Notes under the pieces: model-generated
Told to the model about the DNA's origin: nothing
The model's input: only the letters and a program-made list of their open reading frames with translations
Database searches by the model: none
Shown: piece after piece, positions 1-64,000 of the stretch
Layout: each line of letters begins with the position of its first letter
Position numbering within the stretch: the first letter of the stretch is position 1
Made by a program: the position numbers and the translations under genes
NCBI GenBank assembly: GCA_035444565.1
Contig: DAOMOX010000001.1
Location: 450,335 to 514,334, forward strand
From: Candidatus Dojkabacteria bacterium
GTDB lineage: Bacteria; Patescibacteriota; Dojkabacteria; B142; OLB20
Reading direction: 5' to 3'
Length of the DNA stretch: 64,000 bases

Positions 1-243
1 AATTCATCAAAAGATTTGTCAGCTTTGAATAGTAAATTAGATAAGATTATCTCACTACTAGAAAGACAATTAGAGCAAAGTACTCCTAAACAAAAGGAAA
101 CCGCTATGATTGTTCAGCCTGAAATGGCTATAGTGGAGGAGAAACCTAAAGCTAGCGCTAAAAAGGTCGTCGCAAAGAAATCTACAGCGAAAAAAGCTCC
201 AGCGAAAAAGACTGCAAAAAAGTCTAAATATTTAGAGGAGTAA
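1..243 (+). CDS. C-terminal fragment (5'-partial) of a protein with a Lys/Ala-rich histone-H1-like basic tail
   Basis: The frame is open from base 1 (NSSKDLSALNSK...). The listed M at 16 is a TTG. The tail KKVVAKKSTAKKAPAKKTAKKSK is typical of a basic DNA-binding tail. Confidence 0.35.
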   Translation, partial: NSSKDLSALNSKLDKIISLLERQLEQSTPKQKETAMIVQPEMAIVEEKPKASAKKVVAKKSTAKKAPAKKTAKKSKYLEE

Positions 244-263
244 AAGTTTCGAAATTCTCGAAT

Positions 264-656
264 CTAAAAAAGATAGATAAGCACTAATAGTGTCAAAACT
301 ATCCCTATGAATGCGTTTCTAAATCCAGATAATTGATAGAGGATATACACAGCATCGTTACCTAGCTTCTTTTGTGAGGTAGATGGTCGATATTTTTTCT
401 CGCCAAATTGTTGTAGTAGCCAGTAAATCATTTCTCCGAGTCCACGTAGAGTAAGGAATACACCAATTTCGAGCAGCATAAACTTCCAACTAAAGATTCC
501 TGTTATTAGAATGAAAATCCAAATAGGAATAATTTCAAGAGCATCACCTTTTACATAGACATGTAACTGTCTTAGAATAAAGTTCGGCTTAGAATAAAAC
601 CATTTATCAGTTAATTCTCCAGATTTAATTTTTTTTATAACTTTTATAGCGCTCAT
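264..656 (-). CDS. small polytopic membrane protein, hypothetical
   Basis: 130 aa with 3-4 hydrophobic helices and no recognisable motif. Confidence 0.35.
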   Translation of the reverse strand: MSAIKVIKKIKSGELTDKWFYSKPNFILRQLHVYVKGDALEIIPIWIFILITGIFSWKFMLLEIGVFLTLRGLGEMIYWLLQQFGEKKYRPSTSQKKLGNDAVYILYQLSGFRNAFIGIVLTLLVLIYLF

Positions 657-718
657 TTTGCGTTAATATTGACTTTGTATAATTTAATAACTACGATTAA
701 CTTAATTAATTATATATC

Positions 719-1462
719 ATGTACAAGTCAATTCCCACTTTTAGCAGAGTAATCACTATTCTAACAGTAGTGACTACATTGTTATTTTCAGTCTATAAAG
801 GCGGTTTTTTAGGGTTAATTTTGTCTGCAGTGATTTGGGCTTTTGGTGGTTTTATGTTGCCTCGTTTGAAATTATTAGACTTAAGCAATTACTTTGTCTT
901 TTATGGATTATTAATAGCCACAGCGGTTGTTGCTGTATCGGCACCATTTATTACAGATAAATTAACAACACAAAAAGAATCAAACGAGACAGAAACTACC
1001 ACAGAAGAAGATGTTACGAATAGCGATCTTGGAGTTTTACCTACTAATGAGCCCAACGAAGATGGTAGTATAGTTGTTGAAGCAGGTGATGGTCTTTTGG
1101 GTGGGGATGTTTTCCTATCATATATCGGTGAATCCGCTCGAGGGAAAGAGGCGTATCTAGCTGATGGTGGAGTAACTGCAACTTATGTAGTTGAAACTAC
1201 CGTTCCTGGTCAGTATCAATTATGGGTTAAAATCAATGATGACGGTCTTCACCTTGATGGTGCGCGAAACGCAAAAGTCACCGTGAACACTAGCCAAGTT
1301 GGACAATATAACCATGTGAGTCAGGAAATTGACGGATGGAAATGGGTAGAAATATCTACTTTTACACTACTTGAGGGAGACAATACTGTGATCTTCGAGA
1401 AAATTGAGACCACAACCGCAGCTTTCGTAATGGACGAATTTAAATTTGTTCAAGTAAATTAA
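719..1462 (+). CDS. membrane-anchored protein with an acidic extracytoplasmic domain, hypothetical
   Basis: Two N-terminal TM helices are followed by a T/E/D-rich linker and a beta-rich C-terminal domain. Confidence 0.4.
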   Translation: MYKSIPTFSRVITILTVVTTLLFSVYKGGFLGLILSAVIWAFGGFMLPRLKLLDLSNYFVFYGLLIATAVVAVSAPFITDKLTTQKESNETETTTEEDVTNSDLGVLPTNEPNEDGSIVVEAGDGLLGGDVFLSYIGESARGKEAYLADGGVTATYVVETTVPGQYQLWVKINDDGLHLDGARNAKVTVNTSQVGQYNHVSQEIDGWKWVEISTFTLLEGDNTVIFEKIETTTAAFVMDEFKFVQVN

Positions 1463-1489
1463 TATTATTTTTAATTATTAATCAAAAAT

Positions 1490-1789
1490 ATGAGTGACTT
1501 AATAATAAACATACAATCTTCCGCAGAATCAATTGATCCACTATTAGGTACGATGATGGCTGGCTATCTTGGTTTCATGTTGATTGGATCAATCATCAAC
1601 TGTTTGGTTGGTCTTCTGATTATCTTTTCTATTGTCATTTTTATAATGGCATTGATAGATATTGTGCAGAGAGAAAATTGGAAGGAGGAAAATGACAAAG
1701 TAATGTGGTTATTGCTGATAATTTTCGTTCCTCTAGCACAGTTTTATTACTACTTCGTTACCAAGAAAGATTTGGACAAAAGAAAGTGA
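1490..1789 (+). CDS. small membrane protein with a PLDc_N-like (phospholipase-D N-terminal) membrane motif
   Basis: RENWKEENDKVMWLLLIIFVPLAQFYYYFVTKK matches the W...LL..P..G...Y short membrane domain. It is a tandem paralog of the next gene. Confidence 0.45.
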   Translation: MSDLIINIQSSAESIDPLLGTMMAGYLGFMLIGSIINCLVGLLIIFSIVIFIMALIDIVQRENWKEENDKVMWLLLIIFVPLAQFYYYFVTKKDLDKRK

Positions 1790-1854
1790 GTAGATGGTTT
1801 TTGACATCGAGCTAATCTAGCGTTAACATCAGTTATTATTTATTAATATTTAAA

Positions 1855-2271
1855 ATGAGCAAGAAATTTAAATTGCTAACAGGTTCTGCTTTGACTGCCA
1901 TAATGGCATTAGTTGCGCCTTTAAATGCTTTCGCAATAAGAGTTCAAGACGATTTTTTGTATGAATATGACACAACAACATCAAGTGGAGAAGAGATGAG
2001 TGGAGTAGGGGCGATATTGTTTTTTGCCTTCATCTGTTTAGTTATTGTCATTGCTTTCACAATTACAATTATTTGGGTGTTATCAATTATCGATATTTTG
2101 AAGCGGGAAAATTGGAAATCTGAAAATGACAAAATGGTTTGGTTACTTCTTGTTATATTTGTAAACTTCGTAGCCTTCTATTATTACTTCTTCTACCGAA
2201 AGACATTAGATAAGGCTGGCACACCAGGTAAAGTAGAGGCACCTTCTACACCCACAACTCCTGTAGTGTAA
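1855..2271 (+). CDS. small membrane protein, PLDc_N-like motif, paralog of 1490..1789
   Basis: It carries the same block RENWKSENDKMVWLLLVIFVNFVAFYYYFFYRK, preceded by a signal/TM segment. Confidence 0.45.
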   Translation: MSKKFKLLTGSALTAIMALVAPLNAFAIRVQDDFLYEYDTTTSSGEEMSGVGAILFFAFICLVIVIAFTITIIWVLSIIDILKRENWKSENDKMVWLLLVIFVNFVAFYYYFFYRKTLDKAGTPGKVEAPSTPTTPVV

Positions 2272-2293
2272 GTTGGAAATTATTAAAATTTGA

Positions 2294-2320
2294 AACCGCA
2301 CTTAAATAGTGCGGTTTTTG
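2294..2320 (+). terminator. rho-independent terminator
   Basis: aaaccgcac-ttaaata-gtgcggttttt is a GC stem followed by a T-run, immediately after the stop at 2271. Confidence 0.6.
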
Positions 2321-2410
2321 TTGATGTTTTGATAATAAACTTAACAATTTAACAAATTGATTGTACCCTGATTTAAATATACAATAATCTCAATCACTTA
2401 TTTCGAATTA

Positions 2411-3661
2411 ATGAGGTTACATCCAAAGTTAAAAAATGTTTCAATTCCGCGCTCACCGCTCAATATCTTTTTCCTGTCTTTCTTTCTGATAATCATTGCA
2501 GATGGGACTATGAGCTATGTTTTTCCGATAGTAGTAGAAGACAGCTTAAGCTCGAACACTTTGATGGGAATAATTATGGCGTTATCTTCAATTACAGGAT
2601 TGATTTGTGATTTTATCTTTCCCTCATTAATCTCACGTAAGAACTCGAAACAACTATTAATAGCATGTGCTCTAATGGCGCTTTTATTCCCTGTACTTTC
2701 GTATTTTGGAGAGTTATTTAATCTTGTCGGGTTTTTTGTACTAGCGAGTATTGCCTGGGGTGTTTATTATGAGTTCTTAGCTTTTTCGCAGCAAAACTAC
2801 ATTATCGAAAGCGATAAAACCAAAAATTTCACAAAGGACTGGGGATTACTAGCAGTATTAATAAGCATGATGGAGGTAATAGCCCCAATATTAGGGTCAA
2901 CTCTTTTGGTGGCAGGTGGATTGGCTTATCCAGTAGCAGTTCTTTTGATGCTTTCTGTGGCATTGGTAATATTGATGTTACAAGAATCTAAATCAGAAGA
3001 AGATGTTGAAATAAAAAGTGTTAGCAGAGAGTTGGTGAAGTTAATTAAAGAATTCAAGATGTGGGATTTGCTTTACGGCAGGGTGTGGCAAGTATTACTC
3101 GTATCGTTTGTTTTACAAAGTGTCTTCGCAACATATTGGACATTCGGAGGACTGTTTGGACAACAATTAGTGGGGGAAGAGGGGATGGATTGGATAGTTA
3201 TAGTTCTTTATGCAATTCCTTCGTTGATTGCATCTCTTCTGCTCTCCAAATTTATGATAAAGAAAAACAAGAAAAAGCTTACACAAATATTCCTAATCTT
3301 TGGTGGTTTGATTTTGACAATGTTGGTTTTTGCCCGTGAATCTGTTTATTTAACTGGACTGTTAATTTTGCTATCTAGTTTAATGTTTGCATTTGCTTAT
3401 CCATTAAATAATGCAGTCTTTAGTGACTTAGGAGCGCGATTGGGTAAAGAGAAGAACCACTTGTTCGGAATGATGAACGCTATCGGATCTCTAGCTTTTA
3501 TTATGATTCCGATTGCTTTAGGAGTATTAAGCGATACTTTTGGATATATTTATGCGTTCGCTTTCACTGGAGCGTTTTCTATGATTGCGGGAACCCTTTT
3601 GATTATTAAAACACCACGGAAGATTCGTCTGCCTCAAAAGGAAATTCAATCAATGGATTAA
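2411..3661 (+). CDS. MFS-type transporter-like membrane protein (about 12 TM)
   Basis: 416 aa with 11-12 predicted helices in a 6+6 arrangement around a charged central loop. The substrate is unknown. Confidence 0.45.
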   Translation: MRLHPKLKNVSIPRSPLNIFFLSFFLIIIADGTMSYVFPIVVEDSLSSNTLMGIIMALSSITGLICDFIFPSLISRKNSKQLLIACALMALLFPVLSYFGELFNLVGFFVLASIAWGVYYEFLAFSQQNYIIESDKTKNFTKDWGLLAVLISMMEVIAPILGSTLLVAGGLAYPVAVLLMLSVALVILMLQESKSEEDVEIKSVSRELVKLIKEFKMWDLLYGRVWQVLLVSFVLQSVFATYWTFGGLFGQQLVGEEGMDWIVIVLYAIPSLIASLLLSKFMIKKNKKKLTQIFLIFGGLILTMLVFARESVYLTGLLILLSSLMFAFAYPLNNAVFSDLGARLGKEKNHLFGMMNAIGSLAFIMIPIALGVLSDTFGYIYAFAFTGAFSMIAGTLLIIKTPRKIRLPQKEIQSMD

Positions 3662-3754
3662 ATCTATGGATGTAGCGAAAGAAACATACGAGAGGGAAAC
3701 TATTAGCTGACGTCTAATGGATAGTGTATGATATTGGTCGATTTTGTTTTTTGA

Positions 3755-3967
3755 ATGCCCGACATCCCAAATCCTCAACCAAATAGTGAGCTGAACATGA
3801 ATCCTTTTAAAGTAGGGGATAAAGTCGTATATGATGGAAGTAAATGGATTGTGTTAAATCCCATGATCGGTATTCAAGATGATAGGGAAATAGCTTTAAT
3901 AGGACGGGGGCCATATAATGCACTTAGATTGTCTGTCTATATAGATATGTTAACTTTTTCAAAATGA
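3755..3967 (+). CDS. small hypothetical protein
   Basis: 70-aa ORF with no motif. Confidence 0.2.
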   Translation: MPDIPNPQPNSELNMNPFKVGDKVVYDGSKWIVLNPMIGIQDDREIALIGRGPYNALRLSVYIDMLTFSK

Positions 3968-3983
3968 TAAAAACAGAATGATG

Positions 3984-4030
3984 TTGACTAGAAAATTTTT
4001 TACGAATATAATATCCCCATATAGGGGATA
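3984..4030 (+). promoter_or_regulatory. sigma70-like promoter with a CsoR-type operator palindrome
   Basis: TTGACT (3984-3989), a 17-nt spacer and TATAAT (4007-4012). This is followed directly by the inverted repeat TATCCCC-atata-GGGGATA (4012-4030) overlapping the likely transcription start, 4 nt before the csoR ATG. Confidence 0.55.
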
Positions 4031-4033
4031 ATT

Positions 4034-4312
4034 ATGAAACAAGATAAAAGATTTAAAACAACTCCAAAAGACAAGGCCCTCCATAGGATTAAAATCATCC
4101 AAGGCCATTTGTCAGCGATAGAGGAAATGATTAACAACGACAAATACTGTGTCGATATTGTGCATCAATCTAGAGCTGTGCAAAAAGCATTAAAGCAGCT
4201 TGATTTGCTACTTATCGAGAACCATCTTAAAACATGCGTCGTACACCAAATCCATAACCACGAAGAAATACGAACCACAGAAGAGTTATTAAAATTATTT
4301 GAATATAAATAA
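4034..4312 (+). CDS. csoR: CsoR/RcnR-family metal-sensing transcriptional repressor (copper-sensing type)
   Basis: 92 aa. It has the CsoR signature helix-bundle with ligand residues Cys (YCVDI), His (VHQS) and Cys (KTCVV), and it is the first gene of an HMA/copA operon. Confidence 0.8.
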   Translation: MKQDKRFKTTPKDKALHRIKIIQGHLSAIEEMINNDKYCVDIVHQSRAVQKALKQLDLLLIENHLKTCVVHQIHNHEEIRTTEELLKLFEYK

Positions 4313-4314
4313 AA

Positions 4315-5748
4315 ATGAAAAAAAATAAAAACGCTAAAACAATTTATGTGGAAGGAATGCATTGTGCATCATGCGAGTTACTCATCGAAAAAACACTTGA
4401 AGAATATCCGGGTGTCAAACAAGTTGATGCTTCATTGGAAAAGGGTCAGGTGAAAATCGTATCCGACAAAAGTGATTCTGTAGATATTGAAAAACTAAAT
4501 AAGGAATTTAAAGAAGCTGGTTATAAATTCAGTAATAAGCAATTTCCCAAGGAAAGCTATAAGTTAATTGAATTGACTGATGCCGGGATCGAGATAAACA
4601 GAGATAAATTTTATGAATATTTAAAAATATTTGGAATTCTCGTCTTTGTGTTGGTTCTTGTTATGTTAATCAATAATTCCAATATTGGCAGATATGCAGG
4701 TGTGAATGTAAATTCATCTCTACCTGCATTCTTGGTCCTTGGTATTGTCGCTGGCTTATCTAGTTGCGCTGCTTTGGTTGGAGGATTATTACTGGTCATG
4801 ACTAAGCAATGGAATGATTTATACATTACTGACAAAACAAATAAACTCAAATTTCAACCTCATATCTTATTCCACACTGGACGGTTAGTAGGTTACTTCG
4901 TTTTTGGAGGACTATTGGGATTACTTGGCCAGGTAGTTTCAATAGGAAGTGGAACATCTTTTGCAATTGTCATCATTGCGGTTTCTGTCGTTATGTTGGT
5001 TCTGGCATTGCAAATGATCGGAGTCAAACAGTTGCAAAACCTTCAGGTAAAAACTCCAAAAGTAATTAGTAAATTTATTACAAACGAATCGAATTTTTCA
5101 GGGAAATATGCCCCATTTATTCTTGGTGCATTGACGTTTCTACTTCCATGCGGATTTACATTGATTGCACAAGCCGCTGCTCTAGCTTCTTCAGGGTTTC
5201 TCAAAGGTGGTTTGATTATGTTGCTATTTGCTATCGGAACATTACCAATATTAGGTGGGATTAGTTTGACTGGAGTTAAATTCAACACAAAGCCGAAACT
5301 CACCTCGATGTTTAATAAAACGGCAGGAATTTTAATTGTCGTTTTCGCGATTTATACAATAAACAGTCAACTAAATGTTCTAGGCTTGAAAAGCTTAAGC
5401 GATTTGGAACTCAGAAGTAATAATACCGCCACGGAAAAAGTTGATCAAGAAGTTTCCGACAATCCCGTGATTGATGAAAATGCACAGAAATTAATTATTG
5501 TTGCAGATGATTTTTCTTATATACCACAAGGCTCAATGACAATAGAAGCCGATAAACCAACAGTGTTAGCGGTAAACAATAAAGGTGTACAAGGTTGTGG
5601 AAGATTTATGGCAGCCAGAGGATTAATCGATAATTTTGTAGAGTTGGACGATGGTTGGAACTATGTTGAATTAACTCCAAAGAAAGGCGTTTATAAACTG
5701 ACATGTACCATGGGCATGGTACGTCCTGTGACAATCACGGTTATTTAA
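4315..5748 (+). CDS. HMA-domain membrane protein (DsbD_2/CcdA-like thiol membrane domain), putative copper handling/transfer protein
   Basis: An N-terminal HMA domain (GMHCASCE = GMxCxxC) is followed by a 6-8 TM domain with two conserved membrane Cys (SSCAAL, LLPCGF) and a ~100-aa soluble C-terminal domain. It lies between csoR and copA. Confidence 0.55.
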   Translation: MKKNKNAKTIYVEGMHCASCELLIEKTLEEYPGVKQVDASLEKGQVKIVSDKSDSVDIEKLNKEFKEAGYKFSNKQFPKESYKLIELTDAGIEINRDKFYEYLKIFGILVFVLVLVMLINNSNIGRYAGVNVNSSLPAFLVLGIVAGLSSCAALVGGLLLVMTKQWNDLYITDKTNKLKFQPHILFHTGRLVGYFVFGGLLGLLGQVVSIGSGTSFAIVIIAVSVVMLVLALQMIGVKQLQNLQVKTPKVISKFITNESNFSGKYAPFILGALTFLLPCGFTLIAQAAALASSGFLKGGLIMLLFAIGTLPILGGISLTGVKFNTKPKLTSMFNKTAGILIVVFAIYTINSQLNVLGLKSLSDLELRSNNTATEKVDQEVSDNPVIDENAQKLIIVADDFSYIPQGSMTIEADKPTVLAVNNKGVQGCGRFMAARGLIDNFVELDDGWNYVELTPKKGVYKLTCTMGMVRPVTITVI

Positions 5749-5767
5749 TTATTAACAACTCATTAGA

Positions 5768-8194
5768 ATGAAAAAAACATTTGATGTTATTGGCGTACAT
5801 TGTGCTTCATGCAAATCTCTGATTGAAAGAAATGTTAACAAGCTGGATGGAATTAATATGGTGAATGTTAACTTTGCGGCAGCCAAAATGATGGTCGATT
5901 ATGATGAAAAGAAAGTCACTCTTGAAGAAATTGCTAAAGCGGTAGCGAGTGCTGGCACTTACAAATTGGTGAAGAATGATGACGAGGTTGTTCTTGCGAG
6001 CCCGGGAGAAATTAATAAATCTTCTCACATGAAAGAAATCGCAAAACCAGCACATGGTGAAACTGGCCACAATCACGCAGAAATGCTTAGAGCTGATGAG
6101 TATAAGTTGCTGAAGAAAAAAACAATACTTGTGGGCCTCGCGAATATTCCGTTCCTGTTCGTGATGATAAATATGCTTTTCAATAAAAGCGAAGAGATGA
6201 TGAGCTATCTAGGAATGATTAAACTAGAAAATTTTGGAATGTCTTTGAATCTTGATTGGGTTGTACAATTTCTCATTGCAACATTCATACTTTTCTGGGG
6301 AGGGAGTCAGTTTTTCAAGAGTGCGTGGACTGCATTGAAAAATAAAACAGCTAACATGGATACGCTTATCGCTCTGGGTACGTTCGTGGCATGGTTGTTC
6401 TCAGCGGTTGTGACATTTATTCCTCAAATATTCACAGATATCAAGGCAGAACCATTCTATGAGGCAGTAGGTTTTATAATATTTTTTGTGTTGTTGGGAA
6501 GGTTACTCGAAGCAAAAGCAAAAGGCAGCGCAAATCAGGCTGTTAAGAAATTAATGGAAATCCAAGCAAAAGATGCCTCAGTTATTCGTGATGGAGTAGA
6601 GGTGAAGGTTCCTATTAATGAAGTTGTAATTGGAGATATAGTAGTCGTAAGACCAGGAGAGAAGATTCCAGTTGATGGGGTTATTACCCATGGCACTAGT
6701 ACGATTGACGAATCTATGGTCACTGGAGAATCCATGCCGGTGGAGAAGTCTACAGGAGACAGTGTAATTGGTGCAACCATAAATAAATCTTCTAGCTTTC
6801 AATTTCGAGCGGAAAAAGTGGGCAAAGATACTTTACTCTCTCAAATCATTAAATTAGTTGAGGATGCCCAAATGAGTTCAGCTCCGATTCAGAAATTGGC
6901 AGACAAAATTTCTGCAATTTTCGTACCGATGATAGTAGTTATTTCAATTATGGTGGCCATATTTTGGTTGTTAATTGCACCGGAGTTGGGAATAGTTGGA
7001 GACATCTCTAGTGTTCAGTTAGCCATATATATCTTCGCAACAATTTTAATAATTGCTTGTCCATGTGCTTTGGGATTAGCTACACCAATCGCGGTGATGG
7101 TTGCTACCGGAAAAGCTGCAACCAAAGGAATATTAATCAAAGACGCAGAGGCATTCGAACTAGCATCCAAAGTCGACACAATTGTTTTTGATAAAACTGG
7201 TACTCTTACAAAAGGTGAGGTTGAAGTTGTCGAAATTGTTATAGTAGAGAATTTTAAAAACAAAAACAATCTACTGGATAGTTTGAGAATGGATGAATGG
7301 AACGAAGATACTTTGATCACGTTATCTGCGGCACTGGAATATAATTCGGAGCATCCCTTATCCGAAGCCATAGTAAAATTTGCCAATGATAAGAAATTAG
7401 ATTTCGCTAAAATCAAAATCGACTCATTTGAAAATCATGAAGGCAAAGGGGTAGCAGGAATTATGAAAGGGAAAGAAATTGTTATAGGAAACGAAAAGTT
7501 AATGGATAAATTTAAAATTGACTCTATAAAAGATGCGAATTCAGATTTAAAGGATAAGTTGGAGAAGTACAGAAATGAAGGCAAAACTATCGTTTCGATC
7601 GCTTATGGCAAGGAAATTATTGGATATTTTGCACTAGCAGATGCATTGAAGCCTGAAGCGAAACAGTTAATCAGCCAAATAAAAGAGAGAGGAATTCGAG
7701 TAATAATGCTATCTGGCGACAATGAACAAACTGCTAAGGCGATTGCAGAAAAGTTAGGAATTGATGATGTAATTGCGAACGTTTTGCCACACGAGAAGTC
7801 TGAAGTAATACAGAGACTGAAAAATGAAGAAGACGGTAAGATAATCGCTATGGTTGGTGATGGGATTAATGATGCTCCTGCACTTACTTTGGCAGATGTA
7901 GGCATCTCTATGGGTACTGGCACAGATATTGCTATTGAATCAGGGGATATCGTGATTGTCGGAGGAAAAATCGAAAAAGTGCTCGAAGTCCTGGATATTT
8001 CGTCAAAAACACTCAAGATTATCAGGGAAAATCTAATCTGGGCATTTGGATACAATATTATTGCCATTCCGATCGCAGGTGGATTGTTATATCCATTTAT
8101 AGGGCTTTTACTTTCTCCAGTAATCGCTAGCGTTGCTATGGCTTTCAGTTCTATCTCTGTTGTGTTAAACAGTTTAAGATTGAGGTCCGCATAG
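5768..8194 (+). CDS. copA: copper-translocating P1B-type ATPase
   Basis: N-terminal HMA (GVHCASCKS), a His-rich linker, the TM CPC motif ([13 protein letters not shown]), DKTGTLT phosphorylation site, [10 protein letters not shown] hinge and 8 TM helices. Confidence 0.95.
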
Positions 8195-8261
8195 GAATAA
8201 TTGTCTACACATATTTTAACTTTCATTAATTATCCAAATTCAATTTTGCGATGACATTAAT

Positions 8262-9010
8262 TTGTGTGTAAACTTTGTTAATTATTCTACTCATGTGAAA
8301 AAGTATCTGAAACAAAACCTTCGAACAATTTTATACATTTTAGTTCCACTATTAATAATCTCAATTTTCTCAACTTATGTTGTAGCATCAGCAGAGAAAC
8401 ACAATAATCCACTTTGGGCAGACCCTGGTAATGCGCTTTGGTGGTGGTTAATCACAATTTCGACGATAGGGTATGGCGACATGGTTCCTACAACTTACAT
8501 TGGCAGATTTTTTGGTTCCTTTGTCGTGCTTTCCGGAGTAGTGTTTTTCGGAACAGTTGTATCGGAATTAGGAATCCTTTTAAAGGTTTCATCTCAAAAA
8601 GAACACCTAGGATTGAAAAATATAAAGGATAAAGATCATATTGTTATACTCGGAGACAATCCACTATTAAGCAGTTTGATATCAAATATTAGGAAGATAG
8701 ATGAACATAAAAAAATAACTGTTGTTACTCATCATTTGGAATCAAGACCATATGAAGACATTTCTTTTGTAAAAGTGATCCTAGATATCATGAAACCCTT
8801 GTGAGGGCAAATGTGAAAGATGCTTCTCTAGCGATTATCCTTGCGGATGATCAGATAAATAATCCCGATGCCTATAGCATAATAATCGGAAATGAACTGG
8901 AGAAGATGAACCCCTTACTAATTAAGATTGCAGAAATTACGGATGAAAGATGGAAAAGTATTTTACAGATTCGGGAATTGATGTTTTTGTTACTGAGAAG
9001 AAATTCTTAA
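8262..9010 (+). pseudogene. two-TM K+ channel with a C-terminal RCK/TrkA-N domain, interrupted by a frameshift
   Basis: The pore helix and selectivity filter are present (TISTIGYGDMVP = TxGYGD). The RCK Rossmann start is HIVILGDNP. The frame breaks near the A4 run at 8771-8774: frame 1 ends at 8804 (..FVKVILDIMKPL*), while the -1 frame continues the RCK motif (..KSDPRYHETLVRANVKDASLAIILADD) to 9010. Confidence 0.55.
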
Positions 9011-9085
9011 AGAGTATACACAGCAAGGCGAACAACCAAGTTTCTGAAATTCTCGAAAAAGTTATGAAAACTAATAAGTAGGCAA

Positions 9086-10234
9086 TTAATCTGTTTTCGG
9101 TAATGTTATCACGAATATTGTACCCATAGGTTTATTCTCCTGGATTTTAATCTCCCCATTATGTAGGTTGATTATTTCCTTTGTGATTGCTAACCCAAGT
9201 CCACTTCCACCAGTTTTTCGTGACCTAGAGTCGTCAATCCTGAAGAATCTTTCAAATATTAGTTTATGATATTTCTTATCGATACCAGGACCATTGTCTA
9301 TAACCTTTGTAATAAGTTCTCTAGCATTGCTTTCAATCTGAATCTCGATTATCGATTGCTCTTGAGAATACTTAATAGCATTTTCCACTACGTTACTAAT
9401 AGCTCTATTGAGTAGAGTAGGATTAGCTTTAATTAAGATTTTCTCTTCTGGGGTAGTTATTTTTACTTCAATATCTTTTTTATTCGCAATCGAGTCCAGA
9501 TTTTTAGTCAGGTTTTTAATCAATCTTAAATAATTAACACTCTCAAAACTTTTTTTGTACTTTTCGAGCGAGCTCAGAAGTAACAAATCTTCCAGTAAAA
9601 CGTTCATATTATGTACTGTCCCGAGCGATGTTTCGAGATATTCTTTAGTGTCTCTTGGAATGTTTTTATTCATTAAAGCTGTTTCGATATTAGTCATCAA
9701 TACTGCCATTGGAGTTTTCAATTCGTGTGATGCATTGGCAACGAATTCACCTTGCACATCAAATGACTTCTGAAGTCTGTCTGTCATAGTATTGAAATTT
9801 CCAATAAGTTCATCAATCTCGTCGTTTGTACCACTTTGGGGAATTTTCCTATGGAGATTTTTTGCTTCAATTTCTGAAATTTCTTTGTTAATTCTTTTTA
9901 TTGGGCGGAGCATTTGTTTAGCTAGAATGTAACCGCCGGTAATACCAATGAGTAAATTTCCGGTTATCACGAAAAGTGATATCTTTTGAATTTGCTTTGC
10001 ATCGTTTTCGCGAATTTCTTTAAGTAAATCTCGGATACGGTAATTTCCTCTATTGTCATGTTCGAGTGTGAGGAATCTTTGACGGATTGGTCCTGGGAGC
10101 ACATCCTCCAATGTCTGATTGACGAATCGAACGTATATGAAGTTCACAACAAATAAAATTATCATCCCGCTGATAAATGTTACTAATCCGTACCAAAATG
10201 TAAGTTTGAAGTTGATGCTTTTGTGGAATTTCAT
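9086..10234 (-). CDS. sensor histidine kinase (HAMP-HisKA-HATPase)
   Basis: N-terminal TM, H-box (ASHELKTPMAV), N box (NAIKYS), and the G boxes DNGPGI and GGSGLGLAI. It overlaps the response-regulator gene by 4 nt. Confidence 0.85.
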   Translation of the reverse strand: MKFHKSINFKLTFWYGLVTFISGMIILFVVNFIYVRFVNQTLEDVLPGPIRQRFLTLEHDNRGNYRIRDLLKEIRENDAKQIQKISLFVITGNLLIGITGGYILAKQMLRPIKRINKEISEIEAKNLHRKIPQSGTNDEIDELIGNFNTMTDRLQKSFDVQGEFVANASHELKTPMAVLMTNIETALMNKNIPRDTKEYLETSLGTVHNMNVLLEDLLLLSSLEKYKKSFESVNYLRLIKNLTKNLDSIANKKDIEVKITTPEEKILIKANPTLLNRAISNVVENAIKYSQEQSIIEIQIESNARELITKVIDNGPGIDKKYHKLIFERFFRIDDSRSRKTGGSGLGLAITKEIINLHNGEIKIQENKPMGTIFVITLPKTD

Positions 10235-10926
10235 TTTTTCGTGTTTAACATATATCCTTTTCCATGAATTGTTTTGAGTATTTTCTTTTGTGGATCAAAT
10301 TTTTTTCGTAATGTTTTTATATGAGTCTTTATTGTATCACTAAATGGATTTGCCTCTTCGTCCCAGACATGCTCCAAAAGCTCTTCTGCGGGTATTGTGC
10401 GATTTATATTTCGAATCATGTACTCTAGCATAGAACATTCTTTCGTAGTGAGTTCAATCTCTTCGCCAGTTTGTGTATCTAATAAAGTGTTTTTGTCTGG
10501 GATTAATTCGTAATTTAGGAATTCTAAATTATGAGTCTTGTTTTCGCTGGACCTGCGAACTATTGCTTTTATCCTGGCAGTCAATTCTTTCAAATTAAAT
10601 GGTTTTGAGATGTAGTCGTCTGCACCTGCTTCAAAACCTATTAGTTTGTCATCAATCTGATGTTTTGCGGTTACCATTAAAATCGGTGTGTTGATATTTT
10701 GTGCTCTGAGTTTATTTGAGATGGAAATTCCATCAATTCCCGGGAGGTTGAGATCGAGAAGGATACAATCGTATTGATTAATTTCTGCTTTTGATAACCC
10801 TGAAGTCCCTTCATTTGAATAATCAACAGCAAAACCATAATCAGAAAGAGCCTTGATCAAAGGCCTGGCTAAATCTTCTTCGTCTTCTATCAATAACAAT
10901 CTCATACTTGTGCCGCCCACTCCCAC
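10231..10926 (-). CDS. OmpR-family response regulator
   Basis: Receiver domain (LLIEDEEDL, phospho-acceptor in ILLDLNLPGIDG, the T of LMVTA, the K of KPF) plus a winged-helix DNA-binding C-terminus. Confidence 0.9.
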   Translation of the reverse strand: MGVGGTSMRLLLIEDEEDLARPLIKALSDYGFAVDYSNEGTSGLSKAEINQYDCILLDLNLPGIDGISISNKLRAQNINTPILMVTAKHQIDDKLIGFEAGADDYISKPFNLKELTARIKAIVRRSSENKTHNLEFLNYELIPDKNTLLDTQTGEEIELTTKECSMLEYMIRNINRTIPAEELLEHVWDEEANPFSDTIKTHIKTLRKKFDPQKKILKTIHGKGYMLNTKK

Positions 10927-10964
10927 ATCTTAATCTGATGCAGGAGCGAGGGCGGATTAAAAAT

Positions 10965-11438
10965 TTATTGTGCGTGTCTACCCATACCCATTCCGTTTCC
11001 TCTTCCCATACCTTGTCCATTACCTCTTTGGCCGTTCATTGGCATTTCGATGCCTTGTTCTTCTAGCCAGTTTTGGAACTCTTCACGTTCTGCTTGCATT
11101 AGTTCGTGCATTTCGGTTCTTGTTTTACCTTCTGCAAGTAATGCATCTCTTTTAGCCATCATTTCTTCGTGATGTGCCTCAATAACTGCTTTCTGTTCTT
11201 CTGTGATAGTACCATCTTCTACTAAGCCGTTCAATCTTTCTGTATGTCTAGCTTCTCTTTCCTGTGTAAATACATTTTGAACTTCTGTTTTATCTAGATT
11301 GAATTTCTCAGATAGAGTTTCTACCATTGGTGGGTAGGTTTCTGTATCTTGTGCGAATGTTGGCACTGCGACGACTCCAAGAGCTGAGGCTGATACTACA
11401 ACACCTGCACCTAATATTAATAATTTATTTCTATTCAT
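10965..11438 (-). CDS. secreted LTXXQ-motif protein (CpxP/Spy/ZraP-like periplasmic stress chaperone) with a Gly/Met-rich tail
   Basis: Signal peptide, ITEEQKAVIEAHHEEMMAKRD (LTXXQ-like helix), and a C-terminus MPMNGQRGNGQGMGRGNGMGMG. It is the first gene of the RR/HK operon. Confidence 0.5.
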   Translation of the reverse strand: MNRNKLLILGAGVVVSASALGVVAVPTFAQDTETYPPMVETLSEKFNLDKTEVQNVFTQEREARHTERLNGLVEDGTITEEQKAVIEAHHEEMMAKRDALLAEGKTRTEMHELMQAEREEFQNWLEEQGIEMPMNGQRGNGQGMGRGNGMGMGRHAQ

Positions 11439-11645
11439 AGTTAAATAATAATAATTTAAATCTTCACTTAAAACGTATGCTTAATATTAGATCATATATT
11501 AATATTAACAAATTAAATACAAACATATATTAGACTTTGTTAGGTGAAATCAAGGTGAAGGTTAATTTTATTTTAATAAACTGCTAAAATCAGACATTAA
11601 TTAATTGCAAATAACATGAAAGAATATCCATACAAATAAAGACTA

Positions 11646-12104
11646 TTGGCAGGAATAATCGACAGTATGTTAATTTCCTTTATCAATTCGATTTATTTAT
11701 TACCTGCATTGTTCCTCGCTATTTTACCTCTAATCGCACAAATAACTAGCCAAGCTAGTGTTGACCCTGATTTAGTTGATGGAGCAGGTTTTATTGTGTC
11801 CTTTGCATGGTTGATGATGTGGTCCTTAATAATTTTTGTCATAAATACGGCATTCGGAGTTTTCTGGCATGTATATAGACCTGCAAAACATAATGGTCAA
11901 ACATACGGGAAGGAGTGGATGAAAGTTAAGGTTGTAAAAATAGATAACTCAGAGTTGACGATGAAAAGTCTTTTAATTCGATATGTTGCCTAACTTTTCC
12001 TAGCTCAAGCAATTAATATCTTCATGTATATCACTATCTTCATAGACGAAGAGAAAAGAGCAGTTTATGACTTTGTCTCTAACACGAAGGTTGTCCGAGC
12101 GTAA
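11646..12104 (+). pseudogene. RDD-family membrane protein with an in-frame TAA
   Basis: GQTYGKEWMKVKVV...LLIRYVA-TAA-LFLAQAINIFMYITIFIDEEKRAVYDFVSNTKVV aligns with the RDD consensus (..LGK...G..VV......GR..YF.K........R.q.lHD..agT.VV). The TAA at 11991-11993 sits where homologs have Lys. The same frame continues to the TAA at 12102-12104. Confidence 0.55.
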
Positions 12105-12665
12105 TCAATTAATTGCTTCTTTCAAATTTTGGAGCTTGTTCTCGAATAAATCTTTGGCTAATGCAATAAGTGCGAAAATCATTGGTGCAAAAACTATATT
12201 TCCATACAATTGGTTCTTCAAGAATGGTAGGGCATTGATATAGCTGTTTATCAATCCTGAAATTGTGTCTGGATACATTGCTGTGGTGATAACAACACCG
12301 AAATTTGTCCAAAGGTAGAAGATTAATACTGATAATAATGATCCCCCAAGTCCTGCCAAAGCAGGGTATGTTTCCCCTTCTTGTTTGTTAATTTTTGAAA
12401 GTGCGGCCCCAATAAGTGGTGTTAACAAGAATGCGCTCCATGTGAAGATAAAAATTGAGGTGTTCCCGATAACCGCATCAGAAAGTACCATTATCACTAA
12501 AGGTACTATCATCGCTAATTTTTTGTTGTTCATAAAATACCCAGCGCCTAAGGAGGCGATTGTCACGAATTCGACATTTGGACCAATCGTAAAAATTGTA
12601 CGAGTGAGGAATCCTAATGCGATAAAACTGAGAACTAATACCTTGTCGTTATTTGTTATTTTCAT
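12105..12665 (-). CDS. ECF-transporter S-component-like membrane protein (candidate cobalamin-specific CbrT-like permease)
   Basis: 186 aa with 5-6 TM, similar in size and topology to ECF substrate-capture proteins. It is co-transcribed downstream of the DUF4430 lipoprotein and a cobalamin riboswitch. Confidence 0.4.
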   Translation of the reverse strand: MKITNNDKVLVLSFIALGFLTRTIFTIGPNVEFVTIASLGAGYFMNNKKLAMIVPLVIMVLSDAVIGNTSIFIFTWSAFLLTPLIGAALSKINKQEGETYPALAGLGGSLLSVLIFYLWTNFGVVITTAMYPDTISGLINSYINALPFLKNQLYGNIVFAPMIFALIALAKDLFENKLQNLKEAIN

Positions 12666-12684
12666 TTTGAAATATTATTTAATA

Positions 12685-13155
12685 TTAGTTAATTGTGTCT
12701 AATTCAAAGGAAACTTTATCGTCTGCTTTGGGTAAGTACTGAGAAATTCCGACCTGACTTAGTTCTCCGTTAATTTTGAATGACCAGAATTTATTATCTG
12801 CGGAAGGATTGTATCCGTTAATCGAAGTGATGAAAAATGCAGTTTCACCATCCATTTCAAATGAGTCAAACTCAATTTTTAAATTTTCGTTCTCATAGAT
12901 GACTTTATTTAAGATTTCATATAGATTCTCACCCTCAGTAAACTCAGCCTCAGTAACAATACTCTGGCCGTTCTGGTCTACGACTGTAATTTCGGTTTTC
13001 TGCATTACTTGTGTGACTTCTTCCTCTTGTTGGGTTTCTTCAGAATTGTTTATTACTTCTTTTGCCTTATCAAAATACGTACAACCTGTAAGTGTGACTA
13101 CAGAAAGTAATAAAATAACTGCTAAGGGGAGTTTTTTAGATAATGTGTCGCGCAT
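12685..13155 (-). CDS. DUF4430-domain lipoprotein (BtuG/transcobalamin-like corrinoid-binding beta-grasp protein)
   Basis: Lipobox LLSVVTLTGC. The C-terminal block FITSINGYNPSADNKFWSFKINGELSQVGISQYLPKADDKVSFEL matches the DUF4430 W.y.vNG......s.y.lkdGD.i.f motif. It sits immediately downstream of the riboswitch. Confidence 0.6.
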   Translation of the reverse strand: MRDTLSKKLPLAVILLLSVVTLTGCTYFDKAKEVINNSEETQQEEEVTQVMQKTEITVVDQNGQSIVTEAEFTEGENLYEILNKVIYENENLKIEFDSFEMDGETAFFITSINGYNPSADNKFWSFKINGELSQVGISQYLPKADDKVSFELDTIN

Positions 13156-13165
13156 TTAAATGCTG

Positions 13166-13345
13166 TAAAAAATAAAAATTCTCCGAGTAGGAGACTTTTT
13201 AAGATTCCTGCTCGGGATTGTGGTTCTTACCAGGCTCGGACTTTTCAGTAAAGAACTGAATTACCGTAGCGGCACTGTGCAGGATTTTCACCTGACTTCA
13301 CCGATAAGAATTTTAGTCTAGCAAACCCGAGCGAAGATAGTCAAA
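13166..13345 (-). ncRNA. cobalamin (AdoCbl-variant type) riboswitch with a terminator expression platform
   Basis: The minus-strand RNA reads ..GCUCGGGUUUG..GGUGAAGUCAGGUGAAAAUCCUGCACAGUGCCGCUACGGUAAUUCAGUucuuuACUGAAAAGUCCGAGCCUGGUAAGAACCACAAUCCCGAGC.. This matches the core GGGAAn3GGUGAGAAUCC..GCAGCCCCCGCUACUGU and the B12-box region GUCCCGAGCCAGGAGACC. P1 is GCUCGGG/CCCGAGC. It is followed by a UCUCC-uacuc-GGAGA hairpin and a U-run. Confidence 0.65.
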
Positions 13346-13418
13346 CTTATCTTTTAAGATTCGAATAAATGTGGTTGAGTTTCGTGTACTAGCTTATTCT
13401 ATTCTAACGGATGATTGT

Positions 13419-13679
13419 CTACTCTATATTACCTTGCTCTAAAGCGTTGCCGGTATAACCTATTGCTCCAGCTGTTATCAGGAGTCCTGCGGCAGAAGCC
13501 GCTATAGGGACGGGATTGTCAGTGAATATTGTAAGTGCTAAATTGCCGACTCCAATTAAAAGAGCCACGCCCAGTTCTTTTGTAAGACGAAGTCTTCTTT
13601 CTTTGCATATTTTCATGGCTTCGACACATCCAATGATGAGACCAGAAGCTGCGCCAACAATTTCAGGTAAATTCTCCAT
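13419..13679 (-). CDS. small membrane protein, hypothetical
   Basis: 86 aa with 2-3 Gly/Ala-rich helices. Confidence 0.3.
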   Translation of the reverse strand: MENLPEIVGAASGLIIGCVEAMKICKERRLRLTKELGVALLIGVGNLALTIFTDNPVPIAASAAGLLITAGAIGYTGNALEQGNIE

Positions 13680-13689
13680 TATAATAATT

Positions 13690-14013
13690 TTAATTATTTA
13701 AAACCTCCCAAGCAATAATCCCACCTTTCAAGTCATAGACTTCTTTGAAACCAATTGTTTTCATAATGTCTAAGACTGCTTTCGTACGACTGCCAGTTCT
13801 GCAGTATATGAAATAAGGGTGGTTTTTGTCTAGGTTTTCGAGTTGTTTTTCAAAATCCACTGAATAAAAATCAAAATTGATAGATCCATGTAGATGTTGT
13901 TCAGCGTATTCGCCTGGAGTCCGGATATCAATAAGAGTCCCTTTACGGTCTTCGTGCATCGCTAGAAATGTCTTTGGATCAAGCGAAGAAAAGTTAAGTG
14001 ATGAAGTAATCAT
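13690..14013 (-). CDS. single-domain rhodanese (sulfurtransferase)
   Basis: Active-site loop YFIYCRTGSRTK (CX5R) and the ...GGIIAWEV C-terminus. Confidence 0.8.
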   Translation of the reverse strand: MITSSLNFSSLDPKTFLAMHEDRKGTLIDIRTPGEYAEQHLHGSINFDFYSVDFEKQLENLDKNHPYFIYCRTGSRTKAVLDIMKTIGFKEVYDLKGGIIAWEVLNN

Positions 14014-14041
14014 AATAAAAAATTTATTTAATTAATTGAAA

Positions 14042-14965
14042 TTATTGACTGTTTACTTGTTGGCTTTGTGAGTTACTGGCGTTACGTTTCTTTAACCTCA
14101 GAAGCCAGCCATAGGTGTGGACTGAGACTACTGCGATAATAGTTACCCAGAAAGTTGTTTGCATAGAAGTCGGTTGCAGTACGAAATAACCTTTCCATGC
14201 GTGAAAGATTACTGAGAGATAGGCGAGATAGACGAGATAATGAAGCTGTTTCCAGGCATTTACTCTCAGAAATAACTTTGCAGGGAGACTCCATGGCGCT
14301 ATCAATACCCAAAAGATTACAAAACCAGTGAAGATTACATAATGTAAGGTTTCGAGATTTAATATTCCTAGAGCACTCATTCCCACTGTATATGCAATGT
14401 AGAATAAGAGTAATCCCGTATGAATCAAGTTGTAATATTTTGTTGGGAGTTTTGTCTGGAAGTAATTTGTCGAAGTAAATGCTAATGCTGATAATATAAT
14501 TAATGCAGTAGTGCCAAAGTAATTCGCACTAACCGAATATATTAATTCAGGATTAAATTCATAATATTTCGAAATTACAAAATTTGCATGAATAAAAGCC
14601 AGAAGGAAAGTTGCAACGCCTACATGTCTTCTATGTCTGAATAACGGTGCAAAACGTTTGTTTATTCGTGTCAATGGTCCGATAACAAGTGTGATTTGTA
14701 AAAATGTAAACGCTGTGAATGCTGTAGCTTGAACTATATGTCTGGTGTCATCGAGATTGGGATACATTAATTGATGAAGGAGAACATTGCCTGCAACTAA
14801 GAGAAGAAGAATCATATTAACCCAATTTCTAGCTAATAGGCTTAGTAAGAGTAGTGCACCTAAAAGTATCCAGAAAACAACCAGAGTCGGAAAGAGGATT
14901 GGAGCAAGTAAAGCATAGAAGAGGCAAAGTGTAATTGTTGTGTAAACCTGGATTTTCTTATTCAT
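14042..14965 (-). CDS. polytopic membrane protein, possibly with a ferric-reductase-like (MsrQ-like) heme-binding TM domain
   Basis: About 9 TM. The HRRHVGVATFLLAFIHANFV His pair is spaced like the bis-heme ligands of Ferric_reduct domains. This is a weak call. Confidence 0.3.
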   Translation of the reverse strand: MNKKIQVYTTITLCLFYALLAPILFPTLVVFWILLGALLLLSLLARNWVNMILLLLVAGNVLLHQLMYPNLDDTRHIVQATAFTAFTFLQITLVIGPLTRINKRFAPLFRHRRHVGVATFLLAFIHANFVISKYYEFNPELIYSVSANYFGTTALIILSALAFTSTNYFQTKLPTKYYNLIHTGLLLFYIAYTVGMSALGILNLETLHYVIFTGFVIFWVLIAPWSLPAKLFLRVNAWKQLHYLVYLAYLSVIFHAWKGYFVLQPTSMQTTFWVTIIAVVSVHTYGWLLRLKKRNASNSQSQQVNSQ

Positions 14966-15160
14966 CTGATAATTGTTGTTATAAAAGTCTTTTTTTGTCG
15001 ATTACTTGGTATCAGTCAAAATGGTCTAACTATGATAATACATTCTCACTTTTTAGGGTAGTGAAAACAAGTGTATTAAAATAAATAATACACTTGAGAC
15101 AGTTTGTATCTCTTAGTTTCAGTTTGAAATTCTTAGCCGGCTTTTCAGATATCTCTTGGA

Positions 15161-15655
15161 TTAAGTTTGATAGAGTTCTGGTTTTAACCATTCATATTGT
15201 TTCTTGTTGTAAGCATATTTTTCAAAGTTGAATTTCGTCAATTTTGGATCTGGTTTCGAACGTAAGTATTGTTCGATAAATTCTTTACTCAAATTTTCGT
15301 CAACATTCTCTGCCAGTTCAAAAAAGTTTTCATTAAGTAATGTTATTCGTGAGTCAATTTGGGGAATATCATTATCAGTGGATTTATTTATCAATGAGAG
15401 TTTTAGGTAGGGTTTCTGTTTAAAAGATTGGATTTCTATGTAATTAACCGAACTGTTGTATCGATTACTACTTGTAGCAATCAGCCCGAAAATGTTGTCT
15501 TCGTAACTCGTCCAGACACGGATAACATCATTATGATTGATCTCGTTACCAAATATCTTCACACCTGCTGACAAATCCTCTTTCACTTTTGACATTAACA
15601 AAGAAATATCTGGCTTTGAAATTATTTTATTGTTTGAGCTTTGAAGATCCATCAT
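15161..15655 (-). CDS. hypothetical cytoplasmic protein
   Basis: 164 aa with no motif. Its start overlaps the stop of the LCP gene by 4 nt (ATGA). Confidence 0.4.
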   Translation of the reverse strand: MMDLQSSNNKIISKPDISLLMSKVKEDLSAGVKIFGNEINHNDVIRVWTSYEDNIFGLIATSSNRYNSSVNYIEIQSFKQKPYLKLSLINKSTDNDIPQIDSRITLLNENFFELAENVDENLSKEFIEQYLRSKPDPKLTKFNFEKYAYNKKQYEWLKPELYQT

Positions 15656-17142
15656 TGAGGTGAGGGAAGAAGTATAGTGAAGTCTTCTTTGTTCAACCTA
15701 TATCTTTGGTAAGGCTTACCATCTACAATATTAGTACTTAAGTTCTCCGAGAGATACTGACGAGTAGCGGGTAACTCACCATCAGAGAAATCTAAGATAA
15801 TTATTGAGTTTTGATCTTTAAACTCTTTGGAAAGAGTTACGAGATACTTACTGTTAGTAATTCTAAGCGGAGGTTCATTGGATGAGAAGTCAACGAACTT
15901 GGGATAATCGAAATATAATTTACCTTTTAGATTTGCAGTACCGTATGCAAAAACTTCAGCATTTTCTTCATAAACGACAGGGTTCCCAATAATGCTTTTA
16001 ATTAATTCTTGAATTCTACAAAATTCATTTCCCGGGCAGTCTTTCCAATGAGTAGGAACCATATAATATGGACCACCAGGTCTATCGTGTGGCTGTTTAT
16101 TTAAATATTTCTCACTACCTCCAATCTCGGGATCGAGCACAATATTAATAACCTTGTCTAATTCAAACTTCTCAATTAGTTTAGTGCCGGCAAGGATTTC
16201 TTTGACTGTTAATTCGCTAACAAGTGTTTTTTCGCGATAAATTTTGTAGAGGTCTGTGAGTTTATTCGGATCAAGCAATGTCTCAGAAGTTAGTGCTCTA
16301 TTTAATACGGCTTCAATCACAATTTGTTGTCTACGTGCTCGACCAAAATCTGAGGTAAGTTGTCTGACTCGAACGTATTTTAAGGCATCTTCACTACTCA
16401 GAAATATTTTGCCTTTCTTGAAATAAACATTTTCCCAACCGTAATCATTGAAAGGGTATACATCCCAAACATCTGCTGGATTATCCACGAAAATACCGAC
16501 TTCACCTGTTTCTGGGTTAGTTTCTCCGACTGTTTCTATTGCCTCCACAAAACTGTCCAATGTAACGAAGATATGGTACTGGATTGGGATTCCTGTTACA
16601 GAGGTGACTGTATCTTTCAATTCTTCAATTCCACGACCAGGGCAGTTTGCATTTTCAGTTTTATCATAAATCCAGTGTATGCTACCGCTAAATTTGAGAC
16701 ATTCTTCCCTGAAATCTACACCCAAATCTCTAGGAATACTTATCATAGTAAGTTTTTCAGTTTCGTGGTCGTAAACCACTTGAATAATTGTGTCTATATT
16801 ACGAGTTCCTGCTTGACCTTTAGGGTCTGTACTTTTAAACTCACCATCTTCAAATATTATGTCTCGAGTGTCTACTCCAGCAATTAATACCGAAGTTACC
16901 TTATTATCATTTTTCAACTCTAAATCAACAAATTTATCTACAAATTGAGTCCCTGTAGATATTGCACGAATTAAACTGCTTCTAGAAAATAATTCTGCAC
17001 CAGAAAAGAAAAAGTAATCAACCAAGAAAAACATCCCAAACATTATTACGAAGAGGAAGGGATAGAGTATGAATTTGGCTCTTTTCCTTAGACGTTTCTT
17101 GGGCTGATTTTTTTGCACTTTATTAATTTCGACTTTATACAC
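15652..17142 (-). CDS. LytR-CpsA-Psr (LCP) family cell-envelope phosphotransferase with a long C-terminal extension
   Basis: N-terminal TM. The LCP core is LIAGVDTRD ... DTIIQVVYDHETEKLTMISIPRDLGVDF (the ..lGvDsR....rsDtimlv....k...l.SiPRD pattern). Confidence 0.8.
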   Translation of the reverse strand: MYKVEINKVQKNQPKKRLRKRAKFILYPFLFVIMFGMFFLVDYFFFSGAELFSRSSLIRAISTGTQFVDKFVDLELKNDNKVTSVLIAGVDTRDIIFEDGEFKSTDPKGQAGTRNIDTIIQVVYDHETEKLTMISIPRDLGVDFREECLKFSGSIHWIYDKTENANCPGRGIEELKDTVTSVTGIPIQYHIFVTLDSFVEAIETVGETNPETGEVGIFVDNPADVWDVYPFNDYGWENVYFKKGKIFLSSEDALKYVRVRQLTSDFGRARRQQIVIEAVLNRALTSETLLDPNKLTDLYKIYREKTLVSELTVKEILAGTKLIEKFELDKVINIVLDPEIGGSEKYLNKQPHDRPGGPYYMVPTHWKDCPGNEFCRIQELIKSIIGNPVVYEENAEVFAYGTANLKGKLYFDYPKFVDFSSNEPPLRITNSKYLVTLSKEFKDQNSIIILDFSDGELPATRQYLSENLSTNIVDGKPYQRYRLNKEDFTILLPSPQ

Positions 17143-17195
17143 AGGAATAGTGCTTATGTAATAGCTTGGATAATTACTCTATCATAGCGAGTGAA

Positions 17196-17753
17196 TCAAT
17201 CCAACTCTTTAGTTTTTCGCAGATGATTTACAAGAATTGCAACAGCTGCACTAATTAGTACAATATTTTTAATAATATACTGTCCCTCAAGCGAGAATCC
17301 GTAGGGAAATTTTGTAAATACTGTATCGGTCAGTGTAATAAATGGAGTAAATGTGCCTCCCATATGGAGTATAAATATCCAAAAAGTAATTTTCGTTAGT
17401 CTTGGGATTAGAAACATAATCCCCAAAACTGTTTCCCAAACTCCTAAAAAGATAAAAAATGGCTCTCTCGGAAGGAAATAAATTGAATTTGCTACCAAAT
17501 CTGCAGCTGGACTTGAGTCGAATGGTTTTAGAATACCAAACCAAATGTAAATGATGGCGATCGAAATCCTCAGAAACCAATCCGAATAATTATTAAAAAT
17601 TGTATAAACCTTTTGTTCAACGGAATGTAGATTCATTTTTCTGAGTAATAAGTTAGAACAAATTATAATAATAATTAGCTTTAATGTTAAGTTTTTTGAA
17701 AGTGAGATTCTAAATACTTTGTTACGATTCATTGGAGAAAATAAAACTAGCAA
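17196..17753 (-). CDS. DoxX-like membrane protein
   Basis: The 4-TM segment LRISIAIIYIWFGILKPFD...FLGVWETVLGIMFLIP resembles DoxX (R...lG..f...G..K......ElvgG). Confidence 0.4.
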   Translation of the reverse strand: MLVLFSPMNRNKVFRISLSKNLTLKLIIIIICSNLLLRKMNLHSVEQKVYTIFNNYSDWFLRISIAIIYIWFGILKPFDSSPAADLVANSIYFLPREPFFIFLGVWETVLGIMFLIPRLTKITFWIFILHMGGTFTPFITLTDTVFTKFPYGFSLEGQYIIKNIVLISAAVAILVNHLRKTKELD

Positions 17754-17822
17754 TTACTAATATTTACTACTCCAATTCCTTGTGTTAGGATAAATTAAAC
17801 AATTAATTATTACCCCAATTCA

Positions 17823-19070
17823 ATGTTAAGAAGATTTTTCACCGTTCTCACTGGAGGATTGTTTTTGTTTATAGTATTTCCTTTCGGTAACGTAGATGCG
17901 CTTGTTATCGAGAGCGTAAAAGATGATACTCAAATCGTAGTTACAAATGATGTTGATGATGATTTGTTGTTAAAGGGTGAAGGTATGATCACTGTCTATG
18001 GGGATGTGAACGGTGATTTAATAATTCTAGGAGAAACAGTAAAAGTAACTGGTGATGTAGAAGGGAATGTTTATATTTTCGGAAGTACAGTAACCATAGA
18101 AAGTATTGTTGGTAAGAGTGTATACGTAATTAGTGGTACTACTTTTTTGAATGGTGAAGTTTATAGAGATGTATATCTAATGGGTGGAAGTGTTCATTTG
18201 AGTGGCCCAGTTAAAGAAGATGTAATCATTGCAGGAGGAGATGTTTATGTTCAAGGTGAAGTAGGAGACGACATAAGAGCTTTTACAGGAACAATGCGAG
18301 TTAATACTACTGTAGGTGGAGATATTGTCTCTGCTAGTGGAAATACAATTATTGGAGGAACGGTTCAAGGTAGTGTGATTTCTACTGGAGCAACTGATTT
18401 GCAAGATTCTATTGTTGAAGGAGATTTTGTCGCTTACACTGACAAAAATGATGTTGTTAAATATTCTGAAAGTACAATACAAGGAGAGCGTTCAATCAAA
18501 GGATATGAGCAGTTTGGGGAGTTCTTTAAAACTAACAATACTTCTATCACAAGCACCTTAATTGAAGATATTTGGACAAAAACATTCTGGTCTATGTTTC
18601 AATGTGTCGGAGCTGTGATTTTAGGGTATCTGCTTTTCAAATTTGCCCCAGTTAGACTCGAGAATACATTGGCAAAGATGAATGACACTCAGGAAGTCCT
18701 TAAAAGTTTCTTGATTGGATTCTTCGCTTTCCCTGTCGGAATATTCATAGTTATCTTCTTAGCATTATCTATAATTGGTTGGCCTATCCTGAAAGTAATA
18801 GTATTGCTAGCATTGCTTGCGATTTCTGTGGTGACACCCATCGCTGGAATCATTTTGGGAAGAAAAATTCTACCATTAATTGGTAGTAAGAGAAGATATG
18901 TAATTCCATTAACTCTGGGTGTTGTGATAATTCAAATCATCAGTACAATCCCTATTCTTGGATGGTTTTTCTATCAGAGTGTCGTATTTGTTGTAATTGG
19001 AGCAATGCTTCGTATGCAGTGGGGTAAATACCAAATTGCACAGAAGATGACGGTAAAGGTAACAAAGTAA
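17823..19070 (+). CDS. bactofilin-like beta-helix repeat protein fused to a C-terminal polytopic membrane domain
   Basis: Signal peptide, then ~170 aa of G-x-V-x-G-(D/N)-V repeats (GDVNGDLIILGETVKVTGDVEGNVYIFGSTVTIE...), followed by 5-6 TM helices. Confidence 0.4.
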   Translation: MLRRFFTVLTGGLFLFIVFPFGNVDALVIESVKDDTQIVVTNDVDDDLLLKGEGMITVYGDVNGDLIILGETVKVTGDVEGNVYIFGSTVTIESIVGKSVYVISGTTFLNGEVYRDVYLMGGSVHLSGPVKEDVIIAGGDVYVQGEVGDDIRAFTGTMRVNTTVGGDIVSASGNTIIGGTVQGSVISTGATDLQDSIVEGDFVAYTDKNDVVKYSESTIQGERSIKGYEQFGEFFKTNNTSITSTLIEDIWTKTFWSMFQCVGAVILGYLLFKFAPVRLENTLAKMNDTQEVLKSFLIGFFAFPVGIFIVIFLALSIIGWPILKVIVLLALLAISVVTPIAGIILGRKILPLIGSKRRYVIPLTLGVVIIQIISTIPILGWFFYQSVVFVVIGAMLRMQWGKYQIAQKMTVKVTK

Positions 19071-19142
19071 GTATTCAAATTGAACACAAGAGAGCAGGCT
19101 AAAATCTGTTATGAATTTTTGTTGCCTGTTATCTTCCGCTAA

Positions 19143-19658
19143 TTATTTGTTTTCCACCAACTTCATCAACTCATAGCAGACCATCACATCATTTAGTGCT
19201 CTATGGGATTGTAGCTCGAGTCCGAGATATTCTTTAATAGTGGTTAATCGGAAATTAGTAATCGGAAGATTTGACCTCCTCGCAACTTGCACAGTACATA
19301 GTTTTGGGTTATCTAATTCGGGAATCTCATACCGACCAAATTCTGCATTCAGAAAACGATAGTCGAAATTTACATTGTGTGCTACAAATGTACTATGACC
19401 AATAAAATCCTTTACCTCTTTAAAAACTTCTTCTGGTTCACGCCCGTCGTTATTTAAGTCTTGTTTGGTAATTCCAGTAATTTGTGTGATCAAAGAGGGG
19501 ACATCCCCAGGAATGTTAATCAAAGTTGAATATTCTGAAACAATCTTCCCTTTGGAAACTTTGATTGCAGCAACTTCTATGACTCTATGGTAGTTGCAAT
19601 TTAATCCGGTGGTTTCTGTATCGATTATTACCAAATCATCCATTAGACTTCCTTTCAA
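19143..19658 (-). CDS. DEDDh 3'-5' exonuclease (DnaQ/epsilon-like)
   Basis: Exo I VIIDTETTGL, Exo II FVAHNVNFDYRFL, Exo III HRALNDVMVCYEL. Confidence 0.8.
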   Translation of the reverse strand: MKGSLMDDLVIIDTETTGLNCNYHRVIEVAAIKVSKGKIVSEYSTLINIPGDVPSLITQITGITKQDLNNDGREPEEVFKEVKDFIGHSTFVAHNVNFDYRFLNAEFGRYEIPELDNPKLCTVQVARRSNLPITNFRLTTIKEYLGLELQSHRALNDVMVCYELMKLVENK

Positions 19659-20040
19659 TCATGATACAGGCATCATGAATACTTTTAATGTCATTTGTTT
19701 CGCAATATTCGAGCGCTTCGGGGCTCTCACTTCCAGGCTGAAACCAGACATTTTTAATTCCTAACTCATTAACTTCTTTCAGGACCTCTAAAGTGACATG
19801 TGGTGGAACTACAAAAATAACTACATCAATTTTTTCATTAATATCTGACAATTGTGTGTAGACTTTGTGACCTAATATTTCGGTCTCGTTGGGATTTACA
19901 GGGTAAACATCATAACCTGCACTTGTTAAGTCCTTGAAAACCCTGTGTCCATATTTTTCCGGATTTTTCGAGACACCGATAACAGCATAAATATTCTTTT
20001 TGTCTATAAGTGAGTGCATTTCTTGAGTATTGAATATCAT
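19636..20040 (-). CDS. CoA-binding domain protein (YccU-like)
   Basis: IYAVIGVSKNPEKYGHRVFKDL...VYPVNP...IDVVIFVVPPHVTLEVLKEV...GIKNVWFQPG is the CoA_binding_2 pattern. The start is placed at the internal ATG (MIFNTQEMHSL). The longer listed ORF, which reaches 20184, adds a non-protein-like leader. Confidence 0.6.
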   Translation of the reverse strand: MIFNTQEMHSLIDKKNIYAVIGVSKNPEKYGHRVFKDLTSAGYDVYPVNPNETEILGHKVYTQLSDINEKIDVVIFVVPPHVTLEVLKEVNELGIKNVWFQPGSESPEALEYCETNDIKSIHDACIMIERKSNG

Positions 20041-20073
20041 TATTATACAGTATAAGTATATTAAAAATTTCTT

Positions 20074-20862
20074 ATGACAAATAATATGAACCAACCAACC
20101 GTTCCAGAGGCAAATCCTGTAATCGAAACTCCTGTTCAACCTGATCCATTTAAAACCGATGGCTATAACGAAGCAGTAAAGCAAGGGAATTCTATGAAAA
20201 TTGTTTTATTGGTAGTTATTTTTCTAATTTTTGGAGTGTTAGTAGCGTATATTTTGATGAATTATTTAGGAGGGGATGAAGAGCCAGAAGTTGTCACTCC
20301 CACAGCGGTTCCAACGGTGGAGGCGACATCTGCAGTAATTGAGCCGACGGTAACACCACCAGGTATTTCTTCAGGTTACAAAGATTTTACATTCCCCGCT
20401 TATATTCCAGACAATAAAGATAATCCATTCACAATTAGCGGTAAAGCTTTAGAAGACTCTGAATCTGCTATATTAGAAGATGAAGGATCAGTAGGCTTTA
20501 CCATCAGCGGAGAAGATTATCAACTAAATGTAAAAGCTTATTTTGAATCTCAAAATACACCGTACAATGAATATTTCTTCCTTGAAAGAGATGGAGCGGA
20601 TACAATAGCAAGAGTGAAACACGATTATATTGAGGCTACTAAAGATCTCTATAAATACGTTAGATCAGATGATGTAAGTGAGACTATTGATTGTAAAGGG
20701 ATGGGTCCAGAGGATATAATCCCCGCTCCTTGCGGACAAGCACGTTATACAAGTTACAATCAAGTTGAAACATTTTATATTCTAGATATCACATGTGATG
20801 CTGATGCTGAAAACGTAACGAAGTGTGATGAAATAGTTAAATCTCTTGAAATTCAATATTAG
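20074..20862 (+). CDS. membrane-anchored extracytoplasmic protein with a conserved C-terminal 4-Cys domain
   Basis: N-terminal TM, a P/T/V linker, and the C-terminal C-x12-PCG-x17-C-x9-C-DEIVKSL module. The same module ends ORFs 32030..32812 and 32870..34642. Confidence 0.5.
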   Translation: MTNNMNQPTVPEANPVIETPVQPDPFKTDGYNEAVKQGNSMKIVLLVVIFLIFGVLVAYILMNYLGGDEEPEVVTPTAVPTVEATSAVIEPTVTPPGISSGYKDFTFPAYIPDNKDNPFTISGKALEDSESAILEDEGSVGFTISGEDYQLNVKAYFESQNTPYNEYFFLERDGADTIARVKHDYIEATKDLYKYVRSDDVSETIDCKGMGPEDIIPAPCGQARYTSYNQVETFYILDITCDADAENVTKCDEIVKSLEIQY

Positions 20863-21254
20863 TTCTCGACGCTTAATCTTTCAAGTTCCTTAAGGATTTC
20901 GGTCTTTCCTTTAAAGCAGTTGTTTTCTGCCACGAGTAAAGGGACCCCTTTCTGATCTTCTGGTATACCACATTTTTCAATACTATTATCAAATCCTCGT
21001 TTATTTAAACTATTGCCTTTTAAACTTTTTATCGATAAATCAATATGATTTGAGTATTCACGAAATTCAATTTCATCTATAGTTTCTTCGCAGAACCCAC
21101 AATCGGAATCGGTATAAAGGACAATCTTGTTAGGATTATTCACTCCATATGTATAATTTAAAACCATTATTAATGCCAAGATATTCACGAGGAATAGGGC
21201 GATTGGACTTTTAGACTTCATTTTAGAATATTTCATGTAGTTATTATAGCTCAT
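20859..21254 (-). CDS. membrane-anchored thioredoxin-fold CxxC protein (extracytoplasmic thiol-disulfide oxidoreductase candidate)
   Basis: N-terminal TM, then VLYTDSDCGFCEETI (a CGFC active site in a glutaredoxin/thioredoxin-like context). Confidence 0.45.
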   Translation of the reverse strand: MSYNNYMKYSKMKSKSPIALFLVNILALIMVLNYTYGVNNPNKIVLYTDSDCGFCEETIDEIEFREYSNHIDLSIKSLKGNSLNKRGFDNSIEKCGIPEDQKGVPLLVAENNCFKGKTEILKELERLSVEN

Positions 21255-21318
21255 TGGAAATTATTATATTAATGATTCTAACTCTATTGATAAATCCTCA
21301 TTCGAGTTATAATTAGCC

Positions 21319-21684
21319 ATGAAGGCAAAGCTGACAGGTGGAATTCTATCATTCGTGGGTTTTGTATTATCTCCGGTTTCCTGGTGGAATGATCTTGTTG
21401 TAAATTTCCCTTTGAGTTATTTAATGGCTTTACCTTTTGGGCTATTAAATGAAAAACTGTTTTTACCTTCTTTCGTAATTGCTTATTGGATGACAAATAT
21501 TATCGGGATACTTTTGATGCATATTGGAGTAAAAAAGATTGCGAGTAAACAAAAAAAGAATGAAAATAAAAAAGAATTAATAACAACTTTGGTTTTCGGG
21601 ATGATATATACCGCTTTGATAATTGCCCTGGTTTTAACAGAAGTATTAAAGATCCCGGAATCGATACTGAATAGGTTTAGGTGA
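21319..21684 (+). CDS. small membrane protein, hypothetical
   Basis: 121 aa with 3 TM. The antisense 70-aa ORF 21284..21496 is judged spurious. Confidence 0.35.
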   Translation: MKAKLTGGILSFVGFVLSPVSWWNDLVVNFPLSYLMALPFGLLNEKLFLPSFVIAYWMTNIIGILLMHIGVKKIASKQKKNENKKELITTLVFGMIYTALIIALVLTEVLKIPESILNRFR

Positions 21685-21714
21685 GTGTAATTATAATTAA
21701 ATCAATTACAAAAT

Positions 21715-22191
21715 ATGAATAAGGACCTAACAATTGATTTTGGTGCCTCAATGTTAAATATTCGTGTACTTCTCCTGATTAAATACAAAGGGGGATATTT
21801 GTTTGAGTTAAACACAGATGATTACTATTTTGCTATTGGTGGTAGAGTTAAGTTCGGAGAGTCATCCTCAGAAGCTGCAAAGAGAGAATTGAAAGAAGAG
21901 TTGGATTATAATGATTTAGAATTAGAACTAATTGGTTTAATCGAGAATTTCTTCGTAATAGGTGAAAAATCGGTTCATGAGGTGAACTTTGTTTATGGTG
22001 GGGCGATAAAAGATGAAATTGACTTCAATAATTTAAAATCAAATCATAAAGGTTTTAGCTCCCTTTTACCAGAAGATGTTATGACTAGCGATGTAAGACC
22101 AAAAGTATTAAAAGAGCTTATCCCAAAGCTATTAAGTAATTATGACGAGATTGGAGAGTTTATACATTTGGTGAATAGGGATTCAGCATGA
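21715..22191 (+). CDS. Nudix-fold hydrolase (divergent)
   Basis: The Nudix box is GRVKFGESSSEAAKRELKEELD (G-x5-E-x7-REUxEE, with D in place of the last G). Confidence 0.45.
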   Translation: MNKDLTIDFGASMLNIRVLLLIKYKGGYLFELNTDDYYFAIGGRVKFGESSSEAAKRELKEELDYNDLELELIGLIENFFVIGEKSVHEVNFVYGGAIKDEIDFNNLKSNHKGFSSLLPEDVMTSDVRPKVLKELIPKLLSNYDEIGEFIHLVNRDSA

Positions 22192-22443
22192 CCTGAATTA
22201 AAATTTCGTAACTATTTATTAAGTAAATTTCTACCCAAGTTTTTTCAAAAGTTTATTATATTGTCCCTCGGTCAAGAATATCCTATGAACGTTAGGATTT
22301 TTAGTATCTCCCGTTAATGTTGCTGTATCTGATACTCCCCAATTTGTTATGGTCATATTTGTTATATTTAAGTCCAGGGAGAAGTATTTTGGAGATTTAT
22401 TAATTTCATCTTTTAATATAGCTTATAGGCAATTTTATCTGTA

Positions 22444-22842
22444 TTAATTATTCCTCGTGCTTTGGTTAAGAGCAACTGCATCTTTAACTAATTTCTTAAA
22501 TGCTGATTCATCTAATTTGTCTTCCTCGTGAATAATAATGGCTCGATAACTATTTATAAGACCTTTTTTATCCATCTCTTTGAGGGCTGGCCCTTTGGAG
22601 AAAGCAAATCTTAGATGTTCTTTATATGTTTCTCCTGTTGTGAGCATACCGTTTTTATACCAAACAAAAACCCCAGCGGGATTAGACGGCGTTTTATATT
22701 TAACCTCTTCTTTTATTTCCGGATCAGCTTCTTTGATTAATTCCCTTATTCGGGACATAGTTTTAATTCGCCAATCGCTTGAAGTTGAATTTTCCATAAA
22801 TTTAATACGAGAGAAGTTTGAATACTCAATAAAATGTAACAA
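22444..22842 (-). CDS. DUF1801 (YdhG-like) domain protein
   Basis: LIKEADPEIKEEVKYKTPSNPAGVFVWYKNGMLTTGETYKEHLRFAFSKG matches the DUF1801 pattern. The true start may be an internal Met. Confidence 0.45.
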   Translation of the reverse strand: MLHFIEYSNFSRIKFMENSTSSDWRIKTMSRIRELIKEADPEIKEEVKYKTPSNPAGVFVWYKNGMLTTGETYKEHLRFAFSKGPALKEMDKKGLINSYRAIIIHEEDKLDESAFKKLVKDAVALNQSTRNN

Positions 22843-22944
22843 TTACAATCCTACCTACACAAGTCTTTGAGTAGGCATGGAAGCGCTTTCGACTTCACCC
22901 CACCTTGGCAGTGCAAGCTCAGCCAATACATTAAAAATACTAAA

Positions 22945-23029
22945 CGGAGAGGACAGGATTCGAACCTGCGGTCCCTTGCGAGACACTTCGTTAGCAGTGA
23001 AGCGCTTTCGACCACTCAGCCACCTCTCC
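22945..23029 (-). tRNA. tRNA-Ser (anticodon GCU)
   Basis: GGAGAGGTGGCTGAGTGGTCGAAAGCGCTTCACTGCTAACGAAGTGTCTCGCAAGGGACCGCAGGTTCGAATCCTGTCCTCTCCG. It has a 7-bp acceptor, a 3-bp D stem with a long loop, the anticodon loop CUGCUAA (U33, A37), a long variable arm and a TTCGAAT T-loop. CCA is not encoded. Confidence 0.8.
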
Positions 23030-23266
23030 GTTTAGTATTTTTTTAAATCCATTTCCACCTTTGTATGATTTTACCAGTTTCTCATAATCATAGGCATCTT
23101 TACTTGACTCGAACTCTCTATACATAAATAACGCCCAAGGCTTGTATCGAAAAACAAATCTGCGCTTATCAGTCCCATTGTGATGTTTTAGCCGTTTAGC
23201 CAAATCTTTAGTACAGCCAATATAGTACTTGTTATCAATGTTTTTTAAAATCTAAACATAATGCAT
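22991..23266 (-). pseudogene. GIY-YIG nuclease (YhbQ/UPF0213-like), copy 1, with an in-frame TAG at codon 5 and a 3' end overlapping the tRNA-Ser 5' end
   Basis: MHYV-TAG-ILKNIDNKYYIGCTKDLAKRLKHHNG...PWALFMYREF...EKLVKSYK matches the YhbQ GIY-YIG pattern (..wylYllr...g.lYtGiT.dl.rRl.qH..G). The last codons (..NGEVAE) are encoded by the acceptor/D-arm of the tRNA. Confidence 0.5.
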
Positions 23267-23643
23267 AGATTTGAAGCACGCCTTTAGCAGTATAAGCTTT
23301 CGACTTCACCCCGCCCTGGCGGGGCAAGCTCAGCCACCTCTCCGTTTAGTATTTTTTTAAATCCATTTCCACCTTTGTATGATTTTACCAGTTTCTCATA
23401 ATCATAGGCATCTTTACTTGACTCGAACTCTCTATACATAAATAACGCCCAAGGCTTGTATCGAAAAACAAATCTGCGCTTATCAGTCCCATTGTGATGT
23501 TTTAGCCGTTTAGCCAAATCTTTAGTACAGCCAATATAGTACTTGTTATCAATGTTTTTTAAAATCTAAACATAATGCATAGATTTGAAGCACGCCTTTA
23601 GCAGTATAAGCTTTCGACTTCACCCCGCCCTGGCGGGGCAAGC
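23016..23643. repeat. two tandem direct repeats of 314 bp (23016-23329 and 23330-23643), with partial third and fourth copies at 23644-23658 and 23739-23762
   Basis: Visual alignment shows near-identical copies. Each unit is a tRNA-Ser 5'-end segment plus a GIY-YIG ORF plus a tRNA 5'-half mimic. Confidence 0.85.
23284..23580 (-). pseudogene. GIY-YIG nuclease, copy 2 (duplicate within the second repeat unit)
   Basis: The same ORF with the same in-frame TAG. Its C-terminus runs into the degenerate tRNA-like segment. Confidence 0.5.
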
Positions 23644-23914
23644 TCAGCCACCTCTCCGCATAGGTCTTTAAGCACTAAGTTTATCAGCCGTAATCTTGAT
23701 GAAGGTTGATTTACCCACCGTAGTTTCAACAAAGGTGGGCCACCTCTCCGTTTAGTATTTTTCTGAAACCTATTCAATCAAGTCCTCAATTATATCAACA
23801 CCCAACACAATCTCACAAATCAATCGAATTTACAAAACTTTAATGATTCCTTCATACAATAAATATGCTACACAGTTATTATATGTTCATTAATTTATTT
23901 ATTAAGTTTATTTT

Positions 23915-24163
23915 ATGGGAATCTTAGTATTCATAGTAATCGGTCTAATTGCCGGTTGGATTGCATCTGTAATTATGAAAACAGATGGTAGTCAAGGTAT
24001 GGTAGGAGATATTATCGTAGGTATTTTGGGTGCACTTATCGGAGGACTTGTAATGAGTTTCTTAGGCGGACAAGGTGTAACAGGGTTTAACTTGTACAGT
24101 ATTGTAGTGGCAGTTCTTGGTGCAGTTATACTATTGGCGGTTGTAAAAGCGGTTAAGAAATAA
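23915..24163 (+). CDS. GlsB/YeaQ/YmgE-family small membrane protein
   Basis: GILVFIVIGLIAGWIASVIM...GMVGDIIVGILGALIGGLVMSFLG is the characteristic pattern. Confidence 0.75.
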   Translation: MGILVFIVIGLIAGWIASVIMKTDGSQGMVGDIIVGILGALIGGLVMSFLGGQGVTGFNLYSIVVAVLGAVILLAVVKAVKK

Positions 24164-24206
24164 CTTAATTTAATCATATTTTTTATATAATTATTAATAG
24201 AATAAA

Positions 24207-24617
24207 ATGGAAGAAGTAAATACACATGTTGAAACGAGCCGTACTGTTGACCCAATGTCAGGTACAGTAGTTAAAAGACAACATGTAGTTAGAGAGAATG
24301 GTTTACCTGAGGATGAGTTTGCTTTGGCGAAATTCAATCAAGTGATTTGGTATATAACTCACCTGATTGTGATTTTAATTGTACTAAGAGTTTTATTCTA
24401 TCTGTTAGGTGCAAACCCACAGGGGATTGTAAGTTTCATTTATAGCTTAACAAATTTATTTGTCGCACCATTTAGAGGAATATTTCCTTCACCATCAGAG
24501 TCTGGATCATTCTTTGACACAGCAGGTGTGGTTGCAATAGGGTTCTACTATTTATTAGCATTTATAGTTACAAGTTTCTTGAGGATATTATCTAAAAGAA
24601 ACGTAGAACAAATCTAA
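24207..24617 (+). CDS. YggT-family membrane protein
   Basis: The YGGT-like core is LIVLRVLFYLL...TNLFVAPFRGIFPS...FDTAGVVAIGFYYLL. Confidence 0.6.
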   Translation: MEEVNTHVETSRTVDPMSGTVVKRQHVVRENGLPEDEFALAKFNQVIWYITHLIVILIVLRVLFYLLGANPQGIVSFIYSLTNLFVAPFRGIFPSPSESGSFFDTAGVVAIGFYYLLAFIVTSFLRILSKRNVEQI

Positions 24618-24636
24618 TATTGAATAAATATGAATT

Positions 24637-24663
24637 AGCCCTCCAAATGGAGGGCTTTTTTAT
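24637..24663 (+). terminator. rho-independent terminator
   Basis: agccctcc-aaat-ggagggct followed by ttttttatt. Confidence 0.65.
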
Positions 24664-24713
24664 TGCCAAAACGATTAGTTAGTGGGACAATTTGGGATAA
24701 TTCTGTTTAACGA

Positions 24714-25907
24714 ATGATAGGACGAAACACTAAAATCTTTCTTGCAACTCAACTTACCCATTCGTTGATATTCACTATCCCAATTTGGATTGTTTTTTAT
24801 CAAAACTATGTAACACCGAGTCAGTTAGCGGTAATTGTAATGCTCACATATGCTGTCCAAATGATTATGGAATTGCCAAGTGGAGCATTAGCTGATTTGA
24901 TAGGTCGAAGAAGCACATTAATTATTTCATTTCTATTAGGGGCGATAAGTTATATTTTAATTTCATTTGGAACATCCTATCTCTACTTTGTTATTATCAA
25001 TGTCATTGTTGGGATTAGCGACTCATTTAGATCAGGGGCGGAAGAAGCGATAATTTACGACACATTCAAAGAGAAGGATTCACACGAATTCGAAAAAATT
25101 AACTCAAAAGGCAATTTGGTTTATCAAACAGGGCTCATAGTTGGAACCATATCTGGAGGACTATTGTATAGTGTTAATGTTTATATACCTTTTATACTTT
25201 ATGGAATGTCTTTGTTAGTCGGCTTTCTATTAACATTCTTCTATATTGAACCCAAAATTGACTCTGAAAAATTCACATTGAATAATTACATCAAACAGAT
25301 TAAAACCGGAACTAAAGAAGTATTCAAAGATAAGTTAACAACCTATACATCTTTGTTTTATATCGCAGTAGGGGGTATTACCTGGACGAATGCATTGTAT
25401 TTCGGATCATTTTTTATGGTTGGGTTGGGTTTTGATGATGCGCAAAGAGGTTTTATTCAAGGTGGGACTAGGTTAATAAATGCATTATTATTCACGTATA
25501 TTTTAAAGAAAATAAAGTTGAGTGAAAGGTTTAAAATTGTAATATTTCCAATTATCATGACCTTAGCTTTTCTCCCTGGAATATTTCTTGAAGGGTGGGT
25601 GGGTGTGCCATTTTTTGCGCTCGCATTACTTACAACGACTGGAAGATGGATACTCTTAACTCCAATTACAAACAAAATGTTCAGTTCGAAAGTGCGTGCG
25701 ACTGCAATCTCTGTGATGAGTCTGCTTATTGGATTCGTTTATCTGTTTTTGGTGGGGATTTCCGGTTTTGTGGTAGAACGATACGAGATTGGGGGGATGT
25801 ATACAGTGCTTGGAGTTATGACTATAATATTCGTTGTCCCACTAGCATATTTATTACTTAAAGTAAGAACTAGTACCAATGAAACTCAAGTACTACCCAC
25901 AAGTTGA
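24714..25907 (+). CDS. MFS-type transporter-like membrane protein
   Basis: 397 aa with ~12 TM. It has an MFS-like GRRS motif after TM2 (LADLIGRRSTLII). Confidence 0.5.
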   Translation: MIGRNTKIFLATQLTHSLIFTIPIWIVFYQNYVTPSQLAVIVMLTYAVQMIMELPSGALADLIGRRSTLIISFLLGAISYILISFGTSYLYFVIINVIVGISDSFRSGAEEAIIYDTFKEKDSHEFEKINSKGNLVYQTGLIVGTISGGLLYSVNVYIPFILYGMSLLVGFLLTFFYIEPKIDSEKFTLNNYIKQIKTGTKEVFKDKLTTYTSLFYIAVGGITWTNALYFGSFFMVGLGFDDAQRGFIQGGTRLINALLFTYILKKIKLSERFKIVIFPIIMTLAFLPGIFLEGWVGVPFFALALLTTTGRWILLTPITNKMFSSKVRATAISVMSLLIGFVYLFLVGISGFVVERYEIGGMYTVLGVMTIIFVVPLAYLLLKVRTSTNETQVLPTS

Positions 25908-26463
25908 AAAGTTTGTAATTGATACATTTACTAAAAATGGTGATGAAGGTGGAATTCCGCATCTTTTAAAAACTGTGGAGTTTATCAAACTTCTTAAAAC
26001 TGATGCGGACGAGGCAATGCTTATCGCTGCTATAGCACATGATATTGAAAGAGGTTCTAAAAGTAAACAGCCATCAGAGATAATTAAAAAGCAAGGTTTT
26101 AAAGACGAAAATCATCTCAAGTATCACCAAGAGGAAGGTGCACGTATCACCGCAAAGTTTCTCAAGAATATCAACGCTGATAAAGATATGGTTGAACGTG
26201 TAGTAATGTTGATTTCAAAACACGAAGTTGGAGGAAATACAGATCAAAATCTACTGAAGGATGCTGATAGTATGAGTTTCTTCGAAACTAATGTTGAGCA
26301 TTTCGTATCGAAAAAAGTTCATGAGTATGGCTATGAGAAGGTGAAAGAAAAACTAGACTGGATGTTTAATAGGATTACACAGGATAGAGCGAAAGAGCTG
26401 GTGAGGGATAAGTATCAGGAAGCAATTAATTCTCTATCAATAGCTCAAGAAAAAGGTTGTTGA
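25879..26463 (+). CDS. HD-domain phosphohydrolase-like protein
   Basis: H..K ... AAIAHDIER is HD-motif spacing in an all-helical protein. Confidence 0.4.
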   Translation: MKLKYYPQVEKFVIDTFTKNGDEGGIPHLLKTVEFIKLLKTDADEAMLIAAIAHDIERGSKSKQPSEIIKKQGFKDENHLKYHQEEGARITAKFLKNINADKDMVERVVMLISKHEVGGNTDQNLLKDADSMSFFETNVEHFVSKKVHEYGYEKVKEKLDWMFNRITQDRAKELVRDKYQEAINSLSIAQEKGC

Positions 26464-26547
26464 TTTATTTTGAGAAGGGAAAAGCAATTGCGAAGAAGAT
26501 AAAGAAACGAGTTCAAAGAATTTTTCGATATTTTGAATAAAACGAAT

Positions 26548-27495
26548 CTAGGAATGCATAAAATCTGAAATCCACATAGTTTTAATCATTTTCAATAGTG
26601 TTCCATCTATCTCAACATGTTCCTTTTTCGACAGTAGTTCAAATTTGTGTTCAAACTTTCCACCTAAAGGTAGAAAAGTCTCTTTAAAGGACTTCTGTGT
26701 ACTTGTGCCTTCTGTCCCGAGAGTGATGATTTCAACATCGGGGTAAAGATTCTTAATTTCAAGCAGTGTTTTAATTTTTAAAAGAGTACCCAATTGAGAA
26801 TAACCTCTTAACACTTTATTTGAATGGCTAGATATGACAGTGCCTTGTTTTGTACCTCTGTAATTAGATACTGAAAATAAGGCATATCCAACAATTTTAT
26901 TGATTTTGCTATCCCATAAATATCTCATATGTCCTAAGTCAGTCTCTATCCATTTATCCATTAATTGTCTATCCAATTTAGGGTCGACCCCAGTTTGAAT
27001 TTTCCATGTATCTAAAAATCGGTAAATTTCTTTGATAATCTCACTTTTTTTGTTTGTTGGGGATAAATATTGAATATTCTCATTTTTTCTTTCTGCTTTT
27101 ATGTACTTTTTATACCTTTCGGGTATTAATTCATAGAACTTACTTTCGTCAATATTTCCCCCTTTAACATAGTACTCATTGAATGTGGTTAAAGGCGCCT
27201 CACATAATGAAAAGACTCTGATTATTACATCTGGATCGTATTTTGCTTTGATAAATTCTATAAGTATGGAATCAGGTTCTCCTAGAACACGAATTATTTT
27301 CAAGTCTGTTCTCTCGTCTATCTGGAAAATTGATAATATTTCGCCATTTTTCTTAACTAGTATTACTTTAAGTCGAGGATGTTCACTCATAAACGAAAGC
27401 ATATGTAATTGATTAGTAAAATTACTATATGCAAGGGAATAGGGAAGTGTTGTTTCCGTATGACTCAAGTCTGTGACATCTAATTCTTTACCCAT
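26548..27495 (-). CDS. hypothetical protein, possibly a GNAT-fold (FemAB/Acetyltransf_6-like) enzyme
   Basis: 315 aa. The C-terminal half (GYALFSV...GTKQG...GYSQLGTLLK...GGKFEHKF) resembles acyl-CoA N-acyltransferase beta-strands. This is a weak call. Confidence 0.3.
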   Translation of the reverse strand: MGKELDVTDLSHTETTLPYSLAYSNFTNQLHMLSFMSEHPRLKVILVKKNGEILSIFQIDERTDLKIIRVLGEPDSILIEFIKAKYDPDVIIRVFSLCEAPLTTFNEYYVKGGNIDESKFYELIPERYKKYIKAERKNENIQYLSPTNKKSEIIKEIYRFLDTWKIQTGVDPKLDRQLMDKWIETDLGHMRYLWDSKINKIVGYALFSVSNYRGTKQGTVISSHSNKVLRGYSQLGTLLKIKTLLEIKNLYPDVEIITLGTEGTSTQKSFKETFLPLGGKFEHKFELLSKKEHVEIDGTLLKMIKTMWISDFMHS

Positions 27496-27617
27496 TTATC
27501 AATTTAGTTTATGGGTGTGATTATAACATCGAAACCTCTTGTTTAATATCTCGGTGCGCCATATGTCCGACAGGAGCCGTGTATTAATGGTATAATATAT
27601 ATAGTAATAATATAGAT

Positions 27618-29207
27618 TTGCTAGAACCTTGGACAGAAGAACAACTACATGACGTATACGAAAACGGTGTAACCGCATTTGGACTTCTCATGCTTATTGA
27701 TAATTTAGAAATTAATCAATCCCCCGGTTGGTTAAATCTTGGACAAAACAAGGAGGGAAAGGATTTCGAGTTTCAAAGACTAATTAGAAATACTGCACAA
27801 AAATTAGCATGTTTAGAGATACGTTACCCAAACTTAAACGACAGTGTAGACGATGATCTTTATAATCATATTATTGGAAACCCTACTCGTTCATTGATAC
27901 AATGGATGCAATTTTATTTGTTAGGATTAGGACATGGAGAAGGGATTATATCAACGGATAAATTAGTAATAATTTGTTCAGAGACATGCGTGTTGGATTT
28001 TATTGAAAGAAATTTAGAGAACATACCACGCACGGAACTATCTTTAGAGGAAACAATCGGAGATATTTATGAGGGTCCGAAAACATGCTCAAGATATTTA
28101 TATATTTCTCCTACTTGTGGCGAAGATTCTTTCTCCTCAATTAAAGAAATATACCTAGAATACAATCAAACTTTTTCAGAATTTACAGAATTCCTTTCCA
28201 AATATCCCTTTTTATTTGAAATGAATATGGATACTTATATCAATCCGACAACTATTAGCCTCCAAGATACTCCGATTCTTTCAAAACTTAAACAGCTAGG
28301 AAAAAATTTAGACGGAATAGAGTGGAATGATGAGTTCAAAAATGATTTCGCTAATAGTTTTGTATTTTCTTTCTTTTTGATCTTGGGAGAGGAAGATTTC
28401 CAGGATCTTTATGACGAAAGAATACTAAGGTATTGGGGTGATAGATTCTGGGTTCAAGACGCAACTATTCCTCGTGCACTTGTGGTAACTCCTAATGGTT
28501 TGAAAAATCTGGCTAATGATCCAAAGAAAAGCAAATCAAATGCAAGTCATGAATATTTCCATTTTTTCTTAAATAGATATTTTTCATCTGAATCGGATCC
28601 TATGGGCTCTTCTCAATATATACTCCCAAAATGGTTAATAGAAGGTTTGTGCAATGTAATGTTTTTAACCGAGAGGGGCAGGACAGATGATGGCTTTAGG
28701 GAAGCACAAATAAATAAATTGATGAATGGAGAAGAAGAATTATTAACAGCTCAAGATATTATGAATTCAGATGATGTTAATTACCTTCATTATAGTGTCT
28801 TTACTCATTTCATATTCAAGGTACTAAATTCAGCGATTGATGGGGAAAAAGAAATCAAGTCTATTCCAATACGTTCTTACGGAATAACAAATAAAGTATT
28901 AAAAGCAATGAAAGATGCATATGGAAAATTGAAGATAATTTATCCACCAGCGCCTTCTAATCTTCATAATCTAGTCGCAATCGAGATTATTGGTTCAATA
29001 TTAAAAGATTCACGCAGTTTCAATAAATTTAACTTCAATAATTTGATGAAAACTTTTAACTCAAATAGAGAAATATTCTATGCAGACTATTTTTTCCCTG
29101 AGTGGGAGACAGACGATGAACAGTATAGAGAAATGATAAGATTCTTCCGAAAAATAAAAGAAATACAAATTAGTAAAGAAACTAACAGCAATGAAAATAA
29201 TAAATAA
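27618..29207 (+). CDS. HExxH zinc-metallopeptidase-like protein (MA-clan, Peptidase_MA_2-like), paralog A
   Basis: SHEYFHFF (HExxH), and about 30 aa later WLIEGLCNV (the EGxA third-ligand helix). There is no signal peptide. Confidence 0.45.
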   Translation: MLEPWTEEQLHDVYENGVTAFGLLMLIDNLEINQSPGWLNLGQNKEGKDFEFQRLIRNTAQKLACLEIRYPNLNDSVDDDLYNHIIGNPTRSLIQWMQFYLLGLGHGEGIISTDKLVIICSETCVLDFIERNLENIPRTELSLEETIGDIYEGPKTCSRYLYISPTCGEDSFSSIKEIYLEYNQTFSEFTEFLSKYPFLFEMNMDTYINPTTISLQDTPILSKLKQLGKNLDGIEWNDEFKNDFANSFVFSFFLILGEEDFQDLYDERILRYWGDRFWVQDATIPRALVVTPNGLKNLANDPKKSKSNASHEYFHFFLNRYFSSESDPMGSSQYILPKWLIEGLCNVMFLTERGRTDDGFREAQINKLMNGEEELLTAQDIMNSDDVNYLHYSVFTHFIFKVLNSAIDGEKEIKSIPIRSYGITNKVLKAMKDAYGKLKIIYPPAPSNLHNLVAIEIIGSILKDSRSFNKFNFNNLMKTFNSNREIFYADYFFPEWETDDEQYREMIRFFRKIKEIQISKETNSNENNK

Positions 29208-29223
29208 ATAGATATTAATTATT

Positions 29224-30624
29224 ATGTTTGGGGAGGATTTAAATAATATTGGTAAAATGTTAGTTGGTTTTGCAGGAAGCCGAAGAGACTCTGCATGGAA
29301 TAAAATGAAGGAAGAAAGTTATGAGCGTGCTGGAGGTAGGATTACAGGTGTAGAACTACAAGAGTCTATAATTGCTTCAATTGAAAGACTGGTCCAAATA
29401 TCAAAAAAATATGAGGAATTTTCTCTCGATGATAATAACGGAAAGGAATATTTTGTTTTTGGTAACTCTGCCAGAACAATTTATGAATGGTTCACCTTTT
29501 ATATAGATAATTCAGTAAATGAATCAAGTGGAATATCTACAGTAATGTGGATCAATCTTATTGCGGAGACTGATGTTCTAGTGTTTCTAGAAGATAAATG
29601 GAGTAAAGGTCATATTTCTCCTTCTCCCATTAATGATGGGTTTTCATTGTATCAATATATCTCGTCAACTATAAATGAAGATGTTTCTTCAAACTTTGTA
29701 AATGTATATAACGAAGAACACGATAATATCATTCATTTCTTAGGGAGTAATAGATTGATTTATAAGCCATTGACTAGGGAATACCAAAGCACAAGGAATC
29801 CTGGCATACAAGATTTAAATTTCCCGTATTTTATAGACGAGAAAACAATATTTAAAGATTCTATGAAATACTCATTCTTTGTTATGCTTGATGATAAGGA
29901 TTTCGGGGAGCTGTACTCGGACGTTGTTGTTAAATACAAATCAGATAGATTCTGGGTTCTTGATTGTCCTTCAGTTAGATCTGTTGTAATTACTCCAAAT
30001 GGTGTCAACAATCTTATTCAGGATCCGCGACTCCTTGATTCGAATGCAAAACACGAAGCATTACATGCATATACTGATGCTCGTCTAGAAACTAGGCAAG
30101 ATTTAATGAGGTCGGGTCAATATTTATTGCCCAGATGGACTATAGAGGGTCTAGCAAATTTTGTGTCGGGTAGAGGGCGCGAAGAAGATGGATTCAGAGA
30201 GCGACAACTTCGGACCTTTAAAAAATTTGGGTTGAAAGAATTTGATGAAATAGCTAGTAATGATGATGAATATTATGAGTATTACACACTGTTAATGTAT
30301 TTCTTGTTATCCGCTATGACGTCTTGCTTCCATAGAGAGAATCAAATTAAATTAATTAAAAAAGATGATGATAGTAGAATATTAGAGGCTTTAATACTAC
30401 TTAGACTCTCCACTTTTAAAACTGAATTGCCAGCTAACGGTGACTTTAGAAATGAATTTATTAAAGATATTGTGATGAGCGTCTTTGCAGGATCTGAACA
30501 GGATTTTCGAAATTTGAGCTTTGAAAATTTGAAAGTATTGTTTAATGAGAATAAAGAGAAAATATTCAAGGGGTATTATGAAGACAACGAAGTAGTAATT
30601 GATTTAAATAAAGTTTCCAACTGA
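29224..30624 (+). CDS. HExxH zinc-metallopeptidase-like protein, paralog B
   Basis: KHEALHAY (HExxH) and WTIEGLANFV. It shares collinear blocks with paralog A (DRFWV.D...R..V.TPNG..NL..DP; Y.LP.W.IEGL; DGFRE.Q). Confidence 0.45.
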   Translation: MFGEDLNNIGKMLVGFAGSRRDSAWNKMKEESYERAGGRITGVELQESIIASIERLVQISKKYEEFSLDDNNGKEYFVFGNSARTIYEWFTFYIDNSVNESSGISTVMWINLIAETDVLVFLEDKWSKGHISPSPINDGFSLYQYISSTINEDVSSNFVNVYNEEHDNIIHFLGSNRLIYKPLTREYQSTRNPGIQDLNFPYFIDEKTIFKDSMKYSFFVMLDDKDFGELYSDVVVKYKSDRFWVLDCPSVRSVVITPNGVNNLIQDPRLLDSNAKHEALHAYTDARLETRQDLMRSGQYLLPRWTIEGLANFVSGRGREEDGFRERQLRTFKKFGLKEFDEIASNDDEYYEYYTLLMYFLLSAMTSCFHRENQIKLIKKDDDSRILEALILLRLSTFKTELPANGDFRNEFIKDIVMSVFAGSEQDFRNLSFENLKVLFNENKEKIFKGYYEDNEVVIDLNKVSN

Positions 30625-30735
30625 TTAAAATTAATAATGTTTATATAAGTAATTGTATAAATATGCCATTAGTAAAGTACCCATAGAGTATGTTTTTATC
30701 TATAATAAGATAATAAATCAGCTGAAGTTTGTATT

Positions 30736-30960
30736 TTGATAAAACTAATTCCAAACCCACTCAACAAAAATCAAAATTTCTCTGGATTGTTTCGAAAGGC
30801 AACCTTAATAGAGGAGACATTCAACATGACTAGAGCAATTCTGAGCCCTTTTGTTTATTTCCCGATAATATTCGCAGTTCTGGTTTACTTAAATTTCCCA
30901 TCACATTTAATCTTGGTGGTTTTATCTTTCTTTTTGTTTTGTATATTGAAAATCAATTAA
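30736..30960 (+). CDS. small membrane protein (possibly the N-terminal TM part of the next gene in another frame)
   Basis: 74 aa with 2 TM. It overlaps 30939..31982 by 22 nt. Confidence 0.25.
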   Translation: MIKLIPNPLNKNQNFSGLFRKATLIEETFNMTRAILSPFVYFPIIFAVLVYLNFPSHLILVVLSFFLFCILKIN

Positions 30961-31982
30961 TCGGTTTCTGGAAAATATCTGCTATCAATTCAGTCAAGGT
31001 AGAGGAACAAAATCCAAGTTATATAAAACTTTCGCTGATTGATATAAGGTTTCGATTTATAAATTCACTCACCTCATTATTAACGACAATATTTCTTTTA
31101 TTGTCTTTGTTTCTCTTTCTTCCATCTGTTGAAAGTCTCGAAATATTTATGAAACTGAATCAAACAAATGTTCCAGTGATGAAGCTATTATCATTTTTAC
31201 TGTTAATCCAAATTTCTGACGTGGTAGTCAAATATTTTGAATACGCACTATATAAAAATGTTCCACAAGATATTAATTTCGCCGAACTAAATAAGTCTTT
31301 CTCGTTGATACGGAAAAAGATTAAGATGGTTGAATTCCTACCTTTTTCCATTATTTTTATTACTGTTTTATACTACATGGGATTGCCTAAAAATATTCTC
31401 TTAGTAATTGTCGGGGTTTTTTTATTAACGATTATTCTTGGATTCATTGAAATATATAGACTAAAGAATGCAAATTTGGACAATTTGTCTACTCCTGAAA
31501 TTGGACTTCAAGATGTTATCGATGAGTCTGAGAAAGTAATATATTCAATATTTGGAGTTATGAACACGAAAAGAACAGGAACTGCATTTCTTGGCGTAGG
31601 AAAGATGAACAAACCGGAGAATTCGTTGATAGTTACAAACAAAAGACTACTTTTAGTAGAAGTTCCAATTGCAGGGAATAGCAAAATAGTTGACGAAATT
31701 AATTACAGCGATATGAATTTCTATTGGAATAGGGGTGAAATCATAAAAAATGGAAATGAATTATTAAATAGACATACACTATCGGAAATTGTTAAGAAGT
31801 ATGGTGTGAAGTCATTTAAGTTTGAGGATATTAAAATACTTGAACTTAATAAAATGCTGATTAAAATTGAAACCACTTTGGACGAAAAAGCAGAATATTT
31901 ATTTATGGATAGGGAACATATTGATCCACTTTCTAAACATCTCTCAAAATTATTAGGTGCGAATTTTATTGTTGAGGCTTGA
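30939..31982 (+). CDS. membrane protein with a C-terminal bacterial PH (bPH_2/YdbT-like) domain
   Basis: 4 TM, then SLIVTNKRLLLVEVPIAGNSKIVDEINYSDM (the TNKRL.. strand typical of bPH domains). Confidence 0.4.
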   Translation: MYIENQLIGFWKISAINSVKVEEQNPSYIKLSLIDIRFRFINSLTSLLTTIFLLLSLFLFLPSVESLEIFMKLNQTNVPVMKLLSFLLLIQISDVVVKYFEYALYKNVPQDINFAELNKSFSLIRKKIKMVEFLPFSIIFITVLYYMGLPKNILLVIVGVFLLTIILGFIEIYRLKNANLDNLSTPEIGLQDVIDESEKVIYSIFGVMNTKRTGTAFLGVGKMNKPENSLIVTNKRLLLVEVPIAGNSKIVDEINYSDMNFYWNRGEIIKNGNELLNRHTLSEIVKKYGVKSFKFEDIKILELNKMLIKIETTLDEKAEYLFMDREHIDPLSKHLSKLLGANFIVEA

Positions 31983-32029
31983 TAAGAAACGAATCCAAGT
32001 ATTCTCAAGAAATTTTGAGTGAGCTCAGT

Positions 32030-32812
32030 TTAGACACTTCTCAAGCTTGCTACGATTTTATCGCATTCTTGTAGGCCAGTTTCCGTATCGGCTGTGCAAT
32101 ATATGGAAAGTGTTGCTACACTTTCTATATTGAGGAATGAATCACCACATGGAGCGGACACTGATTCTCCTGTGGATGCGAAATATAATCCTTCGCAGGT
32201 TCCGGAAGTCTTGAAATTACTTCCGTTAACATAAGTATAGGTATTACTACCTCTTTCTGAGGTTAAATTGCTTGTTTGAACACGATATATTTTCCCATAG
32301 TATAGATTTTCAAACCAATTATATTCTCCTACATAACCTGTCCCACCGTATCCTTCGTCTTCGTACTCCTCTTTTATAATTAAAGTAAAGTCCTCACCCT
32401 CAACAAATCCACTATTAGATTCAGTATATGATAGCGGATCTAATTTGACTGACCATTCTGCACTTACTGGTTTTGTTAGTTCATACTTTTTTAGTCTAAC
32501 CGAATTGTCTACTCCTGGTAAATCTACACTGATCTTCTCTGTTGGTACAGAGGTTGGGGTAGTGAGCATTTCTTCGATGATTGTGGGTTGAGTTTTGGTG
32601 GGGTTAATTGATGCAGGCTCATTTGTAGTAAGGTTTATACTTTCGGGTTCATATATTTCCTTAAAGTAGATATATGCTCCAAAAATGAAAAGTGTAATCA
32701 GAAGTAAAATTGCTAAAATAATTACTGCAAATGATTTAGGATTGTTGTTACTCTGTATATAAGTCTCGTCCACAGATGGGGGAGTTGGTTGATTGTTATC
32801 TTCTATATTCAT
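32030..32812 (-). CDS. membrane-anchored extracytoplasmic protein with the conserved C-terminal 4-Cys domain
   Basis: TM, a P/T linker, and ...SGTCEGLYFASTGESVSAPCGDSF...IYCTADTETGLQECDKIVASL. This is a paralogous module to the ends of 20074..20862 and 32870..34642. Confidence 0.5.
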   Translation of the reverse strand: MNIEDNNQPTPPSVDETYIQSNNNPKSFAVIILAILLLITLFIFGAYIYFKEIYEPESINLTTNEPASINPTKTQPTIIEEMLTTPTSVPTEKISVDLPGVDNSVRLKKYELTKPVSAEWSVKLDPLSYTESNSGFVEGEDFTLIIKEEYEDEGYGGTGYVGEYNWFENLYYGKIYRVQTSNLTSERGSNTYTYVNGSNFKTSGTCEGLYFASTGESVSAPCGDSFLNIESVATLSIYCTADTETGLQECDKIVASLRSV

Positions 32813-32869
32813 AATTTTTATTTAAATATTATTAGATATATTAATTAATATATTAGACTTCATAAATAT

Positions 32870-34642
32870 TTATTTTGCAATTGATAGATTGTTGATTATC
32901 TCTTTGCATGTTTTGGTGGCTTTCTCAGGAGTAGTTTTTACTTCACAAGAGATTGTCAGAAACCTAGGACCCTCAGCTGTTTCGAATTTGTAAGAAGTGT
33001 CCACGCAAGGTGATTGTATGGGGTTGCCCAAAAAGTCTTTACAGTCACTTTTCTTGTAATTTCTTGAGTCCGTGAAATAGTAAATAAACTTAGCAGCATA
33101 TTCATGCATCAAAATATTTCCTAGGTATTCGGTATCAATCTCCTCAGGTATCCAATTGGAATAACTAAAGCCATTTTCATACCATTCATTTATTGAGAAT
33201 ACCATATCTTCTGATTCAATTTTAATACTAGCTCGTTCTATATTACTATTGTTCTCGTTTTGTAATCCTTCTGGTAACGTTCCTTCTACAATTATTGCTT
33301 CTCTTCGACTTCCTCCATACTCAGAATCATATACTATTCCGGAGTATGAGTTTTCTGTCGGAATTGTTAAGCGATGTGTTGGCGTAGGCATTACATTTGT
33401 ATCAGTAGGTTGTACAGGTATTGTAGGATTTAAGGATTTCAATCTAAAATAATTTATGTCTTGTATCCATAATACTTCAGCTACTTCAGTCTTTTGTGTG
33501 AAACCACTTACTTCAAGCTCTTTTCCTAATAGAAACTTTCCAATAATAGTAGGTTTTCTTGTTATCTTATCGAAAAGAAAATTACCATCTAAGATATATT
33601 CTTTATTTTCTGTTGAAAAAATTGGGGTGATTATATCCTCACCTGGATTTCTGAGTTCGAATTTCCCATTTCCCAAGTTAATAATCGAAGAAGAAGGGGA
33701 CGTGTTTTTATTAATTGGTTCTAATTGATCTATATATTGACTAAATTCGAAGATGTTATTTGCTTCATCTATAGAAATAATTTCAAACTCATTATAGGTT
33801 TCGATTTGGCTATCTTGTAATGAACTAAACGTGCTAGACGATTCGTTGGATATTGGCAAGTAAGTTTCTTTATCTATGGTAATAACTGCTTCATAGATAG
33901 TCTCGACACGCTTTGTGGCTCCATTAGCCTCTCTTGTGAGTGCTATTCCTGGATAAGTGAAGGTAATTACAAAGACTTCTCGATTGTTAATTTTGTCTTC
34001 TTTTAACTTGTACTGCGAAGATTCTCCTTGTAATAAGTAGTCATAAAAACCCACCAATGATTTTAGCTGTGATCTATGCTCAATCGAAATCATTTCTTCC
34101 GAAAGGTTTCTCCAGTTTGATGTACTACCGTAACTATAACTGTATTCATTTATCCCGTCACTGAAGGTCGCAAATTTTTGAGGGCTGAAATCACGATAAG
34201 ACTTCCCCGGTACCATTTCTGTCGGTAGTAATGTATCTGATTTGGAAACATCATAACGGATTAGATATTTCTCGTCTTGATTAGAAACATAACCCTCTAC
34301 GTCAAAATTGTCATATTCCTCAAAGTCGGTGACAGTTTTGATATTGTAAGAATAATGAAGGATTCCCGGTTTCGCTAACATTTCTTTGAGAGTTTGTTGT
34401 GTTTTTTGTATTACTTCCATTGCGGATACAGGTTTCACCACTTTTCTTTGTTGTTCTTCCGGAAGGAAGAAGACTCCAATTCCAACAACAAAAATTACAA
34501 AAAGGGTTAGTGCAAACTTATAGAATATCCCAAGTCCAGGAGATTTTTCTGGCTTGATTTTTTGTAATACTATTTTGTCGAGTCTGGTTTCTTCATTTTT
34601 ATCTAATTTATTATTGTTCATGAATTGATTTAGATTTTCCAT
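32870..34642 (-). CDS. putative single-pass anti-sigma factor / envelope sensor, with the C-terminal 4-Cys domain
   Basis: It lies immediately downstream of the ECF sigma gene (10-nt gap). It has a short cytoplasmic N-terminus, one TM, and a ~520-aa extracytoplasmic region ending ..CKDFLGNPIQSPCVD...ISCEVKTTPEKATKTCKEIINNL. Confidence 0.45.
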   Translation of the reverse strand: MENLNQFMNNNKLDKNEETRLDKIVLQKIKPEKSPGLGIFYKFALTLFVIFVVGIGVFFLPEEQQRKVVKPVSAMEVIQKTQQTLKEMLAKPGILHYSYNIKTVTDFEEYDNFDVEGYVSNQDEKYLIRYDVSKSDTLLPTEMVPGKSYRDFSPQKFATFSDGINEYSYSYGSTSNWRNLSEEMISIEHRSQLKSLVGFYDYLLQGESSQYKLKEDKINNREVFVITFTYPGIALTREANGATKRVETIYEAVITIDKETYLPISNESSSTFSSLQDSQIETYNEFEIISIDEANNIFEFSQYIDQLEPINKNTSPSSSIINLGNGKFELRNPGEDIITPIFSTENKEYILDGNFLFDKITRKPTIIGKFLLGKELEVSGFTQKTEVAEVLWIQDINYFRLKSLNPTIPVQPTDTNVMPTPTHRLTIPTENSYSGIVYDSEYGGSRREAIIVEGTLPEGLQNENNSNIERASIKIESEDMVFSINEWYENGFSYSNWIPEEIDTEYLGNILMHEYAAKFIYYFTDSRNYKKSDCKDFLGNPIQSPCVDTSYKFETAEGPRFLTISCEVKTTPEKATKTCKEIINNLSIAK

Positions 34643-34652
34643 AATTAGATAT

Positions 34653-35156
34653 TTAATTAATAAAGGTTTGTAATTTATTTATCACTCTATGATGCATAAC
34701 TCTGGCATTTGTTTCACTCATATTTAATACAGAAGCACACTCTGCAAAGTTTAAATTATTCATATATTTAAGTAATAGAAGTTCTTTTTCAATTTCCTTG
34801 AGTTTACTAAATAGGTCTTTTAGCGAGAATTTATTAATCAATGCTGAATCAGAATTATCTTCGATTTCTTCTACATTGTAGTTTTCGATTTCGAAAGAAT
34901 GATCAAATATGGAATTGTCTTTATAGGACTTTCTATAATAATCATTAATTTTGTGTCTACAAATTGCAAAAAGCCATGTTTTATATGTGGATTGTCCTCG
35001 GAAATTATCAAGATTTACCCACGCAGACAAAAATGTCTCTGCAGTTATATCCAGTGCATCTTCCCTTGAATTGGTTTTCGCCAGAGTAAACAAGAAGATG
35101 CTTTGCTTATTCTCTTTATAAAAATCTTCAAAAATCTGTTTTTTGTTTTTCATCAA
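34653..35156 (-). CDS. ECF (group IV) sigma-70 factor
   Basis: Region 2 is DITAETFLSAWVNLDNFRG.STYKTWLFAICRHKINDYYR. Region 4 is LLLLKYMNNLNFAECASVLNMSETNARVMHHRVINKLQ. Confidence 0.85.
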   Translation of the reverse strand: MMKNKKQIFEDFYKENKQSIFLFTLAKTNSREDALDITAETFLSAWVNLDNFRGQSTYKTWLFAICRHKINDYYRKSYKDNSIFDHSFEIENYNVEEIEDNSDSALINKFSLKDLFSKLKEIEKELLLLKYMNNLNFAECASVLNMSETNARVMHHRVINKLQTFIN

Positions 35157-35206
35157 AATTGATTTATTACTAAGGTAGTCGAAAGAGCGTTACAAAACTA
35201 GTTAAC

Positions 35207-35710
35207 TTATTTGAGTTTTCTAACAAAAATCCAATTACGACCAAATAACATATAAATTGAATATGAAAACAACAGAATGATAAATATGGTGATAAATTTT
35301 GAGGGGAATATTGCAAAAAAGTTAGAAATTACTGTGAAAATTGTATTATAAAGCTCACGAACTAATAAAGCAGATATTAGAGTCCCCAAACTTATTGAGT
35401 GAAACACATAAACTAAGTTTACGAATGTACGTTTTAATACTTCGATGATCCATGCACTAAATGTGTATTGCGCTTTACGTCTTTTGGGTCCTTTCGGACC
35501 ACGAATCCATCTGCTTGAGAAGAAAATTATTAGGATAATTAAATAGGTGTAAACAATTCCAAGTCCAGTATATACATCATTAATAATGCTCCAAAATAAT
35601 ATAGAGAATATTAATAAATGGATGCGGAGAAAGAATAACGTGAGTCCATAATCTATCAGAAGAGTCACAACTTTGTGAGCTAAAGGTTTGTTTCCTAATG
35701 TATCAATCAT
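35207..35710 (-). CDS. polytopic membrane protein, hypothetical
   Basis: 167 aa with 4-5 TM. Confidence 0.4.
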   Translation of the reverse strand: MIDTLGNKPLAHKVVTLLIDYGLTLFFLRIHLLIFSILFWSIINDVYTGLGIVYTYLIILIIFFSSRWIRGPKGPKRRKAQYTFSAWIIEVLKRTFVNLVYVFHSISLGTLISALLVRELYNTIFTVISNFFAIFPSKFITIFIILLFSYSIYMLFGRNWIFVRKLK

Positions 35711-36444
35711 CTGTCAAAATTTATCCATTTGCGGAAAAATAGGACTCGTATTATGTAGATTATTAGAGGACCAACCAATAGTGATACAATTCTTGATGCA
35801 TTTTCGACATCAATTGTTGTGTAGTCGAAAGTCTCTAAAAAAAGCCCAAAACCGAATAAGAGTATACTTATAAATATAAATGATAGAATGCGCCTTCCTG
35901 CTGAATTCTCCAAGTTGGTCTTGAGGATTACTGTTACACCTACACTCACCAGAAACACAAAAATCGGCAAAATAATAAAGAGAATAAAGAAGTAAAACTG
36001 TATTACATCCGGAAGCAAATCAGTAATTTGTCTATTAATTTCGGAGCCAAATTGTTTCTCAAAAAAGGTAACTACTAATGCTGTTAATGAGGCAGAGTAG
36101 AGGAAATAGAATATATACTTGAGTGATTTTAAAAAGATTTCTATAGACCAATCGTCGTATGTTAATCTTTTCGATGGGCCTCTCCGTGCTTTTTCTTTGC
36201 TGAGATAGTAACCAACTAGTAAAAACAAAATTGTAAAGAATGAGGAAATCAAACTAATCTCTGTACTAAATAAACCGTTCTTTAAATATGTGAGTAATGT
36301 AATGGTTATGCTTCCCATTATTGGTATAGAAACGAACATGAAAGTGTAGTCTGAAGTCTGTGAAATCAAATCTATAATCTTTCCACTTCTTAGAATTTCG
36401 GACAATCTTTTAAAGAAGGTTACTTGATTAGCATTGGGTTCCAT
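35707..36444 (-). CDS. polytopic membrane protein, hypothetical
   Basis: 245 aa with 6 TM. It overlaps the downstream gene by 4 nt. Confidence 0.4.
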   Translation of the reverse strand: MEPNANQVTFFKRLSEILRSGKIIDLISQTSDYTFMFVSIPIMGSITITLLTYLKNGLFSTEISLISSFFTILFLLVGYYLSKEKARRGPSKRLTYDDWSIEIFLKSLKYIFYFLYSASLTALVVTFFEKQFGSEINRQITDLLPDVIQFYFFILFIILPIFVFLVSVGVTVILKTNLENSAGRRILSFIFISILLFGFGLFLETFDYTTIDVENASRIVSLLVGPLIIYIIRVLFFRKWINFDR

Positions 36445-36446
36445 AT

Positions 36447-37211
36447 TTATTCACTTTTCTCAAGTAGACATTGTTGAAGTTCTTGGGTCATTGTCCAACC
36501 ACATTCGCCATTTGATTGTCGTGCACATTCTGCATTTATATAGCATGCATATTCTTCTCGGTAAGCACAGTCAGTGATTACGTCCTCATCATCTGAACAT
36601 ATTTGACCGCTACAACCACCTATTTTACAACCATCTTTCACTTGTACTGTTTTGAAGCTCACGTAAACTTCTTCTACCTTGTTGTTCTCGGGCATGCCTG
36701 ATGGATTTGCTTTCTCGAAAACTAAAACGCCAGAGTCAGGAAGATTTTCACCCTCAAACTCTAAAGTAGCTTCAAAAGGCACGAAATCCTCGGTCATCCA
36801 TTCAGCACCATCGGTTGTGGTAATTGTAGCAGAGCTGATTTCATTTCCCTCGAGATCTGTAAGGACGACTCTGAATGAACCTTCCCAAAACCAAGTCCCA
36901 GGTGCTTCACCATTTATATCTAATGGACTTTGTATGTATTGATCGGGTAGTGGATTAAACACTTTGATTTCGCCTGTTGGTAACGGTTCTGGTGAAACAG
37001 GCGGAACAGATGTATCAACGAAAGTCCGTCCGTCTGGAGTCATACATTGCTGAGGATAGATATCAAGAATAGGAAAGTTCCATTCCACGCATTCCTCAAA
37101 ACTATTAATTTTCGAAATAGAAAATTGCCTATATCCATAGTAAAGCCCTAGGAAAATCAATACAAAAGCGAGGAAAACTAAAGGAACTAGAAATACTAGA
37201 TATTTTTTCAT
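36447..37211 (-). CDS. secreted/membrane-anchored Cys-rich protein
   Basis: N-terminal TM. The C-terminus has 10+ Cys (CKIGGCSGQICSDDEDVITDCAYREEYACYINAECARQSNGECGWT). Confidence 0.45.
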   Translation of the reverse strand: MKKYLVFLVPLVFLAFVLIFLGLYYGYRQFSISKINSFEECVEWNFPILDIYPQQCMTPDGRTFVDTSVPPVSPEPLPTGEIKVFNPLPDQYIQSPLDINGEAPGTWFWEGSFRVVLTDLEGNEISSATITTTDGAEWMTEDFVPFEATLEFEGENLPDSGVLVFEKANPSGMPENNKVEEVYVSFKTVQVKDGCKIGGCSGQICSDDEDVITDCAYREEYACYINAECARQSNGECGWTMTQELQQCLLEKSE

Positions 37212-37272
37212 ATGAGTATGATAACTAATACTAAAGTATAGTAAAAATAGAGGATGAATGCGATAGAACTCT

Positions 37273-38004
37273 TTATTTGCTATAAATTACACTAGGTGCA
37301 TTACCTTTGAAATTGTATGCATTCTCAGTGATTGTAAGTTTTTCAGTATCTAGCCCTGTGACGCTTTTTACTATTGTTTCGGTAGCAATCGTTAAAGCTT
37401 TGTTTGCTTGGTCGGCGGGTAGTCCTAGTCGGTTTATCTCAATAGATTCTGTGTCTAAGCTCAATTCATTATTTGTGATTTCAGTTTTTGCTTTTAGGTA
37501 AAAAGCTGGATTAGATCCTAATTTCTCAATCCAGTTTAAACCTTTGTCAACATTCTCCTCGGAGTATCCACCATATCCGGCAATACTCGCGAAATTCTTT
37601 AATTTACTGGTTATAAGGTTTCCGGAAACTTCGATAATCCCTCCATCTGAAAATTTAACTTGTACATTCTCAACTGGCATGGAAGACCAGTTTGAATAAT
37701 TAATTCTTGCCGAAATTTCGCTATTTGAGAAAGACATGTCATATGGTTTAGGTGATGTGAAGACTATTCCTGGTCCAGTTTGTAATTCTTCGGGCGCTTT
37801 ATCAAACGAAAGTACTTGTGATTCGGTTTTTGCCATGAATTCATCATAATCTTCCTCGGTATATGTGACTCCGAGGTCCTTTGGTTTTGTAACATTAAAG
37901 AAATCTCCAGGCATTGGAATGATTCCGAAATAACCCAGGAGTAGGATTCCACCGACAGTAAGTAAGACTACAAAAACAAGGAGAATAGTTAGGGACTTTT
38001 TCAT
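37273..38004 (-). CDS. membrane-anchored extracytoplasmic protein, hypothetical (first gene of the operon ending in the ECF sigma cluster)
   Basis: N-terminal TM with a soluble beta-rich domain. Confidence 0.45.
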   Translation of the reverse strand: MKKSLTILLVFVVLLTVGGILLLGYFGIIPMPGDFFNVTKPKDLGVTYTEEDYDEFMAKTESQVLSFDKAPEELQTGPGIVFTSPKPYDMSFSNSEISARINYSNWSSMPVENVQVKFSDGGIIEVSGNLITSKLKNFASIAGYGGYSEENVDKGLNWIEKLGSNPAFYLKAKTEITNNELSLDTESIEINRLGLPADQANKALTIATETIVKSVTGLDTEKLTITENAYNFKGNAPSVIYSK

Positions 38005-38074
38005 CTATCGTCAATAATAGATTAAATATGAAATTTGATTGTACTATATCACTAAATGTGTAAAACGGAAAGAC

Positions 38075-38310
38075 ACCGGATAGTCACTCCGTGCTTCACT
38101 TACCATACCAGAAGAGGATCGCTGCCTCCGCTGTCTCTCCGGGGTTTAACCGCGGAGTCCCGTTATTATTCTCACATCAACTTATAGGATAAACGGGATC
38201 CCGTGCTTCCCTCCCTTCCGGCAGGGCAGGCAACCACGGGATGACCTCAGGGGTCGCTTTCGCCATCCACTTATCCTACCGTAAGGGAGGGACCGCGGAG
38301 TCCCGTAAAT
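38075..38310. repeat. GC-rich double-hairpin repeat element cluster, locus 1
   Basis: Copies of module B (gtctctccGGGGtttaaCCGCGGAGtcccgttattattctcac..aacttatagg) and of module A with an inserted segment (gatCCCGTGcttccctcccttccggcagggcaggcaacCACGGGatgacctcagggg). Confidence 0.6.
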
Positions 38311-38382
38311 CCCACAAGTAGTAATTGTAATAACAACCTCATAGTTATATATTATTATTACCTACTTTTTATCAATATAAAT

Positions 38383-39042
38383 ATGAATAAATCGTTAAGT
38401 TTATTCTTTGTCGCTTTGTTTTCCACAATCCTAGTATTGCCCGTAAGTGCTATAGCTCCAACAAGGCCTACGGAAAGGGCAACAGTTCAGCAAACTCAGG
38501 CTCCCAAACCCACAAAACCTACTGATGAAGAGAAGTTGCTTTTAAAAGAGGAGAGAGAGGCGAAAATCCAGGAACTACAATGTGAAGCAGCAAAAACTCG
38601 AACTGAATCACAAAAAAAGATATATGAAGCACAACAGTTAAGATATGGGAATAGATACGTTAATATGTTAACTAGACTAAACAGTTTATTGGAAAAGTTG
38701 GATGAGCGTGAAATTGACGCTTTGGACTTACCAGAATATGTGAGTGAACTTACTACAATGGTGGAGGGATTTAATTTAGAATTGAAAGCTCTTATAGGAA
38801 AATTTGACGAGATGAGACCAGTAACTTGCGAAACTTCTGGTGAGGAATATGTGAAAATTCTTAGAGAAGCAAAAACAGAAAGTGCGCAGTTAAGAACCCA
38901 ATCTAGAGAAATTAATCAATATTTCTTGAACACAATTCTTCCTGAATTGAAGAGAGTAAGGGCTCAGGCCGAAGAAACAGTAACAACTCCAACTGAAGAA
39001 GTTGAAGTAGAACCTACAGAGACAAATATTTTAAATAATTAA
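38383..39042 (+). CDS. secreted coiled-coil protein, hypothetical
   Basis: Signal peptide, a Pro/Thr-rich segment, and long heptad-like helices. Confidence 0.45.
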   Translation: MNKSLSLFFVALFSTILVLPVSAIAPTRPTERATVQQTQAPKPTKPTDEEKLLLKEEREAKIQELQCEAAKTRTESQKKIYEAQQLRYGNRYVNMLTRLNSLLEKLDEREIDALDLPEYVSELTTMVEGFNLELKALIGKFDEMRPVTCETSGEEYVKILREAKTESAQLRTQSREINQYFLNTILPELKRVRAQAEETVTTPTEEVEVEPTETNILNN

Positions 39043-39050
39043 TTTTAAAT

Positions 39051-39341
39051 ATGAGTAATAAAAATATCGCAATATTAGTAATCTTCTTCTTGTTTATCGC
39101 AGCTATGGTTGGAGTAGTGATGTATATGATGCGAGATGTGATTGTCGAGACGGAGAGTAGTAATCAAAATCAAGTTGAGCCAACAGTAGTAGTGGAAGAA
39201 GTAGACCAGACTGAACCCACAATCGAGACAACCATCCCACCAGAAGAAGATGCTTCTAAAAGTATCGATGATACTATAAATGAAATAGAGAAAGGGTTAG
39301 ACGATTTGGACGTCGATAACGATTTACCCGAGGTAAATTAA
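39051..39341 (+). CDS. small membrane-anchored acidic protein, hypothetical
   Basis: One TM and an E/D/T-rich tail. Confidence 0.4.
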   Translation: MSNKNIAILVIFFLFIAAMVGVVMYMMRDVIVETESSNQNQVEPTVVVEEVDQTEPTIETTIPPEEDASKSIDDTINEIEKGLDDLDVDNDLPEVN

Positions 39342-39357
39342 AATACTCATAGAAGAT

Positions 39358-39960
39358 CTAAGAGGTTTCTAAATATTTCCTGTATTCTTTGTCATTATTA
39401 ATGAGTTCGTCAATCGATGTTTTAATTATTTTTGTTCTATTTGTACCTCGATTGAACTGCACCCAATCCAAATAATTCCGTTCATATTGATTTAAAACCA
39501 GATTAAATCGAGTTTTGTTATTATAATCCTGATATTTATTAATAAAAGCAGTGATAATTTTTTCTATGTTGTTTGGTTTGTATTCGGCAATTTCTAAATG
39601 TTCAGAATCAATTCCATGGATGAACATTTGATTAAAGTATCTATGTTTCTTCCCTTGCCATAGAACTAGGGTAGGTTTTTGTTTTTGGAGAGCTAGTGTG
39701 ATTTGATGACCAGTACTGAAGTTTGACACTGTGTCTTCAATAATAACTAATTGTGCTTGATTGATTGCTAATACACATTTTTTATAGATTGCTTTAATAT
39801 CTCTGACATTTAAATCCCCATCATTAATTTTTTCGCCGGTGTGTTTGAGCCAATCTCTAGTTAAAGTGTGATTCTCTTGAACGAGATAATCTCTAATTGC
39901 GAAATATGTTTTCTTGTATCTGTTGAATTCCACAGTGGAGGCGGTGAAGTATATTTTCAT
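39358..39960 (-). CDS. hypothetical protein, possibly with a nucleoside 2-deoxyribosyltransferase-like fold
   Basis: MKIYFTAS... and VIIEDTVSNFSTGHQITLALQKQKPTLVL are reminiscent of kiYlAg...D.GT..E.G.A...kP. This is a weak call. Confidence 0.3.
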   Translation of the reverse strand: MKIYFTASTVEFNRYKKTYFAIRDYLVQENHTLTRDWLKHTGEKINDGDLNVRDIKAIYKKCVLAINQAQLVIIEDTVSNFSTGHQITLALQKQKPTLVLWQGKKHRYFNQMFIHGIDSEHLEIAEYKPNNIEKIITAFINKYQDYNNKTRFNLVLNQYERNYLDWVQFNRGTNRTKIIKTSIDELINNDKEYRKYLETS

Positions 39961-40037
39961 ATGTGGATATTATGTGCATAATGTGCATATATTTTACGAC
40001 TCTGTTATTTTATAATCAAATTAATTAATAAATACTC

Positions 40038-40544
40038 ATGGAAAAAATTGATGAATATCTGGATAAAAACCTGAATTATGTTCCTGCTGTTGCTGGATTT
40101 ATGGTTAAAGATGGGAAGGTATTACTTGGGTTGCGAAAGAAAGTTTCGAATGATTTGGGTAAAGACCTTTATGCAGGAATAGGGGGGAAAGTTGAGGTGA
40201 ATGAATCTACGGATGAATGTTTAGAAAGAGAAATATTAGAAGAAATTGGAGTAAAAGTCACCAAATATCAAAAACTTGGCCAATTAAAATATATTAATCC
40301 GCATAATCCCAAGTGGGATATGGAAGGACATTTCTATTTAATTAGAGAATGGGAAGGCGAACCGCATGAAACAGATGTTATAAAGCCAATCTGGTTTGAC
40401 ATCGAAGAAATCCCAACTGATAACATGTTTAGTGATAATAAATATTGGCTAGACTTGCTCTTCGCAGGGAAGAGCTTCGAAGGAGTATTTTTATTTGGTA
40501 GCGAAAAAAGTCAGGTGGAGGAGTATAGACTCATAGAAATATAA
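40038..40544 (+). CDS. Nudix hydrolase (MutT-like)
   Basis: The Nudix box GIGGKVEVNESTDECLEREILEEIGV is a perfect G-x5-E-x7-REUxEExGU. Confidence 0.75.
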   Translation: MEKIDEYLDKNLNYVPAVAGFMVKDGKVLLGLRKKVSNDLGKDLYAGIGGKVEVNESTDECLEREILEEIGVKVTKYQKLGQLKYINPHNPKWDMEGHFYLIREWEGEPHETDVIKPIWFDIEEIPTDNMFSDNKYWLDLLFAGKSFEGVFLFGSEKSQVEEYRLIEI

Positions 40545-40697
40545 TTCTACAGACAAAATTCTAAAAAATAATCTTCAAGAGTACTCCTATGACTGCAAGT
40601 TGTTTCGCTAGACATCTTAGTGATACTTAATTATCATAATTTATGAATATAGAAATATTAGTTAATTTAATTTCTTATATAGTTAGGTAAAAATAAC

Positions 40698-41600
40698 ATG
40701 AAACACTTCGTTAAACTCAAGTTGTTATTCTTATTATTTATATTTGGTTTATTTTACATACTCTTCGTATATTTCAACAGCACCAACAAAGATATTAAGA
40801 ATCCACAAACAGCATTCGAGTCTTTGCAGTATCATACATGTCCTTATACATTGAAAGTGTCTGGGAAAAATATATCTGCAGATTGGATAGGTGGGGCTTA
40901 CATAGTAGGCGAGGAAGGATACTATTGGATAATTAACAATTGTGAAAAATTTATTGAGTCTAGTCCTCCCATACTCTCAAATTTAGGAATTGCCCCAATT
41001 GATTTCGAAGCCTTCGATCCTGCTACTTTAATGGCTGGTGCTTTCAGGTTCGAACAACCCAAAGATGACCGCAAACCAATTAGTTCTTTTGGAGAAGTAA
41101 AAGAATATAATTATAACTATTCTCTTTCTTTTGATTTTCTCGAACCGGGAACAGATGTAATAGCAGCATTGGATAGTGAAGTACGTGATATTTCTTTCGA
41201 TATGATTAGTTCGAATTATACATTAATATTATCTTATAACGACATTTATCAAATATATTATTCTGGTGTTTTGGACTTGCAAGTATCTGAAGGTGAAAAG
41301 GTTAAAGCTGGTCAAGTATTAGGAAAGCTGGGATTAAATGATGAAGGGGCCTTAGCAAACTTCCAGATAAGAATCTCTAAAGAAAATTTAATTAACGACT
41401 CTACATTATATTATTGTCCCCTTCAATTATTGCCCTCCGAAACCAAAGCAGAATATGAATCTAAATTAAAATTATTAATGGAAGAGTGGGAAAATTTTAT
41501 AGATAATTCAATGATTTATGAAGAGTTGGATTATTCTATACCTGGTTGTATCAATGAGTTTAAACTATACAGACCAGGGCCTGGTCCCGTTCCTCTCTAA
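40698..41600 (+). CDS. membrane-anchored M23/LytM-like domain protein (possibly catalytically degenerate)
   Basis: N-terminal TM. GTDVIAALDSEV ... VSEGEKVKAGQVLGKLG ... FQIRI resembles the M23 G.pV.A...G.V / aGq.iG.vG / HLHFEI blocks, but the His residues are replaced. Confidence 0.4.
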   Translation: MKHFVKLKLLFLLFIFGLFYILFVYFNSTNKDIKNPQTAFESLQYHTCPYTLKVSGKNISADWIGGAYIVGEEGYYWIINNCEKFIESSPPILSNLGIAPIDFEAFDPATLMAGAFRFEQPKDDRKPISSFGEVKEYNYNYSLSFDFLEPGTDVIAALDSEVRDISFDMISSNYTLILSYNDIYQIYYSGVLDLQVSEGEKVKAGQVLGKLGLNDEGALANFQIRISKENLINDSTLYYCPLQLLPSETKAEYESKLKLLMEEWENFIDNSMIYEELDYSIPGCINEFKLYRPGPGPVPL

Positions 41601-41725
41601 TTCAACTCTTCGAGATAAGTGATTTAACTACATTTATTCTATAGAGAATTAAAGTGTGAAAAAGGTTGGCTCGTATGAGAATTAATTTATATGGTAATAT
41701 TTAATTTACTTTTAAATTTTATAAA

Positions 41726-41968
41726 ATGTCTAGTAAGGTTCTAAATTTTTTTGAATCGGCTGGTTTTGGTGTTCTTATGGTTGTGATATTTTGTCTTATA
41801 TATTTTATCTCGACTCCTTTTGTTAAAGTATTTATGGGTGATATCAGAGAGTTTGACCAAGTGCAGACCAGTACAGTTTTAACCACAGTATATATAATGC
41901 TATTAATACTATCCCCACAAGTTTGGTTCTTCTCCACGTTATATTTCTTCGATAGAAATAAAAAATAG
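41726..41968 (+). CDS. small membrane protein, hypothetical
   Basis: 80 aa with 2 TM. The antisense ORF 41719..42003 is judged less protein-like. Confidence 0.25.
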   Translation: MSSKVLNFFESAGFGVLMVVIFCLIYFISTPFVKVFMGDIREFDQVQTSTVLTTVYIMLLILSPQVWFFSTLYFFDRNKK

Positions 41969-42009
41969 GAATTTAGAGAAATCAAGGCAATGATATAACT
42001 CATGTTAAA

Positions 42010-42417
42010 ATGAGTAAATTATTATCATTCATGGACCAATCAGAATTCGAACAACTTGTTAAGAAAGGAATAGAGGAAATTCCTCTGGAATTTAGACAGA
42101 AATTAGACAATGTTGCCATCTTCGTCTCGCCTTACCCAAATCACGAACAACAAATGAAGATAAATTTAAGACCGGGCTGGACTTTGTTTGGACTTTACGA
42201 AGGTGTGCCACTGACTAAAAGAGGTACAAACTACGCAATGGCTATGCCAGACAGGATTACAATTTTTCAAGGGCCGATTCAAAATGCTACGCGAGGAGAT
42301 GTTGATAGAATGCGTGATGTTGTGAAAAATACAGTTTGGCATGAAATCGCACACCACTTTGGGATGGATGAGAATGAAGTGCGTGAGGCTGAGAGGAAGA
42401 GAGGTGTGGGGTATTAA
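42010..42417 (+). CDS. Zincin_1 (DUF1025)-family small HExxH metallopeptidase-like protein
   Basis: VWHEIAHHFGMDENEV is the characteristic C-terminal HEIxHH motif of this ~130-aa family. Confidence 0.6.
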   Translation: MSKLLSFMDQSEFEQLVKKGIEEIPLEFRQKLDNVAIFVSPYPNHEQQMKINLRPGWTLFGLYEGVPLTKRGTNYAMAMPDRITIFQGPIQNATRGDVDRMRDVVKNTVWHEIAHHFGMDENEVREAERKRGVGY

Positions 42418-42424
42418 TTCACAC

Positions 42425-42800
42425 CTAAATAGTAATCGGGATCCCGTGCTTAAAGCACGGAATGACTGCAGGGGCTTTTGACTCTCCTCGTCACTTCGTA
42501 GTTCATCCCGAAAAGGAAATGAACGCCTTCGCGTCTCTCCGTGGTTTAACCGCGGAGTCCCATTTTTCTTCTCACTTGAACTTATAGGTCCTACGAGATC
42601 CCGTGCTTAAAGCACGGGAAGACCTCAGGGGCTTCGACTCTCCTCGTCACTTCGTAGTTCGTCCCGAAAAGGAAATGAACGCCTCCGCGTCTCTCCGCGG
42701 TTTAACCGCGGAGTCCCGTTTTTATTCTCACACGAGCATAAAGGGTATACGGGTTCCCGTGCTTAAAGCACGGGAAGACGGCGGAGTCCCGTACATCCAC
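42425..42800. repeat. GC-rich double-hairpin repeat element cluster, locus 2 (two full tandem units of ~166 bp plus a partial third)
   Basis: Unit = gatCCCGTGCttaaaGCACGGGaagacctcaggggcttcgactctcctcgtcacttcgtagttcgtcccgaaaaggaaatgaacgcctccgcgtCTCCGCGGtttaaCCGCGGAGtcccgtttttattctcac. The units start at ~42428 and ~42594. Confidence 0.7.
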
Positions 42801-42863
42801 TCAATCGACTTCTCTCCATCATGAAATTAGGAGTATAATCAAATAATAATTAATCTTCGCAAA

Positions 42864-43154
42864 ATGAAAAACGAAAACAAATATTGGTTCAAAAGAAAAA
42901 GATATGGATATGGCTGGACACCATCGAGTTTAGAAGGATGGCTGTTAATAGTAGCTTACTTGATTATAATTATTATGGGAGTCATATTATTCTCCGATAA
43001 ACTTGAATCAGGCGATACTTTGTATTCAATTGGATATCTAATTTTCATCATTACAACTACTTCAATCTTGTTACTTTTCACTGTCCGAAAAGCTCCGAAA
43101 GGCAAATGGAGATGGGGGTGGAAAGAAGGTGATGATAAAAGTGAGGATTTTTAA
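42864..43154 (+). CDS. small membrane protein, hypothetical
   Basis: 96 aa with 2 TM and a basic/acidic tail. Its stop overlaps the Nudix start (TAAATG). Confidence 0.4.
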   Translation: MKNENKYWFKRKRYGYGWTPSSLEGWLLIVAYLIIIIMGVILFSDKLESGDTLYSIGYLIFIITTTSILLLFTVRKAPKGKWRWGWKEGDDKSEDF

Positions 43155-43604
43155 ATGCAAACGAAAGATAACGCTCATTTCCACATCGTCACAGTTAAAG
43201 CATGGGTGAAGAAAGGCGATAAATATCTTTTGGCGAGAAGAGGAATGAGTGAAGTTCATATGCCAGGAGTTTGGTCCATTCCGGGCGGAAAAGTCGATGA
43301 CGATGGCGAAACAGTGAATATCTTGCAAGAAACTCTCAAAAGAGAGGTACTCGAAGAAGTTGGTGTTGAGATTACTGACGAAATTGATTTAGTTTACAAT
43401 AACTCCTTCAAACGTTCTGACGGAGCATCGGTAGTGGGACTAACTTTCCTTTGTCATTGGAAGACTGGTGAAGCACAGCCATTGGAGGAAACTTTAGAAG
43501 TAGGTTGGTTCACATTGGATGAGTTGATTGACAAGGAAGATGTAGCGGATTTTTTGAAGAGGGAGATAAGAGCTTTGGCAACTTTTGTGAATTCCTTAGA
43601 ATAG
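43155..43604 (+). CDS. Nudix hydrolase
   Basis: The Nudix box is GGKVDDDGETVNILQETLKREVLEEVGV. Confidence 0.75.
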   Translation: MQTKDNAHFHIVTVKAWVKKGDKYLLARRGMSEVHMPGVWSIPGGKVDDDGETVNILQETLKREVLEEVGVEITDEIDLVYNNSFKRSDGASVVGLTFLCHWKTGEAQPLEETLEVGWFTLDELIDKEDVADFLKREIRALATFVNSLE

Positions 43605-43883
43605 CCCACCTTTTGGCATTCCAGCCTCGGGTTTTCGCTTTTTCTTCTTGCCACATTTAACTTCCACAACTGGTGTAGAATTAAGCATATTCAAAGAATC
43701 CTCTGTTATGGTGTTTAAAACAATACATGCTTCTGTCCCAAAAGCTCCTAATTTTTCATATTTATCTCCTCCCCCCAATAACCAATCAGTAAGTCTAATG
43801 AAACATCTCCCGACAGGCAATATCCCTAGTTCAGTTGTTGGTGGATCAAGTTCTCCCATGAAAAATACGAAATTAAATTGCAT
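43596..43883 (-). CDS. small hypothetical protein with a basic C-terminus
   Basis: 95-aa ORF ending KCGKKKKRKPEAGMPKGGLF. It is chosen over the antisense 43648..43893 ORF on composition only. Confidence 0.2.
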   Translation of the reverse strand: MQFNFVFFMGELDPPTTELGILPVGRCFIRLTDWLLGGGDKYEKLGAFGTEACIVLNTITEDSLNMLNSTPVVEVKCGKKKKRKPEAGMPKGGLF

Positions 43884-43920
43884 TATACTATAGAAATTAG
43901 GTTTTTAGAGCTTTGTTAAC

Positions 43921-44095
43921 ACTTCGCGTTTCTCCGCGGTTAACCTGCCCTGCCGAAAGGGAGGGACCGCGGAGTCCCGTTATTATTCTCACTCGAACTT
44001 ATGGGACATACGGAATCCCGTGGTTAAACCACGGGATGACCTCAGGGTCCAGATTGCTTGCTTAAAGCACGGAATGACCACGGAGTCGAACATTC
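43921..44095. repeat. GC-rich hairpin repeat element cluster, locus 3 (upstream of the heliorhodopsin gene)
   Basis: tCTCCGCGGttaa[cctgccctgccgaaagggaggga]CCGCGGAGtcccgttattattctcac..aacttatggg, then CCCGTGGttaaaCCACGGGatgacctcaggg, then cttaaagcacggaatgacc. Module B carries an inverted copy of the locus-1 insert. Confidence 0.55.
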
Positions 44096-44211
44096 GCCGT
44101 TACTTCGCAGTATAAGTACGAAAAGAACCAAGAATTCATATTCAAATGTTGAGTATTGTCATCCCCTCACCAATATTATAATATACCAATATAATTCATT
44201 ATTTATCCAAA

Positions 44212-44991
44212 ATGAAACTAACGGATTCCCCACAAACGTATCGTAAGCTTAAATTGTACAATCTCGTTATGGGATTTCTACATCTTTTGCAAGGTGTTTT
44301 GATGGTCGTTGTCAGTAATGACACATCAGCGAAGTTAACTACTGAGTTTTTGAAGTTTGATACACAGGCGATGCAGGTATTGCAAGAGAAAGAGGTCCTC
44401 TTTGAATTGCCATTAGGTTATTCAGTAGCAGTTTTCCTGTTTATGTCCGCTTTGGCTCATTTCATTATTGGCACAGTATATTTCCCCAAATATGTTGAAA
44501 ATCTTAAAAAAGGTGCTAATTACGCTAGATGGATTGAATATGCATTTAGTTCGTCATGGATGATTGTGATTATCGGGATTTTGGTTGGAATGTTTGATGC
44601 CCCAAGTTTGATTTTACTGTTCTTCTTGAACATGATGATGATTTTGTTTGGATATGTTATGGAATTGCATAATCAAACGACATCCAAGACAGATTGGACA
44701 TCATTCATCTATGGTTGTATCGCAGGTGCAGTTCCTTGGGTAGTGATGGGTTGGTATTTCTATGGGGCAGTTCAAAACACAAATGAAGTCGCAGTTGTTC
44801 CAAACTTTGTTTACGGAATTTTCATCTCGCTACTAGTCTTCTTCAATGTTTTCGCTATCAATATGATCCTGCAATACAAAAGAGTTGGAAGATGGAAAAA
44901 TTATCTTTTTGGAGAGGTAGTCTATATTGCTCTAAGTTTAGTAGCTAAATCATTACTAGCTTGGCAAGTATGGAGTGGGACACTTCGCTAG
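44212..44991 (+). CDS. heliorhodopsin (7-TM microbial rhodopsin with inverted topology)
   Basis: 259 aa with 7 TM. Near-collinear motif identity with the type heliorhodopsin 48C12 as recalled: LYNLVMGFLHLLQG, RWIEYAFSSSWMIV, FIYGCIAGAVPW, VPNFVYGIFISLLVFFN, and QYKRVGRWKNYLFGEVVYIALSLVAKSLLAWQVWSGTL with the TM7 Schiff-base Lys (SLVAKS). Confidence 0.85.
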   Translation: MKLTDSPQTYRKLKLYNLVMGFLHLLQGVLMVVVSNDTSAKLTTEFLKFDTQAMQVLQEKEVLFELPLGYSVAVFLFMSALAHFIIGTVYFPKYVENLKKGANYARWIEYAFSSSWMIVIIGILVGMFDAPSLILLFFLNMMMILFGYVMELHNQTTSKTDWTSFIYGCIAGAVPWVVMGWYFYGAVQNTNEVAVVPNFVYGIFISLLVFFNVFAINMILQYKRVGRWKNYLFGEVVYIALSLVAKSLLAWQVWSGTLR

Positions 44992-45584
44992 GCTTTTTTG
45001 TGAAGAGCCCAGTAGTACCTATGAAATACTGGGCGAATTAGCAGATGCGTTATGAAAGAAAATAAAATAAATTGCATTATCATTACAAACTGATCAGCTA
45101 GTAACTTTGTATCTGCACCGATAAAGATTGCGAACAATATTAGAAATAAACTAATCCCAATTTGAACAAAGTACTTCACAGGTAATTTATTCATTAACCA
45201 GGGTTCTTCCCCAAACCACCATACAGCTTTCGGAACAAATTTCTCCCAACCCTAATAAGGATTTAAAATAAACCATAGCAAATCCCAGAACATTGTCCAA
45301 ACTAAATAAATTGCCAAAAGTTCCAATTCGGCAATTAATGTAAATTCAATCCCGAAAAAGAAAGGAGAGTGCATAAAAAGAAATAGAAAGATATTTAAGA
45401 ACAAGTGATATCCAGTTAGAACTTTAGCACCTGTAAAAAGTCGAAATATTTTAGGAGGCATAAATTCTCTGCTCCACGTCGCGCTTTTTTCTGCCCATCC
45501 ATACTTACCTTCAAGCTCAATCTCAAATAGAGCAATGCTTAGTGCAACACAAAACCAGAATAGTGAAATTATCAACATATACAT
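44988..45584 (-). CDS. membrane protein encoded as two in-frame ORFs separated by a single TAG (110 aa, then TAG at 45252-45254, then 19 codons, then the 68-aa ORF)
   Basis: ..WFILNPY-TAG-GWEKFVPKAVWWFGEEPWLMNKLPVKYFVQIG.. all lie in one frame. Hydrophobic helices lie on both sides. It could be one interrupted gene or two adjacent genes. Confidence 0.35.
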
Positions 45585-45694
45585 TTATTAATTTCTTAAT
45601 AATACAAAAATAACTTTTTTAACACAAAAATAGATATGTGGTATATAATATTTATATAGTTAAGTTGTTTTATTTTATTTATTAATTATTTAAT

Positions 45695-46393
45695 ATGAAA
45701 TTTTTAAAAATACAAGCAGTAATAATGGCATTGGTTTTAGTTACCATTCCTTTCTTAGGAATTAAAGACGTCAATGCATTCACAAGTTATAAAAGGACCG
45801 AGGGATACAACATCACTCTTGAAAGACAAGCAGTTGTGGGTAAAGGTGACAAATTATCACTTGAAGCAAAATTCTTCAATTCACAAAATGCAGACAGCTA
45901 CAAATGGAATTGGAATATTTGTGGAACAAAATCTACAACAACTACCACTACTTGGTATGCTAAGAAAAACTTTACATTTAAAAATGTCGGCAACTGTGTA
46001 GTTACAGTCGATGGTCAGGCTATTTATGAAGCAAAGATGGTGAATGGTCAACCTACAGATGGAGTGATTATTCCAGGAACTGTTACAGACACAGTAAAGG
46101 TTCTTCCTTCAGAAACAGTAACAGTAAACATAGCAGGACCTTCTAGTGCAAAAGTAGGTCAGACATTTTGGCTAGAATCTGCTTATAGTGGAGCAAGTAA
46201 CTATAATAAATTGAACTGGAAATGGAGTTCAAAAGGAGTATGTAAGGGAACAAGTGAATGGGGTCAACCTACAACCAAAATTGGTGAGACCGGTGATTCA
46301 AAGGGAACATGTACAAAAACTCTTAATTTAAGAGTTGAGTATCCAAATAAAGTCGTAAAAGGTGTTGCAGTGAAGAATATTAGTATTTACTAA
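45695..46393 (+). CDS. secreted protein with two W-x-W / paired-Cys beta-sandwich-like repeats
   Basis: Signal peptide. Repeats: YKWNWNICGTKST..NCVVTVDG and NKLNWKWSSKGVCKGT..GTCTKTLNL. Confidence 0.45.
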   Translation: MKFLKIQAVIMALVLVTIPFLGIKDVNAFTSYKRTEGYNITLERQAVVGKGDKLSLEAKFFNSQNADSYKWNWNICGTKSTTTTTTWYAKKNFTFKNVGNCVVTVDGQAIYEAKMVNGQPTDGVIIPGTVTDTVKVLPSETVTVNIAGPSSAKVGQTFWLESAYSGASNYNKLNWKWSSKGVCKGTSEWGQPTTKIGETGDSKGTCTKTLNLRVEYPNKVVKGVAVKNISIY

Positions 46394-46410
46394 TAGCTAA
46401 AGAAAAGATT

Positions 46411-46439
46411 AAAAGGGCTCCTTAGGGAGCCCTTTTTTG
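46411..46439 (+). terminator. rho-independent terminator
   Basis: aaaagggctcc-ttag-ggagccc followed by tttttt. Confidence 0.7.
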
Positions 46440-46477
46440 TTGCATAAGCTATAATCTTATAAATTATCAATCTAAGC

Positions 46478-47161
46478 ATGGATAATGTCGATAAATATGC
46501 GAAAACCCTCTGGGATTATCACCACTTAAATCATGAAGTTAAGAAGGCGGATATATTGATGTGTTTTACATCTCTAGATTTATCGGTTGCCAAATACTGT
46601 GCTAAATTATTTCATAAAAACTATGCACCTCTGGTTTTAATCTCTGGTGGAAATGCTACCAATAAATGGATTCCAGACGAGGAAAATTTACAGCGTACAA
46701 ATTGGGGTACTGATTCGGAGGCAGAGAAATATTATGAAGTAGTTCTCGAGAATGGTGTCCCAAAGGAATCAATTTTGCTCGAAACCAAATCGACAAATTC
46801 TGGGGAAAACGTTACTTTCTCATATGAAATTCTCAAAGAGAAAAATTTAATTCCTAGAGCAGTGATATTAGTTCATAAACCTACTATGGAAAGAAGGGCA
46901 TATGCTGTTTTTAAGAACTATTGGCCTATTAAAAATACTAAATTGATGGTAACTTCAATGCCTATCACTTATGAGGATTACGTAGGGAAAGTAATTGATC
47001 GAGATGTAATAATTAATATTATGGTCGGAGACCTTCAAAGAATCAAATTGTATCCAGAAATGGGTTTTCAAGTTAATCAAGAAATTCCTGATGAAGTCTC
47101 GGTTGCATACGAGGAATTAGTTAAACGAGGTTACGATAAACATTTAATCGCGAAGAAATGA
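46478..47161 (+). CDS. DUF218 (YdcF/ElyC-like) domain protein
   Basis: ADILMCFTSLD...PLVLISGGNA...SEAEKYYEVVLENGVPKESILLETKSTNSGENVTFS...AVILVHKPTMERRA matches the DUF218 pattern (..ivVLGg....SGG....sEA..m...l...Gvp...i..E..S.nT.eNa...lVTs..Hm.R). Confidence 0.55.
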   Translation: MDNVDKYAKTLWDYHHLNHEVKKADILMCFTSLDLSVAKYCAKLFHKNYAPLVLISGGNATNKWIPDEENLQRTNWGTDSEAEKYYEVVLENGVPKESILLETKSTNSGENVTFSYEILKEKNLIPRAVILVHKPTMERRAYAVFKNYWPIKNTKLMVTSMPITYEDYVGKVIDRDVIINIMVGDLQRIKLYPEMGFQVNQEIPDEVSVAYEELVKRGYDKHLIAKK

Positions 47162-47200
47162 ATCACTGATAAGTGTATAATTAATAAAATATTTCATATC

Positions 47201-47662
47201 ATGAACACTTTCAATAACGTAATATTCGGACAAAAAGCTTTTATCATTAACGATGAAGGGGAGATTTTAATTGTTAAACGCGACAAAGAATTAATTTATG
47301 TAAATAAATGGGATGTGCCAGGTGGAAAACTAGATAATGATGAAACTTTGTTTGAGGCCCTGAATCGTGAAATTAAAGAGGAAGTTGGTCTAAAATTAGA
47401 TAAAATAATCTGTACATTATCCAGCTCGAAGTTCAAAGGTAAACTTGGAAATGACCTAATTGTATATAGAAATATTTATTTATGTAGTGCCAAAGGAAAA
47501 GTAGAATTAAGCGCAGAACATTCTGAATATAAATGGGTAAAGCCAGAAGATTTGTCTAATTATGAATTTGCAGATGACAAAGATTTAGCTGATATCATAA
47601 AGTCGCTTCCAGAAATTCTATTAAATTTAAATACAAATATTTCATATTCAAAATTAATTTAA
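47201..47662 (+). CDS. Nudix hydrolase
   Basis: The Nudix box is GGKLDNDETLFEALNREIKEEVGL. Confidence 0.65.
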   Translation: MNTFNNVIFGQKAFIINDEGEILIVKRDKELIYVNKWDVPGGKLDNDETLFEALNREIKEEVGLKLDKIICTLSSSKFKGKLGNDLIVYRNIYLCSAKGKVELSAEHSEYKWVKPEDLSNYEFADDKDLADIIKSLPEILLNLNTNISYSKLI

Positions 47663-47669
47663 AAAAGCT

Positions 47670-48611
47670 ATGGACGAAGGATCACAAAAGGCAAAATCAA
47701 TGTTTATCAAACTTGCAATAGTAGTGGTAATACTATTGACATTATTGTGTATTGGGATATTTTTACTTATGTCACGATTGGGTGGTGGTTTTCTAAATAG
47801 ACAGGAAGATTTAAATACAGCCCCTACGACTACACCTATCATCGGTTTAACTCCGACGATTATCGACTTTTCAAGTAGATGGACAAAGTATATCGACCGT
47901 GCGTATTTGTATAAGTTTGATATTCAACAGTCGTGGGAAATTGATTATGACGCACCAGAAGATGATGTTTTATTCATTGCGGACGATGAAAGCTCCCTAG
48001 GTGTGAGAGCAGTTCAGCATAATTACGAAACTGTAGACGATTATGTATTATCTTTAGATATTGAAAATGCTACTGCAAATGCGGGATTGCCAGCAGTAAT
48101 TGTGGAATGGTCGAATATCTACAAAATCGATCAGGATGCAGAAGTGATTAGGCGAAAAGAGAAAATTGTCGAAGATGACAAAGTAGTGATTCGTAATTAT
48201 CTGATGAAAGAAGAATACATCTTTATTTTCACGACTTATTCCTTAACAAACGAAACTGCTGAGACAAGTGAAATGTTCCTCGAATTTCTAAATGTAATAG
48301 GAACGTTTGAATATAAGACAGATCGTTTTGAAGCAGAGGGTACAATAGTAACGGGAGAGGGTGCGGGCAAACCTCAGTGTCCAGATGGATATTATCTTAA
48401 AATTGAAGGCTCATATTTGAGATCGAGTAATAGTTCACTTTTACTTCGTAGTATTACCCCGGGAGATGGAAACGAATATCCATTATTTCAGAATAGGAAT
48501 TTACTCGGTCAGAGTGTGAAAATAAATGCAATCTATGATACTGAAAAAATCTTATGCAGAGGTTTAAGTTGTGATTGCGAAGACTATTTACTCATTGAGA
48601 GTTTTGAATAA
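47670..48611 (+). CDS. membrane-anchored extracytoplasmic protein, hypothetical
   Basis: N-terminal TM and a 270-aa soluble domain with CxC/C..C near the C-terminus. Confidence 0.4.
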   Translation: MDEGSQKAKSMFIKLAIVVVILLTLLCIGIFLLMSRLGGGFLNRQEDLNTAPTTTPIIGLTPTIIDFSSRWTKYIDRAYLYKFDIQQSWEIDYDAPEDDVLFIADDESSLGVRAVQHNYETVDDYVLSLDIENATANAGLPAVIVEWSNIYKIDQDAEVIRRKEKIVEDDKVVIRNYLMKEEYIFIFTTYSLTNETAETSEMFLEFLNVIGTFEYKTDRFEAEGTIVTGEGAGKPQCPDGYYLKIEGSYLRSSNSSLLLRSITPGDGNEYPLFQNRNLLGQSVKINAIYDTEKILCRGLSCDCEDYLLIESFE

Positions 48612-49400
48612 ATGAACTTGATAAAAGAATCTCTCAATCTAGATTTTAAATTCTTGTTAATAAGCGAGATTAGCTTATTAGATAGATTCAATCTAATTAT
48701 AAAAAAATACCTGTATTTTATTCTCAGGTTATTGGGAGCAAACAAAAGAAATCACGGGAAATTTCTAGGTAAAGAATTCACTTTTCCCAATAAGTATGGG
48801 TATGTTGGTTTACAAAGAGTAATTGTTGATAATATTTTTCTAAAAAAATATCTACCTGAGAGAATAAGCGTTGTAGATATTGGTGCGCATGCGGGGGAAT
48901 TTGCCTTTTTTCTTGAAAAAATTATCAATGCAAAAAAAGTTGCAAGCGTGGAGCCATTTCAGACTACTTTTGAAATTCTAAAGAAGAATTTCCCTAATAA
49001 CCAAAATTTTCAATATGCGATAACAAACAAAGAAGATGTTGAATTGTATATCTCAGAAATAAGTACACAACTGAACTCTTTATTTCCAGATGATTCCAGG
49101 AAACAAAATCAAAAAATAAAAGTCCCTTCAATTACATTGAGTAAATTTGTTTCAGATGAAGTTAAAGGGGAGTTTCATTTATTAAAAATTGATACTGAGG
49201 GTTCAGAATACAATGTATTAAATAGTGGATTAGATGTAATCAATAAGTTTAAATATCTTCTTGTTGAAATTGAATTAGAGAGAGAAGGGTATCTAAAAAT
49301 ATTAGAACTTCTTAGCGGACAGAAAAATTATAAATTGATTGCAATGGGTGACTACAAACAAGGTCAGCGAGCTGTTGATGTCTTGGTGAAGAAAAACTAA
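48612..49400 (+). CDS. FkbM-family SAM-dependent methyltransferase
   Basis: VVDIGAHAGEFAFFLEK (motif I), ..VEPFQTTFEILKKN.., and LLKIDTEGSEYNVL (the FkbM hallmark lKiDvEGaE). Confidence 0.75.
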   Translation: MNLIKESLNLDFKFLLISEISLLDRFNLIIKKYLYFILRLLGANKRNHGKFLGKEFTFPNKYGYVGLQRVIVDNIFLKKYLPERISVVDIGAHAGEFAFFLEKIINAKKVASVEPFQTTFEILKKNFPNNQNFQYAITNKEDVELYISEISTQLNSLFPDDSRKQNQKIKVPSITLSKFVSDEVKGEFHLLKIDTEGSEYNVLNSGLDVINKFKYLLVEIELEREGYLKILELLSGQKNYKLIAMGDYKQGQRAVDVLVKKN

Positions 49401-49475
49401 GCTGGATATAAAATAGTTCTACTTTTCTCTTGAAATTCGCTATACTGATAGCAAATATTATTCGACTGCCCAGTC

Positions 49476-50036
49476 ATGGTTCAAAAAAAAGGCTTTAACC
49501 TTCTCAAAACTCAAGTAGAACCACAAACTATATGGACTAAAATCTACAAGTGGACCACTACCACTGCAAGAGCAATTATGGTCTTGGTAGAATTAATCAT
49601 TGTTGTAGCATTTGGTTTCAGAGTCGTGGTAGATCTACAATTCAAAAACTTCAACAAGGACATCGCCGTAAAAGAAGAAATAATGTCCGTATTACAAGAG
49701 AGCGAAACAAGACTTCGATCTACTCAAGACCGGATAGCTTTGTATGAGCAGTTATGGAGGAATACACCATATTTCAGTAATGTATACTTAGAGGTTTCAA
49801 AGATTATTCCATTAACTGTAGAGGAACTAAATATCCAAATTGTGAATGGTGAGATTACAATTCGTGGTTTTGCTAGTACTGAGACAATAGCTACGATAGA
49901 GAGCGGTTTCAAAAATTCTAGTCTGTTCACTCAAACAGAATTATCTAATATTGAATCACAAGGAAATAGTACGGATAGTTTCGTAATTAAATCTAAACTA
50001 AATAATTTACCTATGCGAAGTGAGGTATTATTCTAA
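49476..50036 (+). CDS. PilN-like type IV pilus/competence assembly protein (tentative)
   Basis: The N-terminal GFNLLKTQVE resembles the PilN INLLP motif. There is a single TM (IMVLVELIIVVAFGF) and a coiled-coil plus beta periplasmic domain. Confidence 0.35.
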   Translation: MVQKKGFNLLKTQVEPQTIWTKIYKWTTTTARAIMVLVELIIVVAFGFRVVVDLQFKNFNKDIAVKEEIMSVLQESETRLRSTQDRIALYEQLWRNTPYFSNVYLEVSKIIPLTVEELNIQIVNGEITIRGFASTETIATIESGFKNSSLFTQTELSNIESQGNSTDSFVIKSKLNNLPMRSEVLF

Positions 50037-50665
50037 TGCAATTAAAAACAAGTACATCACAACTCAGAGAATATTTAGAAACTAAACAAGGCAAAACATA
50101 CTTTATTGCCATAATGACTTTAATCACCGTTGCAGTCATGCTGGTATTTGCAATAGTTCCGGCGATTAAATCTATCACAGACAAGATTGCACAGAATGAG
50201 GTCCGAAGAGAATATTTAAATGCACTTACAGACAAGGAGAAAAATATAAAAGAATTATTAATACAAGAAGAACAGTCACAGGCGCAAATACAATTTCTAG
50301 AGTCTTCGTTGCCTTCAAAACGAAATGATGAGTATATTCTTGCTAATATTGGTGAAATAGCTGAACAAAACAATGCGTATCTTTTTAATGCTGACTTTTC
50401 AGAGGATTCCGTTGCAACGATAGAATCTGATGTTGAGAGTAAGAAAAGACTAAAACAAGTACCATTGACAATTAGTGTGCAAGGTACCATTCCCAGTTTG
50501 GGTGCATTCATGAAGAAAATGGAAGAATTCCCCATGCCGTTTGTTGTGGAAAGTATGATATACGGTAATAAAGACGTACGCAGTCAAAACTTACCAGCGA
50601 ATAGAGGAGATTCTCTTTTGGTTATGAAAATTAATTATTACTACTACGAAGATGTTACAGAGTGA
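50036..50665 (+). CDS. PilO-like assembly protein (tentative)
   Basis: Short N-terminus, one TM, a long coiled-coil (..EKNIKELLIQEEQSQAQIQFLESSLP..) and a C-terminal alpha/beta domain. It shares a start/stop overlap with the upstream gene. Confidence 0.3.
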   Translation: MQLKTSTSQLREYLETKQGKTYFIAIMTLITVAVMLVFAIVPAIKSITDKIAQNEVRREYLNALTDKEKNIKELLIQEEQSQAQIQFLESSLPSKRNDEYILANIGEIAEQNNAYLFNADFSEDSVATIESDVESKKRLKQVPLTISVQGTIPSLGAFMKKMEEFPMPFVVESMIYGNKDVRSQNLPANRGDSLLVMKINYYYYEDVTE

Positions 50666-50876
50666 GAAAACTTGGTACACAATGGTATTGATAGGCTTCC
50701 TTGAGGTTCTGATTTTTATTGCATATCAGTTTTATACATCAATCACTGGCCAAAACGTTGATTTAGTTAAAAAGATTGATGATACTCCGATTTCCCCTGA
50801 ACTTGGTATAGAGAAATTGACAATGAAACCAGTTTTGGAAGGAAACATTTTGATACAAAATAGTGATTTAGATTAA
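50652..50876 (+). CDS. small membrane-anchored protein, hypothetical
   Basis: 74 aa with one TM. It overlaps the previous gene by 14 nt. Confidence 0.3.
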   Translation: MLQSEKTWYTMVLIGFLEVLIFIAYQFYTSITGQNVDLVKKIDDTPISPELGIEKLTMKPVLEGNILIQNSDLD

Positions 50877-50910
50877 AATATCACTTTAAATTCCCAATTA
50901 TTTAATAATT

Positions 50911-51861
50911 ATGGCCACACTAAATATTGGAGTCGGTGGAGTCCCATTGACCTCAAAAAAGAACAATACCGTTTCAGGAATAGTAAGAGTTAAAGAGTTG
51001 CAACTTGATTTAATGGAGATCGAGTTTGTGCATGGTGTGAAGATGACAGCAGAGAGTGCAGATTTGGTGAATAAAACAAGAGAATCATCCCAAATTGAAC
51101 TTACAATCCACGGTCCTTACTATATAAATTTGGCTTCAGATGATAATCGGAAATTTTACGGTAGTATTAAATATATTACCGATTCAATTTATATAGGGGG
51201 GTTGTGTGGGGCAAAAAGCGTAACTTTCCATCCTGCTTTTTATCAAAGGGAGGATAAGAAAATTGTTTATGAAAAAGTTAAGAAGGCGTTTAGTAAGATA
51301 TACGAAGAATTTGAAAAGCCTAAATATGAAAATCATCCTGTACAGAAAGGAGAAATAACTTTGTCACCAGAACTTACAGGGAAACCCACTCAGTTCGGAG
51401 ATATTGAGGAGTTAATAAAGTTGTCAGAAGAGTTTAAGAACGTAAATTTACGTTTTTGTATTGATTTTGCACATAAATTTGCTAGATCAAATGGCGAATA
51501 TAATGGTTACGAGAAGTTTGATGAAATTTTAAGCCTAATTGAAAAGAATTTAGGAAAGGAGTTTCTGGAGAAATTGCATATGCATGTCTCGGCTATTAAT
51601 TATGGAGAAAAGGGTGAAAAACATCATTTAACTTTCCTTCAAGGTGCAGAAGAGTACAAAGAAATGGGCGTAGTGGTTGAAGGAATTGAAAAATATTTCA
51701 ATGAGTTACAAAAAAAAGGAAAAACAATAGACGCTGGTTTCAAATGGAAGGAATTACTGCAAGTGCTAAAGGATAGAGAAGTAGGAGGATATTTAGTGTG
51801 CGAAAGCCCGATACTGGAGTATGATGCGTTGCTCTTGAAGCAAACTTACAATAATTTATGA
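50911..51861 (+). CDS. AP endonuclease family 2 / endonuclease IV-like TIM-barrel protein
   Basis: HGPYYINLAS and TFHPAF match the Nfo HDSYLINLG and NFHPGS metal-binding blocks. It is longer than canonical Nfo. Confidence 0.5.
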   Translation: MATLNIGVGGVPLTSKKNNTVSGIVRVKELQLDLMEIEFVHGVKMTAESADLVNKTRESSQIELTIHGPYYINLASDDNRKFYGSIKYITDSIYIGGLCGAKSVTFHPAFYQREDKKIVYEKVKKAFSKIYEEFEKPKYENHPVQKGEITLSPELTGKPTQFGDIEELIKLSEEFKNVNLRFCIDFAHKFARSNGEYNGYEKFDEILSLIEKNLGKEFLEKLHMHVSAINYGEKGEKHHLTFLQGAEEYKEMGVVVEGIEKYFNELQKKGKTIDAGFKWKELLQVLKDREVGGYLVCESPILEYDALLLKQTYNNL

Positions 51862-51890
51862 TATAGTGATTAGACATTTATAAAAATAAT

Positions 51891-52829
51891 ATGGCAAAAG
51901 AAAAAACAGAGGAAATAGTTACAGAAACACCTCCAAAACACAAAAAGCCCACCGATTCAAAAGTATTACTTAATGCGGGAAGCATTTTACTTGGTGGCGT
52001 TTTGATATCAATGGCAATATTATTCTCCGGAAATGGTTTCTCCTTTGGATCGTCAGACACAGAGAATGCAACTGGAGAGGTTGCAGGTGATTGTTCTGGG
52101 GAAAACCGTTTTGGTGAGGGTTGTTATGATCAATACGCACAGGACTTGGAATTGGATTTGACAAAATTCCAGGAATGCGTTGAAGGCGAAAATTATTATG
52201 ATGTAATAGATAGTGAGTTGGCAGCGGGAGAAAAATTTGGAGTTCAGGGAACACCCTCATTTTACCTCGGAAAAGGCAATGGTGAAGAATTTGATGGGTT
52301 TTACGTAGGAGGATTAAGAATCCAAGAATTAGAAACGCTCATAGGAAAACTTGAAAAAGAAGATGTTGCTTCTGTAAACAAATATTGGACTGATTATTTA
52401 AAAAATAGTGTACAAGAATATGCACCCCAGGTACGTGAATATTATGCATCCGCCGAAGGAGGATCACTTACAGGTGATGCACTTGAAAGTGCTGTTGAGG
52501 GATATATCAATGAGCAGACAACAAGTGTTAATACTGATTATGTAGTAAGGAAACTAAATGCTGGTGATGGGCTTACACAAGGAGACGGCGAGATTGTGAT
52601 GATGGAGTTTAGTGATTATGAATGCCCTTACTGCCAGACTTTTGCAAATGATGTATTGATAGAAGCAAAAGAAAAATTCGTGGACACAGGTAAAGCAAGA
52701 TACATTTATCGTGATTTTCCTCTTGAAAATATTCACCCAAGTGCTCGTTCTGCAGCAAATGCAGCTCGCTGTGCAGGTGATCAAGGGAAATATTTCGATT
52801 ACCACGATAAACTATTTGAAATTAACTAA
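51891..52829 (+). CDS. membrane-anchored DsbA-like thioredoxin-fold protein with an unusual (permuted or truncated) domain order
   Basis: N-terminal TM. In the middle, ..FQECVEG..FGVQGTPSFYLGKGNGEEFDGF..LETLI resembles the C-terminal half of DsbA. The CxxC N-terminal half (MEFSDYECPYCQTF...FPL..IHP...AARCAGDQGKYFDYHDKLF) then follows and the protein ends. Confidence 0.5.
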   Translation: MAKEKTEEIVTETPPKHKKPTDSKVLLNAGSILLGGVLISMAILFSGNGFSFGSSDTENATGEVAGDCSGENRFGEGCYDQYAQDLELDLTKFQECVEGENYYDVIDSELAAGEKFGVQGTPSFYLGKGNGEEFDGFYVGGLRIQELETLIGKLEKEDVASVNKYWTDYLKNSVQEYAPQVREYYASAEGGSLTGDALESAVEGYINEQTTSVNTDYVVRKLNAGDGLTQGDGEIVMMEFSDYECPYCQTFANDVLIEAKEKFVDTGKARYIYRDFPLENIHPSARSAANAARCAGDQGKYFDYHDKLFEIN

Positions 52830-52843
52830 CATTTACTCATAAA

Positions 52844-53335
52844 ATGCGAAGGGGTCTGCTCTCCCTACTGATTGCTATATTTTTTGGGACATTGTTACTG
52901 TTTATTAGTTTCAATTATTCTCCTTTCAACGTTGATGGTTTAGATAATATTATTCAGCGTTATGGTATCACCGAAGAAGATGAACTTCTTGAGGTTATTC
53001 AAAGAAGTATCGAACTTGGAATTGCCTGGGAATTCTTAGACGTAGGAATCCTGACAGCCTGGATTTTAATAATGGCAGGGTTTGTTATTTCCTTCTTTAC
53101 TTCGATACATTTATTCATTGATAAACTTTTCTTTAGGAAGTTTTTTGAATCCCCCAAAATTCAACCAGCAATCAGAAGGGGTATTATGTTGTATTTTCTG
53201 ATTTTTGCATTCGTGGGATTGCGTCTGATGGGAGCGTTAGAGTGGTACACTATTTTGATAACTGCTGTATTGTTGGCCACGGTGGAGTTTGTATTTGTTT
53301 CTACATTATCCAAAACTAATAAACGGATAAAATAG
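52844..53335 (+). CDS. polytopic membrane protein, hypothetical
   Basis: 163 aa with 4 TM. Confidence 0.4.
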   Translation: MRRGLLSLLIAIFFGTLLLFISFNYSPFNVDGLDNIIQRYGITEEDELLEVIQRSIELGIAWEFLDVGILTAWILIMAGFVISFFTSIHLFIDKLFFRKFFESPKIQPAIRRGIMLYFLIFAFVGLRLMGALEWYTILITAVLLATVEFVFVSTLSKTNKRIK

Positions 53336-53415
53336 TATGAAAATAATCTCTTTAACAATAGATTAAAGAACTTAGTAATTCAATTTGCTATAATCGACTA
53401 TCATTTTGAAACATC

Positions 53416-55323
53416 ATGAGTAAGAAAGTTCTAATCGGAGTAGCATGGCCATATGTTAATGGTGATATACATGTTGGACATTTGGGAGGGTATTTGCTTC
53501 CTGCAGATATAGTTGCGAGATTTCATCGACTCAAAGGTGATGATGTCTTAATGGTATCTGGTTCTGATTGTTATGGTACGCCAATCACTGTTGAGGCCGA
53601 CAAAAAAGGATTAAAGCCAGAAGAGGTTGTAGAGATGTATCATAAGAAAGATTTAGAACTTTTCAAAATGTACGGGCTGGACTATAACTTGTATACCAAA
53701 ACAACCACTCAAAAACACAAAGAAGTGGTACACGAGGTTTTCTTGAAACTGTTGGATAACGGCTATATCGAAAAAGGCGTAATGCAACAATATTACGCAA
53801 TTGATGATAATCAATTTCTACCCGACAGATATGTCGAAGGAACCTGTCCTTACTGTAATGCAGGCAACCAAAGAAGCGATCAATGTGAAAGCTGTGGAAG
53901 ATGGTTGAAAGATGGAGAGCTCATTGACCCAGTGAGTAAATTAACTGGTTCAAAAGTCACTTTGAAGGATACAGAACATTACTTCTTGAATTTTGAGAAA
54001 TTAGAATCGCAGTTGCGCGAATATCTTGATGCAAATAAAGAAAATTGGAAGAAGTGGGTTTGGAATGAAGCAAATGGTTGGCTAAAAGAAGGTTTACAGA
54101 GAAGGGCAATCACTCGAGATATGGATTGGAGTATTGATTTACCGATTGAAGAAATCAAAAAGCGTGACGAGAGCAAACAACTGAAAGATTTTACTGGAAA
54201 ACATATTTATGTTTGGTTTGAGGCTGTGATTGGATATCTCTCAGCTACGAGAGCTTGGTGTGAGATGGAAGAAGGAACTAGTGACACAATTTTCAAAAGA
54301 GACGCGGGACAGAGCAGAAATTGGGAAGATTGGTGGAAAAGTTCAGATTCTGTTATCTATAACTTTATGGGTCAAGATAATCTTGTCTTTCATGCTTTAA
54401 TGTGGCCAGGTCAATTGATGGGTTTAGATGATGGATATCAACTGCCAAAGTTCGTTGTAGTTAATAAGTTTTTGAATTACGAAGGCAAAAAGTTTAGTAA
54501 AAGTAGAAACTGGACCATAGATTCGAGAGTAATTGCAGAAAAGTATGGGGTAGATTTGGTCAGGTATTATATTGCTAGGAATTTACCGGAAAACAAAGAA
54601 GGCAATTTCACTTGGGAGGATTTTGTGGCTTCAGTAAACAATGAATTGGTAGCTAATCTCGGGAATCTTGTGAATAGAACATTGACTTTTATTAATAGTA
54701 AATTTAATGGCGAATTAGAATCTGAAAATTTCAAGCCAGATATGACTCTGAGTCAAACAGCTTTGAAGCTTATGATAAAAACGAAAGCTTTCTTATTTTT
54801 TGAGGGTATAACGGAAAAGGAAAGGGAATCAGGAGAAAAGGATATGGTTTATAATCCAGAAATAAACAATTGGCTAGGAAGTGAACAATTTGAATATTTA
54901 AATCGTTTTACTGAACTTCAAAATGGAAGTAATGGACCATGGCTAGTTAATGCATTGGACACAGTTATGGGTTATTCGAGATTAGCAAATCAATACTTTG
55001 ATGCAACGAAAGTTTGGGAGCGTGTGAAAGAAGGCAAAGATGGGAAAGACCAGGCTCAGGAAATTTTATTAAATTTAGTAAATGTCCTGTATGATCTCTC
55101 AATAATAATGTATCCATTCATGCCGGAAACATCTGGCAAATTATTAAGAATGTTGGGACGAGAAACCATTAAAACTGAATTGGGTTCAGATATGTGGAAA
55201 TCAGTATTTGATGAGGATTGTACTAGGCAACTAATCACACATCTAAAACTCAGTGAAGTAGAACTTCTGTTTGACAAACTCGATCCCGAAAAAGTCTTGG
55301 CTGAGAAAGATTCTACTGATTAA
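53416..55323 (+). CDS. metG: methionyl-tRNA synthetase
   Basis: HIGH (PYVNGDIHVGH), the zinc knuckle CPYCNAGNQRSDQCESCG, KMSKS (KFSKSRN), and an anticodon-binding helical domain. Confidence 0.95.
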   Translation: MSKKVLIGVAWPYVNGDIHVGHLGGYLLPADIVARFHRLKGDDVLMVSGSDCYGTPITVEADKKGLKPEEVVEMYHKKDLELFKMYGLDYNLYTKTTTQKHKEVVHEVFLKLLDNGYIEKGVMQQYYAIDDNQFLPDRYVEGTCPYCNAGNQRSDQCESCGRWLKDGELIDPVSKLTGSKVTLKDTEHYFLNFEKLESQLREYLDANKENWKKWVWNEANGWLKEGLQRRAITRDMDWSIDLPIEEIKKRDESKQLKDFTGKHIYVWFEAVIGYLSATRAWCEMEEGTSDTIFKRDAGQSRNWEDWWKSSDSVIYNFMGQDNLVFHALMWPGQLMGLDDGYQLPKFVVVNKFLNYEGKKFSKSRNWTIDSRVIAEKYGVDLVRYYIARNLPENKEGNFTWEDFVASVNNELVANLGNLVNRTLTFINSKFNGELESENFKPDMTLSQTALKLMIKTKAFLFFEGITEKERESGEKDMVYNPEINNWLGSEQFEYLNRFTELQNGSNGPWLVNALDTVMGYSRLANQYFDATKVWERVKEGKDGKDQAQEILLNLVNVLYDLSIIMYPFMPETSGKLLRMLGRETIKTELGSDMWKSVFDEDCTRQLITHLKLSEVELLFDKLDPEKVLAEKDSTD

Positions 55324-55334
55324 TCTCACTATAA

Positions 55335-56195
55335 ATGAAAAACTCTAAATTACTCCAATACTTTGAGGAAAAATTTGGTAATGTTGACTCTTTGTTCGAT
55401 ACCCATACTCATTTGATGAGCCTTTCTGATGATGAGCTTGACGCCACAGTTAAAAGAGCCAAAGATAATGGAGTGAATTATATGGTTGATGTTGCAGTTG
55501 ACCTGGAAACATCTCTCAAAACCCTGCAAAAACACAAGAAATTTCCTGAAATAATTTTCCCAACTGTCGGAATAGATCCGGAAGTAGTTGTTCCTGGGTC
55601 GGATTTGTATGATGATAGTATCGATGAGAAAAAGATTGACCAACTATTACGCGAACTTGCACAATTAGTTGAAGAAAACAAAGAAGATGTTTTAATGATC
55701 GGTGAGTGTGGACTTGATTATTATTGGATAGAAAAGCAAAACCTTACTGATGAGGAAAAAGAGCGAAGTAAATCTCTTCAGAAGAAATTGTTCATCGGAC
55801 AACTTGAGATATCTAGCAAATACAGTCTCCCGTTGACAATGCATCACCGCGATTCACTAGATGATTGCTTGAAGTTTATTCTTGAGAGTGGGTTGGACTT
55901 ATTTGGGATCTTTCACTCGTTTACAGGAAATCTTAATGATGCAAAGAATGCCATTGATAGTGGTTTTGCAATAGGAGTTAATGGGATTGCAACTTACAAA
56001 TCAGCCGAAGAATTAAGATTTTGTATTCATGAAATTGCTGGCGAGTTTGAAGCACTTCTTGATTTGTATAAAAATAATATTTTTCTAGAAACAGATGCAC
56101 CTTTTTTGCAACCGCGAGGTTCAAAGACTAAAATAAATGAAGCATCAAATATTAAATTAATCTACGATTTTCTTGCTAATGGACAGACTGACTAA
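55335..56195 (+). CDS. TatD-family metal-dependent hydrolase/DNase
   Basis: DTHTHL, GECGLDYY, TMHHRDS, FHSFTG and the LETDAPF blocks. Confidence 0.7.
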   Translation: MKNSKLLQYFEEKFGNVDSLFDTHTHLMSLSDDELDATVKRAKDNGVNYMVDVAVDLETSLKTLQKHKKFPEIIFPTVGIDPEVVVPGSDLYDDSIDEKKIDQLLRELAQLVEENKEDVLMIGECGLDYYWIEKQNLTDEEKERSKSLQKKLFIGQLEISSKYSLPLTMHHRDSLDDCLKFILESGLDLFGIFHSFTGNLNDAKNAIDSGFAIGVNGIATYKSAEELRFCIHEIAGEFEALLDLYKNNIFLETDAPFLQPRGSKTKINEASNIKLIYDFLANGQTD

Positions 56196-57123
56196 TATAG
56201 ATTTAACTTCTCAGATAGATAAGACAAAAAGAACAAGAGAAAGAGTGCATAAGCTAGAGCAATTAAATATTTTTCCAAAAGAGTCTGTAACCGATACAGA
56301 AGGGATGATAATTAATCTGTGCAAAGAACAAAGATGGGTTGTAAATCCTAAGTCCGATAATATTCCGGACAGCTTTTTTGACCGAGATATTGTCTCTACA
56401 ACTCAATCTCTGGGAAGGATTGATACCATCACAAACATTCTCGATCAGAATCTTAACATCAAACATAATTGGTCCAGGCTCATTACATACATTGACCTAG
56501 TAAAGCATTTAAACGACACGCTTCAGGTGCGATTGAGGTATGAGCTTCTAGAGAATAATGTAGTTGTAAAATGGATAGTCGTGGATTCTTCAAATCCCGA
56601 GGAAAGCGTATATATTTTGATAGCTCACTCAGAGGAAATATCTAACTCATGGGAACAATCCTTTCTACAAATTGACTCAACCAACAATTCCGTTTCTATA
56701 AAAGTTTTCAAATATTTCATGTTCGACGGAGACGGAATGATGCTCGAGGATTATTTGTATACGGAACTCGATAATGACAGATTAGAAGCAGATTTGAATA
56801 GCAAAAAATTAAATTTAAAAATCACCGACAACTTTGCGGGTGTTTTTGTACAAGATAGGTTTACATTACCACTTGAGGGCGATGATACCATGGGCGTAAT
56901 TCATTTTGAAGAAGTGATTGACCTGATTAAAAACGAATTAAAAAATGTCCCAGACAAGCTTGCTGTTTTAAAAAGATTCAATCTCAAGAATCATGAAATT
57001 CGTGTAGAACTGGAATCTCATATCGGGATGGAGAATCAATCTCCAAAGCTTAACCATATAGTAGCGGAATTAGAAGATATGGTAGAAGAAGTTAAAGGTG
57101 CTGATATTTTAATTTCCAAGTAA
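56173..57123 (+). CDS. hypothetical cytoplasmic protein
   Basis: 316 aa with no motif. It overlaps the TatD 3' end by 23 nt. Confidence 0.4.
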   Translation: MLMDRLTNIDLTSQIDKTKRTRERVHKLEQLNIFPKESVTDTEGMIINLCKEQRWVVNPKSDNIPDSFFDRDIVSTTQSLGRIDTITNILDQNLNIKHNWSRLITYIDLVKHLNDTLQVRLRYELLENNVVVKWIVVDSSNPEESVYILIAHSEEISNSWEQSFLQIDSTNNSVSIKVFKYFMFDGDGMMLEDYLYTELDNDRLEADLNSKKLNLKITDNFAGVFVQDRFTLPLEGDDTMGVIHFEEVIDLIKNELKNVPDKLAVLKRFNLKNHEIRVELESHIGMENQSPKLNHIVAELEDMVEEVKGADILISK

Positions 57124-57187
57124 AAAAATTTTGCAACTGCAGAAAATTGGTAGTAGATTATAGTCATATTATTAATATTTATTATTT

Positions 57188-58474
57188 ATGAAAAATACAA
57201 TCGAGCCTAACAAAATTAAGGCACTTATCACTTTTGTAGTCGTACTTAGTGTGATTACCTTTTCTTCAATCGGGTATTTAATTGGTAGGGGAAGTGGGGA
57301 TGGAATTACAACAGGGCTTACAGAAATTGAAGATTCCTCAGCAGCTGTTTACAATAATGTGCAAAAAGGGAATGTAAAATATACAAAGCCACAGTATATT
57401 CCAGTCAGGGAGGCAATGCCTTTATATTTTAAGTATACAGGTGTAAATAATACGAATGACTTGCCAGATTGGAAAATAAATTTCTGCGGTGTTGTCAAAA
57501 GATATCCGGATACTCAGGAAGTAGCTACTTCAAGAAGATTTAATACTGTTGGCTCGTGTAAGATTACTGTAAATGTAACAGTTAATGGAAAAACCGAAAC
57601 AGTAGTGTTCTATCAGAAAGTTTTAAAGATAAAAAGTACTGTTGATACCGAACTTCTTACAAATGGCGATGCATATCTTGGAGAAGATTATACTGTGGGA
57701 ATATCTTTGGATGGAAAAGTAAATGCTGCGTATAAAGGCGTAGACTGGAATTGGTCAGCGACAGGGGATTGTGAAGCGGGTTGGAGCCCATCGATTGGGG
57801 TCGATGCCGTATTAGTACTTAAATTGCTAAATCCTGGTGTTTGTACGGTCAAAGTGGTGGGTTATGTATACTATGACACATACGCAATTAAAGCAGTAGA
57901 GTCTGCACAAATCAATATTTTACCTGCGAGAGTAGTACCAACAGATGAATTGGAAGTAACAGAAATGCCAACTCCAGTGCCTTCTGTTGTAATTCCTACC
58001 CCTGCTCCTTCTATAGTAGGAGTATCCCCAACACCAGCAAGTAATCTTGCAGCAATGAGTTTGTTCCCCTCAACTTTTAAAACATCACCTAATGGTGAGT
58101 TTAAAGTTGCTATTATGGCACAACCTCCTTCCACCAACATCACAGGATATGTTACCAGTTATCAGATTCGCCTCAAGGTCCAAGGCGCATCAATTGTTGA
58201 GGGTTCATTTGTAGAAGCCGGTGGTAATTTACTAACAATTGGTACGTGTAATACATCTAATAGTGCAATCACTACAAATGAAGTATGTGTAGACGTTTCA
58301 ACTATGTCTGGATACATTCCAAATAATCAAGTATTGGGTAGTTTCACAATCAAGGCACAAACGACAAACCCAATAGTAGTTTCAACGATTCCAGGTAATG
58401 CTTATCTTTCAAATGGGCAATTGCAGTTGGCTGAAAATATTAAACTTGCGAGTTACACAGTTTCTCTCCCTTAA
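57188..58474 (+). CDS. secreted/membrane-anchored protein with W-x-W / paired-Cys repeats and a Pro/Ser/Thr linker
   Basis: N-terminal TM. DWKINFCGVV..GSCKITVNV and VDWNWSATGDCEAGW..GVCTVKVVG are related to the repeats in 45695..46393. There is a PTPVPSVVIPTPAPS linker and a C-terminal beta domain. Confidence 0.45.
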   Translation: MKNTIEPNKIKALITFVVVLSVITFSSIGYLIGRGSGDGITTGLTEIEDSSAAVYNNVQKGNVKYTKPQYIPVREAMPLYFKYTGVNNTNDLPDWKINFCGVVKRYPDTQEVATSRRFNTVGSCKITVNVTVNGKTETVVFYQKVLKIKSTVDTELLTNGDAYLGEDYTVGISLDGKVNAAYKGVDWNWSATGDCEAGWSPSIGVDAVLVLKLLNPGVCTVKVVGYVYYDTYAIKAVESAQINILPARVVPTDELEVTEMPTPVPSVVIPTPAPSIVGVSPTPASNLAAMSLFPSTFKTSPNGEFKVAIMAQPPSTNITGYVTSYQIRLKVQGASIVEGSFVEAGGNLLTIGTCNTSNSAITTNEVCVDVSTMSGYIPNNQVLGSFTIKAQTTNPIVVSTIPGNAYLSNGQLQLAENIKLASYTVSLP

Positions 58475-58511
58475 AATGAAAAGTGGTCTGTCTATCGTTT
58501 CTAACGAAACC

Positions 58512-61500
58512 TTAGTCAGGCCACCTACTATACATAATTGTTTCCGCTTCTCCTTCTCTTTTCGGTAAAGACTGCCAGATTTTCTCAGTTAGAAATGGAA
58601 TAAAAGGATGTAACAATTTCAGATATGTTTCTAGAGAATATAGTATCAACCATTGGGCTGTAAATCTTGATTTTGACTCCTCTTCTGATGTGTTGATTGG
58701 GTTTCCTTCACGATCTTTTGTGTAAAGTCTAGTTTTGATTTTTTCCAGATAAATATCAGCGAAATAATGCCAGAATGATTCATAAAGTTCGTCAGCGGCG
58801 ATTCCAAATTTAAATTCGTTCAATCTCCTGGTAGTTTCTTCAATTAGTTTTTCAACATGATCCAACATTTCAGTATCATCTTGTGTGAACTCTAATTCGG
58901 ACCTGTCCGAATTAATCAATTTGTCAGCTTTATCTTCGATGTTAAAGAGTACAAACTTGGATGCATTCCAGATTTTATTGCAGAAGTTGCGGTTAGATGA
59001 TACTTTCTCTTCATAAAGACGATAATTTTGACCGGCTGAGTTACCTTTGACAAAGCTATATCTCAATGCATCTGTTCCATATTTTTGCATCATTTCGAAA
59101 GGATCGATACCATTACCTTTGGATTTGCTCATTTTAATTCCATTCTTATCAAGTACCAACCCATGTAGATACACGTCTTTGAAAGGAACAATTTGCTCGT
59201 CGGAAGTATTAGGGTTTAGCTTCTTCGCTCTATACGGATTGAGTAACATCATTCTGGTCACCCAGAATAATAAAATATCCCATCCAGTTTCCATAACTTG
59301 GGTAGGGTAGAATTGCTCAAAATCACCTTCCTTCACCATCAAAGTTAGATATGGCCATTGTCCAGATGAGAACCATGTATCAAGTACATCTTCGTCTTGA
59401 AGCCATTCTGATTTTATTAAGGAATAATTTCGAAGTTCCAGATTTTTTGGGTCATTTTCTCTAGATTGCTCAGGAGTTAAATTATTTAATTTTCTCTCGA
59501 ATATTCTAATTATGCCTGCATGTGTCACAACCAATGGGTTTTTATAGCCTGAGGTTTTCAACCAAATGATAAACTCTTCAATTCTCTTTTCGACTGCTTC
59601 TATTTTCTCGCCTTTTTCAAGCTCTGGTTGGAAATCCATATTATTTTTTGAAGCCTCTTCAGGATGTTTGTTAGTAAATTCTTCCCAAGTAAGCCCTTCT
59701 AAGTTGCCGAAATTCCTTTCTTTGAGTAAATCGTTCTCGATGATTTTCAATCCCAATTTCTCATTAACAATTTCAGCAGTTTGACGTGCTCTTTTTAATG
59801 GAGAGGTGATAATCACATCATATTTAGAATTGAGTTTTTCAATTGCGTTTTGAGCTTGTTTTTGACCGATGTCATTTAAATCGATATCAGTGAATCCATG
59901 GAATTTACCAAGTTTGTTGTATTCTGTCTCTCCATGTCTCAGGACTGAAATATTGATTTGTCCATTTAGATCAGAGTTTGAGTTGTTAGGATTATCATGT
60001 CCTACATGTATTAATCCCTCATAATCTTCGGGATTATTTATAATTTTGTTTCCAATTTTCTCTTTTACTTCACCTGTTTGGGTGATGTATTGCGTATGTT
60101 CGCCTTTATACCAGACAGGAACTCGATAACCCCACCATAGTTGTCTCGTGATGCACCAATCTTCCTGACTTTCCATCCATTGTAGATATGTTTTCTTTTT
60201 GCCCTCAGGCATGATTTCAGTTAATCCTTCTTCAACTAATCTTTTTGCTTCTCTTTTTAATGGTTCTGTATCCACAAACCATTGATAGGAGATAAGCGGT
60301 TCTATAGGGTGTTTGCATCTCTCACAAATTCTAATTCTGTTTTCATAATTTTCGTCTAAGTATACTAGCATTCCATTTGCTTTCATGTCTTCTAACATCA
60401 CTTTTCGTGCTTCCTTTACATTCATACCTTCATATTTGCCGGCTAGGTGATTCATTTTGCCATTGAAGTCTATGACCTGCTTCTCTGGGAAAGCTTCCTC
60501 TGGATGACGTTTGGCTATATCCCAATCTTCCGGGGAATGTGCGGGAGTGACTTTTACCATGCCAGTTCCGAAATTTTCATCGACAGCGTCATCGGCGATA
60601 ACATTTATTTTGGATGTGCCAAGTAAAGTTTTAACTTCAAATTCTTTTCCAACATACTCTTTAAATCTCTCATCGTCTGGGTCAACTGCAAGTGCTGTGT
60701 CTCCGAACTTGGTCTCCGGCCTGACTGTGCCTAGAACGAAACCATTAGTATAGAATTTGTCGTCAGGGAAGTCTTTGAAGTTTATAAAGTGAATACCCGC
60801 ATCTCTTTTTTTTGATTCAGCAACTTTCCAAAGCTTTGTTAATTCTTGATTTAAATCTCCCTCAAAATCAGGGTTAGAAAGTATTAAGCTGAATTTTTTA
60901 TTTAGCCTCATCATAATTGCATACGGTTTGCCGACTATTACATCTCCTTTAGTTAACTTTTCGTTATCATAACCAATACAATGTACAACCATTTCTCCAG
61001 TTTCAATTTGGTATCCGCCATCAATTGCGCCTATTGCAAATGGATAAATTTCTTTACCGTCCGGGCTTGATGACCTCTCAAAAATCCATTTAACTTCTTC
61101 CATTTGTGAGAAGTCATTTTTAATTCTTATCGCATCTTTTTCGGGATCTACAAATCCGTATTTAAAGTAGAAGAAAGGGGAAACTGAGTCTTTGAACTCC
61201 GTGTCGATATCTGCAAGAGCAGACTGACATCTGGGGCACCAGTTGATTATCCTTTTATCGCGATATACGAGCTTGTCCTCATACATTAACTCGAATGCCT
61301 TTAGAACTTCGTCTACAATCTTGGGTTCTAGAGTAAATAATTCTCTATCGAAATCTGCAGATAAACCAATATTTTTTTCCTGCCTACGAGCATTTTCAGA
61401 GTTTTTGATACAAAAAGCATAACAACGTTTATAGAATTCTTCTCTGCCTAATGCTTTCTTTGATAATCCTTCTTTTTCGAGTTCTTTCTCAAAAACTACT

Positions 61501-61796
61501 TCAGTCAAAATTCCTGCGTGGTCTTTTCCAGGTAGGAGCAAAACCTTTTTTCCCCTCATACGGTTGTATCTACCCATCAAATCTTGATAGGCATATCCAG
61601 ACATATGACCTAGGTGCAGATTCCCATTTGCATTTGGAGGAGGTAGGACAATTGAAAAAGTTTCTCGATCTATGTCGTTGGCGGTCGATAATTTTTTTTC
61701 AGATTTGTATTCGGGCGAATAGAATCTATTCTCAAGCCAAAAAGCTAAAATTTCCTCTTCAGTTGATTGTGGTTGATATGGTCCTTTGGGAAGCAT
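58512..61796 (-). CDS. valS: valyl-tRNA synthetase with an inserted histidine-phosphatase (PGAM-like) domain
   Basis: HIGH (NANGNLHLGHMSGY), the editing domain TVRPETKFGDTALAVDPDDERF, WWGYRVPVWY, DVLDTWFSSGQWPY, and KMSKS (GIKMSKSKGN). It is 1094 aa, against ~880 typical. Confidence 0.95.
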   Translation of the reverse strand: MLPKGPYQPQSTEEEILAFWLENRFYSPEYKSEKKLSTANDIDRETFSIVLPPPNANGNLHLGHMSGYAYQDLMGRYNRMRGKKVLLLPGKDHAGILTEVVFEKELEKEGLSKKALGREEFYKRCYAFCIKNSENARRQEKNIGLSADFDRELFTLEPKIVDEVLKAFELMYEDKLVYRDKRIINWCPRCQSALADIDTEFKDSVSPFFYFKYGFVDPEKDAIRIKNDFSQMEEVKWIFERSSSPDGKEIYPFAIGAIDGGYQIETGEMVVHCIGYDNEKLTKGDVIVGKPYAIMMRLNKKFSLILSNPDFEGDLNQELTKLWKVAESKKRDAGIHFINFKDFPDDKFYTNGFVLGTVRPETKFGDTALAVDPDDERFKEYVGKEFEVKTLLGTSKINVIADDAVDENFGTGMVKVTPAHSPEDWDIAKRHPEEAFPEKQVIDFNGKMNHLAGKYEGMNVKEARKVMLEDMKANGMLVYLDENYENRIRICERCKHPIEPLISYQWFVDTEPLKREAKRLVEEGLTEIMPEGKKKTYLQWMESQEDWCITRQLWWGYRVPVWYKGEHTQYITQTGEVKEKIGNKIINNPEDYEGLIHVGHDNPNNSNSDLNGQINISVLRHGETEYNKLGKFHGFTDIDLNDIGQKQAQNAIEKLNSKYDVIITSPLKRARQTAEIVNEKLGLKIIENDLLKERNFGNLEGLTWEEFTNKHPEEASKNNMDFQPELEKGEKIEAVEKRIEEFIIWLKTSGYKNPLVVTHAGIIRIFERKLNNLTPEQSRENDPKNLELRNYSLIKSEWLQDEDVLDTWFSSGQWPYLTLMVKEGDFEQFYPTQVMETGWDILLFWVTRMMLLNPYRAKKLNPNTSDEQIVPFKDVYLHGLVLDKNGIKMSKSKGNGIDPFEMMQKYGTDALRYSFVKGNSAGQNYRLYEEKVSSNRNFCNKIWNASKFVLFNIEDKADKLINSDRSELEFTQDDTEMLDHVEKLIEETTRRLNEFKFGIAADELYESFWHYFADIYLEKIKTRLYTKDREGNPINTSEEESKSRFTAQWLILYSLETYLKLLHPFIPFLTEKIWQSLPKREGEAETIMYSRWPD
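59487..59960 (-). other. histidine phosphatase (phosphoglycerate-mutase family, branch 1) domain embedded in valS
   Basis: ISVLRHGETEYNKLGKFHGFTDIDLNDIGQKQA...YDVIITSPLKRARQTAEIV...ERNFGNLEGLTWEEF...AVEKRIEEFI...PLVVTHAGIIR is the full RHG...R...E...H catalytic set. It lies between the ValRS WWGYRVPVWY and DVLDTWFSS blocks. Confidence 0.8.
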
Positions 61797-62635
61797 TATT
61801 GTAATTCGTAAAGCAATGAAATCGCGCCGTATAGACTGGCGTCATCTCCAAACTCTGTAATTTTGAGAGTTGGTTGTGGCAAGTACTCGACATAATTTGC
61901 TAATTCCATTCGTAGTAAATTTAATAAGAATTTTCTGTGCACAATTATACCACCTGAGAAAATAATTACAGGCGGTTTAAAAAGTGTAACAAGGTTATTT
62001 AAACCGATTCCTAGGTATTGTACCATTTCATTCCAAATTGGGTCACTGTCCTCTAGGCTGGCTAGTGAATGTATTCCGGTTTTTTCTTGTATAACAGCTC
62101 CTGTTGCATATGCTCCGAGTAATCCAGGTGTGTGGAAATGATTTCTATGAGTGCCATGTGAGTTTACAATCATATACTCAGGCTCTAATGGTAATTCTAA
62201 AAATTTATCTCCAACTCTGTGAACGTAAGTGGCTCCAAATCCAGTTCCTATGATGCAATATAAATACCTGTTTTCGTTTTTAGCAAGTCCGAAATATCTC
62301 TCGGCTCGTGCAGTTGCTACTGCGTCATTGCGCATAATTACTTTAGTATTGAATTTCTTGGCGATATCCTCTAAAAGTGGTTTGTGATTCCAGTCTGGTA
62401 AATTTGTGAGTAAATCAATTTTTTCGTTGCTGACACTTCCGGGTAGTGCAATAGAAATACCTTCTATCTTTTGCCATTTGCTGAATTTTTCTATTTGGGA
62501 TGTCATTTTTCCGAGTGCCTCATCATAAGACTGGGGCGTGGAAATAGTCTCTTTACCACTAATCGTAGGTTTGTTTAATTTGTCAATTTTTGCGAATGCG
62601 GTTTTTGTTCCGCCTACATCAATTGCTACATACAT
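61796..62635 (-). CDS. ROK-family sugar kinase / glucokinase-like protein
   Basis: MYVAIDVGGTKTAFA (N-terminal ATPase motif), ..IIGTGFGATYV.., actin-fold. The ROK Cys zinc motif is absent. Confidence 0.6.
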   Translation of the reverse strand: MYVAIDVGGTKTAFAKIDKLNKPTISGKETISTPQSYDEALGKMTSQIEKFSKWQKIEGISIALPGSVSNEKIDLLTNLPDWNHKPLLEDIAKKFNTKVIMRNDAVATARAERYFGLAKNENRYLYCIIGTGFGATYVHRVGDKFLELPLEPEYMIVNSHGTHRNHFHTPGLLGAYATGAVIQEKTGIHSLASLEDSDPIWNEMVQYLGIGLNNLVTLFKPPVIIFSGGIIVHRKFLLNLLRMELANYVEYLPQPTLKITEFGDDASLYGAISLLYELQ

Positions 62636-62828
62636 ATCTTTGTCTGTGATTAATACATAATAACCATTGCTGGCTCTGGTGTAAATAGCGCAAAATTGAC
62701 TGCTGAGTCATTGAGAATTTCGTAATTTTAATAAATAGGAATTGTGGATAAAGTCAGATATTTTCCATAGTTCTGATGTATAAATAATTAAAACATACGT
62801 TTATGCTACTGATACCATATCGTTTGCG

Positions 62829-63488
62829 ATGCTAGTTTCTTTGATTGATTTATTATTTCCCAGAATGTGTGTGTTCTGTGATACGCAGAAAACGCTTTTA
62901 TGTGAAGAGTGTAAAAATACTAAACTTGAGTATTACAAAACACATTTTTGTCATGTTTGTCGTAGAAATTTTGAAGATGATTTTGTTCACATAGAATGTC
63001 AGGAAAGAACAAATTTAGACGGGGTAATCGTTGTTGCTCATTACAATAAATTTGCAAAAATCCTCATTGAAGAAATGAAGTATAACCTTTATTTTTCTGT
63101 TTCTGCTGAAATTGGTTATCTTATGAAAATAAAATTAAGCGAATTCAATATTAAATATGATGTTGCCGTTCCGATTCCGCTTCATAGATTTAAAGAAAAT
63201 TATAGAGGTTTCAACCAGGCCGAACTATTATCCAAAGTAATCACATCTAGTGTTGATAATTGTATAAAAAGAACAAAAAATACTAAATCACAGGTAAATT
63301 TAAATAGGAAAGAACGTCTTGCAAATCTAAAAGATGTTTTTCAACTTAAGAAAGAAATCGCATATAAGTCGGTACTTCTTGTAGACGATGTTATGACAAG
63401 TGGTAGTACTCTCGAAGAATGTGCAAGAGTCTTGAAAAAAGCAGGGGTAGAGAAAGTTTATGGGTTGGTTTTCGCGAGGGGTGATTAG
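62829..63488 (+). CDS. ComF-family protein (phosphoribosyltransferase domain with N-terminal zinc finger)
   Basis: CVFCDTQKTLLCEECK...FCHVCRR is a 4-Cys finger. The PRTase motif is LLVDDVMTSGSTLEE. Confidence 0.75.
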   Translation: MLVSLIDLLFPRMCVFCDTQKTLLCEECKNTKLEYYKTHFCHVCRRNFEDDFVHIECQERTNLDGVIVVAHYNKFAKILIEEMKYNLYFSVSAEIGYLMKIKLSEFNIKYDVAVPIPLHRFKENYRGFNQAELLSKVITSSVDNCIKRTKNTKSQVNLNRKERLANLKDVFQLKKEIAYKSVLLVDDVMTSGSTLEECARVLKKAGVEKVYGLVFARGD

Positions 63489-63672
63489 TTCTTCCGAAGT
63501 ATGTTTCTAAACTGCATAAATTTCTTTAAGAAATAATATTTGTTATAATTATCTCAAGAAAGTCGGAATCGTTGGGAACCGGCAACTGAGACAGACAGTA
63601 TCTGTCAAAATTGCTAAAATTAAATATTCACCTTGAGTAAAACCACAGGTGGGACCGCATCTTGTTAAGAGG

Positions 63673-63717
63673 CCCTGTAATTGTTTAAAAACAGTAACAG
63701 GGTCTTTTTTATTTTTT
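63673..63717 (+). terminator. rho-independent terminator
   Basis: ccctgtaattgttt-aaa-aacagtaacaggg followed by tcttttttatttttt. Confidence 0.55.
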
Positions 63718-63728
63718 AAGTCAATACA

Positions 63729-64000
63729 ATGGCGACAACAGTCAAAATTATACTAGGAGTGGTTTTCCTGGGTTTTGTCTGTCTGCAGGTGGCATTATTC
63801 TTAGTAAATGAAATTAAATTGCCAAAATTAAATATTAGAAAATTAACCGAAAAGAAGGGAAAAATTAAAATTCTTGCAATCGATCCTCATCCAGATGACG
63901 AAACCATGCTTTCGGGAGGTTTCATTGCAAATTTCTCCAGAAATAAAAAAGTGGAATTAAAGCATATTTGCGTTACCAAAGGTGAAAAGGGTGACGAGAT
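63729..64000 (+). CDS. PIG-L/LmbE-family N-acetylglucosaminyl deacetylase (3'-partial, runs off the window)
   Basis: N-terminal TM, then ILAIDPHPDDETMLSGG (the PIG-L AHPDDE motif). Confidence 0.55.
   Translation, partial: MATTVKIILGVVFLGFVCLQVALFLVNEIKLPKLNIRKLTEKKGKIKILAIDPHPDDETMLSGGFIANFSRNKKVELKHICVTKGEKGDE

Follow-up and report, generated by a model that had tools for sequence, protein, structure and literature searches.

A leader RNA and two genes on the minus strand of a Candidatus Dojkabacteria (Patescibacteria/CPR) contig are likely to constitute a B12-repressed operon for corrinoid scavenging, made up of a riboswitch, a DUF4430 capture lipoprotein and a DUF6580 carrier. In the stretch of 64 kb that was analysed (the window), the leader RNA, counted from the aptamer through hairpin P13, occupies positions 13206-13310 of the minus strand upstream of the DUF4430-DUF6580 gene pair, and this B12-sensing RNA switch very probably shuts off both genes. 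Only 19 nt separate the stop codon of the DUF4430 gene from the start of the DUF6580 gene, which makes the pair an operon. RNAs of this kind are well known; the interesting part of the locus is the putative transporter pair. A preliminary description of this DNA had, plausibly, proposed a riboswitch-controlled module of a DUF4430 protein and a permease for corrinoid uptake; the sequences it quoted, the hairpin, the U-run and both open reading frames are all present on the minus strand where it had placed them. The operon and its coding regions are as follows:

12105-13345, minus strand: two-gene operon with its riboswitch leader
12685..13155, minus strand: DUF4430 lipoprotein, 156 aa (Pfam PF14478)
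12105..12665, minus strand: DUF6580 membrane protein, 186 aa, six to seven helices (Pfam PF20221)

The assignment of the first gene to DUF4430 was confirmed by HMM search (PF14478; 53.6 bits against a cut-off of 23.8, E 3.1e-14). Its product, which is 100% identical to a protein from a Candidatus Dojkabacteria MAG, begins with a signal peptide that carries the lipobox LTGC (Cys25); residues 26-49 are a disordered linker, after which residues ~50-156 make up a transcobalamin-beta-like domain. The cysteine and the lipobox are invariant in 13 homologs. In the AF2 model, residues 50-156 (pLDDT >90) fold into a small alpha/beta domain. Sequence and profile searches of the PDB returned nothing meaningful for this protein; Foldseek, in turn, aligned the domain with the beta-domain of transcobalamin (5no0/5np4; TM 0.80, rmsd 2.6 A, E ~1e-6, probability 1.00), and all 19 hits at E <= 0.001 were transcobalamin (TC), IF, haptocorrin or the Ruminococcus protein R. 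gnavus 3u7z. Judged by the model, the DUF4430 domain is of the transcobalamin-beta-like fold. The beta-domains of transcobalamin, IF and haptocorrin and R. gnavus RUMGNA_00854 (3u7z) share this fold (TM 0.80-0.88, rmsd 2.1-2.6 A) and belong to the same Pfam family, and the isolated human transcobalamin beta-domain binds cyanocobalamin in PDB 5np4. In contrast to transcobalamin, the bacterial protein is lipid-anchored, comprises the beta-domain only and has ~15% identity; its binding of cobalamin is predicted. The alpha/alpha-barrel domain of transcobalamin is absent from the window protein and is found as a separate gene in one relative (L023), whose extra alpha/alpha-toroid protein completes a split transcobalamin-like architecture. 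The preliminary description had called the DUF4430 protein BtuG/transcobalamin-like, and only the second half of this comparison holds. BtuG of Bacteroides is analogous in the proposed role, as a riboswitch-controlled surface lipoprotein that captures B12 for a membrane transporter, but it is an unrelated seven-bladed beta-propeller that occurs in Bacteroidetes only and has the outer-membrane BtuB as its partner; no propeller fold was among the Foldseek hits of the DUF4430 model.

The second gene product has PF20221 (DUF6580) as its sole Pfam hit (E 1.6e-33) and matches nothing in NCBIfam. The best Foldseek hits of its AF2 model (pLDDT 90.5) are S-components of ECF transporters, namely FolT (7nnt_C, TM 0.64/0.69), PanT (6zg3_C) and one further S-component, with TM 0.58-0.69, probability 0.98-1.00 and weak E-values (0.16-0.55). 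phmmer and family-profile searches of the PDB with DUF6580 gave no chain at E <= 10. The modelled fold is thus S-component-like, with no sequence membership in CbrT, BioY, ECF_trnsprt or any other named S-component family. For the earlier label of an ECF-S-like protein related to CbrT this means that the fold was rightly recognized, whereas the sequence matches DUF6580 only. The family comprises about 4,000 clusters at 50% identity and is concentrated in Patescibacteria, with an occurrence also in a DPANN archaeon MAG; our literature search retrieved no paper mentioning DUF6580. The DUF4430 gene lies directly upstream of the DUF6580 gene in 68 or more of the 80 species-level loci, nearly all of them from Patescibacteria, a count that is a lower bound and includes a Pfam spot check.

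In the proposed mechanism, the DUF4430 lipoprotein would be anchored outside the cell membrane, where it would capture a corrinoid and hand it on, and the DUF6580 protein, with its ECF S-component fold, would carry the corrinoid across the membrane. Transport may be energized by a shared ECF module encoded elsewhere in the genome, or by none, as is the case for BtuM. DUF6580 makes a good candidate for a novel importer of B12. Two S-component-type B12 transporters, CbrT and BtuM, are available for comparison. CbrT of Lactobacillus delbrueckii (ECF-CbrT) is likewise a small membrane protein of S-component fold, cobalamin import being shown for CbrT and proposed for DUF6580; however, DUF6580 has no detectable sequence relationship to any PDB chain, CbrT included. 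CbrT belongs to an nrdJ-cbrS-cbrT-pduO cluster. The CbrS protein of this cluster is, we assume, a DUF4430 protein. BtuM of Thiobacillus denitrificans, a ~20 kDa protein of S-component fold, acts as a solitary B12 transporter in organisms without an ECF module and might be a model for DUF6580 working alone. Unlike DUF6580, BtuM occurs in proteobacteria together with BtuB and has no lipoprotein partner. It binds cobalt via a cysteine, whereas the DUF6580 alignment has no invariant Cys or His and hence no candidate for a BtuM-like cobalt ligand; nor is there any sequence similarity between the two.

It is quite conceivable, if somewhat short of an even chance, that the uptake role is as proposed and DUF6580 is a conventional group-II ECF S-component which, like CbrT, needs a shared EcfA-EcfA'-EcfT module encoded elsewhere. 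Its best structural matches are after all S-components from ECF complexes, CbrT cannot support B12 uptake without the ECF module, and the genes of group-II S-components are typically scattered away from that module. Against such a dependence, neither a Walker A nor an ABC signature motif, and hence no ABC ATPase, was found anywhere in the 64-kb window; EcfA, EcfA' and EcfT are absent from the window and, in 77 of the 80 loci, from the vicinity of the genes, and the three loci with an ABC ATPase-like ORF within 4 kb all have it on the opposite strand. The AxxxA motif in helix 1 of group II S-components mediates docking on EcfT. This motif is not conserved in the first 45 residues of 20 members of the DUF6580 family. 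Moreover, BtuM and solitary BioY demonstrate that S-component-like proteins can work without the module. That DUF6580 represents an unrecognized family of B12 importers with S-component fold which operates without an ECF ATPase module and is fed by a membrane-anchored single-domain relative of transcobalamin is a tentative proposal, to which we give clearly less than an even chance.

A true B12 riboswitch might also control proteins that are not importers, for instance two proteins that bind or store corrinoids, that serve as receptor or sensor, or that transport a related compound (cobinamide, another tetrapyrrole or a lower ligand) and are merely co-regulated by B12. Binding and transport by the pair are predicted, the riboswitches of relatives also control unrelated proteins of unknown function, and the closest bacterial structure, R. 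gnavus 3u7z, was given no more specific name at deposition than 'putative metal binding protein'. We consider this unlikely, however, given that the fold match is specific to the domain with which TC, IF and haptocorrin bind cobalamin, that a B12-repressed surface binder next to a vitamin-transporter fold is the standard pattern of uptake genes, and that the pair is conserved in the great majority of loci (at least 68 of 80).

The reading as a B12-repressed uptake operon depends equally on the leader, which comprises the following elements:

13315..13344, minus strand: predicted promoter, with -35 TTGACT (13344-13339), an 18-nt spacer and an extended -10 TGcTAGACT (13323-13315)
13224..13310, minus strand: cobalamin aptamer of class II, from the RF01482 match, the lineage model and covariation
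13310-13301 with 13233-13224, minus strand: covarying helix P1, UUCUUAUCGG paired with CUGGUAAGAA
13296-13279, minus strand: P4 hairpin
13276-13268, minus strand: P5/L5, with L5 UGCCG at 13274-13270
13266-13264 with 13239-13237, minus strand: P6, with a short hairpin extension at 13260-13244
13243-13233, minus strand: B12-box-like stretch within the aptamer
13218..13223, minus strand: J1/13 linker CCACAA, 6 nt, between P1 and P13, from alignments
13206..13217, minus strand: P13 hairpin, stem UCC/GGA, loop L13 CGAGCA (13214-13209), from covariation
13167..13194, minus strand: intrinsic terminator, UCUCC-UACUC-GGAGA (13194-13180) with flanking A-run and the U-run UUUUUAUUUUUU (13178-13167)

The search of the whole 64-kb window with Rfam at gathering thresholds reported a single tRNA and no riboswitch. 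In a local search of 361 nt, RF01482 (AdoCbl, clan CL00101) matched the leader over the full length of the model (1-149) with 45.6 bits, just below the gathering cut-off of 50 (E 2.1e-7, or ~4e-5 when rescaled to the whole window); this score exceeds that of RF01689, and two more families of the cobalamin clan that also matched the leader are masked by clan competition. A strict regular expression for the core (GGUGAAGUCAGGUGAAAAUCCUGCACAGUGCCGCUACGGUAA in the window, 13302-13261, minus strand, followed by the B12-box-like AAGUCCGAGCCUGGUAAGAACC at 13243-13222) matched five loci only, and a covariance model was used instead. With 10 related leaders as its basis, this lineage-specific model gives the window leader 91.5 bits (E 8e-17) and finds 48 RNA instances across 44 of the 80 related loci, nearly all on the gene strand and most immediately upstream of DUF4430. 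An additional locus, L067, carries a class-I RF00174 element. Covariance-model and Rfam searches detected no riboswitch in about 35 of the 80 loci, so B12 control is common and not universal. Orthologous leaders in relatives exceed the Rfam cut-offs for RF01689, RF01482 or RF00174. Riboswitches of the lineage are missed by the curated thresholds of Rfam. Our literature search found no paper joining Patescibacteria with cobalamin riboswitches. As a side observation, riboswitches in relatives also control other proteins, of ~800 aa and of ~300 aa with a zinc ribbon, which have no match in Pfam, NCBIfam or PDB and no homolog in the window.

Among the 48 homologs, covariation supports a fold with a P1/P4/P5/P6 four-way junction: 88% of cells are paired, against 36-49% in slid controls, the covariation score of 0.569 was reached by none of 500 shuffles (mean 0.154), and compensatory changes are present in P1, P4, P6 and P13. 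Judged by these comparisons of sequences, the leader is a class-II cobalamin riboswitch and a member of clan CL00101. The earlier claim of a cobalamin riboswitch in the leader is therefore borne out by a significant covariance-model hit and a covarying four-way junction. Its closing helix P1 had, on the other hand, been misplaced: it was drawn between GCUCGGG (13332-13326) and CCCGAGC (13216-13210), of which the latter is invariant and part of hairpin P13/L13, whereas the former is absent in 10 of 10 aligned relatives. GCUCGGG sits in the promoter spacer between the -35 and the extended -10 elements and is thus probably not transcribed. The same helix appears in the single-sequence MFE structure and was ruled out, because its 5' half occurs in the window only and falls within the promoter spacer. 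Two further pairings were rejected, namely an RNAalifold alternative (UGCCG/CGGUA), dropped in favour of the Rfam P5/P6, for which a compensatory CCG/CGG change in P6 of L016 speaks, and a pairing of GCAGGA with the 3' strand of P4 (UCCUGC), which shows no covariation in L024, L006, L010 and L012.

Like the riboswitches of RF01482 'AdoCbl' (Cbl-IIb) and RF01689 'AdoCbl-II/variant' (Cbl-IIa, e.g. env8HyCbl, PDB 4FRN), the window RNA has the P3-P6 four-way junction core, a T-loop-like L4 (UGAAAAU), a conserved L5, the B12-box region, a short J1/13 linker and a P13 loop able to kiss L5 with an unpaired purine, and it has neither the P2 arm nor the P7-P11 extension. Cbl-IIa is characterized by a bulged J1/3 and a P6 with a loop only (PMC7367189, Fig. 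1), and Cbl-IIb, as published, by a short paired or mismatched J1/3, a short P6 hairpin and the lack of P2 arm and P7-P11; the functional hallmark of Cbl-IIb is selectivity for AdoCbl. In the window RNA, P1-P3 is one continuous helix with all 10 bp paired, and P6 carries a hairpin of 5 bp, in place of the bulged J1/3 and the bare P6 loop of Cbl-IIa; because of these two features its architecture looks like Cbl-IIb (the RF01482 type) rather than Cbl-IIa. The bare P6 loop of Cbl-IIa is found in many orthologous leaders, unlike in the window, and relatives L010, L012, L016, L017 and L024 match the Cbl-IIa architecture. The former assignment to the AdoCbl-variant type is accordingly right as to class II and the missing P7-P11 extension, and has to be corrected as to the best family, RF01482 and not RF01689.

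Downstream of the aptamer, the stem of P13 covaries (CG in 36, UA in 9, besides others) and its loop is nearly invariant. L5 and L13 might form a kissing loop through U13274:A13209, G13273:C13210, C13272:G13211, C13271:G13213 and G13270:C13214, with A13212 bulged. In 95.7% of cells these bases are paired; they are near-invariant, with a single compensatory case (L075), and the bulged position varies in L007, L047 and L063. Kissing of L5 and L13 is the published mechanism, and its rule requires at least one unpaired nucleotide, with which the bulged complementarity found here agrees. In env8 the J1/13 linker is 7 nt as published, one more than in the window, and its length matters for kissing-loop formation.

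A promoter scan gave 9/12 matches plus the TG, from which we infer the transcription start; L001-L003, the closest relatives, keep TTGACT and TG-TAGACT and differ in the spacer. The short hairpin with U-run that had been described as a terminator before the DUF4430 gene (13194-13167) was also picked up by a terminator scan, its stem being only 5 bp. The terminator segment UCCUACUCGGAG (13192-13181) is complementary to P13, and an antiterminator pairing is possible: the P13:terminator duplex has -14.5 kcal/mol, against -4.9 for shuffled sequences (z -4.9, 0/200), and the MFE structure of the platform is the antiterminator (-15.1, against -10.8 for P13 plus terminator). The complementarity recurs in relatives, e.g. 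L062 (-19.9), and corresponds to the known antiterminator design of an OFF switch. From the predicted promoter at ~13344-13315, the leader would be transcribed and fold into the class-II aptamer. With cobalamin bound, L5 (UGCCG) would pair with L13 (CG-A-GCA, the A bulged) and lock P13, which would leave the downstream hairpin and U-run free to form and terminate transcription ahead of the genes. [quoted passage not shown] A similar arrangement is known from the repressing corrinoid riboswitch of Priestia megaterium metE (PMC10327014), which is transcriptional; by comparison, the window has a class-II aptamer and a predicted switch, its P13 is minimal (3 bp and a 6-nt loop), and essentially the whole of P13, not its 3' side alone, is complementary to the terminator 5' strand and loop.

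Control could also be translational, with the hairpin after P13 acting on the access of ribosomes in the manner of the env8 type, whose L13 contains the ribosome-binding site. An AUG follows the AGGA of P13 by 3-9 nt in L030, L058, L063, L060, L080 and L075, and the 3' strand of the hairpin (GGAGG) stands directly before the AUG in L053, L049, L040, L026 and L028. Analysis of these leaders indicates that both transcriptional and translational modes exist in the riboswitch family, one unit of aptamer and P13 being wired to terminators or to ribosome-binding sites in sister lineages. For the window itself a translational switch is improbable, since the AUG at 13155 is separated by ~50 nt from the AGGA of P13 and by ~25 nt from the GGAGA of the hairpin, and a U-rich run of 12 nt, as intrinsic terminators typically have, comes after the hairpin; L13 has no ribosome-binding site, and in its stead the intrinsic terminator follows. 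A chance or decayed resemblance in a leader without regulatory function, as might be supposed from an Rfam score under the gathering cut-off and from default thresholds that report nothing, has a negligible probability and is effectively refuted by the local E of 2e-7, the score with the lineage model, and the recurrence of this RNA at the corresponding site in dozens of species, where all helices show compensatory changes among the 48 homologs and the expression platform is conserved.

Bacteria of the CPR/Patescibacteria are thought to live by scavenging cofactors from their hosts or neighbours. The RNA itself adds little new; its value lies in singling out, through a known riboswitch specificity, a conserved module of two genes that includes DUF6580, a family without literature. 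According to the BtuM paper, many B12-dependent prokaryotes, a large share of the total, still lack an identified transporter for B12 in the inner membrane. If the uptake prediction holds, a function would be given to two 'domains of unknown function'. If DUF6580 indeed is an importer family that works without an ECF module, the pair would amount to a minimal system for B12 uptake, made of just two proteins and fitting for auxotrophic cells of ultra-small size, and the beta-domain of the B12 carriers of animals would have a bacterial counterpart that serves as the substrate-capture protein of a transporter.

On the minus strand of the window, which has 35% G+C, a leader RNA precedes two genes:

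12685-13155, minus strand: DUF4430 ORF, 156 aa (Pfam, E 3.1e-14, in the HMM search that had been suggested)
12105-12665, minus strand: DUF6580 ORF, 186 aa (Pfam, E 1.6e-33, sole family match)

Comparative sequence analysis identifies the leader as a cobalamin riboswitch with a secure structure; it is ordinary in kind and belongs to a known type. All strings quoted in the preliminary description were present in the 263-nt minus-strand gap from the end of a small ORF (13419) to the ATG at 13155. A search of the whole window at the curated thresholds of Rfam returned tRNA only and no riboswitch. The proposed covariance search of the leader alone matched the whole model of RF01482 (AdoCbl, cobalamin clan) at 13322-13201 with 45.6 bits, below the cut-off of 50, and E 2.1e-7; two more families of the clan scored lower. 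To weigh this sub-threshold match, 80 species-level loci with a gene related to that of the downstream membrane protein (L-numbers below) were fetched, and several carried RF01689 or RF01482 above cut-off, 500-700 nt upstream of the DUF6580-type gene. A covariance model trained on the window leader and nine leaders of relatives scored the window at 91.5 bits and found 48 instances in 44 of the 80 loci, while one further locus had a class-I RF00174 element at the corresponding position. In the alignment of these 48 sequences, 88% of cells held standard pairs (36-49% with the partners slid), and the covariation score was 0.569 versus 0.154 in shuffles (0/500 as high). Compensatory changes were found in every helix, the middle pair of P6 being GC in 25, CG in 10, UA in 9 and AU in 2 sequences. 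Fitting the alignment to the model somewhat inflates the pairing; given the slid controls and the variety of pair types, the structure is nevertheless secure. The significant match and the covarying fold bear out the riboswitch originally proposed.

Aligned with ten relatives, CCCGAGCAGGA varies little or not at all. The aptamer has neither a P2 arm nor a P7-P11 extension. Its parts, with the hairpin that follows, are:

13310-13301 with 13233-13224, minus strand: P1, UUCUUAUCGG with CUGGUAAGAA, covarying
Minus strand: P4 hairpin with loop UGAAAAU; P5 with L5 = UGCCG; P6 with a short hairpin; B12-box region
Six nt after P1, minus strand: P13, 3-bp hairpin UCC-CGAGCA-GGA, with stem covariation

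The closing P1 had been described as GCUCGGG/CCCGAGC. This pairing is seen in the single-sequence MFE structure, yet among ten aligned relatives GCUCGGG occurs in the window only, and the covarying P1 lies elsewhere. A promoter scan placed GCUCGGG (13332-13326, minus strand) between a -35 TTGACT and an extended -10 TGcTAGACT, both kept in the three closest relatives. Since it lies between these conserved elements and is found only in the window, we infer that it is most likely an untranscribed promoter spacer. The 7-bp complementarity (13326-13332 and 13210-13216, minus strand) is perfect in this genome only, and the pairing would sequester L13 if transcription began further upstream. In the published scheme, a paired J1/3 and a short hairpin on P6 define Cbl-IIb (PMC7367189). 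The window riboswitch probably belongs to this subclass because it has both, in agreement with RF01482 as the best family; of the earlier assignment to the AdoCbl-variant type, class II can be kept and the subclass probably has to be revised. In other species, orthologous leaders match RF01689 and carry, as Cbl-IIa does, a bare loop on P6.

Class-II riboswitches regulate by a ligand-dependent L5-L13 kissing loop across a short J1/13 linker, and the 3-bp hairpin after P1 corresponds to their P13. Its stem occurs as UCC/GGA, UUC/GAA, UCU/AGG, UUU/AAA and UUA/UAA; the loop is kept in about 44 of the 48 instances. With the middle A left out, L13 is CGGCA and exactly complementary to L5; the result is five pairs with a single bulged purine, in agreement with the published rule that this kissing loop always has an unpaired nucleotide. 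The proposed pairs hold in 95.7% of cells, with little covariation to judge by; L075 has a compensatory G-to-A in L5 and C-to-U in L13, and L007, L047 and L063 vary at the bulged position only. Complementarity and precedent suggest that the kissing loop can form, and not broad covariation, because the bases of L5 and L13 are almost invariant.

Beyond P13, one group of relatives has the AUG 3-9 nt past the AGGA of P13, an env8-like translational design. In a second group, which includes the window, P13 is followed by a hairpin and a U-run, and the 5' strand and loop of this hairpin are complementary to P13 (perfectly over 10-11 bp in L062). In the window, the duplex between P13 and the terminator, UCCCGAGCAGGA with UCCUACUCGGAG, has -14.5 kcal/mol; shuffles give -4.9 (z = -4.9, 0/200). 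When folded from the predicted start, the RNA has the aptamer P1 plus this antiterminator as its MFE structure. Read-through would be the default, since the antiterminator has -15.1 kcal/mol versus -10.8 for P13 plus terminator: without ligand, P13 would pair with the terminator 5' strand, and ligand would stabilize P13, free the terminator hairpin and lead to termination. Mutagenesis has shown the same switching logic in the metE riboswitch of P. megaterium (PMC10327014).

The DUF4430 protein, 100% identical to a Candidatus Dojkabacteria MAG protein, has at its N-terminus a signal peptide with an invariant lipobox, LTGC. Its AlphaFold model is confident for residues 50-156. At E <= 0.001 the PDB yields 19 matches, every one of them to transcobalamin, intrinsic factor, haptocorrin or an uncharacterized R. 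gnavus protein. The beta-domain of human transcobalamin, for which both empty and cyanocobalamin-bound structures exist in isolated form, matches the model with TM 0.80 and rmsd 2.6 A, which supports the suggested likeness to transcobalamin. The likeness to BtuG must be abandoned, as BtuG folds into a seven-bladed propeller and is found only in Bacteroidetes.

Dojkabacteria also supply the closest homologs of the DUF6580 protein, so that both proteins place the window in a CPR/Patescibacteria genome. The DUF6580 family comprises 4,082 clusters at 50% identity (E <= 1e-3). Searches of NCBIfam, and of PDB by sequence and by profile, gave no match for the protein, and no paper in the literature mentions DUF6580. 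Its model (pLDDT 90.5) best matches the ECF S-components FolT (TM 0.64/0.69) and PanT; because the E-values are weak, "S-component-like" describes the predicted fold only. The proposed ECF-S-like permease is thereby retained as to fold, and sequence, with DUF6580 as sole match, does not place it in the S-component families. No Walker A or ABC signature motif occurs in any frame of the 64-kb window, an ABC-ATPase-like ORF lies within 4 kb in only three of the 80 loci (each on the opposite strand), and no AxxxA motif is conserved in helix 1 of DUF6580. CbrT requires its ECF module; BtuM and some BioY proteins function without one. The chemistry of BtuM is inapplicable to DUF6580, since the latter has no conserved Cys or His.

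The two ORFs are 19 nt apart, and the next gene, of the RDD family, is on the plus strand and convergent with them, an arrangement that indicates a two-gene operon. The 80 loci come almost all from Patescibacteria, with one DPANN archaeon MAG and one Pirellulales MAG. By phmmer, DUF4430 is immediately upstream of DUF6580 in 62; in a Pfam recheck of seven loci lacking such a match it was directly upstream above cut-off in six, giving at least 68 of 80, and below the cut-off only in the seventh (L049). Of the 80 loci, about 45 show a detectable cobalamin riboswitch, which in about 41 cases lies upstream and on the strand of the genes; Rfam cut-offs give none in the remaining 35. In L023 (1819-4483) the order is riboswitch, DUF4430, a 444-aa alpha/alpha-toroid protein (Prenyltrans/SQHop_cyclase-like) and DUF6580. 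Transcobalamin has a two-domain architecture, and by its domain matches the toroid protein with DUF4430 represents a split version of it. Upstream of the window leader (13419-14965, minus strand) lie three neighbours with no evident link to the B12 module: an 86-aa hydrophobic ORF of no family, a protein with a rhodanese domain (13690-14013) and a membrane protein resembling ferric reductases (14042-14965).

Further genes and RNAs accompany the module in relatives. In Gottesmanbacteria-type loci, a cobalamin riboswitch is followed by a 700-880-aa protein without Pfam match, DUF4430 and DUF6580 (L026:1149-3572, L028:920-3061, L035:996-3506, L031:1047-3452; also L053:832-3465, L029:978-3464). 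Four of these proteins are mutually related, and neither NCBIfam (L026 and L053 checked) nor PDB (L026 checked) gave a match; they would form a new B12-regulated family. Elsewhere, DUF6580 is directly followed by another cobalamin riboswitch, which would control proteins of about 300 aa ending in a CxxC...CxxC zinc-ribbon-like motif (L051:4723-5745, L058:4735-5721, L063:4719-5567, L060:3164-4066), which match no known family and have no homolog in the window. Three loci have a group I intron (RF00028, above cut-off) some 1-2 kb past the module, two of them from Woesebacteria MAGs (L054:6322-6542, L059:5467-5701) and one from a MAG labelled 'uncultured Gammaproteobacteria' (L061:5218-5510), and in one relative a T-box leader (RF00230, 95.8 bits; L015:4540-4729) is immediately downstream of the DUF6580 gene.

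The window also contains a full-length heliorhodopsin gene (44212-44991, plus strand; PF18761, E 7.7e-95) and a 1094-aa IleRS-like class-I aminoacyl-tRNA synthetase (58512-61796, minus strand) in which an inserted histidine-phosphatase domain (His_Phos_1, residues 618-793, E 1e-42) separates the catalytic from the anticodon-binding domain, an unusual fusion. A metal-handling pair (4315-8194, plus strand) consists of an HMA-DsbD_2 fusion protein (4315-5748) and an 808-aa ORF (5768-8194) that by eye resembles a heavy-metal P-type ATPase. At E <= 1e-4, Pfam gave no match for four large ORFs of 428-590 aa: 27618-30624 (plus), 32870-34642 (minus) and 57188-58474 (plus).

The main reading of the preliminary description, a cobalamin riboswitch over a DUF4430 lipoprotein and a permease of S-component fold, holds with corrections to P1, the subclass, BtuG and S-component membership. 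A pair of lipoprotein and S-component has already been annotated for B12 in Lactobacillales on the basis of genomes; new is that the membrane partner in Patescibacteria is the unstudied DUF6580, tightly paired with a single-domain relative of transcobalamin. As a candidate B12 importer this pair is concrete and testable, and it bears on the Patescibacteria, organisms whose cofactor acquisition is poorly understood.

Follow-up and report, generated by a model that had tools for sequence, protein, structure and literature searches.

Decaying tandem units of a GIY-YIG nuclease beside a tRNA-Ser(GCU) gene of a Dojkabacteria bacterium point to a possible selfish cassette in tRNA genes

The window, by which we mean the whole 64-kb stretch of Candidatus Dojkabacteria DNA analysed here, holds a single tRNA according to ARAGORN, tRNA-Ser(GCU) at 22944-23030 on the minus strand, and the Rfam tRNA model finds this gene intact (Table 1), in agreement with the preliminary description of the DNA. 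On its 5' side Tandem Repeats Finder detected a tandem repeat (23015-23658) with a period of 314, 2.1 copies, 100% matches and 0 indels, and a separate repeat finder agreed on the 314-bp tandem, so that the two tandem units described earlier are confirmed and are 100% identical. The unit is almost wholly ORF, preceded by a tRNA start, a hairpin (H) and the decayed remainder of the tRNA. The ORF of unit 1 reads through the tRNA fragment and the hairpin of unit 2 before it reaches its stop at 23284-23286, and the ORF of unit 2 stops at the TAA of the tRNA anticodon loop (22991-22993); that the last ORF codons (NGEVAE) come from the tRNA 5' sequence, as had been noted, is correct.

Table 1. Features of the tRNA-Ser(GCU) locus (positions in the window)
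Feature	Position	Strand	Basis or remark
tRNA-Ser(GCU), intact	22945-23029	minus	Rfam RF00005, 58.4 bits
Unit 1, 314 bp	23344..23657	-	repeat and ORF analysis
Unit 1, tRNA nt 1-15	23643-23657	-	
Unit 1, hairpin H	23618-23642	-	
Unit 1, decayed tRNA remainder	23581-23617	-	
Unit 1, GIY-YIG ORF	start 23580; TAG 23566-23568; stop 23284-23286	-	
Unit 2, 314 bp	23030..23343	-	100% identical to unit 1
Unit 2, tRNA nt 1-15	23329-23343	-	
Unit 2, hairpin H	23304-23328	-	
Unit 2, decayed tRNA remainder	23267-23303	-	
Unit 2, GIY-YIG ORF	22991-23266; TAG 23252-23254	-	ends in tRNA anticodon loop
Oldest relic: 13-nt leader AAAAATACTAAAC and tRNA nt 1-10 (GGAGAGGTGG)	23740..23762	-	repeat families
Degenerate hairpin CCCACC-14 nt-GGTGGG, then TAAA	23710..23739	-	after tRNA nt 10
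52-nt spacer between relic and unit 1	23658..23709	-	kept in L001, L083, L084, L085
Decayed downstream tRNA copy	22868..22924	-	repeat families
Downstream copy, GGCTGAG (nt 9-15)	22918-22924	-	
Downstream copy, degenerate hairpin	22893-22917	-	
Downstream copy, TCGAAAGCGCTTC (nt 18-30)	22880-22892	-	
Promoter-like site TTGTGA, 18 nt, TG-TATAAT	23789..23818	-	5' of whole array
Perfect 20-nt inverted repeat	22933-22952 and 23023-23042	.	100% complementary

Remnants of the same kind flank the array. Partial third and fourth starts of the unit had been proposed, and both were recovered (23643-23657 and 23740-23762) as members of one repeat family. The oldest relic matches tRNA nucleotides 1-12 at 100% and also belongs to an inverted repeat, and the degenerate hairpin beside it lies at the same position as the 'second hairpin' of three related loci (L002, L007 and L039), the counterpart in L002 reading GGAGAGGTGG-TCCCGCCGTAGCGGGG-TAAA-CTGAG. 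The degenerate hairpin folds as a 7-bp stem in which G>A and C>T changes preserve pairing. The spacer that separates the relic from unit 1 may be the leftover of a deleted older unit. Across the tRNA from the units, where a further mimic had been reported, a decayed copy is indeed present: 22885-22925 is 90% identical to the hairpin region of the 314-bp unit, the sequence 3' of tRNA nt 18-30 is unrelated or decayed, and fuller versions of this copy are found in L003 (2614-2701) and L013 (3347-3454). As to the term 'tRNA-Ser mimics' used in the preliminary description, the sequence identity to the neighbouring tRNA stands, but the segments score nothing with the tRNA covariance model even at E<=10, and judging by their sequence they are fragments of tRNA gene copies carrying an insertion, not functional tRNA-like structures.

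The promoter-like site lies ~25 nt upstream of the leftmost tRNA-start relic. It is known from its consensus match alone (10/12 positions, with an extended -10) and is probably the tRNA promoter. Around the tRNA itself, the acceptor stem and 13 nt of leader and trailer make up the inverted repeat, which folds into a 20-bp stem (22933..23042, z = -6.1); in reverse complement the trailer corresponds to the final ORF codons (KKILN). This inverted repeat is limited to one lineage, comprising the window, L001, L083-L085 and, in part, L003.

In both units the ORF reads MHYV-TAG-ILKNIDNKYYIGCTKDL..., and its translation matches the Pfam GIY-YIG domain PF01541 (E=1.6e-14; 54.4 bits, the cut-off being 22.6; positions 1-71 of the 78 in the profile), which upholds the original finding of a GIY-YIG ORF with an in-frame TAG in each unit. 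The TAG occupies codon 5, the invariant catalytic Tyr5 of the GIY motif; this residue is Tyr in every aligned homolog and not 'Leu or Tyr' as had been stated, and a related strain (L001) carries TAT where the window ORF has TAG. Recoding of TAG was rejected since each stop codon is in use: of 58 long ORFs in the window, 35 terminate in TAA, 15 in TGA and 8 in TAG. Given that the TAG is an ordinary stop and replaces the invariant Tyr5, we concluded that both window copies are pseudogenes. Of the two options offered earlier, pseudogenes or a downstream start, only the former stands: the first ATG, GTG or TTG after the TAG is the TTG at 'MAKRL', and a start there removes both the GIY and the YIG strands, so that translation of an active enzyme from a downstream start was rejected. 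A gene call of 82 aa in L084 would begin at ATT, still without Tyr5. The family alignment conserves Y5, Y15, G17, R25, H29 and E62; the full catalytic set (GIY Tyr, YIG Tyr, Arg, His and Glu) is absent in both window copies and present in the L001 and L003 homologs. Among intact copies dN/dS is 0.04-0.15, even within one array (dS 1.45), indicating that intact copies are under strong purifying selection.

The solved structures closest by profile are 1ZG2 (E=2.5e-12) and 1YWL (E=3.1e-8), ahead of SLX1 and I-TevI, and these best relatives support the earlier 'YhbQ-type' label in so far as it places the ORF in the UPF0213 (YhbQ-like) group. NCBIfam has no specific model for the ORF family and gave a weak TIGR01453 match under its cut-off. 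The protein is a single GIY-YIG domain (residues 1-80) of ~80 aa, catalytic only; a DNA-binding domain for long-site specificity is absent. The fold was assessed on the AlphaFold model of P0001, which is 87% identical to the window ORF (pLDDT 82.9). Its elements (E2-8, E14-19, H22-29, E45-52, H55-67 and H72-78) follow the beta-beta-alpha-beta-alpha-alpha fold of the GIY-YIG superfamily, and Foldseek on this model returned 1ZG2 at the top, then SLX1. The C-terminal tail of the ORF has low confidence in the model, and at L003 and the tRNA-Tyr loci the ORF has its own stop ahead of the tRNA; the C-terminal overlap of the ORF with the tRNA is incidental read-through.

The hairpin that the preliminary description placed in the D-loop of a tRNA 5' half is present, standing in place of the D-loop 'TGG', but it is not a quirk of decay, being conserved in sequence across phyla and tRNA types. 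In the 64 kb its core CCCGCC-N-GGCGGG occurs only at 23310-23323 and 23624-23637, where shuffles expect 0. Throughout the family the hairpin takes the form CCCGCC-loop-GGCGGG and occupies a loop or arm within a second tRNA copy that is disabled, with an invariant stem core, compensatory variants at the edge pairs and loops of 2-5 nt. Its sites include the D-loop (Ser, Tyr), the D-arm (Pro), the anticodon arm (Gly), the T-loop and the loop of another H. At 61 of the 82 loci H lies <=120 nt from the ORF, and its density is 2.06 per kb near the ORF against 0.065 per kb elsewhere. We rejected a genome-wide REP-like repeat (in the 64 kb the hairpin occurs only at the tRNA locus), an intrinsic terminator (there is no T tract 3' of the hairpin, and the terminator scan was empty) and exceptional thermodynamic stability (z = -0.3 for the tagged fragment and -1.8 for the hairpin alone). 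The hairpin is supported by its conservation and not by its energy.

Comparison with close relatives shows that the array varies. Among same-species assemblies, L083 and L084 have one unit and L085 has two; the units of L085 and of the window are identical within each array, and the two arrays are set apart by 5 SNPs, the same ones in each unit. The window unit is a chimera of two unit types of L001, and both L001 and L003 (the nearest other species, not syntenic with the window) carry two diverged intact units. Within the species, copy number is polymorphic (1 or 2) and units are chimeric or homogenised, which, together with the diverged units of the relatives, bears out the suggestion of repeated insertion or recombination at the tRNA gene. 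The nuclease is dead in every haplotype of this Dojkabacteria species, and the tRNA is retained. As regards alleles with and without the gene, adjacency to the tRNA is general, the species has 1 or 2 units, and metagenome contigs scanned for exact matches to the tRNA 5' half gave one locus, which was filled, and no empty orthologous site. No family members besides the two units were found in the 64 kb.

The association of ORF, tRNA and hairpin extends well beyond this species. In a survey of 93 ORF copies at 82 related loci, 50 copies end -8 to +35 nt from an intact tRNA on the same strand, the ORF usually abutting the 5' end of the tRNA gene, and the tRNAs concerned are Ser-GCU, Ser-GGA, Ser-UGA, Tyr, Gly-CCC, Pro and Glu; in the ORF tree, clades group by tRNA isoacceptor. 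Nucleotides 1-12 of the tRNA recur upstream in 37 of these 50 ORFs and the tRNA 3' end downstream in 13, and the ORF and tRNA block is often flanked on both sides by pieces of a resident tRNA that has been split. Fragments of tRNA next to H are perfect matches to the local tRNA, and this holds even at an ORF divergence of ~50%. Several serial or nested hairpins occur at numerous loci, tandem arrays of the nuclease family are found in other phyla (L041, L052 and L070), and ORF-less arrays of tagged fragments, absent from the window, lie upstream of the ORF in L052 (6 x 66 bp) and L072 (at least 4 x 99 bp). L011 carries two distinct tRNA-Ser(GCU) alleles, of which the H-bearing copy is the lineage-typical one, as in the sister genome L013, the other allele being the intact tRNA next to the ORF. 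The nucleases share a motif particular to them, KSYKGG, and form 4,092 clusters (50% identity, E<=1e-10) in CPR, Bacteroidota and other phyla. With the search pattern used, 185,579 species genomes yielded only ~153 relatives, and the distribution is therefore patchy. Some host assignments of MAG contigs may be wrong. A phage or plasmid origin was rejected: IMG/VR held no relatives, and phage and plasmid collections gave only distant Listeria UPF0213 matches.

On balance, we lean towards a selfish nuclease cassette that resides within a tRNA gene and provides a tRNA to replace it; the locus would be a tandem array of this cassette in decay. Such a cassette would have two parts, a tRNA copy in which a loop or arm is replaced by the conserved GC hairpin H, and an ~80-aa single-domain GIY-YIG gene of UPF0213/SLX1 type, placed directly against the 5' end of an intact tRNA with the same isoacceptor identity. 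It would have inserted inside the resident tRNA gene, leaving the tRNA promoter and the orphaned resident 5' end on its 5' side and, in better-preserved relatives, the resident 3' part on its 3' side; insertion would cost the host little because the cassette itself supplies a functional tRNA. Homologous recombination between the tRNA-derived repeats, probably started by breaks that the nuclease makes, would then let the array grow, shrink and homogenise. In the window species the nuclease has died by TAT>TAG at Tyr5, and the dead unit persists once or twice according to strain. We infer that the nuclease cleaves tRNA genes or the hairpin and that the cassette spread by homing; as a guess, the hairpin might be the recognition structure of the nuclease or might render the disabled copy uncleavable. 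Possible, if somewhat doubtful, is the wider reading that there is a hitherto unrecognised class of minimal self-propagating cassettes (~0.3-0.5 kb), each pairing an SLX1-like single-domain nuclease with its cognate hairpin, in which the hairpin enters loops of folded tRNA-gene DNA and even its own loop, and the cassette disables the resident tRNA and provides a new one; in that case the target would be restored by gene duplication, not by splicing or site regeneration.

Several observations sit uneasily with the cassette. No empty orthologous site came to light as direct evidence of movement, its patchy distribution could be produced by vertical inheritance and loss, and the family's absence from phage and plasmid collections counts against it. 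The isoacceptor specificity is not explained by an 80-aa protein alone, as it has no DNA-binding domain, and a nuclease aimed at a D-loop site would cut its own locus, since the adjoining intact tRNA has an unmodified D-loop. The perfect match of the fragments to the local tRNA calls for continuous gene conversion or for a mechanism that duplicates local sequence, and simple homing accounts for neither. In the window the duplicated unit is already nuclease-dead, so that it was duplicated with no need of its own nuclease.

A host-beneficial, stable operon is a rival reading, which we consider unlikely: the nuclease would have a cellular role tied to the tRNA gene or its transcript, the tagged tRNA fragment would be a cis-regulatory or processing leader (for example a signal for RNase P/Z-dependent maturation or for stabilisation), and the arrays would be by-products of ordinary unequal crossover. 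The strong purifying selection on intact ORFs and the absence of the family from phages and plasmids agree with it, as do the ORF clades, which track isoacceptors across classes in a manner compatible with an ancient vertical association. With the promoter-like site on one side of the array and the tRNA on the other, co-transcription with the tRNA is likely, as an operon would have it, and in Bacteroidota H replaces whole arms with the cloverleaf context retained, such that ARAGORN calls tRNA-Pro. However, a beneficial gene fits poorly with a species in which it is dead in all haplotypes and the tRNA is not lost, or with presence in so few genomes. Serial or nested hairpins, ORF-less tagged arrays and split resident tRNAs at many loci also speak against the operon, as do the two tRNA-Ser(GCU) alleles of L011 and the tagged tRNA of most CPR copies, which is truncated and unable to fold as a tRNA.

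The tagged tRNA-like RNA could instead be a partner of the nuclease, either an RNA antitoxin or inhibitor (type III toxin-antitoxin-like) or a tRNA-scaffolded cofactor that guides it to the matching tRNA gene. The ORF-less arrays upstream of the ORF in L052 and L072, the exactness with which the H-flanking fragments follow the local tRNA and the conservation of H alongside the protein across phyla would suit a partner RNA. We nevertheless regard it as very improbable, given that RNA guidance or cleavage by an 80-aa GIY-YIG domain is without known precedent, that most loci have a single, often truncated fragment, that PADLOC gave weak matches only (generic homing-endonuclease and PDC-S14 candidate models, over ~30 residues of the GIY-YIG motif) and that no Rfam family matches. 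A group I intron or other known RNA was rejected, as Rfam matches the tRNA alone; intron families gave no match in 22300-24300 with E<=10 as the limit, and none over the whole window at the gathering threshold. A further concern is that the two identical units might be an assembly artefact, the repeat having been traversed twice in the graph and the true count being one. The units are 100% identical, a perfect repeat of 314 bp exceeds usual assembly k-mers, and L083 and L084 (one of them a 620-kb contig) have a single unit between flanks 99.5% identical. Yet two units, of another sequence type than the window, are also present in L085, an independent assembly (coverage 39), the diverged units of L001 and L003 cannot be artefacts, and arrays of the family recur in other phyla. 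Short-read assemblers moreover tend to collapse tandem repeats, not to expand them, and an artefact thus seems quite improbable.

In the full-text literature we found no account of an association of a small GIY-YIG nuclease, a tRNA and a hairpin, and the arrangement across phyla looks like a so far undescribed selfish element in tRNA genes. SegB of phages T4/T6 is a free-standing GIY-YIG homing endonuclease in a tRNA gene cluster (PMC2330249; PMC13096335). The T6 enzyme cleaves within tRNA genes, and its action combined with homologous recombination leads to tandem amplification of segB plus tRNA-Tyr, in arrays that collapse without selection (PMC13096335). The parallels are a GIY-YIG gene beside tRNA genes, tandem 'segmental amplification', truncated nuclease copies and unstable arrays, and by this analogy SegB would be the best mechanistic analogue for the 314-bp array. 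SegB has ~220 aa with a DNA-binding part. It is a phage protein and lacks a conserved hairpin, hairpin-tagged tRNA copies and isoacceptor-specific clades, whereas the family described here is chromosomal, has ~80 aa, is nearer UPF0213/SLX1 than Seg or I-TevI and is not in phage collections. UPF0213 proteins (BH0048, 1ZG2; EF2693, 1YWL; the E. coli YhbQ group) and SLX1 resemble it in their single GIY-YIG domain and the same catalytic residues, but identity is only ~30% and the KSYKGG motif belongs to the window family. We know of no report of a tRNA or hairpin association for UPF0213.

Integrative elements that target tRNA genes, and repair them from a partial tRNA copy that they carry, likewise leave an intact tRNA at one junction and a partial duplicate at the other, and may form tandem arrays. 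They rely on integrases of the tyrosine or serine type, extend over kilobases and duplicate the tRNA 3' part, whereas the window cassette has no integrase (its unit holds the GIY-YIG ORF alone), measures 0.3 kb, duplicates the 5' part (in relatives, the whole tRNA) and has a hairpin marking the disabled copy. In CPR bacteria, tRNA genes may contain group I introns (PMC13011429), and rRNA genes may contain insertions that encode GIY-YIG proteins but are not introns, located at the tips or bases of stem-loops (PMC11270868). Host group, structured-RNA targets and GIY-YIG ORFs in non-intron insertions are shared with our locus; unlike the group I introns, the locus matches no intron model, and no splicing is needed because the functional tRNA is uninterrupted. 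GIY-YIG is absent from the main text of the tRNA intron paper, no hairpin-tagged copies appear in the passages of it consulted (PMC13011429), and the rRNA insertion paper does not treat tRNA genes (PMC11270868). In REP/RAYT, IS200/IS605 and integron attC systems, too, a short conserved palindrome flanks the gene of an enzyme presumed to act on it, and insertion into loops, including the hairpin's own loop, suggests that folded single strands are recognised. Those enzymes are HUH or tyrosine recombinases, not GIY-YIG proteins, and REPs are genome-wide, whereas H occurs only at the tRNA locus.

If the cassette reading is true, it would describe a third route by which a selfish nuclease gene occupies an essential, highly conserved target and lets the host live: introns and inteins are removed by splicing and integrases regenerate their site, whereas the cassette would carry a spare copy of the target. 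It would also assign a role to the many 'hypothetical GIY-YIG' genes (the 4,092 clusters) and account for the tandem tRNA-like arrays and the tRNA pseudogenes found in genomes of CPR and Bacteroidota. The comparison exposes annotation artefacts, namely protein tails such as GEVAEWSKALHC, which are translated tRNA, and pseudo-tRNAs bearing the hairpin that are called tRNA-Pro. A strictly conserved hairpin and an 80-aa nuclease together constitute a compact and testable system of protein-DNA (or protein-RNA) recognition.

The sequence features of the preliminary description, i.e. the tRNA, the tandem units, the partial starts, the downstream copy and the ORF with its TAG, were all present in the sequence. 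ARAGORN and Rfam agreed on tRNA-Ser(GCU), no other Rfam family reached threshold in the 64-kb window, and Tandem Repeats Finder returned the two 314-bp units (unit 1 and unit 2), while the partial third and fourth starts and the hairpin-bearing copy beyond the tRNA were recovered by the repeat finder. Each unit consists, in order, of tRNA nt 1-15, a 25-nt hairpin element (CTTG-CCCCGCC-AGG-GCGGGG-TGAAG) substituting for the D-loop 'TGG', tRNA nt 18-25, a decayed anticodon and T region, the ORF and a leader. The hairpin core is confined to the array locus within the window, where none is expected by chance. The fragments, described earlier as tRNA mimics, gave no tRNA score even at E<=10; they are gene fragments known by identity to the adjoining tRNA. 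The tRNA itself is enclosed by a perfect 20-nt inverted repeat, predicted by folding to form a 20-bp stem (z = -6.1); its trailer carries the last ORF codons in reverse complement. This repeat is restricted to one lineage, comprising the window, related loci L001 and L083-L085 and, partly, L003; it may have arisen by fold-back repair. Genes of the window are short and tightly packed, typical of CPR genomes, and its 42-44 kb stretch is slightly GC-richer with small ORFs only.

Positions of features in the window and in related loci
Feature	Locus	Positions	Strand	Details
tRNA-Ser(GCU), ARAGORN	window	22944-23030	minus	sole tRNA of the 64 kb
tRNA-Ser(GCU), Rfam	window	22945-23029	minus	58.4 bits
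Promoter-like site	window	23818-23789	minus	TTGTGA, 18 nt, TG-TATAAT; first feature, 5' to 3'; upstream of whole array
Oldest relic (fourth start)	window	23762-23740	minus	13-nt leader, tRNA nt 1-10
Degenerate hairpin	window		minus	CCCACC...GGTGGG-TAAA; next after oldest relic
Spacer	window		minus	52 nt; between degenerate hairpin and unit 1
Unit 1, unit 2, intact tRNA	window		minus	in this order, 5' to 3'
314-bp tandem period	window	23015-23658		2.1 copies, 100% identical
Third start, partial	window			tRNA nt 1-15
Decayed copy	window	22924-22868	minus	tRNA nt 9-15, degenerate hairpin, tRNA nt 18-30; beyond intact tRNA
Hairpin-region copy	window	22885-22925		90% identical; across tRNA from units
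20-nt inverted repeat	window	22933-22952, 23023-23042		acceptor stem plus 13 nt leader/trailer
Disrupted nuclease gene	L084	4777-5025		annotated as 82-aa GIY-YIG protein
Two tRNA-Ser(GCU) alleles	L011	3241-3328, 3344-3472		Moranbacteria
Matching tRNA of sister genome	L013	3241-3454
Hairpin in loop of another hairpin	L011	3355-3410
Hairpin in loop of another hairpin	L010	2870-2925
ORF-less tagged array	L052	2506-2900		6 x 66 bp
ORF-less tagged array	L072	2016-2470		at least 4 x 99 bp
ORF-less tagged array	L033	3340-3470		at least 2 x ~100 bp; reaches assembly gap
Pseudo-tRNAs	L041	2878-2954, 3237-3313		hairpin for D-arm

The ORF of each unit, whose final codons are supplied by the tRNA 5' sequence as had been noted, carries a clear GIY-YIG domain (PF01541, E=1.6e-14) and reads MHYV-TAG-ILKNIDNKYYIGCTKDL... 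The TAG had been placed at a position that is Leu or Tyr in homologs; alignment upheld Tyr, the invariant Tyr5 of the GIY motif, but not Leu. A recoded TAG was ruled out, given that TAG terminates 8 of the 58 long ORFs and the genome uses the standard code, and the sole starts available for an active downstream product drop the GIY and YIG strands. Because TAG is an ordinary stop and downstream starts lose these strands, both nuclease copies of the window are pseudogenes, one of the two outcomes proposed before. In L084 (620-kb contig, same species) the length of the annotated product implies an ATT start directly after the TAG, so that annotation masks a pseudogene. Intact homologs retain Y5, Y15, G17, R25, H29 and E62, and their dN/dS of 0.04-0.15, found also between two units of a single array, indicates strong purifying selection. 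Among solved structures, the UPF0213 proteins 1ZG2 and 1YWL are nearest to them, and the structure-specific nuclease SLX1 comes next. Residues 1-80 were modelled with confidence, whereas the tRNA-encoded tail, an incidental read-through, was modelled poorly; unit 2 of L003 and the tRNA-Tyr loci have their own stop ahead of the tRNA.

To place the array in the family, we used 82 loci with 93 ORF copies from species-representative genomes, selected by one peptide pattern; every relative comes from metagenomes, and the taxonomic assignment may be incorrect for some. An intact same-strand tRNA lies -8 to +35 nt from the ORF end in 50 of the 93 copies, the adjoining tRNAs being Ser-GCU, Ser-GGA, Ser-UGA, Tyr-GUA, Gly-CCC, Pro and Glu, and clusters of the ORF tree follow the isoacceptor. 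Among these 50, tRNA nt 1-12 recur within 200 nt upstream in 37 and a tRNA 3' end within 450 nt downstream in 13, the latter count including at least one neighbour tRNA (tRNA-Ser(UGA) of L009, sharing the same 3' end), so the ORF-tRNA block is often bracketed by halves of another tRNA copy. The CPR architecture is a tagged, usually truncated copy, then the ORF, then the intact tRNA; that of Bacteroidota is intact tRNA, terminator, ORF, tagged copy and the same terminator, frequently in arrays. At locus L011 the lineage-typical allele is the one that bears the hairpin, and it matches the tRNA of sister genome L013, whereas the intact tRNA adjoining the nuclease gene is clearly different, all stems differing. 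The family comprises 4,092 clusters (50% identity, E<=1e-10), and no relatives were found in phage or plasmid collections. The ten top homologs, Magasanikbacteria and Dojkabacteria proteins among them, are 51-87% identical where full-length and end in ...NGEVAEW.KA..C, i.e. translated tRNA-Ser(GCU), except P0002 with a hairpin version. Hairpin-derived peptides form spurious N- or C-terminal extensions in 31 of the 150 best representatives. Many database proteins of the family bear translated tRNA or hairpin extensions at either terminus, e.g. GEVAEWSKALHC, AEWSKALYPAMAG and SSVVECLSRQGG (entries P0001-P0010, P0053, P0084, P0071, P0110, P0147), and the 'fusion' proteins P0026 and P0027 (~205-214 aa), with two matched stretches each, may be read-through of tandem units.

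At 61 of the 82 loci a hairpin with the core CCCGC/GCGGG is found no more than 120 nt from the ORF, its density being 2.06 per kb near the ORF against 0.065 per kb in the remainder of the loci, and an unbiased search for GC-rich hairpins with perfect 7-bp stems returned 51 CCCCGCC/GGCGGGG and 19 TCCCGCC/GGCGGGA. Compensatory variants are limited to outer and inner pairs, and loops measure 2-5 nt; a stem of conserved sequence whose loop varies in length is more in keeping with a folded hairpin or cruciform than with a rigid duplex site. Without exception the hairpin belongs to a tRNA copy, where it occupies a loop or stands in for an arm. Ser and Tyr copies carry it in the D-loop, Pro copies at the D-arm, Gly-CCC copies at the anticodon arm and some fragments in the T-loop; a second site follows nt 10. 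Nested hairpins in L010 and L011 suggest that the element inserts into hairpin loops, its own included. Although the ORFs diverged long ago, fragments beside the hairpin are exact matches to the local tRNA. Given the SLX1-like fold of the nuclease, we favour the view that the hairpin is a structure recognised by the enzyme or one that would render the disabled copy uncleavable. Tandem arrays of tagged fragments also occur without an ORF (L052, L072, L033). Pseudo-tRNAs with the hairpin for a D-arm are called tRNA-Pro by ARAGORN (L041, L043, L070, L032), and tRNA counts of Bacteroidota genomes bearing them would be inflated.

Proteins neighbouring the array are identical to Candidatus Dojkabacteria MAG entries, and the locus was recovered in five further versions. 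A single TAG-bearing unit is present in L083 and L084, and two in L085 (coverage 39); the L085 pair are identical to each other, and each departs from the window's units by the same five SNPs. L001, with flanks 96% identical, has two diverged intact units with TAT at codon 5, and L003, from another species and set among other genes, has two diverged units and, downstream, a nearly full-length hairpin-bearing tRNA copy. The window unit is chimeric, its first ~235 nt being of L001-unit-2 type and its last ~80 nt of L001-unit-1 type. These comparisons show that unit copy number is polymorphic, that units are homogenised within arrays and that inter-unit recombination has occurred. The TAG is older than the duplication in the window, which thus did not need its own nuclease. 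Two-unit arrays were assembled independently in separate assemblies, and those with diverged units cannot be assembly artefacts; that the window's duplication alone is one is quite improbable. As to function, a host-beneficial operon whose tagged fragment acts at the RNA level is an unlikely explanation, and a tagged fragment serving as RNA partner, antitoxin or guide a very unlikely one.

By mechanism the nearest known system is SegB, a GIY-YIG nuclease of phage T6 that cleaves inside tRNA genes; its amplification depends on an active nuclease together with UvsX and UvsY, recombination proteins of the phage, the amplified repeats include truncated segB, and the arrays collapse without selection (PMC13096335). 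By sequence and fold the nearest are UPF0213 and SLX1. More loosely related are integrase elements that restore tRNA genes, the group I introns known from tRNAs of Patescibacteria (PMC13011429) and insertions in CPR rRNA genes that lie at stem-loop tips and encode GIY-YIG proteins but are not introns (PMC11270868). The cassette, i.e. nuclease gene, tagged copy and intact tRNA, lacks the defining features of an intron and of an integrase element, as well as those of a Seg-type enzyme, its nuclease having no DNA-binding domain. No description of the small GIY-YIG, tRNA and hairpin association was found in the full-text literature, whose coverage was incomplete, and for this reason we do not rate the cassette as categorically new.

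Directly supported are the anatomy of the locus, the joint occurrence of ORF, tRNA and hairpin, selection acting on the protein, and both recombination and copy-number change at the locus. We propose that the cassette would occupy a resident tRNA gene, disable the resident copy and provide a functional tRNA. Its spread or upkeep would proceed by break-induced homologous recombination with the tRNA halves as homology arms, and tandem arrays would result from out-of-register repair; by analogy, each step of the amplification has a precedent demonstrated for SegB. Homology-dependent integration could tie lineages to one tRNA with no isoacceptor specificity residing in the 80-aa protein. Homing endonucleases usually pass through a cycle of invasion, fixation, decay and loss, and the array in the window would be the degenerate stage of such a cycle.

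Follow-up and report, generated by a model that had tools for sequence, protein, structure and literature searches.

Two questions are raised by the 64,000-nucleotide stretch of Candidatus Dojkabacteria DNA analysed here (the window): which of the genes surrounding its stress-type ECF sigma factor gene belong with that gene, and what is the cysteine-containing C-terminal module that two of them share with an unlinked gene?

The sigma factor gene and its conserved neighbours

All seven minus-strand ORFs from 38004 down to 32030, as well as the ORF at 20074..20862, were found exactly where a reading of the letters alone (the sequence-only reading) had placed them (Table 1). The ORF taken there for an ECF sigma factor is a genuine one, as TIGR02937 (75.8 bits; cut-off 42.9), Sigma70_r2 (41.3 bits) and Sigma70_r4_2 (34 bits) all exceeded their cut-offs. 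The top subfamily models were SigM (1.3e-24) and SigX (9e-21), with scores under the subfamily cut-offs (86.8 versus 147.95 bits and 74.4 versus 260 bits, respectively). Because the orthologues, which are 62–93% identical, measure 165–167 aa, translation likely starts at the ATG at 35153.

The seven genes had been proposed to form one operon. They are indeed co-directional here, but this arrangement is not conserved in other loci, and the core comprises only three genes. The order sigma, long protein (585–593 aa), short protein (253–266 aa) is kept in L001–L004, L012 and L018, with the short gene always directly 3' of the long gene; the flanking genes vary among these loci, and identity falls to 62% for sigma and to about 30% for the long protein. 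Judged from gene order, the predicted transcription unit under conservation is this triad, which has an upstream motif of its own. Outside the core, the gene for the 243-aa protein is a variable neighbour, absent in L012 and L017 and preceded by a conserved block of its own. The 254-aa protein matched Gmad2 above the cut-off (43.1 bits) and TIGR04289 below it (E=4e-7), and its orthologues carry a precomputed PF27854 annotation; in L018 its gene lies on the strand opposite sigma. The genes for the two polytopic proteins, which are weakly similar to each other (BLASTP E=0.017), are dispensable neighbours, and L004 lacks both.

The motif TGTAACGC-N5-CGACTAC occurs without mismatch 5' of the sigma gene in L001–L004, L017 and L018, and with one mismatch (CGACTAT) in L012; in L004, L012, L017 and L018 the surrounding DNA is otherwise unalignable. 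The window contains a single match even when up to three mismatches are allowed. The element in the window, TGTAACGCTCTTTCGACTAC, is a candidate promoter through which the ECF sigma factor would regulate its own gene; TGTAAC would be an ECF-type -35 element, and the -10 element is left unassigned. TGTAAC also resembles the SigX-type -35 element. However, TGTAAC and CGAC are separated by 7 nt, not by 17 as in Bacillus subtilis sigX-type promoters; this distance does not fit standard -35/-10 geometry, and the promoter reading is therefore incomplete.

Table 1. Features of the sigma factor locus and of the unlinked paralogue; positions refer to the window.
Feature	Position	Strand	Remarks
N-terminally anchored or secreted protein, 243 aa	37273..38004	-	no family assignment
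Secreted or anchored protein, 254 aa	36447..37211	-	Gmad2 Ig-like domain and C-terminal eight-Cys 'heavy_Cys' domain
Polytopic membrane protein, 245 aa	35707-36444	-	
Polytopic membrane protein, 167 aa	35207-35710	-	
Conserved cis element TGTAACGCTCTTTCGACTAC	35175..35194	-	19 nt 5' of sigma ATG at 35153
ECF (group 4) sigma factor, 166-167 aa	34653..35156	-	domain models and orthologues
Single-pass membrane protein, 590 aa, candidate anti-sigma factor	32870..34642	-	
590 aa: predicted cytoplasmic peptide	34532-34642		residues 1-37
590 aa: TM helix	34463-34531		residues 38-60
590 aa: LolA/RseB-like domain	33728-34435		about residues 70-305
590 aa: beta domain			residues 315-400
590 aa: disordered linker			residues 403-430
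590 aa: C-terminal four-Cys domain			residues 431/475-590
590 aa: four-Cys core	32873..33220	-	residues 475-590
Type II membrane protein, 260 aa	32030..32812	-	four-Cys domain residues 137-260 (nt 32033-32404)
Unlinked paralogue, 262 aa, architecture as 260-aa protein	20074..20862	+	domain residues 144-262 (nt 20503-20859)

A four-cysteine domain of restricted distribution

The C-terminal four-cysteine module noticed in the 590-, 260- and 262-aa proteins was recovered by BLASTP, regular expression and HMM searches alike, and the resemblance is not due to chance. A four-cysteine regular expression found exactly three copies in all six frames of the 64 kb, and a broad family HMM returned the same three from 332 stop-to-stop ORFs. 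The 260- and 262-aa proteins matched over their full length (BLASTP, 8e-14) and the 590- and 260-aa proteins across about 120 residues (1e-4); a profile built from 590-aa orthologues alone detected the 262-aa protein at 1.6e-7 and the 260-aa protein at 5e-4, the next best ORF scoring 0.27. The 262-aa protein has an orthologue, P0031 (42% identity), in conserved synteny. The shorter proteins consist of a short cytoplasmic tail, a TM helix (highly conserved in the 260-aa protein), a Pro/Thr-rich stalk and the domain.

The spacing formula and the size of about 60 aa originally given for the module were both revised. The sole cysteines of the three proteins (Cys206, Cys222, Cys239 and Cys250 in the 260-aa protein; Cys534, Cys546, Cys566 and Cys579 in the 590-aa protein; Cys207, Cys220, Cys241 and Cys251 in the 262-aa protein) are separated by 15/16/10, 11/19/12 and 12/20/9 residues, and by 7–16, 11–27 and 6–17 across the family, so that the spacing varies while the cysteines themselves are kept. 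The profile and the AlphaFold model (pLDDT 91.7) put the homologous unit at about 120 aa (at least 115–125 aa), and the period of tandem copies (150–178 aa, most commonly 164) puts it at about 160 aa, indicating that the 60-aa module makes up the C-terminal half of a larger alpha/beta domain, which is about 120–160 aa long. The four cysteines are invariant in a set of 48 diverse domains whose mean column identity is 24%. No Pfam match was obtained for the domain in the window proteins or in any of the 48 diverse members, and NCBIfam, PDB-sequence and Foldseek (PDB, BFVD) searches gave none, in agreement with the initial impression that the module lies outside described families.

When 1.84 billion protein representatives were searched exhaustively with a profile, only 89 members were recovered, mostly from Candidatus Dojkabacteria where an organism was named. 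Nearly all are membrane-anchored by a single N-terminal TM helix, and most show a simple TM, stalk and domain architecture. In other proteins, the domain co-occurs with SLH domains and pacifastin/VWC-like Cys-knot modules, which points to an extracellular location. Three mutually divergent proteins (P0036, P0062 and P0113) combine an ECF sigma factor, hydrophobic segments and one or two four-Cys domains; these fusions, found in other genomes, do not figure in the sequence-only reading.

These architectures suggest another reading, in which the domain is a general surface module (for adhesion, cell-wall or host binding) of episymbiotic-type bacteria, incidental on the anti-sigma candidate, and the 260-aa protein is a regulon member rather than a regulator. 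Consistent with this, the simple architecture predominates, SLH and pacifastin/VWC-like partners are typical of surface proteins, L014 has three domain-bearing genes in a row, and family genes in L013 and L014, like the window's 262-aa gene, have no sigma neighbour; with many members lacking an adjoining sigma gene, the domain is not dedicated to sigma control. However, the direct fusion to ECF sigma in three divergent proteins argues against an incidental association, as does the position of the short gene, which remains directly 3' of the long gene despite deep divergence. Moreover, in L017, where no short gene follows, the long protein itself carries at its end a domain of the short-protein type, with 68% identity to P0014; this suggests that both copies are functionally linked. 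The C-terminus of P0028 shares 68% identity with P0027. We therefore regard a purely surface-related role as possible but rather doubtful.

All four cysteines are present in 116 of the 117 domain copies, alignment shifts having been inspected. The sole deficient member, P0097, lacks both C3 and C4 but still has C1 and C2, the pattern expected of two independent disulfides; on the strength of this one natural variant, the cysteines probably form the bonds C1-C2 and C3-C4. An enzyme that could make them had been suggested in the DsbA-like protein at 51891..52829, and this assignment holds (Thioredoxin_4, 85.5 bits; CPYC motif); the CGFC protein at 20859..21254, also put forward as a thioredoxin-fold protein, gave only a sub-threshold glutaredoxin-like match (E=0.13). 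Four invariant, loosely spaced cysteines would equally suit metal binding, at a structural Zn site or in an Fe-S cluster, which could make the domain a metal or redox sensor. In the sigma fusions, two hydrophobic segments separate sigma from the four-Cys domain; should each of them cross the membrane, the domain would be cytoplasmic there and disulfides would be unlikely. Metal binding nevertheless appears very improbable to us, given that the main architecture of N-terminal TM helix and Pro/Thr stalk predicts an outside location, that the domain accompanies disulfide-rich extracellular modules, that conserved His/Asp/Cys pairs of CxxC type are absent, and that the paired loss in P0097 and the CPYC protein in the window both favour disulfides.

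The 590-aa protein as a candidate anti-sigma factor

The 590-aa gene starts 10 bp 3' of the sigma gene, and the two adjoin strictly in seven loci (L001–L004, L012, L017 and L018). Among distant orthologues, residues 1–30 are 45% identical, compared with 30% for the whole protein. The conserved short N-terminal tail, the single TM helix and the place after sigma fit the anti-sigma role that had been proposed, but Pfam and NCBIfam gave no match, and hence none to described anti-sigma domains. A putative anti-sigma factor lies in the genetic neighbourhood of 114 of the 157 ECF groups (PMC7826278). The AlphaFold model (mean pLDDT 75) was of low confidence for the N-terminal helices, and most 10-residue blocks in residues 70–305 reached 83–96. 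In Foldseek, these residues matched LolA-like 4mxt (E=1.7e-6, TMt 0.63), RseB 3m4w (4e-6), LprG and MucB, with LolA/RseB/MucB-like folds at probability 1.0; this ectodomain is an addition to the sequence-only reading.

The lack of a recognized anti-sigma domain and a cytoplasmic tail of merely 37 or so residues, modelled at low confidence, would also suit an envelope protein that is simply co-transcribed with sigma, such as a LolA-like lipid or lipoprotein handler, with sigma controlled otherwise. We consider this unlikely, as the strict pairing, the 10-bp gap and a tail conserved better than the ectodomain all speak against it, similarly short class II anti-sigma domains exist (CnrY), and the nearest folds, RseB and MucB, themselves regulate sigma-E and AlgU. 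The 590-aa protein is thus a plausible candidate anti-sigma factor.

A proposed three-gene signalling module

On balance, we lean towards the triad being an ECF signalling module and a conserved functional unit that works as follows. A conserved promoter of its own, probably under the control of sigma itself, would drive the sigma gene. The 590-aa protein, most likely the anti-sigma factor, would tether sigma at the membrane through the roughly 30 conserved residues of its N-terminal cytoplasmic tail, a minimal anti-sigma domain comparable in action to the short domains of class II (CnrY-type). In its large ectodomain, a LolA/RseB-like module for hydrophobic ligands and the C-terminal four-Cys domain would serve to sense the envelope. 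The 260-aa protein would present the paralogous domain on its Pro/Thr-rich stalk. Both copies would be extracytoplasmic and disulfide-stapled, possibly by the membrane DsbA-like CPYC protein. Because tandem domain pairs occur elsewhere, some of them behind an ECF sigma factor, we infer that the long and short copies pair in trans; the state of the pair (ligand, redox or integrity) would then control sigma release, by proteolysis or conformational change.

The closest parallels are Escherichia coli sigma-E/RseA/RseB and Pseudomonas aeruginosa AlgU/MucA/MucB, which likewise combine an ECF sigma factor, a single-pass anti-sigma factor (here a candidate) and a LolA-like extracytoplasmic part; RseB (3m4w, 2v43) and MucB (6in9) were among the best fold matches for residues 70–305. 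However, the LolA-like module lies within the anti-sigma candidate here and is a separate soluble protein there, the class I anti-sigma domain of RseA was undetected in the long protein (Pfam, NCBIfam), and nothing in those systems corresponds to the third component, a membrane-anchored four-Cys protein. B. subtilis sigM-yhdL-yhdK and sigX/sigW-type ECF operons encode sigma, anti-sigma and an accessory membrane protein. The three-gene layout resembles that of sigM-yhdL-yhdK, and SigM and SigX gave the top subfamily models, but the scores are far under the cut-offs and the partner proteins are non-homologous.

CnrY is a short class II anti-sigma domain, on which the membrane-anchored sensor CnrX acts from outside. 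The CnrH/CnrY/CnrX system of Cupriavidus metallidurans, with its class II anti-sigma factor, belongs to ECF291 (PMC7826278). It shares with the present module a very short cytoplasmic anti-sigma peptide (a candidate here) and a separate anchored extracytoplasmic protein. In contrast, sequence similarity is lacking, the gene order differs, and CnrX is a helical metal sensor, whereas the long protein has a large ectodomain of its own. In ZAS factors such as RsrA, cysteine chemistry is also tied to ECF control. The ZAS motif HxxxCxxC, however, is cytoplasmic, Zn-binding and placed inside the sigma-binding domain, whereas the cysteines here follow another pattern in a C-terminal, predicted extracytoplasmic domain. 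ECF41 and ECF42 are ECF sigma factors that carry extensions fused to their C-termini. ECF52 is described as a TM-containing extended ECF sigma factor (PMC5826349). P0036, P0062 and P0113 resemble these groups in joining ECF sigma, hydrophobic segments and sensor-like domains, but their extension is the four-Cys domain, unmatched in Pfam, NCBIfam and solved structures, and the window version is unfused, in three genes.

The four-Cys domain probably helps to signal across the membrane, because its pairing with sigma is conserved and it is sometimes fused to sigma. ECF/anti-sigma signalling in these bacteria would thus carry an undescribed, lineage-restricted domain.

The sigma-long-short triad

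All seven minus-strand reading frames of the sigma region, as well as the unlinked frame that encodes a 262-aa protein, lie where the sequence-only reading had placed them (see the table of features). The sigma gene, in a window of 35% G+C, encodes a protein of 166-167 aa consisting only of sigma-2 and sigma-4 domains, which scored 41.3 bits against Sigma70_r2 (cut-off 24) and 34 bits against Sigma70_r4_2 (cut-off 25.7) in Pfam, and 75.8 bits against the generic ECF model TIGR02937 (cut-off 42.9); it belongs to the ECF (group 4) sigma-70 family. Assignment to the equivalogs SigM (86.8 bits, NCBIfam cut-off 147.95), SigX (74.4 bits, cut-off 260) and SigW (48.9 bits, cut-off 209) was rejected.

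The seven genes had been read as one operon, but the conserved unit is the triad of sigma, long (590 aa) and short (260 aa) genes, whose order is kept in the related loci L001-L004, L012 and L018 of other genomes. The sigma-long pairing is kept in these loci and also in L017. The flanks of L012 are unrelated to those of the window, and its sigma and long proteins are 62% and ~30% identical to their window counterparts. None of the four genes upstream of sigma is present in L012 or L017, both polytopic membrane genes (homologues of 35207-36444) are absent from L004, and L018 carries homologues of the upstream genes on the opposite strand.

Several side observations concern this neighbourhood. 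The pair of polytopic membrane proteins encoded ahead of sigma show weak paralogy (E=0.017), and the Gmad2 Ig-like protein carries a C-terminal eight-cysteine 'heavy_Cys' domain (TIGR04289/PF27854), making it a second cysteine-rich secreted protein near sigma. In P0016, a 207-aa protein on a 1.3-kb contig, the N-terminus of a short protein belonging to the four-cysteine family described below is joined to a C-terminus resembling that of the 167-aa membrane protein; a deletion or a chimeric assembly probably explains it. In L001 (181-960) and L004 (54-776), the sigma cluster has a heliorhodopsin gene (PF18761) within a few kilobases, and one window ORF (259 aa) equals the related-genome heliorhodopsin gene in length.

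Features of the sigma region and of related proteins (window positions, or residues where stated)
Feature	Position	Description
Sigma gene	34653..35156 (-)	ECF sigma factor
Long-protein gene	32870..34642 (-)	590 aa
Long protein, N-terminus		two short helices, low confidence (AlphaFold)
Long protein, single TM helix	residues 38-60	AlphaFold; N-terminal cytoplasmic segment before it
Long protein, confident domain	residues 70-305	AlphaFold; followed by a beta domain
Long protein, disordered linker	residues 403-430	AlphaFold; followed by the four-cysteine domain
Short-protein gene	32030..32812 (-)	260 aa
Unlinked paralogue	20074..20862 (+)	262 aa
First upstream gene	37273-38004 (-)	243 aa
Gmad2 Ig-like protein	36447-37211 (-)	254 aa
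Polytopic membrane protein	35707-36444 (-)	245 aa
Polytopic membrane protein	35207-35710 (-)	167 aa
G+C-rich island	38070-38330	between divergent genes 38004 (-) and 38383 (+)
CGFC protein	20859..21254	small, membrane-anchored
DsbA-like thiol:disulfide oxidoreductase	51891..52829	Thioredoxin_4 85.5 bits (cut-off 23.2), DSBA 43 bits (cut-off 25.6)
ORF of heliorhodopsin length	44212-44991	259 aa
ECF sigma/four-cysteine fusions		P0036 (two samples), P0062 (MCA9381408.1, Dojkabacteria), P0113

The long-protein gene begins 10 bp past the sigma stop codon in the same orientation. Its product has the neighbourhood and topology of a membrane anti-sigma factor: it adjoins sigma, is co-oriented with it, and has one TM helix preceded by an N-terminal cytoplasmic segment. 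ECF genetic neighbourhoods typically include a putative anti-sigma factor, which is present in most ECF groups (114/157; PMC7826278). No family was found for the long protein at Pfam E<=1 or NCBIfam E<=0.1, and hence no class I anti-sigma domain (zf-HC2, RskA, Sigma_reg_N and others). Between distant orthologues, identity reaches 45% in cytoplasmic residues 1-30 and 52% in juxtamembrane residues 61-92, against 30% overall; the raised conservation of residues 1-30 is what would be expected of a sigma-binding peptide facing a 62%-conserved sigma factor. We consider the long protein a candidate anti-sigma factor that is predicted to bind sigma.

An AlphaFold model of the long protein, built from 11 sequences (mean pLDDT 75), contains a confident ectodomain, residues 70-305, for which Foldseek returned 4mxt (E=1.7e-6, probability 1.0, TMt 0.63), RseB (4e-6), LprG (1.6e-5) and MucB (3.7e-4). 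As modelled, this region belongs, at the level of fold only, to the LolA-like superfamily (LolA, LprG, RseB/MucB); by sequence it has no Pfam match. RseB and MucB regulate ECF sigma factors. Roles in anti-sigma control are known for proteins of the LolA-like superfamily (10.1101/2025.01.13.632879).

Upstream of every sigma gene examined we found the block TGTAACGC-N5-CGACTAC, followed 3-4 nt on by AGT, with the 3' end of the TGTAACGC-N5-CGACTAC block 19-24 nt from the sigma ATG; the surrounding DNA is unalignable between the more distant loci. TGTAAC within the block resembles what we take to be a SigX-type ECF -35 element, and a -10 element is not confidently assignable because CGAC lies just 7 nt away. 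The block has a single occurrence in the window at <=3 mismatches, and the motif scan of the window connected the sigma factor neither to the 262-aa gene nor to the promoter of the 243-aa gene, which is preceded by a separate conserved block. A metagenome scan for the motif gave at least 120 matches; among the matches listed, L097 alone is a true sigma locus and the rest are chance, so these matches define no regulon. In a generic scan for sigma-70 promoters and terminators, promoter-like sites were fewer than in shuffled sequence and terminator-like sites about equal.

The island between the divergent genes has 57% G+C in a 35% G+C genome and folds as an extended, irregular hairpin (z = -4.3 for the minus and -3.9 for the plus strand). 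Two direct copies of a 15-nt repeat, ACCGCGGAGTCCCGT, lie 143 nt apart within the island, and its minus strand includes CCGGAAGGGAGGGAAGCA, which to us recalls SRP RNA domain IV. An Rfam search of the island returned nothing, even at E<=1, and the equivalent spacer of L001-L004 lacks the island, which may be an unrecognised structured RNA.

A four-cysteine domain of about 160 residues

The long, short and 262-aa proteins had been proposed to share a C-terminal module, and this proved correct: the four-cysteine pattern occurs exactly three times in the six frames of the window, and a broad family HMM applied to the complete set of 332 stop-to-stop ORFs recovered the same three copies. The 260-aa and 262-aa proteins are paralogous over their full length (BLASTP 8e-14), while similarity between the 590-aa and 260-aa proteins spans ~120 residues (1e-4). 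A profile from the 590-aa orthologues alone finds the 262-aa (1.6e-7) and 260-aa (5e-4) proteins, the next window ORF scoring 0.27. By these sequence comparisons, the similarity among the three proteins is real rather than chance.

The four cysteines of the module are the sole cysteines in all three proteins, and an alignment of both families has five invariant residues (C, PC, C, C) inside the ~120-aa block. AlphaFold2 modelled this block with pLDDT 91.7 and pTM 0.84 from just 16 sequences, as a mixed beta-sheet with three helices and the fourth cysteine, C4, on the last helix. The module had been put at ~60 aa; the domain is instead ~160 aa, because its repeat period in two-copy proteins is 150-178 aa (most commonly 164) and the full-length model of the long protein has additional strands, residues 431-476, ahead of the four-cysteine core. 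The proposed spacing formula is inexact, the cysteine spacing being more variable than it stated: the intervals are 15/16/10, 11/19/12 and 12/20/9 in the three proteins of the window and 7-16, 11-27 and 6-17 family-wide.

Each of the four cysteine columns is occupied in 97-99% of 117 aligned domain copies, and after inspection of alignment shifts all four cysteines are present in 116/117; the exception, P0097, keeps C1 and C2 and has lost both C3 and C4. In a set of 48 diverse domains averaging 24% identity, no columns other than the four cysteines are invariant. That the module has no described family was borne out by searches at several levels: Pfam gave no match for the window four-cysteine proteins and no family that recurs among the 48 diverse members, NCBIfam gave none for the domain, and nothing significant was returned by a PDB sequence-profile search (best E=0.29) or by Foldseek against PDB (best E=0.31, TM 0.32) and the viral structures of BFVD (best E=0.36). 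Foldseek matches to Bet v 1/START-like folds (TM 0.16-0.19) were dismissed as noise, the JGI label 'YycI' of P0040 is unsupported by Pfam, and a search of genome contigs with profile A5 gave only two matches, both spurious, to Flavobacterium TM segments.

When 1.84 billion representatives were searched exhaustively with hmmsearch, just 89 proteins reached E<=1e-3, of which 22 reached E<=1e-10. The domain appears lineage-restricted, as judged from few named members (P0001, P0017 and P0062 of Candidatus Dojkabacteria, and P0023, labelled Woesebacteria, with identical synteny). A word-indexed search with the diverse profile A6 gave only 3 proteins, so the taxonomic range is drawn from those named members. 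Nearly all members have one N-terminal hydrophobic anchor, and in most the domain lies at or close to the C-terminus. It occurs as single copies, as tandem pairs and in combination with other modules, including SLH domains in P0075 (2.4e-20) and pacifastin/VWC-like cysteine-rich modules in P0037, P0058 and P0074; these architectures point to a cell-surface location. Locus L014 (6001-8995), where no sigma factor lies close by, has three consecutive four-cysteine genes, the first with a tandem pair and the next two with single copies; the family seems to have expanded locally there. Many other members also lack a sigma neighbour, indicating that the domain is a general surface module recruited to ECF signalling.

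Probable disulfides and proposed pairing of the domain copies

With an even number of conserved cysteines and an N-terminal TM helix followed by a stalk, the four-cysteine domain has the features of a disulfide-stabilised extracytoplasmic domain. The joint loss of C3 and C4 in P0097 hints at a pairing of C1 with C2 and of C3 with C4. Two proteins of the window had been suggested as catalysts of such bonds. For the DsbA-like one, this family assignment was confirmed, since both Pfam models score above cut-off and the protein carries a CPYC motif and an N-terminal TM helix. For the CGFC protein, no thioredoxin-fold model scored above threshold, the best being Glrx-like (E=0.13, 13.1 bits vs cut-off 26). 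From topology, the even cysteine count, the P0097 variant and the DsbA-like CPYC membrane protein, we infer two disulfides in the domain.

The CxFC motif is CGFC in the window protein and CEFC in its orthologue in L015 (3259-3636), the two being 36% identical, and in both genomes this small membrane-anchored gene is the convergent neighbour of a 262-type four-cysteine gene. The linkage may reflect general synteny only, as flanking genes are conserved too. Separately, the Pfam halves of the DsbA-like protein are permuted, with DSBA positions 126-190 matching residues 80-151 and Thioredoxin_4 positions 16-88 matching residues 236-310; circular permutation, rearranged domains or an artefact of assembly could account for this order.

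In three proteins from other genomes, an ECF sigma factor is fused to one or two four-cysteine domains via hydrophobic segments, a topology that is ambiguous because two hydrophobic stretches are present. The long and short four-cysteine domains of the window are only ~26% identical. At L017, the long-protein gene has no short gene after it, and its product, P0024, terminates in a domain that shares 68% identity with short-type proteins; likewise, the C-terminus of P0028 shares 68% identity with the short protein of L012, P0027. Among orthologues that are 45-52% identical overall, the short protein's TM helix (AVIILAILLLITLFIFGAYIYFKEIYEP, residues 27-55) hardly varies, a pattern that suggests an interaction within the membrane. 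Together, the fusions, L017, P0028 and the conserved TM helix suggest that the two domain copies may act as a unit, the tandem pair found in cis elsewhere corresponding to a pair in trans in the window.

It is possible, if doubtful, that the four-cysteine domain has a fold without a solved relative and serves as a lineage-specific extracytoplasmic switch. The copy on the anti-sigma candidate and the copy on its membrane partner would then associate as a disulfide-dependent heterodimer, the counterpart of the tandem pair in the sigma-fused proteins, and the ECF sigma factor would be set free when a redox change, a ligand or damage to the envelope disrupted this pair. The ZAS/RsrA redox switches are cytoplasmic, whereas the proposed switch would be their extracytoplasmic thiol-based counterpart.

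Implications for envelope signalling in Dojkabacteria

The module of ECF sigma factor, candidate anti-sigma factor and partner is genuine and conserved, and its distinctive element is an undescribed four-cysteine ectodomain. The logic of an ECF sigma factor with a membrane anti-sigma factor is already familiar, and the four-cysteine family is narrow; its existence and anatomy are well supported, while its function and mechanism are what we infer. The ECF module is small and delimited, combining a promoter-like motif, a LolA/RseB-like sensor within the anti-sigma candidate and a confidently modelled four-cysteine domain. That domain recurs in stand-alone surface proteins, in tandem pairs and in direct fusions to sigma factors, and provides a concrete family for databases. 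To our knowledge, very little is known of how candidate-phyla-radiation bacteria sense their surroundings. The triad offers a testable three-protein envelope-signalling system in an uncultured lineage and, if the switch reading is true, it would represent thiol-based ECF control in a bacterium of the candidate phyla radiation whose regulatory repertoire is minimal.
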